55,453 nucleotides of DNA. Source: an uncultured Candidatus Saccharibacteria bacterium (lineage in GTDB: Bacteria > Patescibacteriota > Minisyncoccia > UBA6257 > WO2-44-18). The stretch covers positions 1 to 55,453 of the forward strand of contig CAZWVU010000005.1 of the NCBI GenBank assembly GCA_964637575.1, written 5' to 3'. The translations under genes were made by a program, and so were the position numbers. Positions 1-55,453 of this stretch are shown here, in pieces. The first letter of the stretch is position 1; each line of letters starts with the position of its first letter. The notes beneath the pieces are model-generated. The model was not told where the DNA came from. It worked only from the letters and a program-made list of their open reading frames with translations, and made no database searches.

Positions 1-8278: not shown

Positions 8279-8525
8279 TGGCGGTAGTAGCACCTTCAAT
8301 AAAGCTGCCTCCGGGCAGCTCCCTAGTCAGAATTTCATACAAAACGCGGCTTATTCAGTCATTTCAGTTTTTGAGTTACAGGAAGCGTCAGTAGTTTGTA
8401 TGACCGCCACATTCTCGTAAAGAAAGAGTTAGTGTGAGTAGGATTGTGGCTAGGGAGCTGCTGAGACGGTAGCTGGTTGGGAATCTTCCAATCAAGGATG
8501 ACCATTATTTTATGGAGGCAATCCT
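8279..8525 (+). promoter_or_regulatory. long structured 5' leader (riboswitch or attenuator candidate)
   Basis: Nested stems 8279-8285/8403-8409 and 8336-8343/8395-8402, plus hairpin 8303-8320. Competing 12-bp pairing 8315-8326/8450-8461. AGGATTG 8440-8446 pairs with CAATCCT 8519-8525 next to the SD/ATG. Confidence 0.45.
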
Positions 8526-8723
8526 ATGCCGGTCATCATGTTTATGATCTGGTTCATATACACGGGAATCGTGTACGTAGCACTTGAGCTTTGTACCAGC
8601 CACGACTTCGCCGGACGTTTCGTTGTGCCCATCTCGTGCTTTTCCATCCTCGCCGTCGTCGGCATCTGGTTCGCAGTGGCATCTCTCAAAGGGAAAATGA
8701 AAATCAGCAAGCCCGCTTCATAA
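8526..8723 (+). CDS. small membrane protein (65 aa, two predicted TM helices)
   Basis: GGAGG is 7 nt upstream; hydrophobic segments IMFMIWFIYTGIVYVAL and ISCFSILAVVGIWFAVA; terminator follows. Confidence 0.55.
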   Translation: MPVIMFMIWFIYTGIVYVALELCTSHDFAGRFVVPISCFSILAVVGIWFAVASLKGKMKISKPAS

Positions 8724-8737
8724 GCGGGTTTTTTTAT
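8710..8737 (+). terminator. intrinsic terminator
   Basis: Stem CCCGCTT/AAGCGGG spanning the stop codon, then TTTTTTT. Confidence 0.7.
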
Positions 8738-8764
8738 TTCGGGAACTACATTATATTAGAAGCT

Positions 8765-10477
8765 ATGACGTCCGAGGAGATCCGCAAGAAATTCCTGGAG
8801 TTTTTTAAGAGTAAAGACCACGCTATCGTGCCGTCTTCGTCGTTGGTGCCGGATGATCCGTCGGTGCTACTTACGACCGCCGGCATGCAGCAGTTCAAGA
8901 AGTATTTCACCAGCGAGCTCGCGGCGATCCAGGATTTTCATACGCTGAACGCCGCGTCCGTCCAGAAATGTTTCCGCACCTCGGACATTGAGGAAGTCGG
9001 CGACGAGCGGCACGACACGTTTTTTGAAATGCTCGGCAATTTTTCATTCGGCGGGTATTTCAAGGAAGGGGCGATCCGCTATGCTTATGAATTCGTCACG
9101 CAGGAAATGGATCTGAAAATTGATTACGTAACAGTGTTCGCGGGCGAGAAGGGCGTGCCGGAAGACAAAGAATCTGAAAAGATCTGGCGGTCGCTCGATC
9201 CGGATATCACGGTAAAAAAATTCGGACGAGCCGACAACTTCTGGGGGCCGACGGGAAATGAAGGCCCGTGCGGGCCGACGACAGAAATTTACGTGAATGG
9301 CATTGAGATCTGGAACGTGGTGTTCAATCAGTACTATCAAAAATCCGACGGCACGCTGGAACCGTTGAAAACTCCCGGCATTGACACAGGCATGGGTCTG
9401 GAGCGGCTCGCGATGGTCGTCCAGAAAAAGGACAACATTTTTGAGACCGACCTTTTCGCGCCGCTTATGGAAATCTTGCCGCTGGAGTTGGAGCCGAAAG
9501 CGAAAAGAATTCTTGCCGACCATTTGCGCGCGTCGGTGTTCCTGATCGCCGACGGCGTGCGCCCGTCCAACAAAGAAGCCGGCTACATTCTGCGCCGCCT
9601 GCTCCGCCGGATTATCGCGTATCAGACCATTTACGATATCCATAAAGATCTTCTGGTTGAAGGATGGGAAGCGGTGAAGAATATTTTTGGCGCGCGCTAC
9701 CCGGAAGTGAAAGACCCGCGCGTGCTGGAGGTAATGGAGTCGGAGCGGGACAAATTTGAATTGGCAATCGCGAAGGGGCTAAAAGAAATCAAGAAACATG
9801 ACATCATCGATGCGAAAGCTGCATTCACGCTGTTTGAATCATTTGGCCTGCCCTTCGAGTTGATCAAAGAACTGGCACCGGAGGCATCCAAAGATTTGGA
9901 CAGAAAGGAATTTGATGAATATTTCAGGAAACATCAGGAGCTTTCCCGCGCCGGAGCCGAGAAAAAATTTGGCGGACACGGCCTTCTATTAGATACCGGC
10001 GAACTGAAGGCGAAGGACGAAGAGGAATTGAAGAAAGTGACGCGGTTGCATACTGCCACACATCTGATGCAGGCGGCGCTCCGGAAGGTACTCGGTCCGG
10101 AAGTCCAGCAGAGGGGATCAGATATCACCGCCGAACGGACGCGTTTTGATTTCGCGTTTCCGCGCAAACTTACCCCGGAGGAAGTGAAGAAAGTTGAAAA
10201 TCTAGTCAACGAGGTGGTGCAAAAAGATCTACCAATGCAGTTTGTGCCGATGGCGAAAGCTGATGCCGAGAAGACGGGCGCTCTCTATTTTTTCAAGCAG
10301 AAATATCCGGATCAGGTGAAAGTCTACTACGCCGGCCACTCGCTCGACGATGCGTTTTCCAAAGAATTCTGCGGCGGCCCCCATGTCACGCATACGCTGG
10401 AAGTAGGGAAGTTCAAAATCCTTAAAGAAGAAGCCGTCAGCGCCGGCGTGCGGAGGATTCGCGCTACAGTGGACTAA
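8765..10477 (+). CDS. alaS: alanine--tRNA ligase, compact form (570 aa)
   Basis: Canonical start MTSEEIRKKFLEFFKSKDH; FEMLGNFSFG; editing-site HxxxH (THLMQ) and CGGPHV. The track start 8591 was rejected. Confidence 0.85.
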   Translation: MTSEEIRKKFLEFFKSKDHAIVPSSSLVPDDPSVLLTTAGMQQFKKYFTSELAAIQDFHTLNAASVQKCFRTSDIEEVGDERHDTFFEMLGNFSFGGYFKEGAIRYAYEFVTQEMDLKIDYVTVFAGEKGVPEDKESEKIWRSLDPDITVKKFGRADNFWGPTGNEGPCGPTTEIYVNGIEIWNVVFNQYYQKSDGTLEPLKTPGIDTGMGLERLAMVVQKKDNIFETDLFAPLMEILPLELEPKAKRILADHLRASVFLIADGVRPSNKEAGYILRRLLRRIIAYQTIYDIHKDLLVEGWEAVKNIFGARYPEVKDPRVLEVMESERDKFELAIAKGLKEIKKHDIIDAKAAFTLFESFGLPFELIKELAPEASKDLDRKEFDEYFRKHQELSRAGAEKKFGGHGLLLDTGELKAKDEEELKKVTRLHTATHLMQAALRKVLGPEVQQRGSDITAERTRFDFAFPRKLTPEEVKKVENLVNEVVQKDLPMQFVPMAKADAEKTGALYFFKQKYPDQVKVYYAGHSLDDAFSKEFCGGPHVTHTLEVGKFKILKEEAVSAGVRRIRATVD

Positions 10478-10526
10478 ACGACAGTTTTATCGTATTATCC
10501 CGGCAGGACTTTGAGGGAATGGAGTC

Positions 10527-11048
10527 ATGATAGAACGCATTACCTTCTCGCGCGACATGAGAGGTAACGAGTATTGGGACACGCACACGCTCCGGATCAC
10601 GATTTTTCCCAAGCGAAAGTTTCGGAACGTAATGCTTCTCGGCGTACATTGTCTCGTTTGGTGTGCCGCAGAAGCAGCGCTCCTCTTCCGGCTGACCCGT
10701 GTAACCCTCGATAGTGTGCCAAAGATCAGATTGTTGGCGAGCGTAGTGCTGGCGTTTGTTGCTGCGATCGCGGCCCTGAAATTTTTCTGGTGTATGTGTG
10801 GCCGGGAAGAACTACTGATCAATCGCCGACTCCTTCGTGTCTGTCGCGCGGCCGGGCCGCTGGGCTTCGAACGAGACTTTCTTTTTGACAAAAATTCATC
10901 CGTGGTGCCTGCGCATGTGAAGATGGAAACATGCCGCAAAGGATCCCTCGCGTTCAGCTACGATGGCAGGACGCACCATATTGCAAAAGGATTGGATGTT
11001 GCGGAAGCGCGATATCTTCTCTACGCAATCCAGCAGTGGACTGCCTGA
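10527..11048 (+). CDS. hypothetical membrane protein (two TM helices plus soluble C-terminal domain)
   Basis: Hydrophobic stretches at residues ~35-55 and ~68-90; no catalytic motif recognised. Confidence 0.5.
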   Translation: MIERITFSRDMRGNEYWDTHTLRITIFPKRKFRNVMLLGVHCLVWCAAEAALLFRLTRVTLDSVPKIRLLASVVLAFVAAIAALKFFWCMCGREELLINRRLLRVCRAAGPLGFERDFLFDKNSSVVPAHVKMETCRKGSLAFSYDGRTHHIAKGLDVAEARYLLYAIQQWTA

Positions 11049-11054
11049 AATTGT

Positions 11055-11090
11055 ACCGCCCCGGTTTTTACCGCGGGCGGTTTTCATTTT
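11055..11090 (+). terminator. intrinsic terminator
   Basis: Stem ACCGCCC/GGGCGGT followed by TTTTCATTTT. Confidence 0.6.
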
Positions 11091-11108
11091 CCAAAAAATA
11101 GCGGACGA

Positions 11109-11178
11109 GCCCCTCTTTTCTCGCCAGCATTGCGGAGGGATGTCTGGACCGGAGTCCTGCTGGCGAGAAAAGAGGGGC
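11109..11178. repeat. 21-bp perfect hairpin, possibly a diverged E-family member
   Basis: GCCCCTCTTTTCTCGCCAGCA (11109-11129) is the exact reverse complement of 11158-11178; 28-nt loop. Confidence 0.75.
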
Positions 11179-11205
11179 GAGTATAGTTTGCTATACTTAT
11201 AACAA

Positions 11206-12390
11206 GTGACATGGAGGATTCCCATTAAGCTAACGTCGCTTCTTAAGCCCTTGCTGAAAGGCAAAGACGATAGGTTTTTGGTGCTGGAAATGTATGAACA
11301 CAGCGCCCGGGCTGCTTCCATCCGCGCCGATTTTCTCAAGAAACAGCTCCAGATACTAAACGTGCGGAGCGGTTCCGATCTGAAAACCCTCCTCAAAAAA
11401 TTCGGCCGGCTGACGAAATATAAAATTATCGTCAGTCTGGATTCGCATCTTGCTTCCACCATGTATTCTTCGATCGTCCTTCCGCGCGAGCACCACCAGG
11501 AGCTGATCGACGAACCGGAACTCGACAATCTTATTTCCCAGGCCATCTGGAAATTTTTTGACCGGTCGCGCAATAAAGTTGCGGGAAAGATGGGCGTCGC
11601 CGATCTGGACATCATGCTTACCGATGTGCGCATCCGTGGCATCAAGCTCGACGGACACAAGGTGGTGAATCCAATCGGGTTCAAAGCGCGCACGGTGGAA
11701 GTGCAGTTCAGCCAGACGTTTCTTTCCCGCGGCTTCATCGACAGCATCAAAGAACTCGTGCCGCTCAGCAACGTGGTGCTGATCAGCGAAAACGGCACCG
11801 CCTGGGCGAGCGTGATCGCGAAGGGCGGAGCGGATCAGAAATTCCTTCTCGCGAACCTTTATCCTTCCGCGACCAAAATTTTCTTGGCCGACGGCAGCCA
11901 GAATGCCTTTTACGATCATGTACGCTGGGGCGAAAATCATCTGAAGCAGGCGGTCGGAGACAATCTGGGGGTGGATTCCGAGATCGCCGGGCTGATTATC
12001 GGCCGGTATATGAACGCCGGCACCTCCGAAACCTTCCGCCGCCGCCTGGAAGCGGTGATTATGAAGGAAATGCTCACGCTGGCGCATGCGTTGGAAGTTG
12101 CCTCCAAAAAATCGGATACGCGCCTCATCTATCTGCACCCGTTTTTCCAGGCGCCCAACCTTTTCAGCGCTAATTTCAGAAACCAGTTTGATCGGAGTGT
12201 CCAGCTCCAGCCCCTGACACTTGACTTAATTAGTCAAAAATTTGGGTTTGCGGTAACATGGAAACATAGCGCGGATGCGCAATACATCTTTAGTATGCTG
12301 GCGGCGTTGATCGAGTGGTACCTTTCGCCGCACGATGACAAAATGAGCCAACTCGCGAAGCGGAGAGTGCGGTGGCTGTCACCGGTTTAA
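11206..12390 (+). CDS. hypothetical protein, weak FtsA/PilM-like (actin-fold) resemblance
   Basis: GTG start. The segment VRIRGIKLDGHKVVNPIGFKARTVEVQF resembles the FtsA/PilM pattern 'DG..gv.nPiGm.g..l.v'. This is a by-eye match only. Confidence 0.35.
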   Translation: MTWRIPIKLTSLLKPLLKGKDDRFLVLEMYEHSARAASIRADFLKKQLQILNVRSGSDLKTLLKKFGRLTKYKIIVSLDSHLASTMYSSIVLPREHHQELIDEPELDNLISQAIWKFFDRSRNKVAGKMGVADLDIMLTDVRIRGIKLDGHKVVNPIGFKARTVEVQFSQTFLSRGFIDSIKELVPLSNVVLISENGTAWASVIAKGGADQKFLLANLYPSATKIFLADGSQNAFYDHVRWGENHLKQAVGDNLGVDSEIAGLIIGRYMNAGTSETFRRRLEAVIMKEMLTLAHALEVASKKSDTRLIYLHPFFQAPNLFSANFRNQFDRSVQLQPLTLDLISQKFGFAVTWKHSADAQYIFSMLAALIEWYLSPHDDKMSQLAKRRVRWLSPV

Positions 12391-12432
12391 AACTATAGGT
12401 CTTAAAGGACCTATAGGACTTATAAGTCCTAT

Positions 12433-13986
12433 ATGCAGAAAATTCCCATTCATAAAATTCAGAAGCTGACCGTCAACAAAGGCGACGACGTGGCTTTGGT
12501 GGTGGAAAAAATAATCGACGCCGACGCGAAAGAGGTCGTGCTGAACATTCCGCGTTTTTCGAAGCTCGCCGAATCGCTCTCGAACTTCCATCTCATCAAG
12601 CGGGAGGCCGGTCTCCTGAAGAAAAAGATCATTATTGAATCCGTGGACGACAAGATTATCGAGCTCGCAGGCGTGGCGGGACTGGATTCCTGGAATCCGA
12701 TTCTGTCCCGGACCAAACGTCAGTTTGCCGATATTGTCTCCAACCGGAAGAGCAGGGAAGAGACGGAAGAGAGCAATATCCTGAAACGTAAACTTGTGGA
12801 GTCGGTGCGGGAGCGGCCGATCGCCGGCCAGGGAAAGCGCGCGCGGCGTTCGCGCGTCCGCCGCGCGGTGTGGAGCACCGCCGCGGTGATTGTCGTGGCC
12901 GGTCTGGTATGGCTGGCGGCGGTTACTCTGCCGCGGGCCGACATTACGCTGGCGATGACCAGAACGGACTGGACCTACAATGATGCCGTGGTGGCCCAGA
13001 AGCTTGCCGCGGTGGATCCGAAGGCCGCCACGGTGCCCAGTCAGATTTTTACGGAAAAGCAGACGATGCAGCTGTCCTACCCCGCGAGCGGGAAAAAGTC
13101 CGTCGCCCAGAAGGCGACCGGCCAGGTTACTGTCTATAATGCCTACAGCTCCGATCCCCAGCCGCTGGTGGCGACGACCCGGCTGGTGGCTCCGGACGGA
13201 AAAATTTTCCGGCTGGCGAAAAGCGTGACGGTGCCCGGCGCCAAAATCGTGGAAGGAAGTATTATTCCCTCGACGCTGGCCGTCGACGTAGTAGCTGATC
13301 AGGCGGGCGCCGACTACAACATCGGACCGGTCAGCCACTTCACCATTCCCGGATTCAAGGGATCGCCGAAATATTCCGCATTTTACGCCGAGTCCGGGAG
13401 CCCGATGACGGGTGGCTATGTGGGATTGGTGGCGTATCCCACCGATGCCGACCTTGCGAAAGCGAAATCGGATGTCGCGGCGAAAATGAAAGACGTGATC
13501 CGCCAGAAGATTACGGCTCAGATTCCTGCAGATTTCAAAATCATCGACGGCGCCTCCAGTTTTTCGGTACTCAAACAGAATGTAGTTGCCGAGCCCAGCG
13601 GCGCCGGCATGTTCATGATTGCCACGGACGCCCAGATGACCGCAATCGCGTTCCGCGAAGCGGATGTGCTGAAAATGCTCACTGGCAAGCTGGAGAAGGA
13701 CCGCGGCAGTGATTATGGAATAAGAAACTTCACGTTGACCTACGGGGTGGGGCGGGCGGATTTCACCGGCGGGAAAGTAAGCTTCCCGGTGAATTTCAAG
13801 GCGACGATTGCCCGGAATATCGACGTGGACGCGCTCCGCGAGCAGGTCCGCGGGAAGTCGGAAGCCGACCTGCGCCAGATCGTATACAGCATTCCGTCCA
13901 TCCAGACCATCCACGTCTCCCTTTGGCCGTTCTGGGTACATTCCGTGCCTAAAAATCCCGATAAAATAAGCATCACTGTTGACTAA
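12433..13986 (+). CDS. hypothetical single-pass membrane protein (517 aa)
   Basis: Cytoplasmic N-domain, basic linker, TM AAVIVVAGLVWLAAVTL, large extracytoplasmic beta-rich region. Confidence 0.5.
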   Translation: MQKIPIHKIQKLTVNKGDDVALVVEKIIDADAKEVVLNIPRFSKLAESLSNFHLIKREAGLLKKKIIIESVDDKIIELAGVAGLDSWNPILSRTKRQFADIVSNRKSREETEESNILKRKLVESVRERPIAGQGKRARRSRVRRAVWSTAAVIVVAGLVWLAAVTLPRADITLAMTRTDWTYNDAVVAQKLAAVDPKAATVPSQIFTEKQTMQLSYPASGKKSVAQKATGQVTVYNAYSSDPQPLVATTRLVAPDGKIFRLAKSVTVPGAKIVEGSIIPSTLAVDVVADQAGADYNIGPVSHFTIPGFKGSPKYSAFYAESGSPMTGGYVGLVAYPTDADLAKAKSDVAAKMKDVIRQKITAQIPADFKIIDGASSFSVLKQNVVAEPSGAGMFMIATDAQMTAIAFREADVLKMLTGKLEKDRGSDYGIRNFTLTYGVGRADFTGGKVSFPVNFKATIARNIDVDALREQVRGKSEADLRQIVYSIPSIQTIHVSLWPFWVHSVPKNPDKISITVD

Positions 13987-14017
13987 AAAATGGTGATTTG
14001 CTAAAGTAGGTACTTAC

Positions 14018-14236
14018 ATGGCTGACAAGCAGGAGGTAAAGCGCCTGGAAGGACGTGTAGAGGAAGCATTGCCTGGGACCACGTTTCGCGTAAGCATCGG
14101 TGAGGGAAAGACGATTCTCGCGCACTTGGCCGGAAAAATGCGGCTTCATTATATAAAAATTCTGCCTGGCGACCGCGTAATCGTGGAGATGACTCCCTAC
14201 GATGACGCCCGCGGACGGATCGTGCGAAGACTATAG
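14018..14236 (+). CDS. infA: translation initiation factor IF-1
   Basis: 72 aa; S1-like [16 protein letters not shown]...PYD motif. Confidence 0.9.
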
Positions 14237-14261
14237 TTCGACCAAGCTCACTACTAGCAAC

Positions 14262-14375
14262 ATGAAAGTAAGATCTTCAGTAAAAACGATTTGCATCAAC
14301 TGCAAAACGGTCCGCCGACGCGGTCGCGTGTATGTCGTATGCAAAAATCCGAAACACAAGCAGCGACAGGGGTAA
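14262..14375 (+). CDS. rpmJ: 50S ribosomal protein L36
   Basis: 37 aa [37 protein letters not shown], below the track cutoff, in the canonical infA-rpmJ-rpsM position. Confidence 0.9.
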
Positions 14376-14397
14376 TCAATAATAAAAATATAGAACC

Positions 14398-14781
14398 ATG
14401 CGTATTTCAGGCATAAATATTCCGGACAATAAGCGAATCGAAATTTCGCTGCGTTATCTTTACGGTGTCGGCGCCACCCTTTCCAAGAAAATTCTGAAAG
14501 AAACCGGTATCGATCCGGACAAGCGGGCGAAAGAACTGACCGCCGACGAGGTTAATAAAATCCAGACGAATATCGAAAAGAATTATAAAGTGGAAGGCGA
14601 GCTCCGCCAGATCATCAAGCAGAACATCGTCCTCATGAAAGACCTCCTGAGCTACCGAGGCATGCGGCATTCCCGCCGTCTTCCGGTCCGGGGCCAGCGC
14701 ACCAAGACCAATTCCCGCACGGTCCGCGGCAATACCCGCAAGACTGCCGGCAGTGGTAAACGCAAGACCGAGCTGAAGTAA
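14398..14781 (+). CDS. rpsM: 30S ribosomal protein S13
   Basis: MRISGINIPDNKRIEISL...YRGMRH; gene order. Confidence 0.9.
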   Translation: MRISGINIPDNKRIEISLRYLYGVGATLSKKILKETGIDPDKRAKELTADEVNKIQTNIEKNYKVEGELRQIIKQNIVLMKDLLSYRGMRHSRRLPVRGQRTKTNSRTVRGNTRKTAGSGKRKTELK

Positions 14782-14789
14782 AGAAATCC

Positions 14790-15239
14790 ATGGCAAAAAA
14801 AGTCATCAACAAAACCGCCGAAGAGGCGACCAAAGGACAGGCCAAGACGGAAACCGCGGCGGCGAAGCCGGCGGAGAAAGCCGTTTCCAAAAAAATCGAG
14901 AACGGCCGGGTATACGTCAACGCTTCCTACAACAACACCCTCATTTCCGTCACTGACGAAAAGGGGAATCTGCTTGCCTGGAGCTCCGCCGGAGCGATGG
15001 GATTTTCCGGACCGAAGAAAGCGACGGCATTCGCCGCCTCCAAAGTAATCGCCACAATCGCGGAAAAGCTGAAAAAGTCCGGTCCGTTCAACGTCGCGGT
15101 GGTGGTCAGCGGCGTCGGCGGCGGCCGGGATTCCGCGATCCGCTCCCTGCCAAACCACGGCTTCAACATCCTTTCCATTAAAGACGTTACCCCAATCCCG
15201 CATAACGGTCCGCGTCCGGCGAAAGTGCGCAGAGTATAA
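14790..15239 (+). CDS. rpsK: 30S ribosomal protein S11 with Lys/Ala-rich N-terminal extension
   Basis: Core GRVYVNASYNNT...PHNGPRPAKVRRV. Confidence 0.9.
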   Translation: MAKKVINKTAEEATKGQAKTETAAAKPAEKAVSKKIENGRVYVNASYNNTLISVTDEKGNLLAWSSAGAMGFSGPKKATAFAASKVIATIAEKLKKSGPFNVAVVVSGVGGGRDSAIRSLPNHGFNILSIKDVTPIPHNGPRPAKVRRV

Positions 15240-15247
15240 TAAAAACT

Positions 15248-15859
15248 ATGTTTGATACCCGAGAAAAAAAGGAACGGTCAGTCGGCACCAAGCTTTTCCT
15301 GAAGCCGCATCGTTGTAATTCGCCGAAATGCGTGACCATGCGCCGCGCCCAGCGTCCCGGCCAGCATGGCAAGTCCTACAAATCTCTTTCCGAATTCGGC
15401 CAGCAGGTGAAAGAAAAGCAGAAGATCCGGTTCACTTACGGCATCCGGGAATCGCAGATGAAATCCCTCGTGAAGAAAGCGATCAAGAACCCGGGGGTTA
15501 CCGGCGAGATGATTATGCAGATGCTGGAGCGCCGGCTGGACAACGTGGTCTTCCGGATGGGCCTGGCTCCTTCCCGATCCGTGGCCCGGCAGATCGTCAA
15601 CCACGGCCACATTCTGGTGAACGACAGGAAGACCAACATCCCATCCTACCAGGTGCGCGTGAATGATCTGATCTCCATACGTCCGCAGTCCCGCGAATAT
15701 CTCCTGTTCAAAGACCTGGCCGAGAAGCTGAAAAAGTACGACGCGCCTCTCTGGATCAAGCTCGAAAGCGACAAGCTCGAAGGGAAGGTGGCGGCGCTTC
15801 CCAAGGAATCGGACAGCTCGTTTGATGTGAACATGGTCGTCGATTATTACAGCAAGTAA
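15248..15859 (+). CDS. rpsD: 30S ribosomal protein S4
   Basis: RLDNVVFRMGLAPSRSVARQIVNHGHILVN (S4 RNA-binding domain). Confidence 0.9.
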   Translation: MFDTREKKERSVGTKLFLKPHRCNSPKCVTMRRAQRPGQHGKSYKSLSEFGQQVKEKQKIRFTYGIRESQMKSLVKKAIKNPGVTGEMIMQMLERRLDNVVFRMGLAPSRSVARQIVNHGHILVNDRKTNIPSYQVRVNDLISIRPQSREYLLFKDLAEKLKKYDAPLWIKLESDKLEGKVAALPKESDSSFDVNMVVDYYSK

Positions 15860-15874
15860 CATAATTATAAACAT

Positions 15875-16651
15875 ATGGAATATCAATATTTAAGCGAGAC
15901 AGTCGGTGTCAAAAAAGTTTCCGAAAACGATCGGGAGGGTGTCTTTGAGGTCGAGGGTTTGTATGCGGGCTACGGTTTGACGATCGGCAATGCGCTGCGC
16001 CGCGTGCTTTTGTCGTCTTTGCCCGGCGCCGCGATTACCCAGTTCAAAATCAAGGGAGTCAACCACGAATTTTCCACCGTTGAGGGAATCAGCGAAGACG
16101 TTGTGGAAATCGGACTCAATTTGAAAAAAATCCGCTTCCGGATTCATACCGACGAACCCCAGGTCCTCACCATCAAAGCGAAAGGCGAGCATGCGATTAC
16201 CGCCGCCGATATCGAAACCAACGCTAACGTGGAATTGATCACGCCGGACATCCACATTGCCACACTTACCGCCAAACATGCTGATCTGGAAATGGAAGTT
16301 ACCGTGGAAAAAGGACTCGGCTATTCTCCGGTGGAGAGCCGCAAGAACGACAAGCTGCCGATCGGCGTCATCGCGCTCGACGCGCTCTTTTCGCCGGTAG
16401 TGAAAGTGAACTTCACCGTGGAAAACATGCGCGTCGGCGAACGGGCCGACTACAACAAGCTCCGCCTGGTCGTGGACACTGACGGCAGCATCACACCTTC
16501 CGCAGCGCTCCGCAAAGCCAGCAACATCCTTCAGGACCACTTCGTGAAGATTTCCGGCGTGGAGGTCAAAGAGGTGGAAGCGGCACCGGCCGTCGAAGAA
16601 GGCGAAGAGAAGCCGAAGAAGCGCGTCGCCAAGAAAAAGAAGGAAGAATAA
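15875..16651 (+). CDS. rpoA: RNA polymerase alpha subunit, N-terminal domain only (258 aa)
   Basis: GNALRRVLLSSLPG and the rest of the NTD are present. The protein ends in the acidic/basic tail EEGEEKPKKRVAKKKKEE with no alpha-CTD. Confidence 0.85.
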   Translation: MEYQYLSETVGVKKVSENDREGVFEVEGLYAGYGLTIGNALRRVLLSSLPGAAITQFKIKGVNHEFSTVEGISEDVVEIGLNLKKIRFRIHTDEPQVLTIKAKGEHAITAADIETNANVELITPDIHIATLTAKHADLEMEVTVEKGLGYSPVESRKNDKLPIGVIALDALFSPVVKVNFTVENMRVGERADYNKLRLVVDTDGSITPSAALRKASNILQDHFVKISGVEVKEVEAAPAVEEGEEKPKKRVAKKKKEE

Positions 16652-16666
16652 AATCCCAGAACCGCT

Positions 16667-17008
16667 ATGGCACATCGTAAATTCCACAGAATGCGCGGCC
16701 AGAGAAAACTTTTTTTCCAGGGCCTCGCCAATAACCTGATAATGCGCGAACGGATCGAAACCACCGTACCGCGCGCGAAAGAGATCCGCCCGATTGTGGA
16801 GCGGATGGTTACGATTGCCAAAAAGCAGCAGTTGCCCGCGTTCCGCAGTCTTCTGGCCAAGCTTCCGAAGCAGGCCGCCGAAAAGCTTTACTTTGAAATC
16901 GCGCCGCGTTATAAAGAACGGCACGGCGGATATCTCCGCATCGTGAAAGAGGCGAAAGCCCGCAAGCGGGATGGCGCGTCGCTGTCTATTATCGAATTTG
17001 TAAAATAA
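16667..17008 (+). CDS. rplQ: 50S ribosomal protein L17
   Basis: MAHRKFHRMRGQRK...GGYLRI; follows rpoA. Confidence 0.9.
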   Translation: MAHRKFHRMRGQRKLFFQGLANNLIMRERIETTVPRAKEIRPIVERMVTIAKKQQLPAFRSLLAKLPKQAAEKLYFEIAPRYKERHGGYLRIVKEAKARKRDGASLSIIEFVK

Positions 17009-17009
17009 T

Positions 17010-17351
17010 ATGGAATACGTTATTGACGCAAAAAAACAACCGCTCGGCCGCCTGGCTTCCAAGGTAGCCCAACTGCTTCAGGGCAAACAGCATCCCGATT
17101 ATTTGCCGCACAATCCGGGCAAAGACCGGGTAATCGTCAAGAACGCTTCCCAGATCGTAGTGACCGGCCGCAAGGCCGAGCAGAAGATCTACTACCGGCA
17201 TACCGGGTACATGGGCCATCTCCGCGAACGGGTGTATAAGGAATTTTTTGCGCAGTCCCCGGAAAAAGTGCTGGAACTTGCCGTAAAACGCATGCTCCCC
17301 CAGAATTATCTGAAACAGAATCGTTTAAACCGGTTAACCATCGAAAAGTAA
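17010..17351 (+). CDS. rplM: 50S ribosomal protein L13 (short, 113 aa)
   Basis: LGRLASKVAQLLQGKQHP...YYRHTGYMG. Confidence 0.85.
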   Translation: MEYVIDAKKQPLGRLASKVAQLLQGKQHPDYLPHNPGKDRVIVKNASQIVVTGRKAEQKIYYRHTGYMGHLRERVYKEFFAQSPEKVLELAVKRMLPQNYLKQNRLNRLTIEK

Positions 17352-17352
17352 C

Positions 17353-17781
17353 ATGACTCCTATCAAGAAACCAGCTGAAAAGGCATCCAAACCCGCAGAG
17401 CGGTTTTTTGCCGCGAAGGGCGGACGCAAGACGGCGAATGCTTCCGCGCGTGTGTTTTCCGGCAAGGGACTCGCGGTAAACGGGAAGGACTATAAGGAAT
17501 ATTTCAAAACGCTCCGCAACCAGGTGACAGCCTTCGCCCCTTTTGACACGCTGAAGATCCATGAAAAGATGGGCGCCTCCGTCAAGGTATTCGGCGGCGG
17601 CATCAACGCCCAGGCGGAAGCGGTCCGCAACGCGATTGCCCGCGCACTCGCCAAAGCCGATGCCACCCTTATCGCCACGCTTCGCCGCGCCGGTTTTATG
17701 ACCCGCGACTCCCGCACGGTGGAACGCAAGAAATACGGTTTGCTCAAGGCACGCCGCGCGCCGCAATGGGCGAAACGGTAA
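17353..17781 (+). CDS. rpsI: 30S ribosomal protein S9
   Basis: GGGINAQAEAVRNAIARAL...RKKYGLLKARRAPQWAKR. Confidence 0.9.
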   Translation: MTPIKKPAEKASKPAERFFAAKGGRKTANASARVFSGKGLAVNGKDYKEYFKTLRNQVTAFAPFDTLKIHEKMGASVKVFGGGINAQAEAVRNAIARALAKADATLIATLRRAGFMTRDSRTVERKKYGLLKARRAPQWAKR

Positions 17782-17784
17782 CTC

Positions 17785-17852
17785 GTCCTTCTGTTCTTCT
17801 CCTCGCCGGGACGTCGGGCTACAATCCCGTCTGCGGGAAGAACAGCAGTCCT
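17785..17852 (+). repeat. conserved hairpin element E, copy 2
   Basis: Outer stem CTGTTCTTC/GAAGAACAG (17791-17799/17838-17846) around the core TCCTCG-CCGGGA-CGTCGGGCTACAA-TCCCG-TCTGCGG. Confidence 0.75.
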
Positions 17853-17982
17853 CGTATTTATTGGTAGTAGGTGGCCCGCTCCTTCTGGAGCGGGCTTTGG
17901 TATTCCGAGCCAAAATCCTCAGTGAATTTTAAAAGAAGCAACCTGCCCGCCATCGTTTGTTTTATTTTTAAAAGAACAATGG

Positions 17983-18012
17983 CTTGACAAAATATGTAAA
18001 AATATGGTAATT
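17983..18012 (+). promoter_or_regulatory. sigma70-type promoter in AT-rich spacer
   Basis: TTGACA, 18-nt spacer, TAATTT; palindrome ATCAGgatatttCTGAT at 18021-18037 downstream. Confidence 0.4.
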
Positions 18013-18074
18013 TTTACGCGCATCAGGATATTTCTGATATGTATGATTGAACCTTGATTTAAGGAGATTGAGTA

Positions 18075-18809
18075 ATGAGGGGTCGCCTGACGCAGCCCAG
18101 AGAAAAAGACACAGCGGATGCTTTTCTAGCTGACTTCAATGACGAGGAGCTAATGGCGCTACTCCGCTTTCTATTGAAAAACGTTGAGAAGATAGAAAGG
18201 GCGGATCGGGGAGCGCGGGTTCTGCTAAATTGCGCGGTAAACGAGTGGCCCATAGATCATCTGCGGAGATATTTCCCTCTCAAGACCATCGGCAGGCTTC
18301 TGCATCTCATTCTGTTTGCACGAGTTGTTAAGACGGCCGACTATTACAGGATTATTGGCGCCAGTAATCGCATCAAGGCGATCGTTGCCAGCGGTGTTCT
18401 GGCGGGTAATCAGTTTCTACCCAGTACGCCCGCATTCCAAGAAATACCACCTCCAGAACTAAGCCGTTTTATTTTTCCACATGGAATGGAAATAGCGAAC
18501 TCGGCATTTTCCGAGAAGGTCGACGTGACCAAGCATGCCTGGGATCGCTTCTGCGAGCGCTACATAAAGGCGTGGTTTTCTATTAAAGGAGCGCCAACCG
18601 GGCAACGCTACTATATTGAAGCGCTTAGATCCTGCTTCTCCAGAGCCTTAAGAGTTGAATTGCCCGAAGGTGTCGTGTCCGAGCGACTGGACAATAATAG
18701 GCGCTGGCCGGTTTTATATCTTCTAGATCCGACAACAAAGTTGCGATTTGTGGTAACTAACAACCTCCATCGCAAGGCCACATTGATTACTGTTGATCCG
18801 GCGCAGTAA
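18075..18809 (+). CDS. orphan protein (244 aa) in lower-GC island
   Basis: AAGGAG upstream. The C-terminal half carries TKHAWDRFCERY (an [ST]xHAxxRxxER-like signature). Confidence 0.5.
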   Translation: MRGRLTQPREKDTADAFLADFNDEELMALLRFLLKNVEKIERADRGARVLLNCAVNEWPIDHLRRYFPLKTIGRLLHLILFARVVKTADYYRIIGASNRIKAIVASGVLAGNQFLPSTPAFQEIPPPELSRFIFPHGMEIANSAFSEKVDVTKHAWDRFCERYIKAWFSIKGAPTGQRYYIEALRSCFSRALRVELPEGVVSERLDNNRRWPVLYLLDPTTKLRFVVTNNLHRKATLITVDPAQ

Positions 18810-18822
18810 TCCGATAAGCATT

Positions 18823-18857
18823 ATCCCCCGAACCATAGTGGTTCGGGGATTTTTTAT
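18823..18857. terminator. terminator between convergent genes
   Basis: Stem ATCCCC(C)GAACC/GGTTCGGGGAT then TTTTTT. Confidence 0.65.
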
Positions 18858-19777
18858 ATTTCTATATAACTCAAGCCGGTGGGGCGGAGGAGGTAGAGGC
18901 GGCCGTTGGCGTAGGCGTGCATGAGGACGTTGTCCGCGATCGGGTAGATATTGACCGGATTCTCCGGGCCCAGCTCAAGGAACGAAACCCTGCCGGGATA
19001 TTGAATGAAGAAATGATACGCATCTTTATAAGGTGACGCCGCAAGAATCAGTTCGCGGTCGGGGATTCTGCGATCCTGGGGAACGGCGGGCGATGGAGGA
19101 ACGGCGCCTTTAAATAATTCCACCACGCGTTTTTGAGTATCCAGAAGATAGCGGGCATTGGCCGTACTCACGATCCACTGGCCGGAATTGTCAGCGGGAG
19201 CGAGGCCGCGGATAAGAACATACCCGGGGAATTTCAGCATCTGCTGTTTCAGCCCATTGAACAATCCTCCCAGGTCGGTGGTGGTGCTCACGCCGGTATC
19301 AGTAAGAAAGTACCGGCCTCGTACGTCCTGATAGATAAGCTGCTCATCGTGGATCCAGAAGCGGATGATCGGCTTTGCGACAAGCGTGGTTTCCGCCGGA
19401 ATTTTAGGAACGAGCACAAGTTCGTGAGTTTCGTTCACCGTGGCGGGAGTTACCTGAAGATTTTTTTTCCAGGAATAAAATCCGGGCTTGTCCACCTGAA
19501 CAGCGTATATTCCCGGAAGAAGATTATTGATAAACGCTCCGCCTGTAAGAAAACGGTCCTCGCTCTGGACGAGTGCGCCATTCAGGGTGATCCGGGCATC
19601 CGAAATGCCGCGCAGAAAAATCCCCCCGACTTTTATGGGTTGGAAGTCCGGAAGATCCAGGCGCCAGCCGTAGGCATACAGCACCATCCCCGGACCGATA
19701 ACGAGGAACAGCACAGTCAGAAGAATGAGGGTAACCTTTCGCATTCGATGGCTCATCGGTATACTATTACCATACAT
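18854..19777 (-). CDS. membrane-anchored protein with PEGA-like domain
   Basis: N-terminal TM LILLTVLFLVIGPGMVLYAY; LPGIYAVQVDKPGFYSWKKNLQV resembles the PEGA motif. Confidence 0.5.
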   Translation of the reverse strand: MYGNSIPMSHRMRKVTLILLTVLFLVIGPGMVLYAYGWRLDLPDFQPIKVGGIFLRGISDARITLNGALVQSEDRFLTGGAFINNLLPGIYAVQVDKPGFYSWKKNLQVTPATVNETHELVLVPKIPAETTLVAKPIIRFWIHDEQLIYQDVRGRYFLTDTGVSTTTDLGGLFNGLKQQMLKFPGYVLIRGLAPADNSGQWIVSTANARYLLDTQKRVVELFKGAVPPSPAVPQDRRIPDRELILAASPYKDAYHFFIQYPGRVSFLELGPENPVNIYPIADNVLMHAYANGRLYLLRPTGLSYIEI

Positions 19778-19788
19778 CAGCGGGAAAA

Positions 19789-21087
19789 ATGAAATTCGTA
19801 ATCCAGGGAGGAAAAAAACTTGAAGGCGAGGTGACGCTTGCCGGAGCCAAAAACGCCGCGACCAAAATGCTGGTGGCGTCTATTCTCACGCCTGAACCGT
19901 GCGTGCTGGAGAATTTTCCGGAGATCGGAGACGCGCAGATCACCCAGGAATTGTGCCGCTCGGTGGGAAGCGTGATCCATAATGGCAACGGGACGATGAA
20001 CATCCATACGCCTGAAATAACCAACTCCAAAGTGGTGTCGTTGTCGCGCCGCAACCGGATCCCGATACTGGCGCTCGGGCCGTTGCTCGCGCGGGTGGGC
20101 GAGGCGGAGGTGCCGATTCTCGGCGGCGACCGGATCGGGCCGCGGCCGGTGGACATTCACCTGGAAGCGCTGCAAAGCATGGGCGCCAAAATTGAAGTGA
20201 TGCCGGACCGCTACGTCGCGTCAGCGCCGCAGGGATTGCGCGGGGCCACCATCGAACTCCGGTATCCGAGCGTGGGGGCCACCGAAAACACTCTTCTCGC
20301 GGCGGTGCTCGCGCGCGGCCGCACGACGATCCGGAATGCCGCGACCGAGCCGGAAGTTATTGATCTGATCAAAATGCTCCAGAAAATGGGGGCGATCATC
20401 GAACTCGGCGCGAACCGTGCTATCTATATAGAAGGCGTGAAGGCGTTGCGCGGCGTTACCCACCGGATCATGCCGGACCGCAACGAGGCGGTATCCTTTG
20501 CCTGCCTCGCGGTCGCGACCGGAGGAAAAATCCTGGTAAAGGACGCCCGGCAGGAAGATCTGATCACGTTTCTCAATACGCTCCGTCGCGTCGGCGGGGA
20601 ATATGAAGTGGCGCCCGAAGGAATAATATTTTTCAAAAAAAACGGCGGCCCGCTGCGGCCGGTGGATATCGAAACGGACACGCATCCGGGATTTATGACC
20701 GATTGGCAGCAGCCGCTTGTGGTGCTGCTGACCCAGGCCGATGGCGTGTCGCATATCCATGAAACCGTCTACGAAGACCGCTTCGGATACGCCAAGGACT
20801 TGAATTTCATGGGCGCAGACATTACAGTGGAGGCGAAGTGTCTGGGAGGACTGACCTGCCGTTTCCGGGATAAAGGATTTTCGCACAGCGCAATCATCCA
20901 TGGACCGAAGGAACTGCACGGGGCCGAACTAGTCGTCAGAGATTTGCGTTCGGGCATCGCCCATATCATAGCCGCACTGATTGCCACCGGGCAGTCAACC
21001 ATCGATGGCGTTGAAGAGATCGATCGCGGCTATGAACGCATTGACCGGCGTTTGGCGCAGTTGGGAGCAGACATCACACGAATTTAA
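19789..21087 (+). CDS. murA: UDP-N-acetylglucosamine 1-carboxyvinyltransferase (Asp at the fosfomycin-target position)
   Basis: GAKNAA..., LGGDRIGPRPVDIH (E. coli has GGCAIGARPVD), C-terminal IDRGYERI. Confidence 0.9.
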   Translation: MKFVIQGGKKLEGEVTLAGAKNAATKMLVASILTPEPCVLENFPEIGDAQITQELCRSVGSVIHNGNGTMNIHTPEITNSKVVSLSRRNRIPILALGPLLARVGEAEVPILGGDRIGPRPVDIHLEALQSMGAKIEVMPDRYVASAPQGLRGATIELRYPSVGATENTLLAAVLARGRTTIRNAATEPEVIDLIKMLQKMGAIIELGANRAIYIEGVKALRGVTHRIMPDRNEAVSFACLAVATGGKILVKDARQEDLITFLNTLRRVGGEYEVAPEGIIFFKKNGGPLRPVDIETDTHPGFMTDWQQPLVVLLTQADGVSHIHETVYEDRFGYAKDLNFMGADITVEAKCLGGLTCRFRDKGFSHSAIIHGPKELHGAELVVRDLRSGIAHIIAALIATGQSTIDGVEEIDRGYERIDRRLAQLGADITRI

Positions 21088-21095
21088 TTGAAAAA

Positions 21096-22103
21096 ATGTT
21101 CACCCGCAAAATAGGCATTGATCTTGGCACCGCAAATACGATCGTATTTGTGCCCGGCAAGGGGTTCATTATCAACGAACCGACGATCGTTGCGTTGAGC
21201 GTTCCGGACAACGGGGTGCTCGCGGTGGGCCGCGAAGCGAAAGACATGATCGGCCGCACGCCGGAGAACATCTCGGCTTACCGGCCGCTCAAAGAAGGCG
21301 TGATCGCCGACTACTACATTACCAAGGCGATGCTGCGGTATTTCATTGCCAAAGCCACCGGCGCCATGAATATGTTCCGTCCGGAGGTGGTGATTTCCGT
21401 ACCGGCGGGCATTACGCCGACGGAAAAACGCGCGGTGATGAACGCCGCGAAAGAAGCTGGAGCGAAAGAAGCCTACATTGTGAAAGAGCCGATCCTCGCC
21501 GCCCTCGGCGCCGGCGTGCCGATCAACTCCTACTCCGGCAACATGATCATCAACATCGGCGGCGGCACCTCTGAGGTCGCCGTGGTGGCGCTCGGCAGTA
21601 TCGTCTCCTGGTCCAGCTTGCGCGTGGCCGGCAATAAATTCGACCAGGCCATCATGGACTACATCAAAAAGAAGTACTCGCTGTTCGTGGGTGAGCAGAC
21701 CGCCGAAGCGGTGAAAATTGAAATCGGCTCCGCGCTGCCGATGAAGGAAAAACTCGAATACCAGCTCCGCGGACGTGATCTTGTTTCCGGCTTGCCGCGC
21801 GATCTGGTCGTTAATTCCAACGAGATCGCCGAAGCGCTCAACCCGCATTTACTGGACATCGCCGCGTCGGTGCAGAACGTCTTCAATAACACGCCGCCGG
21901 AACTGGTGGCGGACATCATGGAAAAGGGGATTATCGTCTCCGGCGGCGGCGCTCATCTCCGCCATATCGACGAATTTTTCAAGCGCATGACGGGCGTGCA
22001 GTGTTTTATCGCCGAGGAGCCGCTCTTCTGCGTCGCCAAAGGCACCGGCCTCATTTTGAACCATCTGGACGTCTACAAGAGGACTTTGTTGAATAAGAGA
22101 TAA
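21096..22103 (+). CDS. mreB: rod-shape actin homolog MreB (copy 1)
   Basis: IGIDLGTANT, NEPT(S)IVA, DIGGGT-like NIGGGTSEVAV, GGGA near the C-terminus. Confidence 0.9.
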   Translation: MFTRKIGIDLGTANTIVFVPGKGFIINEPTIVALSVPDNGVLAVGREAKDMIGRTPENISAYRPLKEGVIADYYITKAMLRYFIAKATGAMNMFRPEVVISVPAGITPTEKRAVMNAAKEAGAKEAYIVKEPILAALGAGVPINSYSGNMIINIGGGTSEVAVVALGSIVSWSSLRVAGNKFDQAIMDYIKKKYSLFVGEQTAEAVKIEIGSALPMKEKLEYQLRGRDLVSGLPRDLVVNSNEIAEALNPHLLDIAASVQNVFNNTPPELVADIMEKGIIVSGGGAHLRHIDEFFKRMTGVQCFIAEEPLFCVAKGTGLILNHLDVYKRTLLNKR

Positions 22104-22111
22104 TTGGATCT

Positions 22112-22213
22112 TAGCCTCGGCCAGCTGCTTTTCTCGAGACCGTTTCGCCTTCGAATGAGATAACGAAGGCTGCACTTCGCTTTTAGTCTCTCGAAAACCA
22201 GCTGTCCGAGCTA
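22112..22213. repeat. long imperfect hairpin (~28-bp outer stem plus 7-bp inner hairpin)
   Basis: TAGCCTCGGCCAGCTGCTTTTCTCGAGAC pairs with GTCTCTCGAAAACCAGCTGTCCGAGCTA; inner stem GCCTTCG/CGAAGGC. Confidence 0.65.
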
Positions 22214-22238
22214 AAATCTTCAGGGGCGGTGACTGGGC

Positions 22239-22268
22239 TTGACAAATTGAGCTTATTTATGTTATAAA
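22239..22268 (+). promoter_or_regulatory. sigma70-type promoter
   Basis: TTGACA, 18-nt spacer, TATAAA. Confidence 0.55.
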
Positions 22269-22313
22269 ATGTAGGTAAGTTTTGAGTTCTTTTTAACGAG
22301 AAAGGAGAGGTAT

Positions 22314-22694
22314 ATGGGGAAGCTTTTAGCGATCCTGGTGCTGGCGGCATGCTTTCTCGGCTGTGATTCGAACGTCGGTAAGGCGGAGAAGCTGGAGAAC
22401 GTGGTCAGGGTGTTCATGAGCAGACCCCACGCATTCATCTTCGCGGTCCAGAATCCGGAAACCAAGATCATCACCTTGCGTGGGTACTATGCTTTCGACA
22501 GCAAAGACGTCGAAATCATTCCCGACGTTTTGCCGGACGGCAAGATGTGGGTTGAGCTGGGCGCTTCGCCGCACACCGCCGATAGTGAGGTTCGGCAATA
22601 TCTCAAGATCCACGTCTATTCCGAAAAGAGCGTCGAAGGTGGTGCCTGGAATAACGGCAAGGGTGGCAGAGGACAAAACCAGGTGATCAAGTAG
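22314..22694 (+). CDS. small lipoprotein (126 aa)
   Basis: AGGAGAGG upstream; lipobox FLGC; own promoter and terminator. Confidence 0.6.
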   Translation: MGKLLAILVLAACFLGCDSNVGKAEKLENVVRVFMSRPHAFIFAVQNPETKIITLRGYYAFDSKDVEIIPDVLPDGKMWVELGASPHTADSEVRQYLKIHVYSEKSVEGGAWNNGKGGRGQNQVIK

Positions 22695-22760
22695 ATTCAC
22701 CAAGCGGCTACCATGAAAGGAGGTGATCCTAAATGGTCGGCCGATGAACGAGTAGTACCG

Positions 22761-22796
22761 ATCGGGAAGGGTAACACCTTCCCGATTTTATTTTTC
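22761..22796 (+). terminator. intrinsic terminator
   Basis: 10-bp stem ATCGGGAAGG/CCTTCCCGAT then TTTTATTTTT. Confidence 0.8.
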
Positions 22797-22833
22797 ATGC
22801 GGCGAAGGATCGCAATTGCGGTATAATGAAAAT

Positions 22834-23559
22834 ATGGCGGTAGTGGCGGAATTGAAAAAAGACTTCCAAAAGTTGATCGAACACGATGCGCTCGCCCACG
22901 GCTACATTTTCTTCGGGCACGAATCGGCATCGGAGAAAATTACATTCGCGAAAGAACTCGCGAATTTTTTTGAACACCGCGAGTGGGAGGTGGGGGAACG
23001 GATTTTGTCGGACGCGCATCTGATCGACGCCCGGCTGGCCGGCGGAATCGATCTGGTCCGGGCGGCCAGCCACTTTCTTTGGCAGAAACCGGCGATTTCG
23101 GCGAGGCGCATGCTGATCATCGAAAACGCCGATTATCTCACCCTGCCGGCGCAAAACGCTATCCTGAAGATTGCCGAAGAGCCGCCTGCGCACGCGCTTC
23201 TGTTTCTGATAGTAAAAGACCCGGACGTGCTTCTGCCGGCCGTGGTGTCGCGGTTCCAGAGGATTTTTGTTGCGAAAGATTCCGCCCGCGATACCGACAC
23301 CGCGTTTGCCAGGGAATTTCTGAAATCAACCAATGCCAGGCGAAAGGAGATGCTCAACGAGCTTCTTGATGAGGTCAAAGAGGACGAACATGACCAGAAG
23401 CTGGAAGAATTCGTGGCGGGACTGATCGCCGAGCTGGAAAAAGACACTATCAAGAATCACACCCTTATCAAAAATATCCTGGCGCGCTGGACGCTCATCC
23501 GCCAGTTCAACGTGAATAAAAAATTGCAGCTTGAGGCGGCGCTGGCAACGCTGAAATAA
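22834..23559 (+). CDS. holB: DNA polymerase III delta'-like clamp-loader subunit (degenerate P-loop)
   Basis: IIENADYLTLPAQNAILKIAEEPP and VSRFQRIF (SRC-like) motifs. TATAAT ends 6 nt before ATG 22834. Confidence 0.6.
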   Translation: MAVVAELKKDFQKLIEHDALAHGYIFFGHESASEKITFAKELANFFEHREWEVGERILSDAHLIDARLAGGIDLVRAASHFLWQKPAISARRMLIIENADYLTLPAQNAILKIAEEPPAHALLFLIVKDPDVLLPAVVSRFQRIFVAKDSARDTDTAFAREFLKSTNARRKEMLNELLDEVKEDEHDQKLEEFVAGLIAELEKDTIKNHTLIKNILARWTLIRQFNVNKKLQLEAALATLK

Positions 23560-23564
23560 AAAAG

Positions 23565-23663
23565 CCCCGTTCCGGTTGGTCGATGGGGCGAGGCACGGAG
23601 GAAATGCCTGGCTTCAGCAGACGCGCCTGAGGGCGCGGCCGCTGCGACATAACCGGAACGGGG
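23565..23663 (-). other. ~100-nt multi-stem structure, terminator-like on the minus strand
   Basis: 13-bp perfect closing stem CCCCGTTCCGGTT/AACCGGAACGGGG encloses hairpins (CGCGCC/GGCGCG, AGGCA/TGCCT). On the minus strand it is followed by CTTTTTTATTT. Confidence 0.5.
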
Positions 23664-23695
23664 AATCCAAGGGCTTCCCAAATATAGCGCAAAAC

Positions 23696-23776
23696 CTACT
23701 TACAGACAATAGGCAGGAAATAAATCAAAATTCCCGCAAAAATGACCAATAAAATTAATCCGAAGAACTTTTCCAT
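23696..23776 (-). CDS. 26-aa hydrophobic peptide ORF (MEKFFGLILLVIFAGILIYFLPIVCK)
   Basis: Single TM-length hydrophobic peptide with AT-rich codons, immediately upstream of the 23565-23663 structure. Confidence 0.3.
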   Translation of the reverse strand: MEKFFGLILLVIFAGILIYFLPIVCK

Positions 23777-23835
23777 GCTACGCCAATAATAGTAGCACAA
23801 TTGAAAGAGCCCAGGAAATACACTATCATTTGGGA

Positions 23836-24384
23836 ATGGATTTCGCGAAAGATCTTGAGCTTGCCGCGCGGCAGGCAATCGAACGCCTTAAAGAGGAATT
23901 GCAGGGCGTACGCACCAACCGGCCAAGCCCGAAGCTGGTAGAAGACGTAAAGGTGACGTATCTGGAACAGCAGCTCACGCTCAAACAGCTGGGCTCGATC
24001 AGCATCGTGCCGCCCCGGGAAATCGACGTGAATGTCTGGGATAAGGACGCGGTCCAGGCGGTGGTAAAAGCCATTGAAACATCGGGGCTGGGGCTGACCG
24101 CGAATACCCAGGGCAATCTGATCCGCATCAATCTTCCGGCGATCACCGACGAGCGCCGGCAGGAGCTGACAAAATTCGTAAAAGGCCTCGTGGAGCAGGT
24201 GAAGATCCGCATCCGCACCCTCCGGGACGATGCCAATAAAAAAGTTGAGGCGGCGTTCAAGGCGAAAGCGACCAGCGAAGACCAGAAGTTCAAATTCCGC
24301 GACCAGATTCAGAAAGCCGTGGATAAGGCCAACGGGGACGTGGAAACCCTGCTGGCCATGAAGATTAAGGAGATTAATGATTAA
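23836..24384 (+). CDS. frr: ribosome recycling factor
   Basis: LQGVRTNRPSPKLVEDVKV...LPAITDERRQEL; TATCAT ends 6 nt before ATG 23836. Confidence 0.9.
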   Translation: MDFAKDLELAARQAIERLKEELQGVRTNRPSPKLVEDVKVTYLEQQLTLKQLGSISIVPPREIDVNVWDKDAVQAVVKAIETSGLGLTANTQGNLIRINLPAITDERRQELTKFVKGLVEQVKIRIRTLRDDANKKVEAAFKAKATSEDQKFKFRDQIQKAVDKANGDVETLLAMKIKEIND

Positions 24385-24417
24385 TTTTAAAGTTTAAATC
24401 AATTTTAAATTAAACCA
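24385..24417. repeat. short AT-rich spacer related to the AT-rich elements
   Basis: TTTTAAAGTTTAAATCAATTTTAAATTAAA, same word content as 3081-3196 and 32411-32521. Confidence 0.4.
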
Positions 24418-25431
24418 GTGGCGATTCTGATAGTAATCATAGGAATTTCCTTGTTGATATTTGCTCACGAGCTCGGACACTTTTTGGTCGCCAAAAAAAT
24501 GGGATTGCTGGTGGAGGAATTCGGTTTCGGATTCCCGCCCCGCATGTTTTCCTGGAAACGCGGGGAAACCACTTATAGCGTCAACTGGCTGCCGTTCGGC
24601 GGGTTTGTAAGAATCTACGGGGAAGATGCGGCGGATGTGAAGACGGATGTTCCGCCGGGACGGAGCTTCGCGGCCCAGCGTGCCTGGAAGCGGGCGCTGA
24701 TCGTGGTGGCCGGCGTGGTAATGAATTTTATGTTTGGCTGGTTCCTCCTGTCGCTGATTTTCATGATCGGCACGCCGAAGGCGCTGTTTATTTCCCAGGT
24801 GTTGCCGGACAGCCCGGCGTTGTCCGCGGGGCTGAAGGCCCAGGATCAGATTCAGGGATTTTCCACCGCCAAGGATTTTATTGATTACATAAACCGGAAC
24901 CGGGGCAAAGAAATTGTTCTTGCGGTGCGGCGCGGTCCGGAAACGCTGGAATTCAAAGCGGTGCCGCGGCTGAAAGAGGAAGCAGCGCTGGGCGTGGCGC
25001 TGGTGGAGAGCGGAACGGAGCGGCAGGCGTTTGTTCCAGCGGTCTGGAACAGCCTGAAGGCGTCCGTGGGCGCCGTTGTCGGTATCGTTGCCGGCTTCAT
25101 CACGCTTTTTGGAGGCCTGTTTACCGGCGGGCATGTCGCAGCTGACGTGGTTGGGCCGGTGGGCGTCTTCGGCGTCGCCAGCCAGGCGGGGCAGCTCGGA
25201 ATTTTATACGTAGTCCAGCTGGTCGCTTTGATTTCGCTGAATCTTACCGTGTTGAATATTTTTCCATTTCCCGCGTTGGACGGCGGCCGCCTGCTCTTTA
25301 TTATTCTGGAAAAGATCAAAGGCAGCCCGCTTAACCCGAAGTTCGAGCGTGCGGCCAACGCCGCGGGATTCGCGCTTCTTCTGGCATTGATGATCGCGGT
25401 TACGGTGCGCGACGTGGTTCGACTTTTCTAA
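24418..25431 (+). CDS. site-2 (M50) intramembrane metalloprotease, RseP-like
   Basis: HELGHF near the N-terminus, central PDZ-like segment, NIFPFPALDGGRL motif. Confidence 0.85.
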   Translation: MAILIVIIGISLLIFAHELGHFLVAKKMGLLVEEFGFGFPPRMFSWKRGETTYSVNWLPFGGFVRIYGEDAADVKTDVPPGRSFAAQRAWKRALIVVAGVVMNFMFGWFLLSLIFMIGTPKALFISQVLPDSPALSAGLKAQDQIQGFSTAKDFIDYINRNRGKEIVLAVRRGPETLEFKAVPRLKEEAALGVALVESGTERQAFVPAVWNSLKASVGAVVGIVAGFITLFGGLFTGGHVAADVVGPVGVFGVASQAGQLGILYVVQLVALISLNLTVLNIFPFPALDGGRLLFIILEKIKGSPLNPKFERAANAAGFALLLALMIAVTVRDVVRLF

Positions 25432-25471
25432 CCGATTTTGAGATACTGCGATTAGTTATTTGAGGTGCGGT

Positions 25472-26320
25472 ATGAAGAGCTTCATTGCGTGGTCGCTGGC
25501 GTTTTTTGGGTTGACCGTCGGCGTCGTGCTCGCGCAGGAAGATTTTTTGCGGAATACGAAAGGGATTAAAAAAGCGCACAGTTCGATCTCGGTGATTGAT
25601 CCTGACAAGAACGAGGAGAGTCCCTGGGCGGACGTTACGTTCCGTTATAACGAGGAGGGCGACTGCACGGAAGTCGTGCTGGGCGTGGCGGGCGGTGCTG
25701 AAACCACGACCTACGCCTATCAATACGACCAGAAGAAGCGGAAAACGGAAATCGTGAAGAAGATGAACGGCGCGCTCCGGAGTAAAGCGGTATACACCTA
25801 TGCCGAAAACGGGTCGTATGAACTCGCCCTGCAGGAGTATAAGGGAGAAAAGGCCGGGAAAGAAACGCCGTCGGATATCGCGAAAAGTCATTACAACGCG
25901 AAGGGGAATATCGTTTCCAGCACCCGTCATTATCATACCTTTGATATTGACGTGAAGCAGGAATATTCCTACGACAACCATGATTTTCTTGTCGAAATGA
26001 AGGAAACGGGGGGTGATCAAGTCGGGATATCGTCATTTACCAATGACGCCAAAGGCAATCATCTTGAACGAATCCTGAAAAACGCGGCCGGCGCCACGCT
26101 CGGCCGGGAGACCTGGAAGTGGAACGACAAAGGAGACTGGACGGAGCATTGCAGCTACGACGCAAAAGGGACGTTGCTGCAAAAAGAAACGGCGTCCGCC
26201 CGCTATAACGAGCATGGGCACCCGACCGAGTTTACGTACGCAATCTTTGCAGAGAACGCCACGAAGCTGGCGATGACGCTGAAGGGCCGCCAGGAATACG
26301 AATATTACGAAAAAAAATGA
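25472..26320 (+). CDS. secreted protein built of YD-like repeats
   Basis: Signal peptide ...VVLAQ. Recurrent Y/F-x-[YN]-[DN]-x-x-G units: FRYNEEGD, YTYAENGS, HYNAKGN, FTNDAKGN, WKWNDKGD, SYDAKGT, RYNEHGH. Confidence 0.55.
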   Translation: MKSFIAWSLAFFGLTVGVVLAQEDFLRNTKGIKKAHSSISVIDPDKNEESPWADVTFRYNEEGDCTEVVLGVAGGAETTTYAYQYDQKKRKTEIVKKMNGALRSKAVYTYAENGSYELALQEYKGEKAGKETPSDIAKSHYNAKGNIVSSTRHYHTFDIDVKQEYSYDNHDFLVEMKETGGDQVGISSFTNDAKGNHLERILKNAAGATLGRETWKWNDKGDWTEHCSYDAKGTLLQKETASARYNEHGHPTEFTYAIFAENATKLAMTLKGRQEYEYYEKK

Positions 26321-26326
26321 AACCGG

Positions 26327-26354
26327 AGCCGCCTATCAATAGGCGGCTTTTTAT
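26327..26354 (+). terminator. intrinsic terminator
   Basis: 8-bp stem AGCCGCCT/AGGCGGCT then TTTTT. Confidence 0.75.
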
Positions 26355-26389
26355 TGTATAACTAGGGGGTACTTTGAAAGGAAAAACTT

Positions 26390-28555
26390 GTGAAATATCT
26401 TCTCTGGCTGGCACTTCTGGTCTTTCAGGAACCGCGGGATGAAGGCGGGCAGATCGAGGACATTGTGCTGCCTCTGCCGCAGTTCTATCTCAACAATGTT
26501 ACGAGCGAAGTGCAGGGTTTGTTCGGCTATACGGATGTACCGCCGCCGGAACATTCGCACTGGCATTTTTATTTCCAGCTGACGGACCGGTTGGGCCGTC
26601 CGTCCGGGCCGCCCCAGCGGGTGGACACCGACGTGTTTTACGGCAAGATCCGCGGCATTCTTAGTTATGGCGTAAAGGATTCCGGCAGCATCGACGATCC
26701 GGAGGTGAATGCCGGGTTTGTAGTCATCATGAAAACGCTGATGAAGTACGGTATCTTCAGACAGGAAGCCGTGGAGTGGGCCAAGCAAAAATATCTTTTC
26801 GGGAATCATTGGGTGGAAAGCTGCTACTTTTTGGAAGAAGCGGCCGGCGCCCAGTTTGCCGAGAATGACTGGAAGGAACTTCTGGACCGGCCCTACAACA
26901 GCGGCGGGACCGCTCCTTACTTTGAGACGCTCGCGAGAATCCGCCTTGCCAAAGGCGACCGCGCCAAACTGAAAGAGATTGCCGACTGGCTGGACGCGCG
27001 CCTGCGGGATGAACTGCCCGACGCGACATTCTTAGTCAAAGTATTCAATAACTACTTCAAGGCCTATGCCGAATTAACCAGGCAAGGGGTGCTGTTCCGG
27101 AAGGAACGGGCGGCCGCGCCGCTCTTCGATCTTTATTTCGATATCGATCCCAATCTGGCCGGCGATTTCCAGACGCTTTACCGCGACTGGGGTCTTCCGG
27201 CACCGCAGGAATCGGACGTGGAACCGATGCTGGTCCGTCTCGCGGCGCAGGACAAAGTCCGTCTGCCGCTGCTGGGCCATTTTCGGAAACGCGGGCTCGC
27301 GTTTCCGAAAGAAAAGGTGCGGACGTATCTTGTGATCATGGTGGACGTGATCGAAAACGCTCCGACGGGGGATTTTGAATACATTGCGGCGCTTGCCGGA
27401 GAAGATCTCCGGAAGATGGCCGCGGAAATGCTTACCAACCGTCTGAAATCTTCGGGTCAGCCGCTCTACGCGCTGGTGCCGAAATTCCGGGAACTCCGGC
27501 TTGAATTCCCGAAAGCCTACGCGATCCAGTACCGCAATGAAATGCTCGACCGTTTTGGCACCTACGATTTCGCCGACATTGAATATCTTTTCCAGTTTGC
27601 CGGCACGGACGGCATTGAGCCGGAAAAACTGAAGAGCTATGGCGACAGCGCGATGGACTGGCACTTCAATAAACTTAACGCCAACCGCCAGAAGGATCCG
27701 CGGGATTACTACCACGCGGCGGTGGAATGCTACCGTCTCGTGGGGTCGGCGGTCAAAAAACTGGAAGCGGAAAAAGACGATCTGGCGAGGAAATACGCCG
27801 GTGCCGGAGACAATGCCGAGCTGGAAAAGCTCCGGAAACGCATTGAGCGGCTTACGTTGAGTCCGGAACGGATCGGCAAACTTCTGGAAGACGCGGGCGA
27901 TCTCGCGATCCGGATGCGCGATCTTATTCTGGCCTACGAATTCCGCGGCAATGATCCGAAAACCGACGAGTTGGTGCTGGCAAAGCTGCGTGACCGGACC
28001 TCCCAAGCGGAACAGCGCCGGCAGGAGCGGTTTTCCTTCGGCCCCGGGTATCTTGCCTGGTGGCGGGAAAATACCCCCCAATACGAATCAGCGTTCTTCC
28101 GGGAAGAGATCGAACTTGTCGCCCGCCTTCAGGAGCCGGGCCGCACCCATGCGCTCGCGGTGAAGATCGCGGACGCGTTGGTGGAGCAGCTCAAGCGGGA
28201 GGGCGAAGAGATCATTGCGGAATTTACCCGGGTGCGGTGCATCCGGCCGGTCGGATTTGAAACGTACCGCCAGCGGTTGGAAGATTCCGACGGCGTGGTC
28301 TACGCCGTGTTTCAGCAGGTGACCGATCTGATGGTCTATCTTGATTTTCGGGACGGCCTCCGGGCATTCGCGCAGGCGCTGCATGATGCTGCCTGGGACT
28401 ACTCCGCCCGGAAGATATTCCAGCTGGCCGGACTCGGCAGAGAAGCCGAGGAAAAATATTACGGCCGGCACGATATCCGTTACTGGATGGCGCGCGAACG
28501 GCGCTTCAACTATGAAATGCGGACCCAGGGAACGTTCGACCCGTTTCACAAATAA
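26390..28555 (+). CDS. orphan 721-aa protein, predicted mostly alpha-helical
   Basis: GTG start after GAAAGGAAAA; short hydrophobic N-terminus; no motif I recognise. Confidence 0.6.
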   Translation: MKYLLWLALLVFQEPRDEGGQIEDIVLPLPQFYLNNVTSEVQGLFGYTDVPPPEHSHWHFYFQLTDRLGRPSGPPQRVDTDVFYGKIRGILSYGVKDSGSIDDPEVNAGFVVIMKTLMKYGIFRQEAVEWAKQKYLFGNHWVESCYFLEEAAGAQFAENDWKELLDRPYNSGGTAPYFETLARIRLAKGDRAKLKEIADWLDARLRDELPDATFLVKVFNNYFKAYAELTRQGVLFRKERAAAPLFDLYFDIDPNLAGDFQTLYRDWGLPAPQESDVEPMLVRLAAQDKVRLPLLGHFRKRGLAFPKEKVRTYLVIMVDVIENAPTGDFEYIAALAGEDLRKMAAEMLTNRLKSSGQPLYALVPKFRELRLEFPKAYAIQYRNEMLDRFGTYDFADIEYLFQFAGTDGIEPEKLKSYGDSAMDWHFNKLNANRQKDPRDYYHAAVECYRLVGSAVKKLEAEKDDLARKYAGAGDNAELEKLRKRIERLTLSPERIGKLLEDAGDLAIRMRDLILAYEFRGNDPKTDELVLAKLRDRTSQAEQRRQERFSFGPGYLAWWRENTPQYESAFFREEIELVARLQEPGRTHALAVKIADALVEQLKREGEEIIAEFTRVRCIRPVGFETYRQRLEDSDGVVYAVFQQVTDLMVYLDFRDGLRAFAQALHDAAWDYSARKIFQLAGLGREAEEKYYGRHDIRYWMARERRFNYEMRTQGTFDPFHK

Positions 28556-28593
28556 AAACCCCGATCAGAGTCATTCTGTCGGGGATTTTTTTA
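28554..28593. terminator. bidirectional terminator
   Basis: A-run, long stem CCCCGA-CAGA/TCTG-TCGGGG, T-run; lies between convergent genes. Confidence 0.75.
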
Positions 28594-28968
28594 TTTGAGG
28601 ATTTTCTTTGCACGTTCCATCTGGGCAAGCGTGCCGCGGAGATACGCCACCCGGGAATTGGCGGCATCCAGTTCCTTCACGCATTTCGGAAGCGCCTTCC
28701 GGAATTTCCTTTCTTTGCGGAGATCGAGCGCGCCCGCCGCCACCGCGCGGAGAATCGAAAGATCATCGCGCACCACCTCGATTTCCCGGGTGAGGAGCGC
28801 CGCCTGGTCGTCATGGCCTTCCTTCCGGCTGGGAAACGTTTTGGACATCGGATTGAGCTGATCGCGGATGGCGGCGTCGCGATCGCGCGTGAGCGCGGAC
28901 AGCCGTTCGATCAATTCATGTATTTTCTGTTCGGCGCGTTTCTGGGGGCGGCCGGCGGGTGCGGTCAT
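28591..28968 (-). CDS. hypothetical coiled-coil protein (125 aa)
   Basis: AAGGAG upstream on the minus strand; heptad-like charged sequence. Confidence 0.5.
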   Translation of the reverse strand: MTAPAGRPQKRAEQKIHELIERLSALTRDRDAAIRDQLNPMSKTFPSRKEGHDDQAALLTREIEVVRDDLSILRAVAAGALDLRKERKFRKALPKCVKELDAANSRVAYLRGTLAQMERAKKILK

Positions 28969-29017
28969 TCGGCACTCCTTTTAAAATATCTGGAAACTAT
29001 TATAGTATAAGTCCTAT

Positions 29018-30253
29018 ATGAAGCAAAGTCAGCTTTTCACCAAGACTTCCAAAACTTCACCCGCGGAAGAGGAGGCGGTCAACGCCAAACTCCTTATCAA
29101 AGGCGGCTTTATCCGGAAAATGTCCGCCGGCGTCTATTCGTATCTGCCGCTGGCCCACCGCATCCTTTCCAAAATTATCCAGATTATCCGCGAGGAGATG
29201 AACGCGATCGGCGGACAGGAAGTATTGATGAACACCCTGGTGGCGAAAGAATACCTGGAAAAATCCAAACGCTGGCATACCGACGTCGCCTATGAATTTA
29301 AGTCTCCGTTCGGCGAGGAGCTGGCCCTGGGCTGGACGCACGAAGAGGTGATCACCGCGATCGCCACCCATTTTTTAAGTTCCTATAAAGACCTGCCGTT
29401 CGCGGCTTACCAGTTCCAGACGAAATTCCGCGCCGAGCCGCGCGCCAAGAGCGGTCTGCTCCGCGGCCGCGAGTTCCTGATGAAAGACCTTTATAGTTTC
29501 CACGCCAGCAAGGAAGATCTGGAGGCGTTTTATCAGAAGGCCATCGAAGCGTATAAAAAAGTCTTCAAGCGGCTTTCGCTCGACGCCAAGCTCGTGGAGG
29601 CGGGCGGGGGATTGTTCACCAAAGAATACACGCATGAGTTTCAGGTACTGACCCCGGTCGGCGAGGACACGATCATCTATTGCACGAAATGCGACTACGC
29701 GCAGAATAAAGAAATTGCGCTGGTGCGCGGCGGCCAGCGGTGCCCCAAGTGTGACGCCGACGTGATGGAGGGGCAGGCGGTGGAGGTGGGCAATGTGTTC
29801 CGGCTCGGCACGCGTTACTCCGATGCCTTCGATTTGAAATTTACCAACGAGAAAGGGGAGAAGCAGCCGGTGATTATGGGATCGTACGGTATCGGCCCGA
29901 CGCGCGTAATGGGGACGCTGGCGGAGATTTTTAACGATGAAAAAGGATTGATCTGGCCGGAGGCGGTCGCCCCGTATGCCCTGCACCTTGTGGAATTGAA
30001 GAGCGAAAAAGCGGGCGTGAAGAAATTCGCCGAGAAAGTATATGCGCAACTCACGAAAGCCGACGTGGAAGTTTTGTACGACGACCGCGACGCTTCGGCC
30101 GGCGAAAAATTCGCCGACGCTGACCTGATCGGCTGCCCGTGGCGCGCCGTCGTCAGCGAAAAGAACGGTGATAAGATAGAACTCAAAGCCCGTAACTCTA
30201 AAGTTTCCAAACAAGTGACGTTGACGGAGCTTTTGAAAAAATTGACAAAGTAG
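29018..30253 (+). CDS. proS: proline--tRNA ligase, minimal form (411 aa) with CxxC...CxxC insert in place of the INS editing domain
   Basis: MKQSQLF...GGFIRKMSAGVYSYLPLAHRIL; motif 2 FRAEPRAKSGLLRGREFLMKD; CTKC...CPKC at residues 222-245. Confidence 0.85.
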   Translation: MKQSQLFTKTSKTSPAEEEAVNAKLLIKGGFIRKMSAGVYSYLPLAHRILSKIIQIIREEMNAIGGQEVLMNTLVAKEYLEKSKRWHTDVAYEFKSPFGEELALGWTHEEVITAIATHFLSSYKDLPFAAYQFQTKFRAEPRAKSGLLRGREFLMKDLYSFHASKEDLEAFYQKAIEAYKKVFKRLSLDAKLVEAGGGLFTKEYTHEFQVLTPVGEDTIIYCTKCDYAQNKEIALVRGGQRCPKCDADVMEGQAVEVGNVFRLGTRYSDAFDLKFTNEKGEKQPVIMGSYGIGPTRVMGTLAEIFNDEKGLIWPEAVAPYALHLVELKSEKAGVKKFAEKVYAQLTKADVEVLYDDRDASAGEKFADADLIGCPWRAVVSEKNGDKIELKARNSKVSKQVTLTELLKKLTK

Positions 30254-30352
30254 CATTTTTTGCGTATAAATAGCGCAGTATTTTGATTCCGGCCCGCCAG
30301 ACTTTTGCCTTGTGGCAGAAGCGCGGCGACGCCAATGTTAGGAGGACTTGTC

Positions 30353-31051
30353 GTGGCGAAAACGACAACCCTGAAGCAGGCAAGGAAGATCCTGGAGATC
30401 TTCGAGGACGCGTCGGTGGAGCAGATGCAGGCGATCCTGGAATCGGGACTGCTTACCGATCTTCGCCTCGCGGATATTTGGGGGATTGACCGGAATAAGT
30501 TCCGGGGGCTGTGCGCGCTCCCGCCGCTTGAGTCGGAAAATGGGGCCGGCGCAAAGAAGGTTCACAACTTCAAGATTTGGAAGACTATCAAACTCGGCAC
30601 TGGTCTCCGGACCGCCAACGATTTCCGGAAAGCCCTCAAGAAGGCCAACTGCAAGATCTCTGAACGGGCCAACGAGATCCTTGGCAAATCGGCGTTCACC
30701 GCCGCCACCGAGGAGACAGAAGTAGACCTAGTAGCGGTCTCAGTCGCCGAACTGAGTTTCCCCGGCGGTGCCACCCGAGAGAAGATCTACCGCAGAGCCC
30801 AAGAACTCGGCTTGGGGCTTTGTCCGGCAGAAGTCGGTCCGCAACTGCGCCTGCAATACAATGATCAACCCAGCTTCGAATGGCTTTTTATAGGAATGGA
30901 CCCCGTCACTGACTCGAATCGCAATCTCAGAATGTTCTTTGTTGAGCGCGATGGCTTCACCCTGTGGCTCTCCGCCAACTCTGGCGACGCCGACCGTTTC
31001 TGGAACGGCGGCTTTCGCTGGGTGTTCGTCCTCCCGCGCCCCGTAAAATAG
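30353..31051 (+). CDS. orphan protein (~232 aa)
   Basis: AGGAGG is 7 nt before GTG 30353 (alternative ATG at 30335); own terminator. Confidence 0.5.
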   Translation: MAKTTTLKQARKILEIFEDASVEQMQAILESGLLTDLRLADIWGIDRNKFRGLCALPPLESENGAGAKKVHNFKIWKTIKLGTGLRTANDFRKALKKANCKISERANEILGKSAFTAATEETEVDLVAVSVAELSFPGGATREKIYRRAQELGLGLCPAEVGPQLRLQYNDQPSFEWLFIGMDPVTDSNRNLRMFFVERDGFTLWLSANSGDADRFWNGGFRWVFVLPRPVK

Positions 31052-31085
31052 CTCCGCTTTCACGGGGCAGGCAAATAACAATTCT

Positions 31086-31122
31086 ATCCCCATCGGACTC
31101 CGGTCCGCTGGGGATTTTTTTC
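31086..31122 (+). terminator. intrinsic terminator
   Basis: Stem ATCCCCA/TGGGGAT with structured loop, then TTTTTTT. Confidence 0.65.
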
Positions 31123-31170
31123 CAACCGCGCTGCTCAAGCTACCACCCAGAAAATCGCAACAAAACAAGT

Positions 31171-31315
31171 GGCTGCCGCCAATTTTTGAGCCGACCGTTT
31201 CGCAGGCCGAGCGGGCAGGGTGTCCGTCAGCAGACGGACGAGCGAGGCCGAGAACGAGCGCAATTTTCTCGCCGGGAAAATTGATAGCGTGTCGGCGAGA
31301 ATGTTGGCGGTAGCC
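31171..31315 (-). repeat. structured repeat R, copy A (minus orientation)
   Basis: ~145 nt, roughly 85% identical by eye to 36670-36810 in inverted orientation. Closing stem GGCT-A-CCGCCAA/TTGGCGG-C-AGCC; internal hairpin GTCCGTC/GACGGAC at 31222-31239. Confidence 0.8.
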
Positions 31316-31365
31316 ATAGCTATTTGCCAAAAAAAATCGTTGAGGTACAATAAGACCAATCTTTT

Positions 31366-32415
31366 ATGAAATCTCCGCTGGCGATTTTTTCTAAAAATGT
31401 CGGGATCGATCTCGGCACGGCGAACTCGCTCGTGTATCTCGCGGGCCGCGGCATTGTCATCAACGAGCCGTCCATCGCGGCGCTCAACGCCAAGACCAAC
31501 CAGGTGCTTGCCATTGGCGAGGAGGCCAAGAAAATGATCGGCCGCACGCCTCAGCACATCAACGTCATCCGCCCGCTGGTCAACGGCGTCATCTCCGATT
31601 TCGAAATGGCGCAGGAAATGCTCCGGCATTTTCTCCGCAAACTCGGCGGCACGAAAATTTTCTACAGTTTCCAGAAAGCGGTCATCGGCGTGCCGAGCAA
31701 TCTCACGGAAGTGGAACGGAAATCGGTGGAGGACGCGGTGGTAGGTGCCGGCGTCTCCAAAGCCTTCATCATCGAAGAGCCGATCGCGGCCGCGCTCGGC
31801 GCGCGTCTGCCGATCGAGGAACCGGCGGCGAATATGATCATCGACATCGGCGGCGGCACCAGCGAGATCGCCATTATTTCTATGGGCGGGACGGTAACGT
31901 CCAAAAGTCTGAAAATTGCCGGCGACCGCCTGAACGACGACATTATCCGGTTCATCCGCGACGAGTTCAAACTGGCGATCGGAGAGCCGACGGCGGAAGA
32001 ATTGAAAATCCATATCGGATCGGCCCTGCCGCTCAATGAAAAAATGGAGATGACCATCCGCGGCCGCGATCTGGCAACCGGCCTGCCGCGCGAGGCGATC
32101 GTCCGGGATACCCACATCCGGGCTGCCATCGTGAAATCCCTGAAATCCATCGTGGAAGCGGTTAAAGAGGTGATCGAGGTTTCCCCGCCGGAGCTGGCGG
32201 GCGATATTCTCAAGCGGGGTATTTATATGTGCGGCGGTGGCAGCCTGCTGAAAGGCATGGATCAGTTGCTGGCCCGGGAGTTGGGAGTGCTCACGAATAT
32301 CGTTGACGATCCGCTGACCTGCGTCGCGCGCGGTACCGGCGTGGCCGTGGAGAATCTTGCCAAGTACCAGATCATTTTGGATAACCCGCTCCGGCCCCGG
32401 GATATTAAAATTTAA
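31366..32415 (+). CDS. mreB: rod-shape actin homolog MreB (copy 2)
   Basis: VGIDLGTANS, NEPSIAA, DIGGGTSEIAI; followed by mreC-mreD. Confidence 0.9.
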   Translation: MKSPLAIFSKNVGIDLGTANSLVYLAGRGIVINEPSIAALNAKTNQVLAIGEEAKKMIGRTPQHINVIRPLVNGVISDFEMAQEMLRHFLRKLGGTKIFYSFQKAVIGVPSNLTEVERKSVEDAVVGAGVSKAFIIEEPIAAALGARLPIEEPAANMIIDIGGGTSEIAIISMGGTVTSKSLKIAGDRLNDDIIRFIRDEFKLAIGEPTAEELKIHIGSALPLNEKMEMTIRGRDLATGLPREAIVRDTHIRAAIVKSLKSIVEAVKEVIEVSPPELAGDILKRGIYMCGGGSLLKGMDQLLARELGVLTNIVDDPLTCVARGTGVAVENLAKYQIILDNPLRPRDIKI

Positions 32416-32521
32416 ATTTACAATTTTAAATTTTCAATCAATTGTAAATGACTCAATGTTTAAAACATTTAAGAATTAAATCATTCATTTCAAATTTAAA
32501 CTTTACAATTTCAAATTTTTC
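32411..32521. repeat. AT-rich intergenic element, copy 2
   Basis: Shares TTTAAATTTACAATT and other blocks with 3081-3196; palindrome AATGTTTaAAACATT at 32455-32469. Confidence 0.7.
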
Positions 32522-33124
32522 ATGAAATACTCCTGGCTTCTGACCCTAGTCGCGCTGCTTGCCATCGCCATGTTCCATAACGCCATCGTGCCTGCCAAAA
32601 CGAATCTGGCGGCGGTGATCAGTCTCGAACGTTTTCCGCAGCCCCAGCACGTGAAGCAGAATGGCCGCGAAGTGCTGGTCGCTCAGGTGTATTCCACATA
32701 CCCGTTTAATAACCGGAGCATCCTTACGGTGGCGGCCGGATCCGAAGAAGGCATCCGTCCGGGAATGGTGGTTACCGCCGACGGGAATTATCTTCTGGGG
32801 CAGGTCACAGAGGTGTTTGACCATCTCAGCAACGTGCGGACCATTTTTGACAAGGACTGGCAGATTTCCGCGAGGGTGGGATCGGCGCAGGCAGACGCGC
32901 TTCTGGTGAGCGGGCAGCAGCCCTCGCTGACCATGATTGATAAAAAAATCGCGGTCGCGGAGGGTGATCCGGTTATTTCCGCGAGCCGGGATTTTCCTTA
33001 CGGACTCAAGATCGGGACAATCAGCGGCATCGAGTCGGCCGGCGAAGTTTCCTTCCAGCAGGGAATGCTTCAGGTGCCGTATCAGGTAAACGACCTTAAA
33101 GAAGTCGCGATCATTATCCGCTGA
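32522..33124 (+). CDS. mreC: rod shape-determining protein MreC (short form)
   Basis: N-terminal TM; GIRPGMVV...LGQVTEV...NVRTI...GDPVISAS...FPYGLKIGTI pattern; gene order. Confidence 0.7.
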   Translation: MKYSWLLTLVALLAIAMFHNAIVPAKTNLAAVISLERFPQPQHVKQNGREVLVAQVYSTYPFNNRSILTVAAGSEEGIRPGMVVTADGNYLLGQVTEVFDHLSNVRTIFDKDWQISARVGSAQADALLVSGQQPSLTMIDKKIAVAEGDPVISASRDFPYGLKIGTISGIESAGEVSFQQGMLQVPYQVNDLKEVAIIIR

Positions 33125-33127
33125 TCG

Positions 33128-33601
33128 ATGACGCCTCTGAAATTTTTCGGAGTGGCCGCGTTGATCGTGCTCCTGGGCGCGATCCAGAATACCAACTGGC
33201 TGATGGTCGGCGGCACCAAACCCGATCTGCTGCTGGCCGGCATGATCGCGCTCGCCTTTTTCACGGAGCATATCTGGCAGTACGGATTTTTCATTTTGCT
33301 CGCGGGCGCGATGCTGAAAACGCAGGGATTCTTCGCGCCGGAGCTGGTAGTCTTCACGCTTTTGCTGATCCTGGCCGCCTGGATTGCCGCAGTCTGGCGC
33401 GCCAAGCCGGTGTTCATGAACCTCCTGTTGACGGGAGGTGCGACCATCGCGTTCTATCTTTTTACCGGTCCTTCATACATCTTTTCCTATCCTGGGCCGC
33501 TGGCGCTGGAATTAGGGTACAATCTTATTCTGGGCGCGATGATATTTAAAATTTTTGAAACATGTCTAGGCCATAAGAAAGCAATATTTTCCAGCAATTA
33601 A
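33128..33601 (+). CDS. mreD: rod shape-determining protein MreD-like membrane protein
   Basis: Polytopic hydrophobic 157-aa protein directly after mreC. Confidence 0.55.
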   Translation: MTPLKFFGVAALIVLLGAIQNTNWLMVGGTKPDLLLAGMIALAFFTEHIWQYGFFILLAGAMLKTQGFFAPELVVFTLLLILAAWIAAVWRAKPVFMNLLLTGGATIAFYLFTGPSYIFSYPGPLALELGYNLILGAMIFKIFETCLGHKKAIFSSN

Positions 33602-33837
33602 TAAGAGCAATTTTGTTATGCTGCCGCGACGCGAGGGCGCAGGCGTAGATTCTACGCCCAGCCCGAGCAACAAAGGTCAGAGCATACAAAATTGCCTTAC
33701 CCCGAAGGGGAGCTATGCATTTTGGCCAGTTACGGCGTTGCTCCTCCTCGCAGTGCGTTGCACAGCTTCGTCGTCGCGCCTTGTACCTGTCTCAAAATGT
33801 ATGCTTCAATTTGGAAAGATATTGCTTTCTTATGGCC
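33569..33837 (+). promoter_or_regulatory. 19-bp inverted repeat bracketing a structured ~230-nt mreD-mrdA spacer
   Basis: GGCCATAAGAAAGCAATAT (33569-33587) is the exact reverse complement of 33819-33837, which contains the mrdA ATG (33832). The spacer holds hairpins GGCGTAG/CTACGCC and CCCC/GGGG. Confidence 0.7.
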
Positions 33838-35658
33838 AACGAGCTCAATGTTGAGGACTTAGTGTTCAACGACGAACACCAGGAATCGGACTATCTGGAA
33901 TTGCCTCTCTCGCGCCAGACGTTTTTTCTGGTTGCCGGCGCGATCATCCTGACCGGCCTTTTGGCGCTGGGAAGAGTGGGGTTCCTCGCCATCGCGAAGG
34001 GTAATTTTTATTCCGGCCGGGCGAGCGCCAATGTGGATAAGGAGGTGATGATTCCGGCGCCGCGCGGTATTATTGTCGACCGGTTCGGGAATCCACTGGT
34101 GGAAAATAAAAACGTCTTCAGTCTTTTTTTGAATGTCGCCGACCTGCGCAAACAGCCGGATACCATCGATCCGCTGGTCGCCAATCTGGGCGAGATCGCG
34201 GGTGTGGACGCCGCGGCGCTCAAAGACGCGATTATCAGCGCCGATCTGGAGCAGAGCAGTTTTATCGCGGTGGCCCGGAATATCACTCCTGCGCAGGTCA
34301 TTAAGATGAAAGATCTCAATCTGCCGTATCTGTATGTCAGCGAGGATTACATGAGAAATTACCCGGACGGCGCGGTCTTCAGCCAGGTGATTGGTTATAC
34401 CGGCAGTACCGATAAGGCGAATAATGTCGGCGGAAAAGCCGGCCTCGAGCTTCAGTACAACACCCAGCTTCAGGGGACAGAGGGCAGACTGCTGGTATAC
34501 CGGGACGCCGCGGGCAAACCGATCGACAGCAAGGTGGACCAGTTGCCGCAGGCGGGCGCCAAGCTTGTCACGTCGATCGATAAGGATCTTCAGCGTTATT
34601 TTTACGACCGGCTGAAACAGGGACTGGTTTCGCTCGGGCGGGAATCGGGCGCGGGCCTCGCGCTGGATCCGCGCACGGGAGAAGTGCTGGCGATGGTCAG
34701 CTTTCCGAGCTTTGACAACAACCACGTCGCCGCGTATCTCAACGCGCCGCACCAGCCGCTTTTCAACAGGGCGATTTCCGGCATCTACACGCCGGGTTCC
34801 ACAATCAAGCCGCTCGTCGGCCTCGCGGCGCTCCACGAGCACATTATCGATCCGCTGAAACAGATTCTTTCCGTCGGTTATATCGAACTGCCCAATCCGT
34901 ATGACGCGCAACACCCGAGCCGGTTTCTGGACTGGCGGCCGCAGGGCTGGGTGGATCTTCATTCCGCGCTCGCGCGCTCGAGCAACGTCTATTTCTATGA
35001 AGTGGGCGGCGGATTCCAGGATCAGAAGGGACTGGGAATCGATATGCTGAAAAAATACTGGCAGCATTTTCTTCTCGGCGTGAAGACTGGCATTGATTTT
35101 CCGGGAGAGGGCGCCGGATTTTTGCCCGACCCGGTTGAAAAAGAAAAGCGTACCGGCCAGATCTGGCGCATCGGCGACACCTATAACGTCAGTATCGGCC
35201 AGGGCGATCTCATGCTTACGCCGATTCAGCTCCTCGGTTTCATTTCCTCCATCGCCAATGGCGGGAAAATCCTGCAACCGCACATGCTTTTCGGCGAACC
35301 AGTTACCACGCTGCTGGACTATTCCGACTGGACCAGCGAGCTTCACGAAGTGCAGGAGGGCATGAAAGACACTGTCCGGAAGCCGTATGGCACGGCGTTT
35401 TCCATGAATGACCTGCCTTTCAGCGTTGCGGCGAAGACCGGATCCTCGCAGGTGTCCAACAATACCAAAACCAACGCGTTTTTCGTCGGATACGCGCCGG
35501 CCGACAACCCGCAGATCGCGGTGCTGGTGCTGATCGAAAACGCCAAAGAAGGAAGCTTGAACGCGGTGCCGATCGCGAAGGACGTCTTCGAATGGTATTA
35601 TCAGAACAGAATAAGTAACGGGAAAAATGAGCAAAATAACCAAACTTCTTCACCCTAA
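33832..35658 (+). CDS. mrdA: penicillin-binding protein 2 (elongasome transpeptidase)
   Basis: TM after MANELNV...; SxxK (STIK), SxN (SSN), KTG (KTGSS). The track start 33715 was rejected. Confidence 0.85.
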   Translation: MANELNVEDLVFNDEHQESDYLELPLSRQTFFLVAGAIILTGLLALGRVGFLAIAKGNFYSGRASANVDKEVMIPAPRGIIVDRFGNPLVENKNVFSLFLNVADLRKQPDTIDPLVANLGEIAGVDAAALKDAIISADLEQSSFIAVARNITPAQVIKMKDLNLPYLYVSEDYMRNYPDGAVFSQVIGYTGSTDKANNVGGKAGLELQYNTQLQGTEGRLLVYRDAAGKPIDSKVDQLPQAGAKLVTSIDKDLQRYFYDRLKQGLVSLGRESGAGLALDPRTGEVLAMVSFPSFDNNHVAAYLNAPHQPLFNRAISGIYTPGSTIKPLVGLAALHEHIIDPLKQILSVGYIELPNPYDAQHPSRFLDWRPQGWVDLHSALARSSNVYFYEVGGGFQDQKGLGIDMLKKYWQHFLLGVKTGIDFPGEGAGFLPDPVEKEKRTGQIWRIGDTYNVSIGQGDLMLTPIQLLGFISSIANGGKILQPHMLFGEPVTTLLDYSDWTSELHEVQEGMKDTVRKPYGTAFSMNDLPFSVAAKTGSSQVSNNTKTNAFFVGYAPADNPQIAVLVLIENAKEGSLNAVPIAKDVFEWYYQNRISNGKNEQNNQTSSP

Positions 35659-36640
35659 GCCGGAGCTCCGGCAGGATCCGGTTTCCGGCGACTGGATTGT
35701 GATCGCGCCGGCGCGGGCGAAGCGCCCGTCGGATCTGATGGCGAAAACACCGAAGCGGAAGCGGGCGCCGAAAAGCACCTGTCCGTTCGAGAATCCGCAG
35801 GCAAGCGGCAATCCCGAGCCGTTTCTGGTGTATCCGAATAAACATGACTGGGCGATTCAGGTGCTGGAAAACAAATATCCGGCGTTGATGCATTCCGCGC
35901 AGTGCGGCGTTACTTCAAAGCGGGGGCCGCACCTCACCCATCCCGGCTTCGGCCACCACGATCTTCTGGTGACCGCCGACCATGATAAAAATTTCGCGCA
36001 TCTTTCACCGGAGCAGGCGAATCTGGTGTTTCAGGCCTTCCGCGACCGCTACCTGATGCTCTATAACGACAAGTGTGTGCAATATATTTCCATGTTCCAT
36101 AACTGGGGGCCGGCGGCCGGCGCGTCGGTGTACCATCCGCATTACCAAATCATCGCCTTGCCGGTAGTGCCGCCGGACGTCCATCACTCGTTGGCAGGTT
36201 CCGCCCGGTATTTCCGGGAACACCGGCAGTGCGTCCATTGCGCGATGCTGGCCTGGGAGCAGAAGGAACGGAAACGGATCATTTATGAAAACGACGGCGC
36301 GGTGGCGCTGGCACCCTTCGTGTCGAGGAGCCCGTTCGAGGTGCGGGTGTTCCCGAAAAAGCATCTGTCCTATTTTGAAAATACCCATGATCTGGATGTG
36401 GAGTCGGCGGTGGACGCGCTCCAGATGGCGTTGAAAAGTTTTGAGAAAAATCTTCACGACGTTGATTACAACTTTTTCATCCACACGGCGCCGCTCCGCG
36501 ACAAGGAACGGTTCCGGCATTACCACTGGCACATTGAGGCGTATCCGAAAGTGGCGATCCGCGCCGGTTTTGAATTAGGGACAGGAATCGAGATCAATGT
36601 GGTGGACCCGGACGCCGCGGCGCGCCTGCTCCGCGCTTAG
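35627..36640 (+). CDS. galactose-1-phosphate uridylyltransferase family (HIT branch) protein
   Basis: STCPFENP and YHPHYQI (HxHxQ) motifs; overlaps the mrdA 3' end by 32 nt. Confidence 0.6.
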   Translation: MSKITKLLHPKPELRQDPVSGDWIVIAPARAKRPSDLMAKTPKRKRAPKSTCPFENPQASGNPEPFLVYPNKHDWAIQVLENKYPALMHSAQCGVTSKRGPHLTHPGFGHHDLLVTADHDKNFAHLSPEQANLVFQAFRDRYLMLYNDKCVQYISMFHNWGPAAGASVYHPHYQIIALPVVPPDVHHSLAGSARYFREHRQCVHCAMLAWEQKERKRIIYENDGAVALAPFVSRSPFEVRVFPKKHLSYFENTHDLDVESAVDALQMALKSFEKNLHDVDYNFFIHTAPLRDKERFRHYHWHIEAYPKVAIRAGFELGTGIEINVVDPDAAARLLRA

Positions 36641-36669
36641 TTTGTTGGCTGTCCACGTCGTTGTTGGTA

Positions 36670-36810
36670 GCCGCCGCCAACATTCTTGCCGACACGCTAT
36701 CAATTTTCCCAGCGAGAAAATTGCGCTCGTTCTCGGCCTCGCTCGTCTCGCTTCGCGAGACACCTGCCCGCTCGGCCTGCGAAACGGTCGGCTCAAACAT
36801 TGCCGGCGGC
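36670..36810 (+). repeat. structured repeat R, copy B (plus orientation)
   Basis: Closing stem GCCGCCGCCAA/TTGCCGGCGGC. Internal hairpin GTCTCGC/GCGAGAC at 36745-36761 covaries with copy A. Confidence 0.8.
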
Positions 36811-36866
36811 ATCTTGTTTGTCATTGCGAGGCCTGGCGAAGCAATCTCACCGCTAAGCAGGCGCGC

Positions 36867-36895
36867 TTGAATTTTAGTTTTAATGGTGGAATACT
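36867..36895 (+). promoter_or_regulatory. sigma70-type promoter
   Basis: TTGAAT, 17-nt spacer, AATACT. Confidence 0.45.
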
Positions 36896-36923
36896 GTAGG
36901 CGTTCTTTGATTGAGGAGGCTAC

Positions 36924-37472
36924 GTGACATCCAAACAGCTGGAGTCCAGGGTCCGCCGGATCATTCAGGAGGCGGGGAAACGGAAGATATACAAGAAGGC
37001 GCACGAGCTCGCGATCAAGTTTGCCGAGGAATTTGGCAGCCAAAAGATCGAAGTGCGCAGCGATCATACCAATACCGACCGCCGCGTCAATATTTATACC
37101 GGCAATGGCCAGGTTTCAATCTGGATGTGGAACAGCCACTGGGGGCCGATGAATATTGAAATCCGTTTGGATTGCATCCCGGTGTTCAGGGCGCATTCGG
37201 CGAGCCGGTTTGACGTAAAGGATGCCAAGGCCAAAGGTCGGGAGTGGCAATACGCCCAGCAGGGACTGGATGACTACGCCCGCGTGGAGCTTTACAAACC
37301 CGGCCAGTGGGAGCGGGTGCTGGAGGTGCACGAGGCCGAACGGTTGCTGAAAGCCGAACGTGACGCCAAGACGTCGCTGGAGGAAAAGAAAAAGAAAGAG
37401 GCGGAGCGGAACAAGCCGCTCACCGAAGAGGAAAAGAAACTCGCCGCCAACTTCGGCATCAGGGTTCAATAA
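36924..37472 (+). CDS. orphan protein (182 aa) with Lys/Glu-rich C-terminal helix
   Basis: GAGGAGG just upstream of GTG; own promoter and terminator. Confidence 0.5.
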   Translation: MTSKQLESRVRRIIQEAGKRKIYKKAHELAIKFAEEFGSQKIEVRSDHTNTDRRVNIYTGNGQVSIWMWNSHWGPMNIEIRLDCIPVFRAHSASRFDVKDAKAKGREWQYAQQGLDDYARVELYKPGQWERVLEVHEAERLLKAERDAKTSLEEKKKKEAERNKPLTEEEKKLAANFGIRVQ

Positions 37473-37478
37473 AAATAC

Positions 37479-37514
37479 AGGCGCCCGATTTATCGCGGGC
37501 GCCTTTTTGTTTTG
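37479..37514 (+). terminator. intrinsic terminator
   Basis: Stem GGCGCCCG/CGGGCGCC then TTTTTGTTTT. Confidence 0.75.
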
Positions 37515-37558
37515 GAAAAATTTGTGGTAAAATCCGCTCAGCATTTTGAGGGTTGCAG

Positions 37559-38281
37559 ATGAACGATTTTTTGAAGATCGGGCACCGGGGTGCCAAAGGG
37601 TACGAGCCGGAAAATACAATCCGCTCGTTTGAGCGGGCGCTGGAGCTGGGTCTGAACGCGATCGAGTGTGACGTGCGCGCGACCAAAGAGGGCGCGCTCG
37701 TGGTATTCCACGACGCCCTGCTGGACCGCATGTTTCCCGGCGTGCCGGCGCGGCTCCGGGATATTACTCTGCAGGATGTCCAGGCGCTACAGATGCCGGG
37801 CGGCGGGAAGATTCCGACATTCCGCGAAGTCTGCGAACAGTTTGGGAAACGCGCGGAGCTCCATATTGAACTGAAAGAAACGGGGATTCAGAATGCGGCG
37901 CTGGATATCATCAGGCATTACGGCCTCGCGGACCGGGTGGTGGTCTCCGCCTTCGCCCGCGACGAGAACGGGCCGGGGGATTCTTCCACCTGGCAGGATC
38001 TGTTCTGGATGAAGTCGTACGAACCGAATCTGAAAATCGCCCTGCTTTCGGACGCGGGCGAATGGGCATGGCATTCCATTGCCGCCGCCACGCACAACGG
38101 AATGTTCCCTGTCTACGCTCTGAATTTCTCCGGGAAAGTAATCAGCTGCGATCTGATCGCGGGAGCGCATGAAGCCGGCTGCAAGGCGTTTGTCTGGACG
38201 GTCAACGAGAAAAAGGTGGCCGCGGTGATGCGGGAGTGGCAGGCGGACGGCGTGTTCACGGATTATCCGGACGCGTGGTAA
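37559..38281 (+). CDS. glycerophosphodiester phosphodiesterase
   Basis: IGHRGAKGYEPENT...ECDVRATKEGALVVFHD; GAGG is 8 nt before ATG 37559. Confidence 0.8.
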   Translation: MNDFLKIGHRGAKGYEPENTIRSFERALELGLNAIECDVRATKEGALVVFHDALLDRMFPGVPARLRDITLQDVQALQMPGGGKIPTFREVCEQFGKRAELHIELKETGIQNAALDIIRHYGLADRVVVSAFARDENGPGDSSTWQDLFWMKSYEPNLKIALLSDAGEWAWHSIAAATHNGMFPVYALNFSGKVISCDLIAGAHEAGCKAFVWTVNEKKVAAVMREWQADGVFTDYPDAW

Positions 38282-38285
38282 AAAA

Positions 38286-38320
38286 ATAAAAATGACGGCT
38301 CATTGGCCGTCATTTTTTTC
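38286..38320. terminator. bidirectional terminator
   Basis: A-run, stem ATGACGGC/GCCGTCAT, T-run. Confidence 0.75.
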
Positions 38321-38896
38321 TTGGAGCGGGACTTTCCGGAGGAGATCCATGAATCGAACGATTGCCTCGGCTTCGCGCCGCGGCCGCGTGACCGCGCAGG
38401 CCATCCTGGAAAGTTCCGCTGCGAGGCCGGATGCGCTAAATCTCCAGCCGGCGTGCATTTCGCGCATCTCCGCGAAGAGCTTCCGGAGCCGGGGCCGGCG
38501 GAGGAATTTCTTTTCGAACCGGTCCAGATTCCGTCGCGCCACGCCGGTGAAATAATTCTGCCAGTCCGGATGGCTCGCGGTCAGTCCGATCAGGTGGAAC
38601 GTGCCGGGACGGGTGACACAGGCAATGATCACGGATGTTTTGTTGCGGCTGATCACCATGCCTTTCAGCCAGCGCCGCGCCGCCAGGTGTGTCCGGTAGA
38701 GTATCGCGGCGCCGGTTTTGAGCCGTCCGATGTTCGCGGTATCCAGATCAAAATAGCGGCCGTCAGGATCGGAAAGGAAATATTTCAGCGCGCGCAGCGT
38801 TCTGATTTTGTTGGCGAGCGTTTCCTTCCATTCCGCGTCCAGATTTTTAAGAATGTATCTCGCAATCTGCGGATCCGGCGGCACCCATGTTTCCAT
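38300..38896 (-). CDS. orphan protein (198 aa)
   Basis: Clean ORF ending inside the terminator hairpin; no motif recognised. Confidence 0.45.
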   Translation of the reverse strand: METWVPPDPQIARYILKNLDAEWKETLANKIRTLRALKYFLSDPDGRYFDLDTANIGRLKTGAAILYRTHLAARRWLKGMVISRNKTSVIIACVTRPGTFHLIGLTASHPDWQNYFTGVARRNLDRFEKKFLRRPRLRKLFAEMREMHAGWRFSASGLAAELSRMACAVTRPRREAEAIVRFMDLLRKVPLQEKNDGQ

Positions 38897-38972
38897 ACCA
38901 TCTCCAAAAAAGTTCTGGCACCAGAATACAACAAAATCCAGTAATTTACAACTATGCTATGATGGAAACACA

Positions 38973-39605
38973 ATGGCGGCAAAAATCCTGGACTTCTTTC
39001 TTCATATCGACACGAAACTCGGCGCGGTGATCCAGCATTACGGCCAGCTCGCCTACGCCATATTGTTCGTGGTGATCTTTCTGGAGACCGGCGCGGTGTT
39101 CACGCCGTTTTTACCGGGCGATTCGCTTTTGTTCGCGGCCGGCGCTTTTGCTTCGAAGGGGATATTCAGCCCGTGGATTCTGGTCGTCCTACTCTCGCTC
39201 GCGACCATTGCCGGAGACGCGGCGAACTACTGGGTCGGCCGGTCCATCGGCACACGCATCGAAAAAAGCCTGAGTCCCTTTATCAGCAGGGATTATCTGG
39301 CGCGGACGGAGGGATTTTATCACCGGCACGGCAAACGGACGATCATCTTCGCCCGTTTTATTCCGATTATCCGCACCTTCGCGCCGTTTGTCGCGGGCAT
39401 CGGCAGGATGCGCTATGCGGAATTTTTCGCGTACAACGTGATCGGCGGAATTTCCTGGATCGTGCTCTTTGTGTTCGGCGGATATTTTTTCGGCAATCTT
39501 CCCGCGGTGGAACACAATTTCAGTCTGGTGATTCTGGGAATCATTGTTGTGTCGCTCGTGCCAACGGTGATCGAGTTGTTGCGGCACCGCGGGAAACGGC
39601 AGTAA
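38973..39605 (+). CDS. DedA family membrane protein
   Basis: FLETGAVFTPFLPGDSLLFAAG...GKRTIIFARFIPIIRTFAPFVAG. Confidence 0.85.
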   Translation: MAAKILDFFLHIDTKLGAVIQHYGQLAYAILFVVIFLETGAVFTPFLPGDSLLFAAGAFASKGIFSPWILVVLLSLATIAGDAANYWVGRSIGTRIEKSLSPFISRDYLARTEGFYHRHGKRTIIFARFIPIIRTFAPFVAGIGRMRYAEFFAYNVIGGISWIVLFVFGGYFFGNLPAVEHNFSLVILGIIVVSLVPTVIELLRHRGKRQ

Positions 39606-39647
39606 AAAAATTTCTGGGAATTCCCGAACCCCAAAATTTATGCTAAT

Positions 39648-40625
39648 ATGGAAAGCATGAGTGACTTGGATTCGATCAGAACATCAGCGCTGGAAGAAAT
39701 CAGAAACTCCAAAGACGCCAAAGAACTGGAGCAGGCCAAAACAAAATATGTCGGACGCAGCGGCGGGCAGCTCACGGCTATCCTGAAATCGCTCAAGGAT
39801 ATGTCGCCCGAGGAAAAGCGGATAGTCGGCCCCCGGGCCAACGCCCTCCGTCAGGAAATTGAAGCGGCATTGGATACGAAATTAAAAGAGCTTGCCCACA
39901 AGGCAAGCATTCTTCGTTTAGACGTCAGCCGGCCGGGTACCCGGGTTATCGGCGGCCATCTTCACCCGCTTACCGTCATCGGAAATGACATCCGTGACAT
40001 TTTCAAGAGTCTGAATTTTTCCGTGATGGAAGGCCCGGAAATCGAAACGGAATATTATAATTTCGGCGCGCTCAATATTCCAGAACATCATCCGGCGCGG
40101 GACATGTGGGACACTTTCTGGGTGAATTCCCAGCATCTGCTCCGCACTCACACCAGCCCGATGCAGATCCGTTATATGGAAAAGCACCAGCCGCCGTTCC
40201 AGATCATCGTTCCCGGCCGGGTCTTCCGGTTTGAGGCGACCGATGCGTCCCATGAAATCAATTTTCACCAGGTGGAAGGACTGATGGTGGGGCCGCATGT
40301 CAATCTCGCCAACTTCAAGTATGTTATCGGCGAATTCTTCCGCCAGTTTTTCGGTGCGAAGACAAAGATCCGTTTCCGGCCGAGCTATTTTCCATTCGTG
40401 GAACCCGGTTTGGAAGTGGATATCAAGCTGAACGACAAATGGCTGGAGGTGATGGGGGCGGGGATGGTCCACCCCAACGTGCTCAACGCGGTGAAACTGA
40501 ATCCGGCGGAAGTGCAGGGCTTCGCCTTCGGTCTCGGCCTGGAGCGTCTTGCCATGATCAAATATAACATCCCCGACATCCGTCTTTTCTACAGCGGCGA
40601 TTTGAGATTCATCAATCAATTCTAA
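39648..40625 (+). CDS. pheS: phenylalanine--tRNA ligase alpha subunit
   Basis: HPARDMWDTF, FRFEATDASH, GAGMVHPNVL, FGLGLERLAM. Confidence 0.9.
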   Translation: MESMSDLDSIRTSALEEIRNSKDAKELEQAKTKYVGRSGGQLTAILKSLKDMSPEEKRIVGPRANALRQEIEAALDTKLKELAHKASILRLDVSRPGTRVIGGHLHPLTVIGNDIRDIFKSLNFSVMEGPEIETEYYNFGALNIPEHHPARDMWDTFWVNSQHLLRTHTSPMQIRYMEKHQPPFQIIVPGRVFRFEATDASHEINFHQVEGLMVGPHVNLANFKYVIGEFFRQFFGAKTKIRFRPSYFPFVEPGLEVDIKLNDKWLEVMGAGMVHPNVLNAVKLNPAEVQGFAFGLGLERLAMIKYNIPDIRLFYSGDLRFINQF

Positions 40626-42607
40626 TGAAATTTTCCTACAAACTGATTAAAAAACTGGCGACGAAAATCCCGAAGCGGGACAAATTCGTGGACAAGTTTA
40701 ACCTCTACGCATTCGAAGCGAAGAGCCTCCCCGGAGACGTCATTGAAGTTTCCGTGCCTCCCAACCGTTACTCCGATGCCGCGTCTCACTGGGGGCTGGC
40801 CCGGCTGGCGGCCGCCATATTCGGCGGGGTGCTGAAATTTAAGGAACCGGATACCGATGTGCGGATCAACCTGAAAAATACGAAACCCGAAGTGAAAGTG
40901 ATCGCCAAATCGCATACGAAGCGCTACCTGGCGCGCTATTTTGAAATTCCCAAAGTCAGTCAGTCACCGACCTGGCTCAAGGATATTCTTTTTGCTTGCG
41001 GCCTCCGGCCGATCAACGCGGTGGTGGACGTGATGAATTACGTGATACTGGAAACCGGCCAGCCCCTTCACGTGTTTGATGCGGCGCTGGTGCACGGCCC
41101 GATTCAGATCCGTTTCGCGAAAAAGGGGGAGGAGATCAAAACTATCGACGGCCAGGATCTGACGCTGGGCGTCGGGGATCTGGTGATCGCCGATAATAAA
41201 GGACCGCTCGCGATTGCCGGCGTGAAGGGTGGGAAGCGGGCCGAGGTGAATCCTTATACGAAAAAAATCATTGTCGAAGCCGCCAATTTTGATCCGACTT
41301 CCATTTATAAAACTTCCCGCTTCCACAATCTGGTGACCGATGCCTCCAGCCGCTTTGCGCATGGTTTAAGCCCGGCGCTCGCGGAGACGGGCTTGGCACG
41401 CGTGGCCGAACTTCTGAAAGATGTCTGTGAGGCGAAAATCGGCGAAATGACTGATATAAGTTTTTCCAGGCAGCCCAAGATTGTGCTGAAGTTCGATATC
41501 AATGAATTTAATAAGCTAACCGGCCTCAATTTTTCCGAGGCGGAAGCGTTGGAATATTTGAAGCGCATGGGATTCGGTATAAAGGGCAAACTGGTTTTCG
41601 TTCCGCCGAACCGGACGGACATCGCCATTCACGCCGACCTCGCCGAGGAGATCGTGAATCTCTACGGCTACCATAATCTTCCCGACGTGGCGCCGGTTGC
41701 GCGGCTTTTCCCGGCCACGGAAGACGAGCAGGTTCTCTTGAAAGACCGGATCCGCGAGATGCTGCGCGGCTTCGGCATGAGCGAGGTCTATAATTATTCC
41801 TTTGTGTCGCGGAAGGATCTGACGAAATATGCCGAGCCGAAGTGGTGGGGCGCGATGCCGCTCCGCAATCCGATCAGTTCGGATTATCAGTACCTGCGTC
41901 CCGATCTGGTGGTTCAGCTCAAAAACAATCTCGACGACAACTTCCGGTTTTATGATGCGGTAAAAATCTTTGAAATCGGCAAGACTTTTCCCCAGATCAG
42001 CAAAAAAATGGATGAATGCCTGTATGCCGGAATTATCATCGGGTATAAAAAACCGGCCCGCGTGGAAGAGCCGTTTCTGGAATTGAAAGGCGTTGCCGAC
42101 CAGCTGCTCCAGTCGCTCGGGGTAGTCGACTATTTTTTCCGCGATGAGGATTGGGATGTGAAATATTACGAAGAAGGCCACAGTCTGCGCATCGAAGACG
42201 GCAACCATCGGGTGCTCGGCCGGATCGGCGTCATGCGCGGCAATCATAACGCCGCCTACGCCAAGCTGAATTTGGGCGCGCTTCTCAAAACCGTTACCGA
42301 AGAAAAAGAATACGAACCTCTGCCGAAATATCCTTCCATCATGCGGGACCTTTCCCTCCTGGTTTCCGAAGAGGTGCGGGTGAACCAGTTGATGGAGATT
42401 ATGGAAAACGCGGCGCCAGAATATCTGGATGACGTGGATCTGATCGACTACTACGAAGACGAAAAACTGAAAGAGGGGAGGAAGAGTCTGACCTTCCGGC
42501 TCGTGTTTCTTGCCGACGACCGGACACTCACCGACAAGGAGGTTGGCGCCGAAATGGAGAAGATTATTTCGGGATTGCAGAGCACGTTCGACGTGGAGGT
42601 GCGGTAA
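40625..42607 (+). CDS. pheT: phenylalanine--tRNA ligase beta subunit (660 aa, no N-terminal tRNA-binding domain)
   Basis: ATGA overlap with pheS; B3/4 and B5 regions and a C-terminal ferredoxin-like domain are recognisable. Confidence 0.85.
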   Translation: MKFSYKLIKKLATKIPKRDKFVDKFNLYAFEAKSLPGDVIEVSVPPNRYSDAASHWGLARLAAAIFGGVLKFKEPDTDVRINLKNTKPEVKVIAKSHTKRYLARYFEIPKVSQSPTWLKDILFACGLRPINAVVDVMNYVILETGQPLHVFDAALVHGPIQIRFAKKGEEIKTIDGQDLTLGVGDLVIADNKGPLAIAGVKGGKRAEVNPYTKKIIVEAANFDPTSIYKTSRFHNLVTDASSRFAHGLSPALAETGLARVAELLKDVCEAKIGEMTDISFSRQPKIVLKFDINEFNKLTGLNFSEAEALEYLKRMGFGIKGKLVFVPPNRTDIAIHADLAEEIVNLYGYHNLPDVAPVARLFPATEDEQVLLKDRIREMLRGFGMSEVYNYSFVSRKDLTKYAEPKWWGAMPLRNPISSDYQYLRPDLVVQLKNNLDDNFRFYDAVKIFEIGKTFPQISKKMDECLYAGIIIGYKKPARVEEPFLELKGVADQLLQSLGVVDYFFRDEDWDVKYYEEGHSLRIEDGNHRVLGRIGVMRGNHNAAYAKLNLGALLKTVTEEKEYEPLPKYPSIMRDLSLLVSEEVRVNQLMEIMENAAPEYLDDVDLIDYYEDEKLKEGRKSLTFRLVFLADDRTLTDKEVGAEMEKIISGLQSTFDVEVR

Positions 42608-42640
42608 CATTGTCAGCATACTGACAAGAGGACCATGCGT

Positions 42641-42669
42641 TTGCGGGGCTTTTTGTTTTTTGCTAGGAT
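42641..42669 (+). promoter_or_regulatory. sigma70-type promoter with AGCAG start region
   Basis: TTGCGG, 17-nt spacer, TAGGAT, then AGCAG at 42673-42677 and GGAGG before ATG 42697. Confidence 0.5.
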
Positions 42670-42696
42670 GTCAGCAGTTCGTTAACGGAGGATTGT

Positions 42697-43161
42697 ATGA
42701 ATGGTAAGGCCCTGGCGACTTTCGTTGGTCTATGGCTGCTCGTGGTTGGAGTAGGTGTCGGTCTCGGCATGGAGCAGGGCGTACCCAAAGCGCAGGCCGC
42801 AACATCGGCGACCGCGCTGAAGGAATTCCCGCTTTTCAATACGCATCCGACGGCACATGATGAGATCATCGGCATCTCGTTTCTTGTTTCGGATGACTAT
42901 GGGAAGAAGTATGATCTCGATGCCTGGGTGCCGATCTATTCGGTCGATGTCAGAACCCGGAATGACGATGCGTATATGGTGACGATCGTCTTCGATCCGC
43001 CGCCAAAGCGCAACAGTTTTCAGCAATACTTTGAACGCGCGATCATCTTGGTTCCGCAGGAACAATACACGCAATGGAGGGCGCGGATCTGGAATCTGCG
43101 CGTTGCGTTGAAGCCCTGGAATCATCAGGAAGATTTCCTGAAACAAGGAGGCGAAAAGTGA
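42697..43161 (+). CDS. orphan secreted protein (154 aa), gene 1 of a coupled trio
   Basis: Signal peptide ...AQAATSA; GGAGG upstream. Confidence 0.55.
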   Translation: MNGKALATFVGLWLLVVGVGVGLGMEQGVPKAQAATSATALKEFPLFNTHPTAHDEIIGISFLVSDDYGKKYDLDAWVPIYSVDVRTRNDDAYMVTIVFDPPPKRNSFQQYFERAIILVPQEQYTQWRARIWNLRVALKPWNHQEDFLKQGGEK

Positions 43162-43481
43162 ACCCCAAACAGGCAACACAGACGCAGGGAACCGCTGATC
43201 CCGCCAAGGAACTTGGCATCGATGAGAAAACCCGGAGGCTTATGCGGCGTTTCGACGCCATTCTGAGAAGCTACGGCCCGCATTCAAACACTGCTGAAAA
43301 GTTTTTCCGTGCGAATCTGAACAATACCAAACTCATCGGTATCTGTTTGATAACGTCGGCAATCTGGGAAAGCATTGCGTTGGAAATCCATGAGCCCAAA
43401 GACACCGAATTGAAGCGTCTCGCGCGTATGCGCATCAAGACGTCCTGGTGGCAATCAGATACGAAAGAGGTGCGCAGATGA
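43158..43481 (+). CDS. orphan protein (107 aa), gene 2 of the trio
   Basis: AGGAGG is 6 nt before GTG 43158; GTGA overlap with the upstream stop; one hydrophobic segment LIGICLITSAIW. Confidence 0.5.
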   Translation: MNPKQATQTQGTADPAKELGIDEKTRRLMRRFDAILRSYGPHSNTAEKFFRANLNNTKLIGICLITSAIWESIALEIHEPKDTELKRLARMRIKTSWWQSDTKEVRR

Positions 43482-43915
43482 AGAAGAAGCGGCCTGATCC
43501 GTTTGATCAGGCGAAGCAGGAAATTCGCGAAGGGTTGAACCCTGGCGCGGAATCGGATACCGGAAAAGCGCGCCGGCTTCGGAAGGCGTTGAAAGGTGCC
43601 ATGACACCGCTCGATGAGGTGCTCAAGGATGTCGCGGATGAGCCGACGGTGATCTGTACCGATCCCAAGAAGAAATTCACGCGACTCCGGGAGGCTGCGC
43701 GGCTGAACCACGAACTTACCCGCTATATCAGAATCCTGGAGAAGCATGGCCACGATTCAAAGCAGGACAAGGCCTTCATTCGGAAGGTCATCCGGCGTGG
43801 CGACGGCGCCCTGTTCGAAGAGTGCGTCTTCGCCAAACAGGTCCGCGAGGCGCTTGCCGCGATCAAGTCCGAAAGTGGCATACTCCGTCCTAAAAATAAG
43901 AGAAGGCTGGTCTGA
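43478..43915 (+). CDS. orphan basic protein (145 aa), gene 3 of the trio
   Basis: ATGA overlap with the upstream stop; GAAAGAGG upstream. Confidence 0.5.
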   Translation: MKKKRPDPFDQAKQEIREGLNPGAESDTGKARRLRKALKGAMTPLDEVLKDVADEPTVICTDPKKKFTRLREAARLNHELTRYIRILEKHGHDSKQDKAFIRKVIRRGDGALFEECVFAKQVREALAAIKSESGILRPKNKRRLV

Positions 43916-43927
43916 TAATACCGATAC

Positions 43928-43953
43928 ACCCCGCAGGTCGCGGGGTATTTTTA
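43928..43953 (+). terminator. intrinsic terminator
   Basis: Stem ACCCCGC/GCGGGGT then ATTTTTAT. Confidence 0.65.
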
Positions 43954-44008
43954 TAGCCAAAAAGAGGGCTGGAACAGGAAGCCGGAATTTGATACACTTT
44001 TATACATA

Positions 44009-45937
44009 ATGGCCAAGGAGAAAGACGAGAAAAACACCCCTAAAAAGGAGGGTAGTTACACCGCTAAAGACATCTACGTCCTGGAGGGTTTGGATCCGGT
44101 CCGGAAGCGTCCGGGCATGTATATCGGCACGACCGATACGGCGGGTTTGCACCACTTGATCTGGGAAGTCGTGGACAACTCGTTCGACGAAGCAATGGCG
44201 GGGTACGCCAAGAACATCCGCGTAGAGTTGATGCCGGGCAACCGGGTGGCGGTGACCGACGACGGTCGTGGCATTCCGGTGGAGGTTCACCCCCAGTCCA
44301 AGAAATCCACGCTGGAAACGGTCTTGACGACGCTTCACGCGGGAGGAAAATTCGGCGGCGAATCATATAAAGTGTCCGGCGGCCTGCACGGCGTCGGCGT
44401 GTCTGTGGTCTGCGCCTTGTCCACCTGGATGCGCGCGGAAGTGCATCGCGACGGAGGCATCTATGAACAGGAATACAAGCGCGGGAAGCCGCAATATAAA
44501 GTCCGCAAGATCGGCAAGTCCAACCGCACCGGCACGCGCATCGAGTTCGAGCCGGATCCGGAAATTTTCAAAACCACTGAATTTGATTTCAAGAGGATCG
44601 TCGACCATCTGCGTCAGCAGGCGTTTTTGACGAAGGGGATCCGCATTGAGATCACCGACGAGCGCAATGAAAAATTGCCCGTATATCACGGATTTTATTT
44701 CGACGGCGGACTGCTCTCCTTCATTAAATATTTGAGCCGCAATGAAAAGCCGCTTCAGGAAACGCCATTTTACGTAAATAAGTCGGCGGAAGATGTGGAA
44801 GTGGAAGTAGCGTTTTTGTACAAGAATGAAACGGAAGCCCAGGAATTGAGTTTTGCCAACAACATCTACACGCCGGACGGCGGCATGCACCTTACGGGAT
44901 TCCGCTCGGCGCTTACCCGTTCGCTCAACAATTACGCCATTGAGCACGACTACATCAAGAAAGACGGCGAAAATCTTACCGGCGACGATGTCCGGGAGGG
45001 TCTGATCACGGTGGTATCGGTGAAATTGCGCGAGCCCCAGTTTGAAGGACAGACCAAGGCCCGTCTGGGAAGTCCGCAGGCGAGAACCGCGACCGAAGCG
45101 GTGCTCAATGAAGCCATCAAAGATTTTCTGGAACGGAATTCCGCCGACGCGCGGCGCATCATCGAGCGTTCATTGCTGGCTGCGAAGGCCCGCAAAGCTG
45201 CGAAAGCCGCGAAGGAAACCGTATTGCGGAAGGGCGTACTCGAAGGCCTGACGCTTCCCGGTAAGCTTGCCGACTGCAGTTCCCGCGATCCGGAGGAGTC
45301 GGAACTTTTTATTGTTGAGGGCGATAGTGCAGGAGGCAGCGCCAAGCAGGGCCGTGACCGCCGCACGCAGGCGATTCTGCCGTTGAAAGGGAAAATTCTC
45401 AACGTGGAAAAAGCGCGCATCGACAAGATGCTTATCAACAAAGAAATCAAAGCGCTCGTAGTGGCGCTCGGCACGGCGATTGCCGAATCCTTCGATCTTT
45501 CCAAGCTTCGGTATCATAAAATCGTGTTGATGACCGATGCCGACGTGGACGGCTCGCACATCCGCACGCTGCTCCTCACGCTTTTCTACCGCCACTTTCC
45601 GCAGATCGTGAACGGAGGCTTTCTCTACATCGCCCAGCCGCCGCTGTATCAGCTGAAAAAAGGGAAGGAGTCCCGGTACATCTATAAAGAAGAAGAAAAA
45701 GAGAAGATCGACATGGAGGGCTGGAGCGTCCAGCGTTATAAGGGTCTCGGTGAAATGAATCCGGAACAGCTCTGGGAAACTACGATGAATCCTGCCCATC
45801 GCACGCTCCGGAAAGTGGTGGTGGCCGATGCCGAGGAAGCCGACCGGCTCTTCGACATCCTTCTCGGCGAAGAAGTGGAGCCGCGCAAGCAGTTTATCCA
45901 GAGCCGCGCCCAGTATGTGAAAAATCTTGACATTTAA
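44009..45937 (+). CDS. gyrB: DNA gyrase subunit B
   Basis: VLEGLDPVRKRPGMYIG, GGLHGVG, EGDSAGG, PLKGKILNVE, DADVDGSHI. Confidence 0.95.
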   Translation: MAKEKDEKNTPKKEGSYTAKDIYVLEGLDPVRKRPGMYIGTTDTAGLHHLIWEVVDNSFDEAMAGYAKNIRVELMPGNRVAVTDDGRGIPVEVHPQSKKSTLETVLTTLHAGGKFGGESYKVSGGLHGVGVSVVCALSTWMRAEVHRDGGIYEQEYKRGKPQYKVRKIGKSNRTGTRIEFEPDPEIFKTTEFDFKRIVDHLRQQAFLTKGIRIEITDERNEKLPVYHGFYFDGGLLSFIKYLSRNEKPLQETPFYVNKSAEDVEVEVAFLYKNETEAQELSFANNIYTPDGGMHLTGFRSALTRSLNNYAIEHDYIKKDGENLTGDDVREGLITVVSVKLREPQFEGQTKARLGSPQARTATEAVLNEAIKDFLERNSADARRIIERSLLAAKARKAAKAAKETVLRKGVLEGLTLPGKLADCSSRDPEESELFIVEGDSAGGSAKQGRDRRTQAILPLKGKILNVEKARIDKMLINKEIKALVVALGTAIAESFDLSKLRYHKIVLMTDADVDGSHIRTLLLTLFYRHFPQIVNGGFLYIAQPPLYQLKKGKESRYIYKEEEKEKIDMEGWSVQRYKGLGEMNPEQLWETTMNPAHRTLRKVVVADAEEADRLFDILLGEEVEPRKQFIQSRAQYVKNLDI

Positions 45938-45965
45938 TCCCTAAAATTATAAAATCTCAACAATT

Positions 45966-46154
45966 ATGGTTAATCGTTTAAAGTCCTTTTGGGAGGAGTC
46001 CAGGCAGGAATTCAAGCGGGTGAATTGGCCGACATTTTCGGAAACGATGCGGCTGACCACGATCGTGATTGTGTTTGCGCTGTCCGTAGCACTTTTGCTC
46101 GGCGTGCTCGATTCGGCGTTTACGTACTTACTCGGAAAATTAATCCACATCTAA
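45966..46154 (+). CDS. secE: preprotein translocase subunit SecE
   Basis: 62 aa; EFKRVNWP followed by a single TM; precedes nusG. Confidence 0.85.
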   Translation: MVNRLKSFWEESRQEFKRVNWPTFSETMRLTTIVIVFALSVALLLGVLDSAFTYLLGKLIHI

Positions 46155-46155
46155 C

Positions 46156-46710
46156 ATGGCGGAAATAGCAACAAATAAACAGCGTAACTGGTACGCCGTC
46201 CATACCTACTCCGGGTATGAGGACGCGGTGGCGCGGTATCTCCAGCAACGTATTGAATCCCTGTCGATGCAGGACAAGATTTTCAGCGTGGTGGTGCCGA
46301 AAGAAAAGCGCATCAAGATCAAAAACGGCAAGCGCCGCGAAGTTGAGGAGAAGGTGTATCCCGGCTATGTGTTGGTGGATATGATTCTTACTGAAGATAC
46401 CTGGTATGTCGTGCGGAATACGCCGCGCGTCACGGGCTTTGTCGGCCCGGACACTACCAAGCCGACGCCGCTTTCCCAGCAGGAGGTGGACGCCCTGCTT
46501 GCGAAGATGAAGCCGACCGACGAGAAGACGAAATTCCGCGTGGAATTGAAAGTGGGCGAGACGGTCAAGATCACCGACGGGCCGTTCAAGGATTACGACG
46601 CGAAGGTGTCCGAAATCGACGAGGAAAAGGGCAAAATCAAGGTATTGGTGCCGATCTTCGGCCGCGATACCGCCGTGGAACTCGACTCGTTGCAAGTTCA
46701 GAAGTTATAA
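46156..46710 (+). CDS. nusG: transcription termination/antitermination factor NusG
   Basis: WYAVHTYSGYE NGN domain; C-terminal KOW GETVKITDGPFKDYDAKV. Confidence 0.9.
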   Translation: MAEIATNKQRNWYAVHTYSGYEDAVARYLQQRIESLSMQDKIFSVVVPKEKRIKIKNGKRREVEEKVYPGYVLVDMILTEDTWYVVRNTPRVTGFVGPDTTKPTPLSQQEVDALLAKMKPTDEKTKFRVELKVGETVKITDGPFKDYDAKVSEIDEEKGKIKVLVPIFGRDTAVELDSLQVQKL

Positions 46711-46729
46711 GGTATATTCTTAGCTACTT

Positions 46730-47158
46730 ATGGCAAAACCAATCAAAGCCAAATTAATTTTGCAGATCGAAGCCGGCAAGGCCAATCCTGCGCCGCCGAT
46801 CGGTCCGGCGCTCGGCCAGCACGGCATCAACATCGCCGACTTTTGCAAGAAGTTCAACGACGCCACAAAGGACAAAATGGGGGACATTATTCCCGCCGAA
46901 ATCACGATCTACGAAGACCGTTCCTTTGATTTCAAACTGAAGACTTCTCCGGCATCCGCCCTGCTCCGTAAAGCCGCGGGCGTGGAGAAAGGTTCCGGCG
47001 AACCGAACAAAAAGAAAGTGGGCAAGGTGACGAAGGCGGACATCCGCGCGATAGCCGAGAAGAAGATGGTAGACCTCAACGCCAACTCCATTGAAGCAGC
47101 GATGCGCATCATTGAAGGCAGTGCCCGCAATATGGGAATAGAGGTGATTGAGAAGTAG
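46730..47158 (+). CDS. rplK: 50S ribosomal protein L11
   Basis: [28 protein letters not shown]. Confidence 0.95.
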
Positions 47159-47210
47159 CGCTTTTGTGGCCTCGGGCAATTACTTTCGGGAAACAGAATA
47201 ACTTTCACTC

Positions 47211-47267
47211 ACCCTCCTTCTCCTCGACAGGACGTCGGGCTTCAATCCTGTCTGCGGGAAGGAGGGT
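47211..47267 (+). repeat. conserved hairpin element E, copy 3
   Basis: Outer stem ACCCTCCTTC/GAAGGAGGGT around the core TCCTCG-ACAGGA-CGTCGGGCTTCAA-TCCTGT-CTGCGG. Confidence 0.8.
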
Positions 47268-47296
47268 TCGTTTTAGATGCTCCGAAGAAATAATAC

Positions 47297-47325
47297 TTGC
47301 GCTCGTTCATAAATTTTCCTACTCT
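47297..47325 (+). promoter_or_regulatory. island promoter 1
   Basis: TTGCGC, 17-nt spacer, TACTCT, then GCAG, T-run, GGAGG. Confidence 0.5.
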
Positions 47326-47352
47326 TACTGCAGTCCTTTTTGTGGAGGTTTT

Positions 47353-47661
47353 ATGGTTCCGTTGCATCCCAAAATTTGGAAGGCCGAGAAAGTACAGAAG
47401 AAATACGAAAAAATTCTGAAGAGCATGGAGGGCGTGCTGCACATCGGTCTTGGCGGCAATGTGAATACCGATATCGTGATCCGCATCGGCGTCGCCACCG
47501 AAGAGGCGGTGGAACTGGTCAAGGCCGTGATCGTGCCGGAGATCGAGGGTGTAAAAACCGAAATCTACTGGCGCCGGGTTGGCGGAGGCGCGCTCGATCC
47601 GGATAAGACAAAACCAGCCTCCGAAGATCCCGATCCGAATGGTCATCCCAATCATTTTTAG
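47353..47661 (+). CDS. orphan protein (102 aa)
   Basis: GGAGG is 4 nt before ATG 47353; own terminator. Confidence 0.5.
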   Translation: MVPLHPKIWKAEKVQKKYEKILKSMEGVLHIGLGGNVNTDIVIRIGVATEEAVELVKAVIVPEIEGVKTEIYWRRVGGGALDPDKTKPASEDPDPNGHPNHF

Positions 47662-47668
47662 CAATTCA

Positions 47669-47700
47669 CCCGCCCCGTAAGGGGCGGGATTTTTAATTTT
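47669..47700 (+). terminator. intrinsic terminator
   Basis: Stem CCCGCCCC/GGGGCGGG, GTAA loop, T-run. Confidence 0.8.
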
Positions 47701-47702
47701 CA

Positions 47703-47731
47703 TTTGCTTTATTTTATAAATCTGGTACTCT
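47703..47731 (+). promoter_or_regulatory. island promoter 2
   Basis: TTTGCT, 17-nt spacer, TACTCT. The 27-mer TCTGGTACTCTATGAGCAGTTTTTTGA (47721-47747) is identical to 48199-48225. Confidence 0.55.
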
Positions 47732-47758
47732 ATGAGCAGTTTTTTGAAGGAGATAGTG

Positions 47759-48151
47759 ATGAGTCGCGAGGTCATGCGAGAGGTGGAGGTGGTGCGCATT
47801 CCGGCCGGCAAAAAGTTGTTCCATGACGTTACCATTTGCGCTACGGTCGCGAGATCCGAGCTGTCCGAGTATCCGAAAGTTCTCGCCCTCGCGCGAACCA
47901 AATCTGGCGATGAGATCAAGTTGGGGATCCCGATGCTGGAGCGCCTGGTGAAAGACGAGGATGGCAACGTCGTGTTTTTCAAGCCGGATGCCGCGCTTCA
48001 TGCGATCTCCGCCGCTCTTGAGGATCGTGAGCGCGAGCAAGACCCGCAGAACAACTTTCCATACAGCTACAGCATCCTGGCCTTCTCTTTCAAAAAGGAC
48101 CGGGAGATGACCGTCCGTTTGCAGACACGACTCGTTGATACGGCCGACTAG
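47759..48151 (+). CDS. orphan protein (130 aa)
   Basis: GAAGGAG upstream of ATG 47759. The track start 47732 lies within or upstream of the predicted transcription start. Confidence 0.5.
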   Translation: MSREVMREVEVVRIPAGKKLFHDVTICATVARSELSEYPKVLALARTKSGDEIKLGIPMLERLVKDEDGNVVFFKPDAALHAISAALEDREREQDPQNNFPYSYSILAFSFKKDREMTVRLQTRLVDTAD

Positions 48152-48158
48152 CTTCAAA

Positions 48159-48190
48159 TTCCCCGTTGCAAAACGGGGAATTTACTTTTT
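48159..48190 (+). terminator. intrinsic terminator
   Basis: 9-bp stem TTCCCCGTT/AACGGGGAA then TTTACTTTTT. Confidence 0.75.
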
Positions 48191-48209
48191 AGGAATATTC
48201 TGGTACTCT
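48181..48209 (+). promoter_or_regulatory. island promoter 3
   Basis: TTTACT, 17-nt spacer, TACTCT; leader identical to that of promoter 2. Confidence 0.55.
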
Positions 48210-48235
48210 ATGAGCAGTTTTTTGAGGAGAAAAGC

Positions 48236-48853
48236 TTGGCTAAGCTGTGCGACAACAAGAGCGTCGGGATGGCGATCATTTTTCAGACGCGGCTGGCGAT
48301 GATCGACCGTGGGAATTATCCGCAGTGCAAAGCTCTGCCGGCCGGGCATCTGGACGGCGGCACCTACACCGGCATGGCGGTGACTGAAATTTCCCAGGAG
48401 ATCGGGCTGGTCATTCCGGAGCGGGATATTGTGATGGTCTTCGACGGGATCATCTGCAATCCCTGCAAGCGCGAGGGCGGCTCGCATCACGACTGGCGCG
48501 TCTACGCCATTCCGGAGGAGCGCCTGCCGTCCGCACTGGGTCTCAAGGCCGGCGACGATGCCAAGCGCGCGTTCTGGGCCGAAGAGAGCGAGTGGCGTCA
48601 CTATGCCGCCCGCACCGAGTGGTTCATTTCCGACCTCCGTTTGAGCTGGGTAGAAGTCGGAATGCTCACCCAAAAGATCTTCGGCGATCCGAAAACCGGG
48701 CCCGTGACTGACGAGGAAAAGCGGCGGTACGCCGAGTGGCAGCGCGATCCCGGTCTGGAGCCCTGCTGGTACTACATGCTTCGCATGGCCAAGTTCTTCG
48801 ACTGGACGTTCCAGAACGCGCCGGTGAAGAGTTGCGCTGCGCGCCCCGTTTGA
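48236..48853 (+). CDS. hypothetical protein with degenerate Nudix-like box
   Basis: TTG start after GAGGAG. GHLDGGTYTGMAVTEISQEIGL loosely fits Gx5Ex7REUxEExGU, but key Glu/Arg residues are replaced. Confidence 0.35.
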   Translation: MAKLCDNKSVGMAIIFQTRLAMIDRGNYPQCKALPAGHLDGGTYTGMAVTEISQEIGLVIPERDIVMVFDGIICNPCKREGGSHHDWRVYAIPEERLPSALGLKAGDDAKRAFWAEESEWRHYAARTEWFISDLRLSWVEVGMLTQKIFGDPKTGPVTDEEKRRYAEWQRDPGLEPCWYYMLRMAKFFDWTFQNAPVKSCAARPV

Positions 48854-48870
48854 CGGGGCGCTTTTTATTT
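48841..48870 (+). terminator. intrinsic terminator
   Basis: 9-bp stem GCGCCCCGT/ACGGGGCGC over the stop codon, then TTTTT. Confidence 0.8.
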
Positions 48871-48878
48871 TCTAGTAT
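48850..48878 (+). promoter_or_regulatory. island promoter 4
   Basis: TTGACG (inside the terminator), 17-nt spacer, TAGTAT, then AGCAG and AAGGAG. Confidence 0.5.
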
Positions 48879-48904
48879 CCAAGCAGACCTTTAAGGAGCA
48901 TCAC

Positions 48905-49489
48905 ATGAGTTGCGGCAATGAGGGCGGATGCGGATGTGGCCATCCCAGCGGAGCCAGTGACCGGGAAATTCTGGTCGCGATCGCGGTTGAGGCGAGTGCG
49001 CTTTCCACCTGCGTGAAGACGAAGACCGGCGCCGTGATCGTCAAAAACGGCATGCTGTTGTCCACCGGCCAGAACAAGTGCGCGCCGGAGGGCTGTGAGT
49101 ACGGCGACAAGGTGGAGAAGTGTCCGCGCGAGGGCATGAAGACCGGCACGGGCTATGAGCTTTGCAAGCCGGTACACGCGGAAGTCGCGGCCTGTCTGGG
49201 CGTGCGAACCCGGGCGCCTTCCAAAGAAGAAATGTCGAAGTTCGCCGGCCACCTCGCTCCCAGCCAGGACGAGATCCGCGCCGCGTTCACGCCCGAGGAG
49301 CTGGAAAAGCTCAACGGCGCCGCGCTGTATCTGGTCGGCCATTACTGGGCCTGCGACAACTGCAAGAATTTCTGCGCGGCGGTCGGAATCACCGACATCC
49401 AGTTCGATAAGATCAGCGGCGAGGTAACCCGGGAACGCTACGAACAGAAGGGACTCACGAAGGAAAATCCGCCTCCCGGTTCGGATTAA
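48905..49489 (+). CDS. dCMP (CMP/dCMP-type) deaminase
   Basis: CKPVHAEVAA (HAE) and ACDNC (PCxxC-like) zinc motifs, ComEB-like Cys-rich insert, Cys/Gly-rich N-terminus. Confidence 0.65.
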   Translation: MSCGNEGGCGCGHPSGASDREILVAIAVEASALSTCVKTKTGAVIVKNGMLLSTGQNKCAPEGCEYGDKVEKCPREGMKTGTGYELCKPVHAEVAACLGVRTRAPSKEEMSKFAGHLAPSQDEIRAAFTPEELEKLNGAALYLVGHYWACDNCKNFCAAVGITDIQFDKISGEVTRERYEQKGLTKENPPPGSD

Positions 49490-49494
49490 CACAC

Positions 49495-49521
49495 AAGCAG
49501 CTCGGTGAGCTGCTTTTTTAT
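49495..49521 (+). terminator. intrinsic terminator
   Basis: Stem AAGCAGCTC/GAGCTGCTT then TTTTTT. Confidence 0.8.
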
Positions 49522-49529
49522 ATCCAACC

Positions 49530-49558
49530 TTGTCTAAGAATTGCAAACCGGGTAAAAT
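49530..49558 (+). promoter_or_regulatory. island promoter 5
   Basis: TTGTCT, 17-nt spacer, TAAAAT; AGGAG before ATG 49590. Confidence 0.5.
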
Positions 49559-49589
49559 TATTTCCAGTGCATTACAATAGGAGTTAGAT

Positions 49590-50237
49590 ATGAACGGCAT
49601 ACTGATCGCGATCGAGGGCTCCGATAGCAGTGGCAAGAAAACCCAGACGGAGCTCCTGGTCGAGCGACTCAAGGCGGAAGGACGAAAGGTATCCACGCTT
49701 TCGTTTCCGCGTTACGGCGAGCCGGTAGTGGAGAAGATCCGGCAGTACATGAAGGAGAATCCCACCAAGGATCCCTACGAGGCCTCCAAACTTTACGCTG
49801 AAGACCGGCTGGACGCGGCGCCGCAGATCCGCGCCGCGCTGGAGCGCGGCGAGACCGTGGTGCTGGACCGTTTCACCGATTCCAACGCCGCGCATCAGGG
49901 CGGCAAGATCGCCGATCTGGCCGAACGCCGGAAATACGTGGAATGGCTTTTCCAATACGAATACCGGGAACTCGGCATTCCGAAGCCGGACCTGTCGCTG
50001 ATCCTCCGGGTACCCGTGGAGGTCAGTCTGGCCCTGATAGAAAAGCGGGGAGGTGCCAGAGACGGACATGAAGCCGATCCCAATCATCTCCGCAATGCCG
50101 AAGCCACCTATGACCTGCTGGCGGCGTGGTATCCCGAAGACCACAAAGTGGTGGAATGCGTGGCGGATGGACAGCTCCTGCCCAAGGAAGTCATCGCTGA
50201 AAACGTGTACGCGATCGTTACTCCGCTATTGCAATAG
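49590..50237 (+). CDS. tmk: thymidylate kinase
   Basis: IAIEGSDSSGKKTQ P-loop, DRFTDSNAAHQG, LID-like region. Confidence 0.85.
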   Translation: MNGILIAIEGSDSSGKKTQTELLVERLKAEGRKVSTLSFPRYGEPVVEKIRQYMKENPTKDPYEASKLYAEDRLDAAPQIRAALERGETVVLDRFTDSNAAHQGGKIADLAERRKYVEWLFQYEYRELGIPKPDLSLILRVPVEVSLALIEKRGGARDGHEADPNHLRNAEATYDLLAAWYPEDHKVVECVADGQLLPKEVIAENVYAIVTPLLQ

Positions 50238-50252
50238 CGGAGTTTTTTATTT
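50221..50252 (+). terminator. intrinsic terminator
   Basis: 10-bp stem CTCCGCTATT/AATAGCGGAG over the stop codon, then TTTTTT. Confidence 0.8.
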
Positions 50253-50257
50253 ACATT
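50229..50257 (+). promoter_or_regulatory. island promoter 6
   Basis: TTGCAA (inside the terminator), 17-nt spacer, TACATT, then AGCAG and AAAGGAAG. Confidence 0.45.
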
Positions 50258-50298
50258 GTGGGTAGCAGTATGATGTTCTTTTAGAAAGGAAGTCCATC

Positions 50299-50922
50299 GT
50301 GCACCACATCAACCGAGACGATCTTCGCAGGATGCGCGAGTATTTTGGAGAGGAGCTTTCCCGGATACACGGAAAACTGGACCGCCTCTTCGCGTTCGTC
50401 GAGGAGATCCGGCGGGACTACAAAAAAGGTCCGATCGTGATCTGTTCAAGTCAGCGGTTCAAGGAGCCGGTGGAGCGGCTCACGGAAATTCTCATTCAGA
50501 GAAATTTCCTCGTGTACCCGCCGAATTTCAAGCGGCATCTCAAGAAAATGATCGTGAAACCGGAGCACCTGCGCCTGCAGTCCCGGTCCTACGAAAACCG
50601 CGTGCCAGCGCTCGCCTACGACCATTTTCACAACCTGCACGTGGCGGGAAATCAGGCGGGAGTCTGCTTCGTCTACAACGAAGACGGCTACATCGGGCGC
50701 AACACGCTTTCGGAGATGTCGATTGCCCACGCCCGCGGCATGCCGGTCTTCGCGCTGATGCCGCATCTCAGCCGGGTGGGACGCAGCAAGCGGATCGCGA
50801 AGGGCGAGATTTACATCAATCGCACGCTGATCAGTCACAACGGCACGTTTTTGAAGCGGCCCGGCAAGAATGGCGCCGATCTGGACGCGCTCGCCGTCTG
50901 GCTGGAGGAAAGAGTCAAATAA
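50299..50922 (+). CDS. nucleoside 2-deoxyribosyltransferase / DNPH1-fold protein (207 aa)
   Basis: GTG start. IVICSSQRF and VCFVYNEDGYIGRNTLSEMSIAHARG resemble the fold's N-terminal strand and the D/G..T..E..A motif. Paralog of 51558..52019. Confidence 0.4.
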   Translation: MHHINRDDLRRMREYFGEELSRIHGKLDRLFAFVEEIRRDYKKGPIVICSSQRFKEPVERLTEILIQRNFLVYPPNFKRHLKKMIVKPEHLRLQSRSYENRVPALAYDHFHNLHVAGNQAGVCFVYNEDGYIGRNTLSEMSIAHARGMPVFALMPHLSRVGRSKRIAKGEIYINRTLISHNGTFLKRPGKNGADLDALAVWLEERVK

Positions 50923-50926
50923 CCCG

Positions 50927-50955
50927 ATCCCCTGTACAAAACAGGGGATTTTTTA
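50927..50955 (+). terminator. intrinsic terminator
   Basis: 9-bp stem ATCCCCTGT/ACAGGGGAT then TTTTTT. Confidence 0.8.
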
Positions 50956-50995
50956 TACTCTGATGGCAGAAACTTTTAGCGGAAAAGAGGCGTCT

Positions 50996-51487
50996 ATGGA
51001 CGACACGCTTTTGAAGAAAGCGCCTGCCCCGCCGGATTTCTCCGATGCCCGATGGCATCTGGTGAAAACCTGGTCGGCGCACGTGGAAAGCTCCGATCCA
51101 AAAGCCATGGAAGACAGAGAATGTGCCGAATCGGACACAAAAAGTCCTTCATGGGTTGGATATGTCCGTGAATTCCAGATGGGAGAATCCGGCCAGGGAC
51201 GCGAATATAATTTTTTCGGAAAAGAAATCCGTTTGAAATACTGGGGACTCAAAGGCGAAACCCGCCCGGGAAAGCGGGGACAACCGGTGCCCTTTTACGG
51301 CTGGTTCGCCTTTCTCCGTGCCGACGGAAAATGGGAAGTGTTTTCCCATGAAAGTTACAGCGCCGGTCTGGAAGCTGAACTCAGCAAGGGTACCGACACG
51401 AAGCGCGTGATCGCGGCCAAGCTGAAAATTTACCGGGTGGAACGCGGCGAGTCGAAGAAGCTCATTGAACTGACTGTCAAACGTTAA
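50996..51487 (+). CDS. orphan protein (163 aa; alternative start 50963)
   Basis: AAGAGG is 5 nt before ATG 50996. ATG 50963 is only 3 nt after the -10-like TATACT. Confidence 0.45.
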   Translation: MDDTLLKKAPAPPDFSDARWHLVKTWSAHVESSDPKAMEDRECAESDTKSPSWVGYVREFQMGESGQGREYNFFGKEIRLKYWGLKGETRPGKRGQPVPFYGWFAFLRADGKWEVFSHESYSAGLEAELSKGTDTKRVIAAKLKIYRVERGESKKLIELTVKR

Positions 51488-51493
51488 GCCCGC

Positions 51494-51521
51494 AATCCGC
51501 TTGTCACCAAGCGGATTTTTA
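51494..51521 (+). terminator. intrinsic terminator
   Basis: 9-bp stem AATCCGCTT/AAGCGGATT then TTTTT. Confidence 0.8.
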
Positions 51522-51529
51522 TGCATACT
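51501..51529 (+). promoter_or_regulatory. island promoter 7
   Basis: TTGTCA (inside the terminator), 17-nt spacer, CATACT, then GGGAGCAG, T-run, GAGGAG. Confidence 0.55.
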
Positions 51530-51557
51530 GGGAGCAGATTTTTTAGAGGAGAAAGCC

Positions 51558-52019
51558 GTGAAGTCGATAATTTTCTGTTCCAGCCAGCGCAACAAGAAAT
51601 TGCTGCGGGAATTCATTACCCGCCTTCGCGCGGCGACGCCGGAGGGGAAGCGGCTCATCATTTACGAGCCCCGCTTTGATGAGGACGGCCTGCCCGACCA
51701 TCTCCGTGAACTTCCCGAATCCGAGCGGATGAAGGATCCGACCTACCGTTCGCGGGTCGTGGAAAAAGTCCTGATGCACAATGAGCTGATTCCCGCCGCC
51801 GATGTCTGCTACATTTTCAATCCGGGCGGCTATATCGGCAACAATACGCACGCCGAACTGGTGACCGCCGCCGTGCTGAAAAAGCACCGCTTCGCGTATC
51901 ACAAGCCGATCCTGATGGGCGAGTGGCCGGACAAGCTCCACGAGGAACCGTCCGCCACCGCATATGTGGATCAGAACGCGGTCTCCGATCCGAAAGAACT
52001 TATCCAGTATCTTCTTTAA
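51558..52019 (+). CDS. nucleoside 2-deoxyribosyltransferase / DNPH1-fold protein (153 aa), paralog of 50299..50922
   Basis: GTG start; IIFCSSQRN and VCYIFNPGGYIGNNTHAELVTAAVLKK. Confidence 0.4.
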   Translation: MKSIIFCSSQRNKKLLREFITRLRAATPEGKRLIIYEPRFDEDGLPDHLRELPESERMKDPTYRSRVVEKVLMHNELIPAADVCYIFNPGGYIGNNTHAELVTAAVLKKHRFAYHKPILMGEWPDKLHEEPSATAYVDQNAVSDPKELIQYLL

Positions 52020-52020
52020 G

Positions 52021-52051
52021 AAAAATCCCCTCATGAGGGGATTTCTTTTTT
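52021..52051. terminator. bidirectional terminator
   Basis: A-run, palindrome ATCCCCTCATGAGGGGAT, T-run; lies between convergent genes. Confidence 0.8.
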
Positions 52052-52601
52052 ACTTGGGATGAATGCCGCGCTTTTTCAGGCGTGCCAATGTTTCATTGAA
52101 GACGCCGTCGCGATCCAGATTGGTGGTGTCAATCACTTCGTGAAAGTGCTTGGGATCAAGATAATCCTCAATCGCGTACAGTGACTGGTACCGGGCGCGT
52201 TCGTTGGCGAGACGCTCTGCCGAAAGCCGCAGCATGTCGGAAAGTTCCTGCGCCTGGTTTTCCGGACGCATCTGCTGACGGCGCGCGCCTTCCACGGGGT
52301 CAATGGTGAAGAGAAGATTTATTTTGAGAAGACAGGAATCCCAAAAAGGCGCCATCCGCCCTTCAATGATCTGGTCGTCCCAATAGATAAGCGATTTCGC
52401 CATGTCGGCGTCCACCTTCTTTTCGCGTTCGGGATCACTGGCAAGCTCCGCGTAAAATTGCTCAATCGTTTTGCTTTCTTTCGCCGCCATTTCGCGGAAG
52501 ATGCCGCCGACATAGGTATACTTATATCCGAGAATGGGGGCCAGCCGTTTGCACAGCGTGGTCTTTCCCGATCCTTGATGGCCGCTGACCGCGATCAGCA
52601 T
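52050..52601 (-). CDS. P-loop nucleoside-monophosphate kinase, archaeal-type cytidylate-kinase-like
   Basis: MLIAVSGHQGSGKTTLCKRLA...GYKYTYVGGIFREMA...IIEGRM. Confidence 0.6.
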   Translation of the reverse strand: MLIAVSGHQGSGKTTLCKRLAPILGYKYTYVGGIFREMAAKESKTIEQFYAELASDPEREKKVDADMAKSLIYWDDQIIEGRMAPFWDSCLLKINLLFTIDPVEGARRQQMRPENQAQELSDMLRLSAERLANERARYQSLYAIEDYLDPKHFHEVIDTTNLDRDGVFNETLARLKKRGIHPK

Positions 52602-52643
52602 AATGTCTCCTCAAATAACTGCGAATATCTTATAATAAAGCCA

Positions 52644-54059
52644 ATGAAGTATCAACCGACCATCGGGTTGGAAATCCATGCCGAATTGAAGACGCAGACC
52701 AAGATGTTCTGTGATTCGCTCAACGATCCGGAGGAAAAACATCCGAATACCAACGTCTGCCCGATCTGTACCGGCCACCCCGGCACCCTGCCGACCATTA
52801 ACAAGCAGGCGGTTCAGCATGTGCTGAAAGTCGGCATGGCGATCAACGGCGACATTCCGCAGTTTTCCAAATTTGACCGCAAGAATTATTTTTACCCCGA
52901 TCTGCCGAAAAGCTATCAGATTTCCCAGTACGATCTGCCGCTGATTTTCGGCGGTTCGCTCAACAGTGTGCGCATCCGCCGCATTCATCTTGAGGAAGAC
53001 ACGGGTCGGCTTATCCATTCCGAAGACGGGAAGAGTTCGTATGTCGATTATAACCGCGCCAGCGTGCCGCTGATGGAATTGGTAACCGAACCGGATATCC
53101 GGAGCGCCGAGCAGGCGGGTGCCTTCGCGCGCGAATTGCAGCTTATCCTGCGCTATCTGGGCGTGTCCGACGCGGATATGGAGAAGGGGCAGATGCGCGT
53201 TGAGGCGAATATCAGTCTGAATATGGGCACCAAAGTTGAGGTGAAAAATATCAACTCTTTCAAAGCGGTAGAGGGCGCGATTAATTATGAAATCAAGCGG
53301 CAGGAGGAGGTGATTGAATCAGGAGGGAAAGTTGTTCAGGAAACGCGGGGATGGGATGATGTCCACAATAAAACCGTGTCCCAGCGGGCGAAGGAGAACG
53401 CGCATGAGTATCGCTACTTTCCGGAGCCGGATCTGCCGCCGCTGGACCTGATGCATTTTGATCTGAAGCAATTGAAGCTGGAAATTCCTGAACTGCCGCT
53501 CGCGAAACGCCAGCGGTTCGTGAAGCAGTACGGCCTGACGCCGGAGATGGCGGAGCTTTTGGTGCTCGACCGCCGCATGGGGGAATATTTTGAAGAATCG
53601 GTTTCAGAACTGGCGGAAGATAACAATGAGAATCTGCCCGAGAAAACCAAACTGCTTGTGAATTATCTCACCAGCGATCTGGCTGGACTTATGATCGCGA
53701 AAGAGATCAGCTGGGACGCGCTGAAAGTGGATCCAGAGAACTTTGCCGACCTGATCCAGATGATCGCGGGCGGGAAGATCAACAGCCGCGTAGCAAAGGA
53801 CGTGCTTGCGAAAATGTTTGAGACCGGCCTGGATCCGAACGACATCGTGGAAGAGGGCGGGCTAACGCAGGTGTCCGACGTGGACGCGTTACGCGCAATC
53901 GTGCTGAAAATAATCGCCGAAAATCCGAAGGCAATCGAGGATTACAAGAAAGGAAAGGAGGCGGCGCTCCAGTTTCTCGTGGGCAAATCCATGGCCGCAT
54001 TGAAGGGAAGAGGAAACCCCGAGGTTTTGAAGAAGGTTATTAAAGAGAATATACTGTAA
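52644..54059 (+). CDS. gatB: Asp/Glu-tRNA amidotransferase subunit B
   Basis: MKYQPTIGLEIHAELKTQTKMFC...CPICTGHPGTLP. TATAAT ends 7 nt before ATG 52644. The track start 52458 was rejected. Confidence 0.9.
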   Translation: MKYQPTIGLEIHAELKTQTKMFCDSLNDPEEKHPNTNVCPICTGHPGTLPTINKQAVQHVLKVGMAINGDIPQFSKFDRKNYFYPDLPKSYQISQYDLPLIFGGSLNSVRIRRIHLEEDTGRLIHSEDGKSSYVDYNRASVPLMELVTEPDIRSAEQAGAFARELQLILRYLGVSDADMEKGQMRVEANISLNMGTKVEVKNINSFKAVEGAINYEIKRQEEVIESGGKVVQETRGWDDVHNKTVSQRAKENAHEYRYFPEPDLPPLDLMHFDLKQLKLEIPELPLAKRQRFVKQYGLTPEMAELLVLDRRMGEYFEESVSELAEDNNENLPEKTKLLVNYLTSDLAGLMIAKEISWDALKVDPENFADLIQMIAGGKINSRVAKDVLAKMFETGLDPNDIVEEGGLTQVSDVDALRAIVLKIIAENPKAIEDYKKGKEAALQFLVGKSMAALKGRGNPEVLKKVIKENIL

Positions 54060-54079
54060 ATAGTTCCTGCGGAGGTTCA

Positions 54080-54508
54080 GTGAATAACGCAAAGATCCCC
54101 GAACTCGATGATGGCACGTGGGAAGCTCTGTATACCAAGGATTGCTATTACGATCCCAAGGGCGAAACGGTGAGGGCGATCAAGCTAAGGGTGAATATGT
54201 CGAAACGCGACTTCGCGCTTCGCGAGAAATTGCTGCCGTTCTGGTTTGCGAAAGCTACCCGGTTCGCGCACCGGGGCGGTCAGGCCGGGTGCATTACGAT
54301 CCGGCCCATGCATGAAGAAGTCGCGGTTATCACGTGGGGACTTACGGATGACGAGGAGCATTGGGCGCGGGCGCTTCGTACCAGGAAGGGCTGGAGAATT
54401 CTGACTCCCCAGGAAAAATGGGAATTCGGATTTACTCTCAATGATAAGGCCGACGGTTTCGAGAAGATTTGCCTGTATATCGGCGAAGAAGAAATTGCCC
54501 AATACTAA
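54080..54508 (+). CDS. orphan protein (142 aa)
   Basis: GGAGG is 4 nt before GTG; 20 nt after the gatB stop, so probably cotranscribed. Confidence 0.45.
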   Translation: MNNAKIPELDDGTWEALYTKDCYYDPKGETVRAIKLRVNMSKRDFALREKLLPFWFAKATRFAHRGGQAGCITIRPMHEEVAVITWGLTDDEEHWARALRTRKGWRILTPQEKWEFGFTLNDKADGFEKICLYIGEEEIAQY

Positions 54509-54533
54509 AAATCCCCCGAAGGGGATTTTTTAA
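54507..54533. terminator. bidirectional terminator
   Basis: A-run, stem ATCCCC/GGGGAT, T-run; lies between convergent genes. Confidence 0.75.
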
Positions 54534-54595
54534 TATGTTTTTTCTTTTATCCCACACATACCTGTGAGTATTGCAGACAGCGAAGCCGCTCAAAG

Positions 54596-55453
54596 TTATG
54601 TGTGGGATTTTATTTCTTTCAGTGCGCGCTTCACGAAGTCCGCAACTTTCATCACGTCATTTTTTTTGCTGTCTTTGTAGTGCCGGACGCTGACGGCGCC
54701 ATCGGCTACTTCTTTGTCGCCGACGACGGCGATGAACGGCACGCGGCGGATCTCCGCTTCGCGGATCTTTTTGCCGATGCTTTCGTTCTGGATGTTCAAT
54801 TTCGCGCGTACACCCCTCTTCTGGAGTTTCTTGGCGATCTGCCCGGCGTATTTCATCTGGCCTTCGCCGATACTCATCACTTCCACCTGGACAGGGGAGA
54901 GCCAGGTCGGGAGATGGCCGTCGGTGTGTTCCAACAGCATGCCGATGAACCGCTCAAAGGAACCGAAGATCGCGCGGTGAATGACCCAGGGAAGTTTCTT
55001 GGAACCGTCCTCGGCGGTGTAGTAGGTTTCAAACTGTTTTGGCAGCATCACCAGATCCAGCTGGGCGGTGCCCAACTGCCAGTCGCGGCCGAGCGAGTCG
55101 TTGAGGTGAACCTCAATTTTCGGGCCGTAAAAGGCGCCCTCGCCTTTGGCGATCGTGAACTGCTTGCCCGCCTTATTCAAGGCCTCGGTCAGCGCTTTTT
55201 CCGCCTTGTCCCAGTCCTCAACCGAACCGAGCGCTTTTTCCGGGCGGGTGGCGAGGATGTAGGTCGCTTTCAGGTTGAACATGGCGTAGAAGCGGTCCAG
55301 CATCGCCATAAAATTGATAACTTCTTTCTTTACCTGATTTGGCATAGCGTAGATGTGCGCGTCGTCCATCGTGATCTGGCGCACGCGGAACATGCCCCCG
55401 AGCGTGCCGGAGAGTTCGTTGCGGTGCAGGCGGCCGATCTCGGCGAGGCGGAG
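54596..55453 (-). CDS. thrS: threonine--tRNA ligase, C-terminal part (5' end beyond the window)
   Basis: The frame is open to the window edge: LAEIGRLHRNELSGTLGGMFRVRQITMDDAHIY (class II motifs), C-terminal anticodon-binding domain. Confidence 0.9.
   Translation of the reverse strand, partial: LRLAEIGRLHRNELSGTLGGMFRVRQITMDDAHIYAMPNQVKKEVINFMAMLDRFYAMFNLKATYILATRPEKALGSVEDWDKAEKALTEALNKAGKQFTIAKGEGAFYGPKIEVHLNDSLGRDWQLGTAQLDLVMLPKQFETYYTAEDGSKKLPWVIHRAIFGSFERFIGMLLEHTDGHLPTWLSPVQVEVMSIGEGQMKYAGQIAKKLQKRGVRAKLNIQNESIGKKIREAEIRRVPFIAVVGDKEVADGAVSVRHYKDSKKNDVMKVADFVKRALKEIKSHT

What the first reader, a model, noticed from the sequence alone, without database searches (positions are those of the whole stretch)
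31171..36810. Inverted ~145-nt structured repeats bracket the mreB-mreC-mreD-mrdA-GalT-like block
Copy A (31171-31315, minus orientation) and copy B (36670-36810, plus orientation) are about 85% identical by eye. They flank a 5.3-kb segment that holds the whole elongasome operon.

The differences between the copies are structured:
- The internal hairpin is GTCCGTC-agca-GACGGAC in A and GTCTCGC-ttc-GCGAGAC in B, four compensated positions.
- The closing helix is rebuilt with different sequence: GGCTaCCGCCAA/TTGGCGGcAGCC versus GCCGCCgCCAA/TTGcCGGCGGC.

That pattern argues for a selected RNA (or ssDNA) fold rather than a decaying transposon end. No transposase or target duplication is visible. 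As inverted repeats they could also mediate inversion of the operon.

After the core, copy B continues into a CATTGCGAGG...GCGAAGCAATC hairpin (about 36822-36847).
Basis: seen in the sequence. Interest (0 to 1): 0.65.

Follow-up and report, generated by a model that had tools for sequence, protein, structure and literature searches.

The report
Mobile folded repeats flank mreB operon
The two inverted ~145-base repeats around the cell-shape (mreB) operon are real, but they are two of eight copies of an undescribed, gene-less, tightly folded repeat that comes and goes in the tiny genomes of Patescibacteria, not a control element or flip-switch of the operon.

Summary
Copy A (31170-31316) and copy B (36670-36810) are inverted copies, about 90% identical, whose differences keep the stems paired. 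They are not specific to the operon. This 781-kb genome has eight copies, and the family occurs in 116 of 401 genomes of the order and 36 of 401 sampled across the phylum. It has no match in Rfam, phage, plasmid or viral collections, or in the papers searched.

Covariation is very strong: 96% of cells paired against about 40% in slid controls, with compensatory changes in every helix. It defines a Y-shaped fold on one strand. A long closing helix of free sequence carries a conserved three-way-junction core with G-A-rich internal loops.

Same-genus relatives lack A and B. One true empty site shows that the whole element, closing helix included, is the inserted unit. Other sites hold core-deleted remnants. 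Orientation relative to genes is random, and dedicated promoters and terminators are absent. Y1 transposase, reverse transcriptase and TnpB do not track the element.

Best reading (0.6): a non-autonomous mobile element whose single-strand fold, DNA or RNA, is needed for its own spread.

The parts
31170..31316 (+). Copy A of the repeat (147 nt). The folded 'R' strand is the + strand.
   Evidence: 170 bits with model R1; 127.6 bits with R2.
31170..31187 (+). A: 5' arm of closing helix P1. It pairs with 31299-31316. The distal 6 bp (TGGCTG/TAGCCA) are specific to this copy.
31299..31316 (+). A: 3' arm of closing helix P1.
31190..31296 (+). A: conserved core. P2 is 31190-31195/31291-31296. Arm 1 consists of P3' (31196-31201/31252-31256), P4x (GGCC-GA-GC 31205-31212 / GC-GA-GGCC 31242-31249, with a tandem G.A) and P5. 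Arm 2 consists of P7 (31258-59/31287-88) and P8 (31261-31270/31274-31283).
   Evidence: Mutual-information scan; pair counts on the revised structure.
31222..31239 (+). A: variable hairpin P5 (GTCCGTC-AGCA-GACGGAC).
36670..36810 (-). Copy B of the repeat (141 nt). The folded 'R' strand is the - strand. It starts 30 nt after the stop codon of the GalT/HIT-like gene.
   Evidence: (183 bits).
36745..36761 (-). B: variable hairpin P5 (GTCTCGC-GAA-GCGAGAC on the R strand), a C-GAA-G triloop.
36822..36846 (+). Small hairpin CATTGCGAGG..GCGAAGCAATC next to B. It is a member of a separate hairpin repeat family (also beside the C7:11130 copy, at C1:9265 and C2:148080, and beside two copies of the 37-nt family).
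31088..31121 (+). Intrinsic terminator of the upstream 248-aa ORF. It separates that gene from copy A.
31324..31351 (+). mreB promoter-like site (TTGCCA-16-TACAAT). It lies between copy A and the mreB ATG (31366) and is conserved in G001, G002 and G003.
31366..36640 (+). Operon mreB, mreC, (mreD), mrdA/PBP2 and GalT/HIT-like gene. It is syntenic in relatives and is not part of the element.

Best explanation
A and B are two independent insertions of a small, gene-less, non-autonomous mobile element family of Patescibacteria. The family has no match in Rfam 15, in the phage, plasmid and viral collections searched, or in the held paper library.

The unit is about 140-160 nt. It consists of a closing helix P1 of 16-22 bp that is free in sequence, a tandem G.A, a 6-bp helix P2, and a conserved three-way junction. 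One arm of the junction is P3'-P4x-P5, with G-A-rich internal loops and a variable tip. The other arm is P7-P8.

Shown here:
- It is a multicopy, dispersed family.
- It has a patchy, phylum-wide distribution.
- The fold is strand-specific and maintained by covariation.
- A and B are present only in this lineage.
- The whole unit, including P1, is the inserted DNA.
- Copies decay by internal deletion, and they nest or recombine.
- There is no dedicated promoter or terminator.
- Orientation is random relative to genes, with a preference for the 3' ends of genes.

Inferred:
- The fold of one strand is conserved because it is the substrate or intermediate of the element's own copy-and-paste. On present hints this strand is more likely single-stranded DNA than RNA.
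- That substrate is recognised by a trans-acting factor that I could not identify. It is not a Y1/HUH transposase, reverse transcriptase or TnpB.
- At this locus the copies are bystanders. A sits between the upstream terminator and the mreB promoter. B sits after the last stop codon, where it would be transcribed in antisense as a hairpin tail of the operon mRNA.
For: Family and copy number:
- Six near-identical copies plus two diverged copies in the 781-kb genome.
- 116 of 401 genomes of the order and 36 of 401 across the phylum, often 8 or more copies per genome, with foreign hits of 114-120 bits.

Structure:
- 96.3% of cells paired, against 36-46% when partners are slid.
- Covariation score 0.70 against 0.17 for shuffles.
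- Compensatory changes in all 9 helices.

Strand:
- G.U exceeds A.C by 181 to 35 overall, and by 91 to 22 in the sequence-free P1.
- The R strand folds 15-20 kcal/mol better.

Gain and loss:
- proS abuts mreB with no element in G001, G003, G010, G005 and G012.
- G001 has 27 nt where B sits.
- G001's only copy lies at a site that has no full copy in this genome.
- In genus g381, copy L157 faces true empty sites. In G634 the site reads stop codon, ATCT, ATG.
- Four other sites hold core-deleted remnants, and one holds nested or chimeric copies.

P1 travels with the unit: the same P1 occurs at two loci (C3a/C3b and B/C7:11130; two loci of G663).

Not a gene-linked RNA:
- In 43 loci, copies between co-directional genes are 9 sense and 10 antisense; 14 copies lie between convergent genes and 3 between divergent genes.
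- A promoter points into the R strand in 1 of 80 copies. A T-run follows in 2 of 80 (for A and B).
- No neighbouring protein family recurs.

Hints for DNA: P5 tips are 41 triloops, of which 25 are C-GNA-G on 17 different stems, against 5 GNRA and 0 UNCG. From my own knowledge, d(C-GNA-G) mini-hairpins are exceptionally stable in DNA.
Against: - No mobilising enzyme was found. This genome has no Y1 transposase and no TnpB, a single reverse transcriptase that belongs to a DGR, and no multicopy IS-like gene. Across 46 genomes none of the three families tracks the element.
- No target-site duplication and no conserved target were seen, so the insertion chemistry is unknown.
- A conserved multi-helix core with invariant purine-rich loops, and hairpin expansions at helix tips, is what one expects of a functional RNA or RNP.
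- At least one copy is kept at an orthologous site across two genera with a compensated pair (G210/G260). That suggests constraint in place.
- Why recent paralogs share a 94-100% identical core but differ almost completely in distal P1 and P5 is not explained.
- No expression or read data could be consulted.
Confidence: 0.6

Rival explanations
1. A multicopy family of trans-acting structured non-coding RNA genes. The R-strand transcript would be the functional product, for example the RNA of an RNP. The long P1 would serve as a processing stem (for example for RNase III) that releases the core from any read-through transcript. The genes would duplicate and move.
For: - Very strong covariation and conserved G.U pairs on one strand.
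- Invariant unpaired purines: G86 and A87 in 80 of 80 copies, G107 in 80 of 80, and the tandem G.A motifs.
- Peripheral hairpin expansions at P4, P5 and P8.
- A possible loop-loop pair 50-109 (GU 54, GC 9, AU 6).
- Conservation across classes.
- One orthologous copy retained across genera.
Against: - A sigma-70-like promoter points into the R strand in 1 of 80 copies, and a terminator follows in 2 of 80.
- Several copies start 5-16 nt after an upstream terminator.
- About half the copies between co-directional genes are antisense.
- Copies decay by deletion within one genus.
- 71% of genomes of the order lack the element.
- The P5 loops are DNA-type rather than RNA-type.
Confidence: 0.2
2. A host-useful cis-acting transcript element. 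It would be a large hairpin at the 3' ends of genes that terminates transcription, insulates neighbouring units or protects mRNA 3' ends, as proposed for REP, ERIC and BOX elements. B would play that role for the elongasome operon.
For: - Preference for the 3' ends of genes: 14 copies lie between convergent genes and 3 between divergent genes, and the gap to a convergent stop codon is 30 nt or less in 17 of 27 cases.
- An A-rich tract lies just 5' of P1 in 22 of 80 copies. It reads as a U-tract after the hairpin on the opposite strand.
- At C1:23779 the outer stem plus T-run looks like the terminator of the adjacent gene.
- B begins 30 nt after the last stop codon of the operon.
Against: - A simple hairpin would suffice for this role. 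It does not explain a conserved, strand-specific three-way-junction core, because G.U pairs on the R strand become C.A mismatches in the transcripts of antisense-placed copies.
- Most copies lack a T-tract.
- Relatives with the same operon do without the element.
- Copy A lies upstream of a promoter and after a terminator, outside any mRNA.
Confidence: 0.1
3. A and B form a programmed inversion switch (inverton) for the 5.3-kb elongasome segment.
For: - Inverted arms of 74 nt (97%) and 57 nt (91%) are long enough for homologous recombination.
- In this genome all three contigs that carry two type-1 copies have them in opposite orientation.
Against: - The assembled orientation equals that of the six relatives whose proS and mreB junction could be read on one strand, with proS and mreB co-directional.
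- The mreB promoter lies inside the interval, so a flip would not change expression.
- No recombinase gene lies in or beside the interval.
- Among close pairs of copies in other genomes, 8 are in the same orientation and 7 are opposite.
- A and B are independent insertions of a dispersed family.
Confidence: 0.03
4. A rival on mechanism only. The conserved core would insert into pre-existing hairpins such as terminators, or the insertion would create an inverted copy of the neighbouring sequence. That would explain why each copy has its own distal stem.
For: - The distal P1 is copy-specific yet paired: 3-8 bp in the type-1 copies and 10-15 bp in the two type-2 copies.
- Some stems carry terminator-like A and T tracts.
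- Unchecked notes from this scan claim stems built from neighbouring gene ends in other families.
Against: - The true empty sites for copy L157 contain neither arm of its 22-bp P1 and no palindrome.
- The same P1 is found at different loci.
- The 14-nt distal arm of C1:23779 occurs nowhere else in the genome.
- The 'solo hairpins' retain pieces of the core (TTTCGAG, GAGAAAACC), so they are deletion remnants and not targets.
Confidence: 0.05

Closest known systems
REP/REPIN elements mobilised by RAYT (IS200-like Y1/HUH) transposases in Proteobacteria
   Same: They are short, gene-less, intergenic and multicopy. They form hairpins whose two arms change in a compensated way between copies of one genome. 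They are thought to act as folded single strands, and they turn over between relatives.
   Different: REPs are 20-40-nt palindromes with a conserved 5' tetranucleotide, and they pair up as doublets. This element is a 140-160-nt unit with a conserved three-way-junction core. No Y1 transposase exists in this genome, and the family does not track the element.
ERIC/IRU and YPAL repeats of enterobacteria; Correia/NEMIS of Neisseria; BOX and RUP of pneumococci; bcr1 of the Bacillus cereus group
   Same: Their size is 100-170 nt. They have terminal inverted repeats that fold into a long hairpin. They are intergenic and often lie at the 3' ends of genes in either orientation, they have no coding capacity, and no linked transposase is known for most of them.
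   Different: There is no sequence relation, and the host phylum is different. Those elements are essentially rod hairpins with conserved termini, and several show TA target duplications. Here the termini are free in sequence, the conserved part is an internal branched core with strand-specific covariation across a whole phylum, and no duplication is seen. The features of the known families are stated from my own knowledge.
Integron attC sites
   Same: They are recognised as a folded single strand. Structure is conserved and strand-specific. Sizes overlap (57-141 nt).
   Different: attC sites conserve the base of the stem (R''/R' boxes RYYYAAC/GTTRRRY) and vary in the middle, and they stand in co-oriented arrays next to intI. 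Here the base varies, the middle is conserved, and the copies are dispersed in both orientations.
IS200/IS605-derived miniature elements (PATEs) and TnpB omega-RNA scaffolds
   Same: They depend on a strand-specific structure, they make no target duplication, and they are non-autonomous derivatives.
   Different: Their left-end and right-end hairpins do not pair with each other. TnpA and TnpB are absent here. There is no Rfam hit to the IS605-orfB or HEARO models.

Membership tests
Any Rfam 15 RNA family | A covariance-model match at the gathering score, or at least a suggestive E-value. | tested here: not met
   At the gathering threshold the window yields only a tRNA. Nothing overlaps A or B at E up to 10. 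There is nothing on type-2 copies or dimers in 7 loci.
Classical MITE (deletion derivative of a DDE insertion sequence) | Terminal inverted repeats of conserved sequence shared with an autonomous IS in the same or related genomes. | tested here: not met
   P1 shows all four Watson-Crick pair types at nearly every position. Only the proximal ~10 bp are shared among recent paralogs. The genome has no multicopy transposase-like gene.
Classical MITE (deletion derivative of a DDE insertion sequence) | A direct target-site duplication flanking each copy. | tested here: not met
   No direct repeat is seen at the filled-versus-empty comparison for L157 or in the flanks of 80 copies. Only one clean empty site was available.
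Classical MITE (deletion derivative of a DDE insertion sequence) | Small, non-coding, multicopy, with insertion polymorphism. | tested here: met
   The P5 length differences are not multiples of three.
REP/REPIN-RAYT system | A Y1 (HUH) RAYT gene in genomes that carry the repeats. | tested here: not met
   PF01797 is absent from this genome. It is present in 11 of 27 copy-rich and 4 of 19 copy-free genomes.
REP/REPIN-RAYT system | Compensated variation of hairpin arms between copies. | tested here: met
Integron attC site | Conserved R''/R' core sites (RYYYAAC ... GTTRRRY) at the base of the stem, and co-oriented arrays. | tested here: not met
   The stem bases read CGCCAAC/GTTGGCG in this genome and differ in other genomes. 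Copies are dispersed in both orientations. The presence of intI was not tested.
Invertible promoter switch (inverton) | Inverted repeats flanking a promoter-bearing segment whose flip changes expression, a nearby invertase, and both orientations present in the population. | tested here: inconclusive
   The promoter and its operon lie together inside the interval, so no switching logic exists. No recombinase is found.
Riboswitch or 5' leader of mreB | A constant position upstream of orthologous genes, in the sense orientation, within the transcript. | tested here: not met
   It is absent upstream of mreB in 7 relatives. A lies upstream of the promoter. Contexts are varied.
Retron or group II intron-derived retroelement RNA | A linked or co-occurring reverse transcriptase. 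| tested here: not met
   RVT_1 is found in 13 of 27 copy-rich and 12 of 19 copy-free genomes. The only RT of this genome belongs to a DGR and is not adjacent to any copy.
IS200/IS605 miniature derivative or TnpB omega-RNA | TnpA and/or TnpB present. | tested here: not met
   PF07282 is found in 0 of 46 genomes. PF01797 shows no association.

The most novel reading that the evidence does not exclude
The element is one representative of a so far unrecognised class of self-propagating folded single-strand modules in Patescibacteria. Each has a conserved junction core carried on a stem of free sequence. They would spread without any known transposase family, through a structure-reading host or mobile enzyme, or through activity of the nucleic acid itself. 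They might exploit the single-stranded DNA that these naturally competent, DNA-scavenging bacteria take up. A second family in this genome, with a 37-nt core and 28 copies, has the same architecture. Unchecked notes from other windows describe further families with the same design.
Probability: 0.15. Interest if true: 0.85.

Novelty: new variant of a known kind. Interest (0 to 1): 0.6.

Why it matters
Patescibacteria have extremely reduced genomes of 0.5-1.2 Mb, yet up to 8 or more copies of this 150-nt module persist in hundreds of lineages. The fold is conserved as strongly as that of a housekeeping RNA.

If it is selfish DNA, it points to a mobilisation route that needs none of the transposase families tested here, and it supplies a ready-made covariance model for masking false 'novel riboswitch or sRNA' calls in these genomes. 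One example is the long 'infC leader' noted elsewhere in this genome, which contains a copy. If it is an RNA gene, it would be a new multicopy RNP component of a major uncultured phylum.

For this locus, the practical message is that the repeats say nothing about regulation of the elongasome operon.

Tried and rejected
**Coding and known families**
- Coding potential is rejected. The P5 length differences (16, 17, 18 and 19 nt) break any reading frame.
- Known RNA families are rejected after three Rfam scans.

**Other sequence collections**
- Phage or plasmid origin: no blastn match in 50,697 phage records or 72,556 plasmids. Two core-motif scans of viral contigs gave no match.
- Strain-level empty sites for A and B themselves: one scan each of metagenome contigs and genome contigs found only distant relatives, at 35-63% PBP2 identity. 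Intergenic DNA of same-genus genomes is too diverged to align base by base.

**Candidate partners**
- A conserved neighbouring gene: there are only five chance-level pairs among 86 flanking proteins.
- Candidate mobilising enzymes: Y1_Tnp, RVT_1 and the TnpB zinc-ribbon domain show no association. No multicopy IS-like gene exists in this genome.

**Origin of the closing helix**
- Insertion into pre-existing terminator hairpins, or inverted duplication of the target, is contradicted by the L157 empty sites.
- Distal P1 copied from elsewhere in the genome is rejected, because the 14-nt arm is unique.

**Structure and tools**
- The first RNAalifold structure (P3, P4 and P6/7 of model R1) was replaced after the mutual-information scan.
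A trimmed model, R2, was used instead.

**Literature**
- Motif and keyword searches found no description of the family.
Full report
**1. The observation**

The repeat finder gives inverted arms 31237-31310/36674-36747 (74 nt, 97% complementary) and 31163-31219/36763-36819 (57 nt, 91%). The alignment of A(rc) with B is 89-90% identical. The paired elements span 31170-31316 (A) and 36670-36810 (B).

- The internal hairpin is GTCCGTC-AGCA-GACGGAC in A and GTCTCGC-GAA-GCGAGAC in B.
- The outer part of the closing helix differs, and both versions stay paired.

Between the copies lie genes for MreB, MreC, a 157-aa ORF in the mreD position (no Pfam hit), PBP2 and a GalT/HIT-like protein.

Both copies fold far better than dinucleotide shuffles, and one strand is consistently better. 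I call this the 'R' strand; it is the + strand for A and the - strand for B.

| Fold measure | R strand | Opposite strand |
|---|---|---|
| MFE as RNA (A; B), kcal/mol | -76.8; -71.5 | -60.6; -53.1 |
| z-score as RNA (A; B) | -5.9; -4.7 | -4.0; -3.2 |
| z-score as DNA (A; B) | -5.8; -5.5 | -4.2; -3.9 |

None of 200 shuffles folds as well as any of these.

**2. A dispersed family, not an operon feature**

The window lies in a 781-kb, 19-contig genome that is 97% complete. Named relatives are Patescibacteria MAGs.

The genome holds six near-identical copies: C5:31170 (A), C5:36670 (B), C7:852, C7:11130, C3:13084 and C3:133284. It also holds two diverged 'type 2' copies at C1:23779 and C6:30165.

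A covariance model built from the six copies finds full-length matches in 116 of 401 genomes of the order (89 of 251 genera), usually 1-7 per genome. A broader model finds the family in 36 of 401 genomes sampled evenly across the phylum. These belong to many families and other classes, several have 8 or more copies, and some foreign hits score as high as this genome's own copies (114-120 bits).

There is no match in:
- Rfam 15, even at E up to 10;
- phage records or plasmids;
- viral contigs;
- the papers searched.

**3. Structure**

On 50 members aligned to the model, 95.3% of cells form standard pairs, against 36-46% when the 3' partners are slid by 1-3 columns. 48 of 53 pairs show changes on both sides, and no shuffle in 500 reaches the observed values. 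That alignment is fitted to the model, which inflates pairing somewhat, but the slid controls and the many pair types per position leave no doubt.

An all-against-all mutual-information scan on 80 distinct copies showed that the centre of the RNAalifold structure was wrong:
- Positions 33-38 pair with 88-92 (C-G to U-A and U-A to G-C exchanges).
- GGCC (42-45) pairs with GGCC (82-85). Variants include GGUC/GACC, GGGC/GCCC, GGAC/GUCC and GGUU/AACC.
- That helix continues through a tandem G.A into 48-49/78-79.

The revised structure scores 96.3% paired cells and a covariation score of 0.70, with compensatory changes in all nine helices, although the alignment had been fitted to the old structure.

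The fold is Y-shaped:
- P1 (16 bp or more, any sequence), a tandem G.A, and P2 (6 bp) form the stem.
- Arm 1 is P3', an internal loop GCA/GA, P4x with a tandem G.A, the loop GGGCA(U)GGU/GA, and the variable hairpin P5.
- Arm 2 is P7 and P8, with an apical G-C-U loop.

Many unpaired purines are nearly invariant; G86, A87 and G107 are present in 80 of 80 copies. Some members carry hairpin expansions at the tips of P4, P5 or P8. A possible loop-loop pair 50-109 (GU 54, GC 9, AU 6) is only suggestive.

**4. Which strand, and RNA or DNA?**

G.U pairs outnumber A.C combinations 181 to 35 overall. The counts are 91 to 22 in the sequence-free P1, 105 to 6 in P2 and 51 to 3 in P8. So one strand, R, is the folded one.

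That strand shows no sign of being a dedicated transcript:
- In 100 nt upstream of 80 copies, only one sigma-70-like promoter points into R. Only two copies are followed by a T-run.
- Several copies begin 5-16 nt after the terminator of the upstream gene.
- Copy A lies between a terminator (31088-31121) and the mreB promoter (31324-31351). No promoter-like site meeting the scan's criteria is found on either strand around B.

In 43 loci with 1.5-kb flanks, copies between co-directional genes are sense in 9 cases and antisense in 10. Fourteen copies lie between convergent genes and only three between divergent genes.

The free-evolving tip of P5 is a triloop in 41 of 74 classifiable copies. Twenty-five of these are C-GNA-G, on 17 different stems. 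Only five tips are GNRA tetraloops and none is UNCG. From my own knowledge, d(C-GNA-G) mini-hairpins are exceptionally stable in DNA, whereas free-evolving RNA hairpin tips usually drift to GNRA or UNCG.

I read these points together as a moderate hint that the selected fold is single-stranded DNA. G.T wobbles and 5'-Y-GA-R-3' tandem G.A pairs are compatible with either polymer, so this remains an inference.

**5. Gain, loss and what is inserted**

The mreB to GalT-like operon is syntenic in same-genus genomes (G001-G003) and same-family genomes.

In G001, G003, G010, G005 and G012, proS directly precedes mreB and no element is present. This genome has an extra 248-aa ORF, a terminator and copy A in that gap.

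Downstream, G001 has 27 nt between the GalT-like stop codon and a promoter and 5' UTR that is recognisably the same as in this genome. This genome has B and the small hairpin in that position.

G001's only copy lies upstream of the ortholog of window 11212-12690. At that site this genome has a perfect 21-bp hairpin with a 28-nt loop instead.

Because intergenic DNA of these genomes is too diverged for base-level comparison, I used three genomes of another genus (G533, G634, G663; 7 or more copies each):
- For copy L157, both relatives have true empty sites. In G634 the site reads stop codon, ATCT, then the next ATG. Neither arm of the 22-bp P1 and no palindrome is present. So the whole element, including P1, is the inserted DNA, it starts right at the stop codon, and no target duplication is visible.
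- At four other sites the 'empty' genome keeps remnants. These are P1 arms joined by a loop that retains TTTCGAG, a 5' arm plus GAGAAAACC, or a 3'-arm fragment. Copies therefore decay by internal deletion, and solo hairpins such as window 11109-11178 are probably such remnants.
- At one site a complete second element abuts the 3' part of the older one, and the third genome has a chimeric, deleted version.
- The same P1 (GTGGCTGACCTG...) occurs at two loci of G663. In this genome C3a/C3b and B/C7:11130 share their P1. So P1 is transmitted with the unit.

**6. An unexplained feature**

Within this genome the core is 94-100% identical in every pair of copies. Between lineages, the distal P1 (7+7 nt) matches at 1-9 of 14 positions and the inner P5 at 1-3 of 12-14, and both are still paired. 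The same contrast holds in G304, G210, G263, G533 and others.

Orthologous copies in two genera (G210/G260) differ by only 3-4 changes in P1, one of them compensated. So P1 is not hypermutable in place.

Target-derived stems are contradicted (section 5), and the distal arm of C1:23779 occurs nowhere else in the genome. Either paralog lineages are old and their cores are homogenised or very strongly constrained, or the propagation step renews the ends of the stems. I cannot tell which.

**7. Who moves it?**

No protein family recurs next to the copies.

| Family | Copy-rich genomes | Copy-free genomes | This genome |
|---|---|---|---|
| Y1/HUH transposase (PF01797) | 11/27 | 4/19 | absent |
| Reverse transcriptase (PF00078) | 13/27 | 12/19 | one, part of a DGR |
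| TnpB zinc ribbon (PF07282) | 0/27 | 0/19 | absent |

This genome has no multicopy transposase-like gene. Its near-identical gene pairs are GroEL and ComEC fragments on small contigs.

The mobilising factor is therefore unknown. It may be a single-copy host enzyme, something supplied from outside, or the activity may be past.

**8. Verdict on the locus**

A and B are two separate insertions of this family on either side of a conserved operon. A lies outside the transcription unit. B would be transcribed only as the antisense strand, in the 3' tail of the operon mRNA, where any long hairpin might affect 3'-end stability; that is an inference.

Homologous recombination between A and B is physically possible. 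However, the assembled orientation is ancestral, the promoter travels with the operon, no recombinase is nearby, and close pairs of copies in other genomes are as often direct (8) as inverted (7). I put a programmed switch at about 3%.

**9. Comparison with known systems**

In behaviour the element is closest to the structured interspersed repeats of other bacteria: REP/REPIN, ERIC/YPAL, Correia, BOX/RUP and bcr1. It fails the defining tests of the following (see the membership table):
- classical MITEs, because the termini are not conserved, no duplication is seen and no parent IS exists;
- REP-RAYT, because there is no Y1 gene;
- attC sites, because the pattern of conservation is the opposite;
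- IS200/IS605 derivatives;
- retroelement RNAs;
- riboswitches or leaders.

What sets it apart is a branched core conserved across a whole phylum and maintained by strand-specific covariation, carried on a stem whose sequence is free.

Earlier AI notes of this scan describe look-alike stretches in other windows and several other core-on-hairpin families in Patescibacteria. I used them as leads only. One note in this same genome took the 337-nt stretch upstream of infC for a regulatory leader. The infC-like ORF starts near C3:13008 on the - strand, directly downstream of the C3:13084-13240 copy. So that 'leader' contains a copy of this element.

Noticed in passing
window 8151-8219, 17800-17836 (core) and 47221-47257 (core); 28 copies genome-wide (e.g. 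C7:32569-32639, C2:65999-66067): A second dispersed family has the same design. A conserved 37-nt core (TCCTCGCCAGGACGTCGGGCTACAATCCTGTCTGCGG) is enclosed by a perfect stem of up to 17 bp that is partly copy-specific. The proximal part of the stem is CTCCTTC/GAAGGAG.
   Followed up: partly
window 11109-11178: A perfect 21-bp hairpin (GCCCCTCTTTTCTCGCCAGCA) with a 28-nt loop sits at the site where the same-genus genome G001 has its only full copy of the 155-nt element. It is possibly a core-deleted remnant.
   Followed up: partly
window 30305-31051 (VR-like part 30908-31046); genome C3:2227-4503: The genome has a diversity-generating retroelement. TR is C3:3149-3287 and VR is C3:2764-2902, with 20 of 22 mismatches at TR adenines. 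The RT is at C3:3895-4503. The 248-aa ORF just upstream of copy A is a 58%-identical paralog of the target gene. Its VR-like C-terminus is diverged, with 22 of 45 mismatches at A.
   Followed up: partly
window 36822-36846; also C7:11287-11340, C1:9265-9342, C2:148080-148121, and flanks of C3:74736 and C3:4661: A small hairpin repeat, TGTCATTGCGAG-(variable loop)-GCAATCT, recurs next to copies of both larger families. This gives BIME-like mosaics. B, C7:11130 and (partly) A share this 5' extension on the R strand.
   Followed up: partly
window 36924-37472: A 182-aa ORF (only a weak histone-fold hit) lies between a conserved promoter and 5' UTR and the GDPD gene. G001 lacks it and has GDPD directly after the same leader.
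   Followed up: no
window 33569-33590 / 33816-33837: A 22-nt inverted repeat (95% complementary, 19 bp perfect) brackets 225 nt that span the mreD-mrdA junction and the start of mrdA.
   Followed up: no
window 32402-32526: An AT-rich block of direct and inverted repeats (AAATTTAAATTTACAATTT...) lies between mreB and mreC.
   Followed up: no
L041 1344-1661, L037 1501-1860, L053 1337-1668, L028 1494-1827, L015 1348-1553: In five loci of other genomes, a diverged 'type 2' copy and a 'type 1' copy abut with their 5' ends together, in divergent orientation. This is a recurrent dimer arrangement of unknown meaning.
   Followed up: no
80 copies in many genomes (flanks): An A-rich tract lies just 5' of P1 on the R strand in 22 of 80 copies, against a T-rich tract 3' of P1 in 6 of 80. 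This asymmetry is unexplained; it could be a target preference or a U-tract for the antisense transcript.
   Followed up: partly
genome C3:13008-13240: The infC-like ORF (peptide INNQISSPEV, - strand) lies directly downstream of the C3:13084-13240 copy. The long 'leader' noted by another reader therefore contains a copy of this repeat.
   Followed up: partly
genome C1:58471, C4:19015, C4:35811; window 54549-54608: A further repeat has stems starting ATCCCACACATAAC, with perfect stems up to 20 bp and loops of 36-257 nt.
   Followed up: no
genome contigs C11/C12 and C13/C15: Small contigs carry 71-97% identical pairs of ComEC-like, GroEL-like and membrane protein genes. They are probably strain variants co-assembled in the bin rather than true duplications.
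   Followed up: no

What the first reader, a model, noticed from the sequence alone, without database searches (positions are those of the whole stretch)
47159..52601. Accessory array of nine monocistronic genes, rich in pyrimidine deoxynucleotide enzymes, inserted where rplA should follow rplK
The nearly universal secE-nusG-rplK-rplA order is broken after rplK (stop at 47158) by element E3 and then nine genes. Eight are on the + strand and the last is convergent.

Each + strand gene has its own intrinsic terminator, and seven have a recognisable -35/-10 pair. In four cases the -35 box is embedded in the upstream gene's terminator or 3' end.

Recognisable products:
- A degenerate Nudix-like protein.
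- dCMP deaminase.
- dTMP kinase.
- Two deoxyribosyltransferase/DNPH1-fold paralogs.
- A CMP-kinase-like P-loop kinase.
- Three orphans of 102, 130 and 163 aa interleaved with these.

This composition resembles phage-style nucleotide-metabolism cassettes and fits a dNMP salvage or sanitising module. In that reading, deaminate / phosphorylate / cleave dNMP to base plus deoxyribose-5-P would suit an organism lacking de novo nucleotide synthesis. The strictly independent transcription units and the interspersed orphans are unusual. A role in nucleotide-pool manipulation for conflict (phage or host) cannot be excluded.
Basis: partly seen in the sequence, partly recalled or inferred. Interest (0 to 1): 0.7.

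Follow-up and report, generated by a model that had tools for sequence, protein, structure and literature searches.

The report
Lineage-conserved pyrimidine nucleotide salvage cluster
Nine small, separately transcribed genes between rplK and gatB of a Parcubacteria (CPR) genome are the local version of a nucleotide salvage and clean-up cluster found at this spot across the lineage. rplA is missing from the whole clade rather than displaced, so the arrangement is largely ordinary. The exception is an unannotated pair of nucleotide-glycosidase-like enzymes that often sit next to a Nudix hydrolase in CPR genomes.

Summary

- **What is there.** Nine coding ORFs lie at 47353-52601, eight on the + strand and one convergent. 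Every + gene ends in a perfect 8-12 bp hairpin followed by a T-run. Six share an ACTCT-N4-GCAG leader motif found almost nowhere else in the window.
- **rplA.** The closest relatives all have gyrB-secE-nusG-rplK-[0.1-4.7 kb]-gatB-thrS without rplA. This matches the published loss of rpL1 across the OD1-L1 Parcubacteria.
- **The interval is ancestral.** In 27 of 28 loci with rplK and gatB on one contig, the interval holds nucleotide genes (tmk, dCMP deaminase, thyA/thyX, folA, MazG, HD, Nudix).
- **The array is inherited.** A sister genome (rplK 95% identical) carries g3-g4-g5-g6-g7-g8 in the same order. Another contig has g4-tmk-g3-g6-g8 as a tight operon. Codon usage is native and there are no mobility signatures.
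- **The "orphans".** g1, g2 and g7 have positional homologues in relatives.
- **What is new.** g6 and g8 belong to an NDT-superfamily branch that Pfam and NCBIfam do not recognise. It keeps the catalytic Glu but has its own signature, and it often neighbours a g3-type Nudix in CPR metagenome loci.

Best reading: a vertically inherited pyrimidine (deoxy)nucleotide salvage and sanitising module. Substrates are inferred, not shown.

The parts
46730..47158 (+). rplK (ribosomal protein L11). This is the upstream anchor of the conserved rplK-gatB interval.
   Evidence: Pfam Ribosomal_L11_N and Ribosomal_L11 on the identical protein. It is 70-95% identical to rplK of related loci.
47213..47265 (+). 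Element 'E3': a repeated hairpin element with a T-rich 3' flank, lying between rplK and g1. It may act as the rplK terminator.
   Evidence: Copies occur at 8159-8211 (96%) and 17796-17840 (91%). The outer stem covaries between copies. There is no Rfam hit.
47353..47661 (+). g1: a 102-aa protein of unknown function from a lineage-restricted family.
   Evidence: Its composition and frame discrimination are those of a coding gene. No library hit. It is 27% identical (pairwise E 7e-7) to L084:151-399; that family occupies the slot right after rplK in L082. Putative promoter TTGCGC-17-TACTCT at 47297-47325 (read by eye). Terminator hairpin at 47669-47688.
47759..48151 (+). g2: a 130-aa protein of unknown function from a lineage-restricted family.
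   Evidence: It is 30% identical (pairwise E 4e-13) to the first ORF after rplK in L091. The 46-nt promoter/leader at 47702-47747 duplicates the one upstream of g3. Terminator at 48156-48183.
48236..48853 (+). g3: a divergent Nudix-family protein with a degenerate Nudix box and a C-terminal extension.
   Evidence: It has 65 homologues, nearly all carrying PF00293. The family profile hits the solved Nudix 2yyh at 1.9e-8. The box reads G-HLDGG-T-YTGMAV-TE-IS-QE-IGL; E51 and E55 are invariant in the family. Terminator at 48841-48861 overlaps the stop codon.
48905..49489 (+). g4: a dCMP-deaminase-like zinc deaminase of a divergent subfamily with an insertion of about 30 aa.
   Evidence: PF00383 scores 25.9 bits against a cut-off of 25. 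PHROG dCMP deaminase hits at 4e-9. HAE (91-93) and C150-x-x-C153 are invariant, and the insertion is shared with L085 and L093. Promoter TTGACG-17-TAGTAT at 48850-48878. Terminator at 49495-49515.
49590..50237 (+). g5: dTMP kinase (Tmk).
   Evidence: PF02223 at 1.1e-25 and NCBIfam dTMP kinase at 5e-34. A tmk lies in the rplK-gatB interval in 22 of 28 loci. Promoter at 49530-49558. Terminator at 50220-50243.
50299..50922 (+). g6: NDT-superfamily protein (paralogue A), likely a nucleotide N-glycosidase, with a 44-aa N-terminal helical extension.
   Evidence: No direct Pfam, NCBIfam or PDB sequence hit. An exhaustive profile search gave 107 representatives; of 95 scanned, 36 hit PF05014, 13 hit DUF4406 and 6 hit Nuc_deoxyri_tr2. 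The AF2 model has pLDDT 82, and Foldseek's best matches are NDT, YtoQ, DNPH1 and a phage NDT. E139 aligns with the catalytic Glu of CMP N-glycosidase.
50996..51487 (+). g7: a 163-aa predicted all-beta protein of unknown function. It is a paralogue of the gene that follows gatB.
   Evidence: Homologues sit in the same slot in L085 (40%), L083 (34%), L091 (25%) and L084. hhalign against the orf142 family gives 93.8% probability, E 1.8e-7. The single-sequence AF2 model is poor (pLDDT 49). Terminator at 51494-51517.
51558..52019 (+). g8: NDT-superfamily protein (paralogue B).
   Evidence: It is 31% identical to g6 (E 2e-10). Homologues: L084 (61%), L085 (42%). It co-occurs with a g6-type gene in at least 7 further loci. 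Motifs CSSQR and GYIGNNTHAE. Promoter TTGTCA-17-CATACT at 51501-51529. The bidirectional terminator at 52018-52049 is shared with g9.
52050..52601 (-). g9: a convergent P-loop NMP kinase resembling (d)CMP kinase.
   Evidence: PF13189 Cytidylate_kin2 scores 30.4 bits (cut-off 28). TIGR02173 archaeal (d)CMP kinase scores 62 bits, below its cut-off of 102. It is absent from L085. In L004 and L091 the same slot holds a convergent NDT-like::guanylate kinase fusion.
52644..54059 (+). gatB: the downstream anchor of the interval.
   Evidence: It is 54-81% identical to gatB in relatives, always downstream of rplK. Pfam GatB_N and GatB_Yqey on the L085 orthologue.
54080..54508 (+). orf142: a conserved unknown protein after gatB and a distant paralogue of g7.
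   Evidence: Homologues sit in the same position in L085, L091 and L154. hhalign against the g7 family.

Best explanation
The nine genes are the local, expanded version of a vertically inherited pyrimidine (deoxy)nucleotide salvage and house-cleaning cluster. This cluster occupies the rplK-gatB interval throughout Parcubacteria. rplA is not displaced: this organism belongs to the rpL1-less clade.

**Functional core.**
- A trio that recurs in CPR metagenome loci: a Nudix hydrolase (g3) plus two NDT-superfamily paralogues (g6, g8).
- A dCMP-deaminase-like enzyme (g4) and dTMP kinase (g5), which join the trio here.
- Lineage-restricted small proteins (g1, g2, g7) and a convergent NMP kinase (g9) around these.

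**Proposed mechanism.**
1. Scavenged dNMPs that the cell wants are phosphorylated: dTMP by Tmk and (d)CMP by g9.
2. dCMP and 5-substituted dCMPs are deaminated by g4 to dUMP-type nucleotides.
3. Unwanted or non-canonical (d)NTPs are returned to (d)NMPs by the Nudix.
4. g6 and g8 cleave the N-glycosidic bond of unwanted (d)NMPs, giving free base plus (deoxy)ribose-5-phosphate, both of which are recycled.

Each gene is expressed as its own unit: a promoter, a leader of roughly 20-35 nt, a Shine-Dalgarno site and an intrinsic terminator.

**Shown:** family and superfamily assignments, conserved catalytic residues, synteny and co-occurrence, and the DNA signals.

**Inferred:** substrates, the direction of flux, whether g6 and g8 act on ribo- or deoxyribonucleotides, whether they form a heteromer, and actual transcript boundaries.
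For: **Lineage and position.**
- The closest 20-odd genomes are Parcubacteria with gyrB-secE-nusG-rplK-[variable]-gatB-thrS and no rplA.
- rpL1 loss across OD1-L1 is published (PMC5220378; PMC7304191).

**The interval is an ancestral home for nucleotide genes.**
- 27 of 28 loci carry at least one (tmk 22, dcd 10, thyA/X 8, Nudix 10, NDT-like 8).
- Pfam confirms ThyX, MazG, HD and Gmk among them.

**The array is inherited.**
- L085 (rplK 95%, gyrB 92%) has g3-g4-g5-g6-g7-g8 in order.
- L083, L084, L082 and L091 carry subsets.
- L093 has g4-tmk-g3-g6-g8 as a tightly packed operon.

**Nudix and NDT-like genes are linked.** Of 27 metagenome loci with at least 1.5 kb on both sides of a g3-type Nudix, 17 have an NDT-like gene within 1.5 kb and 9 have two or more. 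Across all 39 loci that have such a neighbour, every NDT-like neighbour lies on the Nudix strand in 38. Examples include NDT-Nudix-NDT operons in distant low-GC CPR contigs.

**Families.**

**Native composition.** RSCU distance to background gives p about 0.13.

**Signals.**. The same terminator-promoter-leader layout is present in L083 and L085.
Against: - No enzyme activity has been tested.
- g3 has lost three of the five conserved charged Nudix-box residues and may be inactive or repurposed.
- g4 barely passes the Pfam threshold and carries an unusual insertion.
- The g6/g8 family lacks the canonical Tyr and probably the Asp of the NDT/DNPH1 triad (the register was set by eye). Hydrolase chemistry is therefore not assured.
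- No thymidylate synthase, dUTPase, DeoC or nrd is visible in the window. The fate of the dUMP made by g4 is therefore unexplained from these 55 kb.
- g6, g7 and g8 diverge much faster than the flanking genes: 40-46% identity to L085 against 81-95%. That would also fit a conflict role.
- One relative (L014) has an empty interval, so the cluster is dispensable at this site.
Confidence: 0.6

Rival explanations
1. The same enzymes serve nucleotide catabolism for carbon and energy instead of pool sanitation. In this reading, Nudix plus NDT-like N-glycosidases strip bases from surplus (d)NMPs. The (deoxy)ribose-5-phosphate then feeds the pentose-phosphate pathway or DeoC, much like the CPR nucleoside/RuBisCO salvage route.
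For: - The Nudix-NDT-like pair or trio occurs in many CPR loci without dcd or tmk, so it works as a self-contained unit.
- CPR organisms are predicted to channel nucleotide-derived sugar phosphates into glycolysis (PMC7304191).
- DeoC-like ORFs sit in or near the cluster in L072 and L112 (and listings, identified by eye only).
Against: - In this lineage the pair is embedded with Tmk, dCMP deaminase and NMP kinases, which are anabolic or balancing enzymes.
- No deoC or RuBisCO-pathway gene was seen in the window.
- The DeoC calls were not tested with a profile.
Confidence: 0.15
2. This is the first reader's view: a horizontally acquired, phage-style accessory island inserted after rplK, built up from independently acquired gene cassettes.
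For: - Each gene has its own promoter and terminator.
- A promoter/leader is duplicated upstream of g2 and g3.
- The content of the interval varies between relatives, and L014 has an empty site.
- g1, g2 and g9 are missing from the sister genome L085.
- NDT-fold proteins, dCMP deaminases and Tmk are common in phages.
Against: - Codon usage is native.
- There is no integrase, tRNA or flanking direct repeat.
- Six of the nine genes sit in the same order in L085, and five form an operon in L093.
- The interval holds nucleotide genes in 27 of 28 Parcubacteria loci.
- No viral-contig relative was found for the g6 family, and only one weak hit for g3.
- The absence of rplA is clade-wide.
Confidence: 0.08
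3. The cluster is a conflict module. It would manipulate nucleotide pools for anti-phage defence, or for exploiting a host, through deamination, hydrolysis or base removal from dNTPs and dNMPs.
For: - g6, g7 and g8 evolve fast relative to the flanking genes.
- The NDT/TIR/SLOG-type fold is frequent in defence systems (TIR hits).
- g4 gives weak local hits to the anti-phage dCTP deaminase models (NF041025 at 1.4e-3; PADLOC dCTPase at 4e-5).
Against: - The hits to defence models cover only the shared deaminase core, and the scores are far below cut-off (17.6 bits against 400).
- g1, g2, g3, g6, g7 and g8 give no PADLOC match, and g5 and g9 give only generic P-loop kinase hits.
- The genes are embedded in a core housekeeping region (dnaG, rpoD, alaS, pheST, gyrB, gatB, thrS).
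- Position and content are conserved across a broad lineage.
- There is no sensor or effector architecture.
Confidence: 0.07
4. The cluster bypasses thymidylate synthase. g4 makes dUMP, and the NDT-like enzymes act as transferases that swap uracil for salvaged thymine on the deoxyribose-5-phosphate (or on the nucleoside). This would yield dTMP for Tmk without ThyA, ThyX or folate.
For: - Classical NDTs are base-exchange transferases that work through a covalent Glu intermediate, and that Glu is conserved here.
- Among 28 complete rplK-gatB intervals, none has both a thy gene and an NDT-like gene: 0 with both, 8 with NDT only, 8 with thy only, 12 with neither (Fisher p = 0.06).
- No thyA or thyX is present in the window.
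Against: - The anticorrelation is weak and confounded by phylogeny.
- L097 has tmk-thyA-folA and Nudix plus a g8-like gene within 4 kb.
- The pair occurs in many loci without dcd or tmk.
- The closest solved relatives by profile are hydrolases (CMP N-glycosidases).
- thy genes could lie elsewhere in the genome.
Confidence: 0.07

Closest known systems
Parcubacterial rplK(-rplA)-...-tmk-gatB nucleotide cluster, as seen here in related genomes such as Moranbacteria L027 and L017, L020, L015, L076
   Same: - The same chromosomal slot between rplK and gatB.
- The same core of dCMP deaminase and dTMP kinase.
- The same theme of pyrimidine deoxynucleotide metabolism and house-cleaning (MazG or HD in those genomes, Nudix here).
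   Different: - Those clusters contain thyA or thyX, folA and often rplA, and are mostly operon-like.
- The window lacks thy, folA and rplA.
- It has instead the Nudix plus two NDT-like genes, three small unknown proteins and a convergent kinase, and it is fully monocistronic.
DNPH1 (Rcl) acting with DCTD in mammalian nucleotide-pool sanitation
   Same: - A dCMP deaminase is paired with an NDT-fold enzyme that acts on nucleoside 5'-monophosphates. In mammals, DCTD converts hmdCMP to hmdUMP (from my own knowledge; the paper text I searched does not mention DCTD). DNPH1 then cleaves hmdUMP to base plus dR5P (PMC10603095, PMC10483697).
- The g6 model matches DNPH1 structures (TM 0.47-0.49 normalised to the target).
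- A C-G/S-S-x-R motif resembles DNPH1's phosphate-binding CGSIRGG loop. This comparison is from memory and was not tested.
   Different: - No sequence-level hit to DNPH1.
- The position of DNPH1 Tyr24 is Val or Thr in this family. The Asp80 position appears to be a near-invariant His (84 of 95 sequences) (register set by eye).
- Two paralogues plus a Nudix partner are present here, which the mammalian system lacks.
CMP / hydroxymethyl-CMP N-glycosidases MilB, BlsM and BcmB (NDT family)
   Same: - These are the best profile-to-PDB sequence matches (4jen_A at E 0.0023; MilB 4jem at 0.29).
- The family motif G-x-[SN]-T-x-x-E-I-x-[YF]-A aligns on their GThiEiGwA catalytic Glu motif.
- They hydrolyse nucleotides, not nucleosides (PMC4081090).
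   Different: - The E-values are marginal.
- MilB and BcmB work in antibiotic biosynthesis clusters.
- MilB's Phe17/Phe22/Arg23 recognition residues could not be mapped.
- The context here is housekeeping salvage.
Nucleoside 2'-deoxyribosyltransferases (PF05014; Lactobacillus, Chroococcidiopsis, phage NDTs)
   Same: - The fold matches. The top Foldseek hits are 8pqt (probability 1.0) and a Myoviridae NDT (E 5e-6, TM 0.68 to the target).
- 36 of 95 family representatives hit PF05014.
- The Glu nucleophile is conserved.
   Different: - g6 and g8 themselves do not reach PF05014 even at E 0.1.
- The family has its own signature: C-G-S-x-R-F, H-F-x-K-I and N-x-x-G-Y-I-G.
- It lacks the NDT Tyr.
Phage nucleotide-metabolism cassettes (dCMP deaminase, Tmk/dNMP kinase, NDT, MazG/Nudix)
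   Same: The enzyme families are the same. g4 and g5 hit the PHROG dCMP deaminase and thymidylate kinase families.
   Different: - No relatives were found in viral contigs for the g6 family.
- Composition is native and the chromosomal position is conserved.
- There are no phage structural or integration genes nearby.

Membership tests
Nudix hydrolase superfamily (g3) | Nudix fold and a match to PF00293 | tested here: met
   g3 itself gives no Pfam hit at E 0.1. However, 58 of its 65 homologues (29-64% identical) carry PF00293. The family profile hits solved Nudix proteins (2yyh at 1.9e-8).
Nudix hydrolase superfamily (g3) | An intact Nudix box, GX5EX7REUXEEXGU, with its catalytic glutamates | tested here: not met
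   The family uses a spacing one residue shorter (x6). g3 reads G-HLDGG-T-YTGMAV-T-E-I-S-Q-E-I-G-L: the first Glu is Thr, the Arg is Thr, and the first Glu of the EE pair is Gln. Only E51 and E55 remain, and both are invariant in the family. Catalytic competence is uncertain.
dCMP / cytidine deaminase zinc-dependent family, PF00383 (g4) | H(C)AE and PCxxC zinc-binding and catalytic motifs | tested here: met
   H91-A-E93 and C150-D-N-C153 are invariant in a 9-sequence alignment, with A in place of P before the first Cys. Pfam scores 25.9 bits against a cut-off of 25. PHROG dCMP deaminase hits at 4e-9.
dCMP / cytidine deaminase zinc-dependent family, PF00383 (g4) | Specificity for dCMP (as opposed to bases, nucleosides or dCTP) | not testable with these tools
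   Only context points to dCMP: the gene is adjacent to tmk here and in L085 and L093. The subfamily has a unique insertion of about 30 aa and is 22-28% identical to the canonical dCMP deaminases of relatives.
dTMP kinase (g5) | Full-length match to thymidylate kinase models with a P-loop | tested here: met
   PF02223 scores 90.9 bits (cut-off 27) across residues 8-188. NF005923 hits at 5e-34, and TIGR00041 scores 80 bits, just under its equivalog cut-off of 83. The P-loop is GSDSSGKKT. Orthologues are 75-81% identical in L085 and L083.
Nucleoside 2-deoxyribosyltransferase superfamily (g6, g8) | Flavodoxin-like NDT fold | tested here: met
   The AF2 model of g6 has pLDDT 81.8. The top PDB matches are NDT, YtoQ and DNPH1 (probability 0.97-1.0, but E only 6e-3 to 5e-2 and TM 0.4-0.5). 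The top viral match is an annotated NDT (E 5e-6, TM 0.68). By transitive sequence evidence, 55 of 95 family representatives hit PF05014, PF14359 or PF15891.
Nucleoside 2-deoxyribosyltransferase superfamily (g6, g8) | Catalytic Glu nucleophile in the G-T-x-x-E-x-G motif | tested here: met
   E139 of g6 is present in 93 of 95 representatives and in g8. It aligns with the Glu of the GThiEiGwA motif in CMP N-glycosidase 4jen and of the GTAWELG motif in NDT 6evs.
DNPH1 / Rcl dNMP N-hydrolase family (g6, g8) | Catalytic triad Tyr24 / Asp80 / Glu104 (PMC10603095) | tested here: inconclusive
   The Glu is conserved. With the C-G/S-S-x-R loop aligned by eye on DNPH1's Y-F-C-G-S-I-R, the Tyr position is Val or Thr (77 of 92). 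The Asp position falls at or next to a near-invariant His (84 of 95). No structural superposition or HMM alignment to DNPH1 was available to fix the register.
DNPH1 / Rcl dNMP N-hydrolase family (g6, g8) | Sequence-level family membership | tested here: not met
   DNPH1 does not appear in phmmer or profile searches of PDB sequences at E up to 1-10. The resemblance is at fold level only.
(d)CMP kinase (g9) | Match above the curated cut-off to a cytidylate kinase model | tested here: inconclusive
   PF13189 Cytidylate_kin2 scores 30.4 bits (cut-off 28), which passes. TIGR02173 archaeal (d)CMP kinase scores 62.4 bits over residues 1-167 against a cut-off of 102, which fails. PF02224 matches the P-loop region only.
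Genomic island / horizontally acquired cassette | Deviant composition or codon usage | tested here: not met
   GC across the array is 0.51-0.59 against a window mean of about 0.54. The RSCU distance of the array from 37 background genes is not unusual (p about 0.13). GC3 is only slightly higher.
Genomic island / horizontally acquired cassette | Mobility genes, a tRNA target or flanking direct repeats | tested here: not met
   The only tRNA is at positions 2-73. No bracketing direct repeats were found; the only long repeat is the internal promoter duplication. None of the nine proteins matched an integrase or transposase family in any library scan.
Genomic island / horizontally acquired cassette | Absent from close relatives at an otherwise conserved site | tested here: not met
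   L085, L083, L084, L082, L091, L093, L100 and L117 carry the same families at the same site. Only g9 lacks a counterpart, and g1 and g2 are missing from L085. One relative (L014) has an empty site.
Known anti-phage defence systems (PADLOC-DB) | Significant match of the components to a defence-system model | tested here: not met
   Only generic kinase and deaminase-core hits were found (dCTPase at 4e-5 over 50 residues; pVip-kinase at 1e-9 over the P-loop kinase domain). g1, g2, g3, g6, g7 and g8 gave nothing.

The most novel reading that the evidence does not exclude
The g3-type Nudix and the g6/g8-type NDT-superfamily paralogues form a previously undescribed nucleotide-processing pathway that recurs across CPR genomes: (d)NTP to (d)NMP to free base plus (deoxy)ribose-5-phosphate.

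- Its glycosidase branch would use a modified active site, with an invariant Glu plus His, Asn and Tyr of the H-F-x-K-I and N-x-x-G-Y-I-G motifs in place of the canonical Tyr/Asp/Glu triad.
- The two paralogues may work as a heteromer.
- In the rpL1-less Parcubacteria this pathway has been recruited, together with a divergent dCMP deaminase and Tmk, to clean or rebalance scavenged pyrimidine deoxynucleotides. In some lineages it may stand in for thymidylate synthase.
Probability: 0.3. Interest if true: 0.6.

Novelty: new variant of a known kind. Interest (0 to 1): 0.4.

Why it matters
CPR bacteria cannot make nucleotides de novo and depend on scavenged DNA and RNA. How they sort, rebalance and detoxify scavenged nucleotides is largely unknown.

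This locus makes three points:
- A gene order that looks "broken" (rplK without rplA) is simply the known loss of rpL1. It should not be read as an insertion.
- The rplK-gatB interval is a lineage-wide home for pyrimidine deoxynucleotide genes, which makes it a useful anchor for annotating CPR genomes.
- An NDT-superfamily branch that Pfam and NCBIfam cannot see often neighbours a distinctive Nudix in CPR loci. That gives a concrete, testable candidate for a bacterial counterpart of the DCTD/DNPH1-type sanitation route, or for a route that catabolises nucleotides.

The fully monocistronic layout with a shared leader motif is also a compact natural set of terminator-promoter junctions for studying transcription in an uncultivated lineage.

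Tried and rejected
**Searches that found nothing useful**
- Direct Pfam, NCBIfam, PHROG, PADLOC and PDB-sequence searches of g1, g2, g6, g7 and g8 gave nothing. g3's only output was a sub-threshold PDB match to a Nudix protein (4dyw, E 0.56).
- The word-indexed homologue search for g7 returned only the query itself. For g6 it returned only 4 relatives.
- The metagenome scan with the g6 alignment found nothing, because the patterns were too specific.
- Viral-contig scans found no relative of the g6 family and one weak 2.6 kb contig for the Nudix. A phage origin was therefore rejected.
- The exact-protein look-up with rplK returned only a 1.7 kb identical contig.
- Pfam scans of positional homologues of g1, g2, g7 and orf142 hit no family.
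- Rfam at gathering threshold found only tRNA-Pro, so no riboswitch or leader is known for the array or for E3.

**Structure prediction**
- The single-sequence model was too poor (pLDDT 49) to justify a fold search.

**Ideas tested and set aside**
- Direct repeats bracketing the array were sought as att-like sites. None exist.
- thyA, thyX, folA, dut, dcd and MazG from relatives were searched against the window. None matched.
- The anticorrelation between thy and NDT-like genes in the interval was tested (Fisher p = 0.06). It is kept only as a weak lead because of the phylogenetic confound and the L097 counterexample.
Only 3-4 stand out by sigma-70 consensus.

Full report
**1. What is in the sequence**

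The window is a ~54% GC stretch of a Patescibacteria (Parcubacteria-type) chromosome packed with housekeeping genes. These include dnaG, rpoD, alaS, a murA-like gene, two mreB copies, PBP2, pheS, pheT, gyrB, secE, nusG, rplK, gatB, thrS and rpoA.

After the rplK stop at 47158 come a 194-nt spacer and nine ORFs:
- g1 47353-47661
- g2 47759-48151
- g3 48236-48853
- g4 48905-49489
- g5 49590-50237
- g6 50299-50922
- g7 50996-51487
- g8 51558-52019
- g9 52050-52601 (minus strand)

gatB follows at 52644. All nine ORFs have the GC-by-codon-position pattern and frame discrimination of the window's other genes. The array's codon usage does not differ from 37 background genes (p about 0.13). No rplA, rplJ or rplL homologue is present anywhere in the window.

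**2. Transcription signals**

*Terminators.*
- Each of the eight + strand genes ends in a perfect 8-12 bp hairpin (dG -12 to -19 kcal/mol). The hairpin overlaps the stop codon or lies within about 10 nt of it, and a T-run follows.
- That is 7-8 strong sites in 5.4 kb, compared with roughly five per 20 kb elsewhere.

*Promoters.*
- By sigma-70 consensus, g4, g5 and g8 reach 9/12, and only 2.7% of random 80-nt windows do so. g6 reaches 8/12 and the others reach only 6-7/12.
- Six genes share a TACTCT-type -10 box followed by a leader with ACTCT-N4-GCAG-N3-TTT. There are six hits in the array, three of them exact, against four two-mismatch hits in the remaining 50 kb. No shuffle out of 100 reached the total of ten.
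- A 46-nt promoter/leader is duplicated upstream of g2 and g3.
- The -35 boxes of g3, g4, g6, g7 and g8 lie within the preceding terminator hairpin or the 3' end of the preceding gene.
- The same terminator / T-tract / -10 / short leader / SD layout separates the orthologous genes in the sister contigs L083 and L085. More distant relatives have overlapping, operon-like genes.

The monocistronic architecture is therefore real, unusual for this window, and derived within a narrow clade.

**3. Why rplA is missing**

- A scan of one genome per species with rplK returned 80 loci.
- The closest are all Patescibacteria (L002-L009, L014-L016, L023, L039 and others). They show gyrB-secE-nusG-rplK, then 0.1-3.6 kb, then gatB and a convergent thrS. 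None has rplA after rplK.
- More distant Parcubacteria (L012, L017, L020, L021, L026, L027) keep rplK-rplA. Non-CPR bacteria show rplK-rplA-rplJ-rplL.
- The literature states that a large Parcubacteria group, OD1-L1, lacks rpL1 in all members (PMC5220378; PMC7304191).

The missing rplA is therefore the known clade-wide loss, not a local displacement.

**4. The interval is an ancestral home for nucleotide genes**

- Among 28 loci with rplK and gatB on one contig, 27 have at least one nucleotide-metabolism gene between them. The counts are tmk in 22, dCMP deaminase in 10, thyA or thyX in 8, g3-type Nudix in 10 and NDT-like in 8. folA, MazG, HD-domain and Gmk-like genes also occur.
- In Moranbacteria-type loci the order is rplK-rplA-kinase-...-dCMP deaminase-thyA/thyX-folA-tmk-MazG-gatB.

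The window's content is thus a variant of an old arrangement.

**5. The array itself is inherited**

- **L085** (gyrB 92%, rplK 95%, gatB 81% identical) has rplK-g3(69%)-g4(63%)-g5(75%)-g6(46%)-g7(40%)-g8(42%)-gatB-orf142-thrS. It lacks g1, g2 and g9.
- **L083** has x-g3(72%)-tmk(81%)-g6(69%)-Nudix-g7(34%).
- **L084** has a g1-like ORF, then dcd-g6(64%)-Nudix-g7-like-g8(61%).
- **L082** has rplK, a g1-like ORF, then dcd-g6(60%).
- **L091** (rplK 90%) has rplK, a g2-like ORF, then Nudix-tmk-g6-Nudix-g7-like, a convergent NDT-like::guanylate-kinase fusion, and gatB.
- **L093** packs g4(62%)-tmk(58%)-g3(43%)-g6(50%)-g8(46%) with 12-28 nt spacers, so it is an operon.
- g1 and g2 match ORFs of related loci: pairwise E 7e-7 for g1 and 4e-13 for g2. 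The g2 match (L091) and the L082 member of the g1-like family lie directly after rplK.
- g7 belongs to a family that also includes the conserved gene after gatB, orf142 (hhalign 93.8%, E 1.8e-7).
- No tRNA, integrase or bracketing repeat is present.
- Viral-contig scans found no g6-family relative and one weak Nudix hit.
- PADLOC gave only generic kinase and deaminase-core hits.

**6. The proteins**

*g5* is a dTMP kinase (PF02223 at 1e-25).

*g4* keeps the HAE and CxxC motifs of the CDA/dCMP-deaminase fold and just passes PF00383. It belongs to a divergent subfamily with an insertion of about 30 aa, shared with L085 and L093.

*g9* is a cytidylate-kinase-like P-loop kinase. It passes PF13189 but falls below the NCBIfam equivalog cut-off.

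*g3* has no Pfam hit itself.
- It sits in a family of 65 proteins that nearly all carry PF00293. The profile hits solved Nudix enzymes.
- The family box is one residue shorter than the canonical box.
- g3 has Thr, Thr and Gln at three of the five conserved charged positions. It keeps the two Glu residues that are invariant in the family.

*g6 and g8* are paralogues.
- They give no direct Pfam, NCBIfam or PDB hit.
- An exhaustive profile search found 107 representatives among 1.84 billion proteins.
- Of 95 scanned, 36 hit Nuc_deoxyrib_tr, 13 hit DUF4406 and 6 hit Nuc_deoxyri_tr2.
- The AF2 model of g6 (pLDDT 82) matches NDT, YtoQ and DNPH1 in the PDB. These matches have high probability but weak E-values and TM of 0.4-0.5. 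It also matches a phage NDT in BFVD (E 5e-6, TM 0.68).
- The family profile aligns best to the CMP N-glycosidase 4jen (E 0.0023), with the conserved Glu on the catalytic Glu.
- Column statistics give a family signature: C-G-S-x-[RK]-F, H-F-x-K-I, and A-D-x-V-x-V-x-N-x-x-G-Y-I-G-x-[SN]-T-x-x-E. The Glu is present in 93 of 95 sequences and the His in 84 of 95.
- In a by-eye register against DNPH1, the canonical Tyr is Val or Thr and the canonical Asp is replaced by, or lies next to, the His. This is a lead, not a test.

**7. A wider pattern**

- Scanning metagenomes with the Nudix alignment gave 71 loci.
- Of the 27 with at least 1.5 kb on both sides, 17 have an NDT-like gene within 1.5 kb and 9 have two or more. 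Across all 39 loci that have such a neighbour, every NDT-like neighbour lies on the Nudix strand in 38.
- Distant low-GC CPR contigs show NDT-Nudix-NDT trios with overlapping genes, away from rplK-gatB.
- The Nudix plus two NDT-like genes therefore look like a self-contained functional unit. The rpL1-less Parcubacteria have combined it with dCMP deaminase and Tmk.
- A full-text search for deoxyribosyltransferase, Nudix and Patescibacteria found no description of this pairing.

**8. Mechanism**

The best-supported reading is a salvage and house-cleaning module for scavenged pyrimidine (deoxy)nucleotides:
- kinases keep the wanted nucleotides;
- the deaminase converts (modified) dCMP;
- the Nudix returns unwanted triphosphates to monophosphates;
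- the NDT-like enzymes remove the base, releasing (deoxy)ribose-5-phosphate.

This parallels the DCTD/DNPH1 route in mammals (DNPH1's role: PMC10603095, PMC10483697; the DCTD step rests on my own knowledge) and the chemistry of MilB-type nucleotide N-glycosidases (PMC4081090).

Only family membership, conserved residues, synteny and DNA signals are shown. Substrates and flux are inferred.

Open problems:
- the degenerate Nudix box of g3;
- the fate of dUMP without a visible thymidylate synthase or dUTPase in these 55 kb;
- the fast divergence of g6, g7 and g8 relative to the flanking genes;
- the functions of g1, g2 and g7.

Rivals are listed with their tests: carbon/energy catabolism, an acquired island, a conflict module, and a thymidylate-synthase bypass by base exchange.

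**9. Verdict**

The headline interpretation, an accessory array inserted in place of rplA, is not supported. The locus is a lineage-conserved and locally elaborated nucleotide cluster. Its moderately novel element is the Pfam-invisible NDT-superfamily pair that often neighbours a distinctive Nudix in CPR loci. The unusually clean monocistronic layout with a shared leader is a second point of interest.

Noticed in passing
A conserved core of about 44 nt (TTCTCCTCG-CAGGACGTCGGGCTTCAATCCTG-CTGCGGGAAG) is flanked by an outer stem whose sequence differs between copies but stays complementary. There is no Rfam match at gathering threshold. It could be a REP-like terminator element or a small structured RNA.
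   Followed up: partly
window 47702-47747 and 48180-48225: A 46-nt promoter/leader is duplicated upstream of g2 and g3 (83% identity, with the last 29 nt identical). A near-identical leader (GGTATTCTATGAGCAGTTTTTTTGAGGAGG) precedes the first gene of contig L083.
   Followed up: partly
window 50996-51487 and 54080-54508; L084:2054-2482; L085:6460-6954 and 9051-9488; L091:7223-7678 and 10110-10526: g7 and the gene just after gatB (orf142) are distant paralogues of an unannotated, lineage-restricted family of small proteins, predicted (at low confidence) to be all-beta. Shared motifs are an N-terminal PPDF..W and a central WGL. The two copies lie upstream and downstream of gatB.
   Followed up: partly
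L004:3844-4773 (-) and L091:7695-8909 (-): A convergent gene just upstream of gatB occupies the same slot as g9. It encodes an N-terminal NDT/DUF4406-like domain (identified by eye) fused to a guanylate kinase domain (Pfam PF00625 in L004).
   Followed up: partly
L002:5904-9092 and L028:4861-6948: The gyrB match is split into two pieces. The gap is about 1.1 kb in L002 and about 0.2 kb in L028, which suggests an intein or other insertion in gyrB of some relatives.
   Followed up: no
L072:15341-16009 and L112:4978-5892 (-): ORFs with an N-terminal motif typical of deoxyribose-phosphate aldolase (IDHT.L...AT..DI..LC.EA). One lies inside the rplK-gatB interval (L072) and one lies about 1 kb from a Nudix/NDT-like pair (L112). 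They were identified by eye only.
   Followed up: no
window 21096-22103 and 31366-32415: There are two full-length MreB paralogues (each hits PF06723 at about 1e-130) within 10 kb of each other.
   Followed up: no
window 26390-28555, 12433-13986, 11206-12390, 18854-19777 (-), 25460-26320, 17137-17913 (-): Large ORFs (258-721 aa) with no Pfam hit at 1e-5, set in an otherwise housekeeping region. The ORF at 12433-13986 has an almost full-length antisense ORF (12379-13941).
   Followed up: no
L085:3485-3673: In the sister genome, the slot after rplK holds a small ORF of about 60 aa that looks hydrophobic and membrane-like, in place of g1 and g2. It is driven by the same type of promoter/leader. 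The first position after rplK seems to be a swap site for small genes.
   Followed up: no
L097:3452-8161: One metagenome contig combines rplK-tmk-thyA-folA with a g3-type Nudix and a g8-like gene within about 4 kb. It is the only case seen where a thymidylate synthase and the NDT-like module lie close together.
   Followed up: partly
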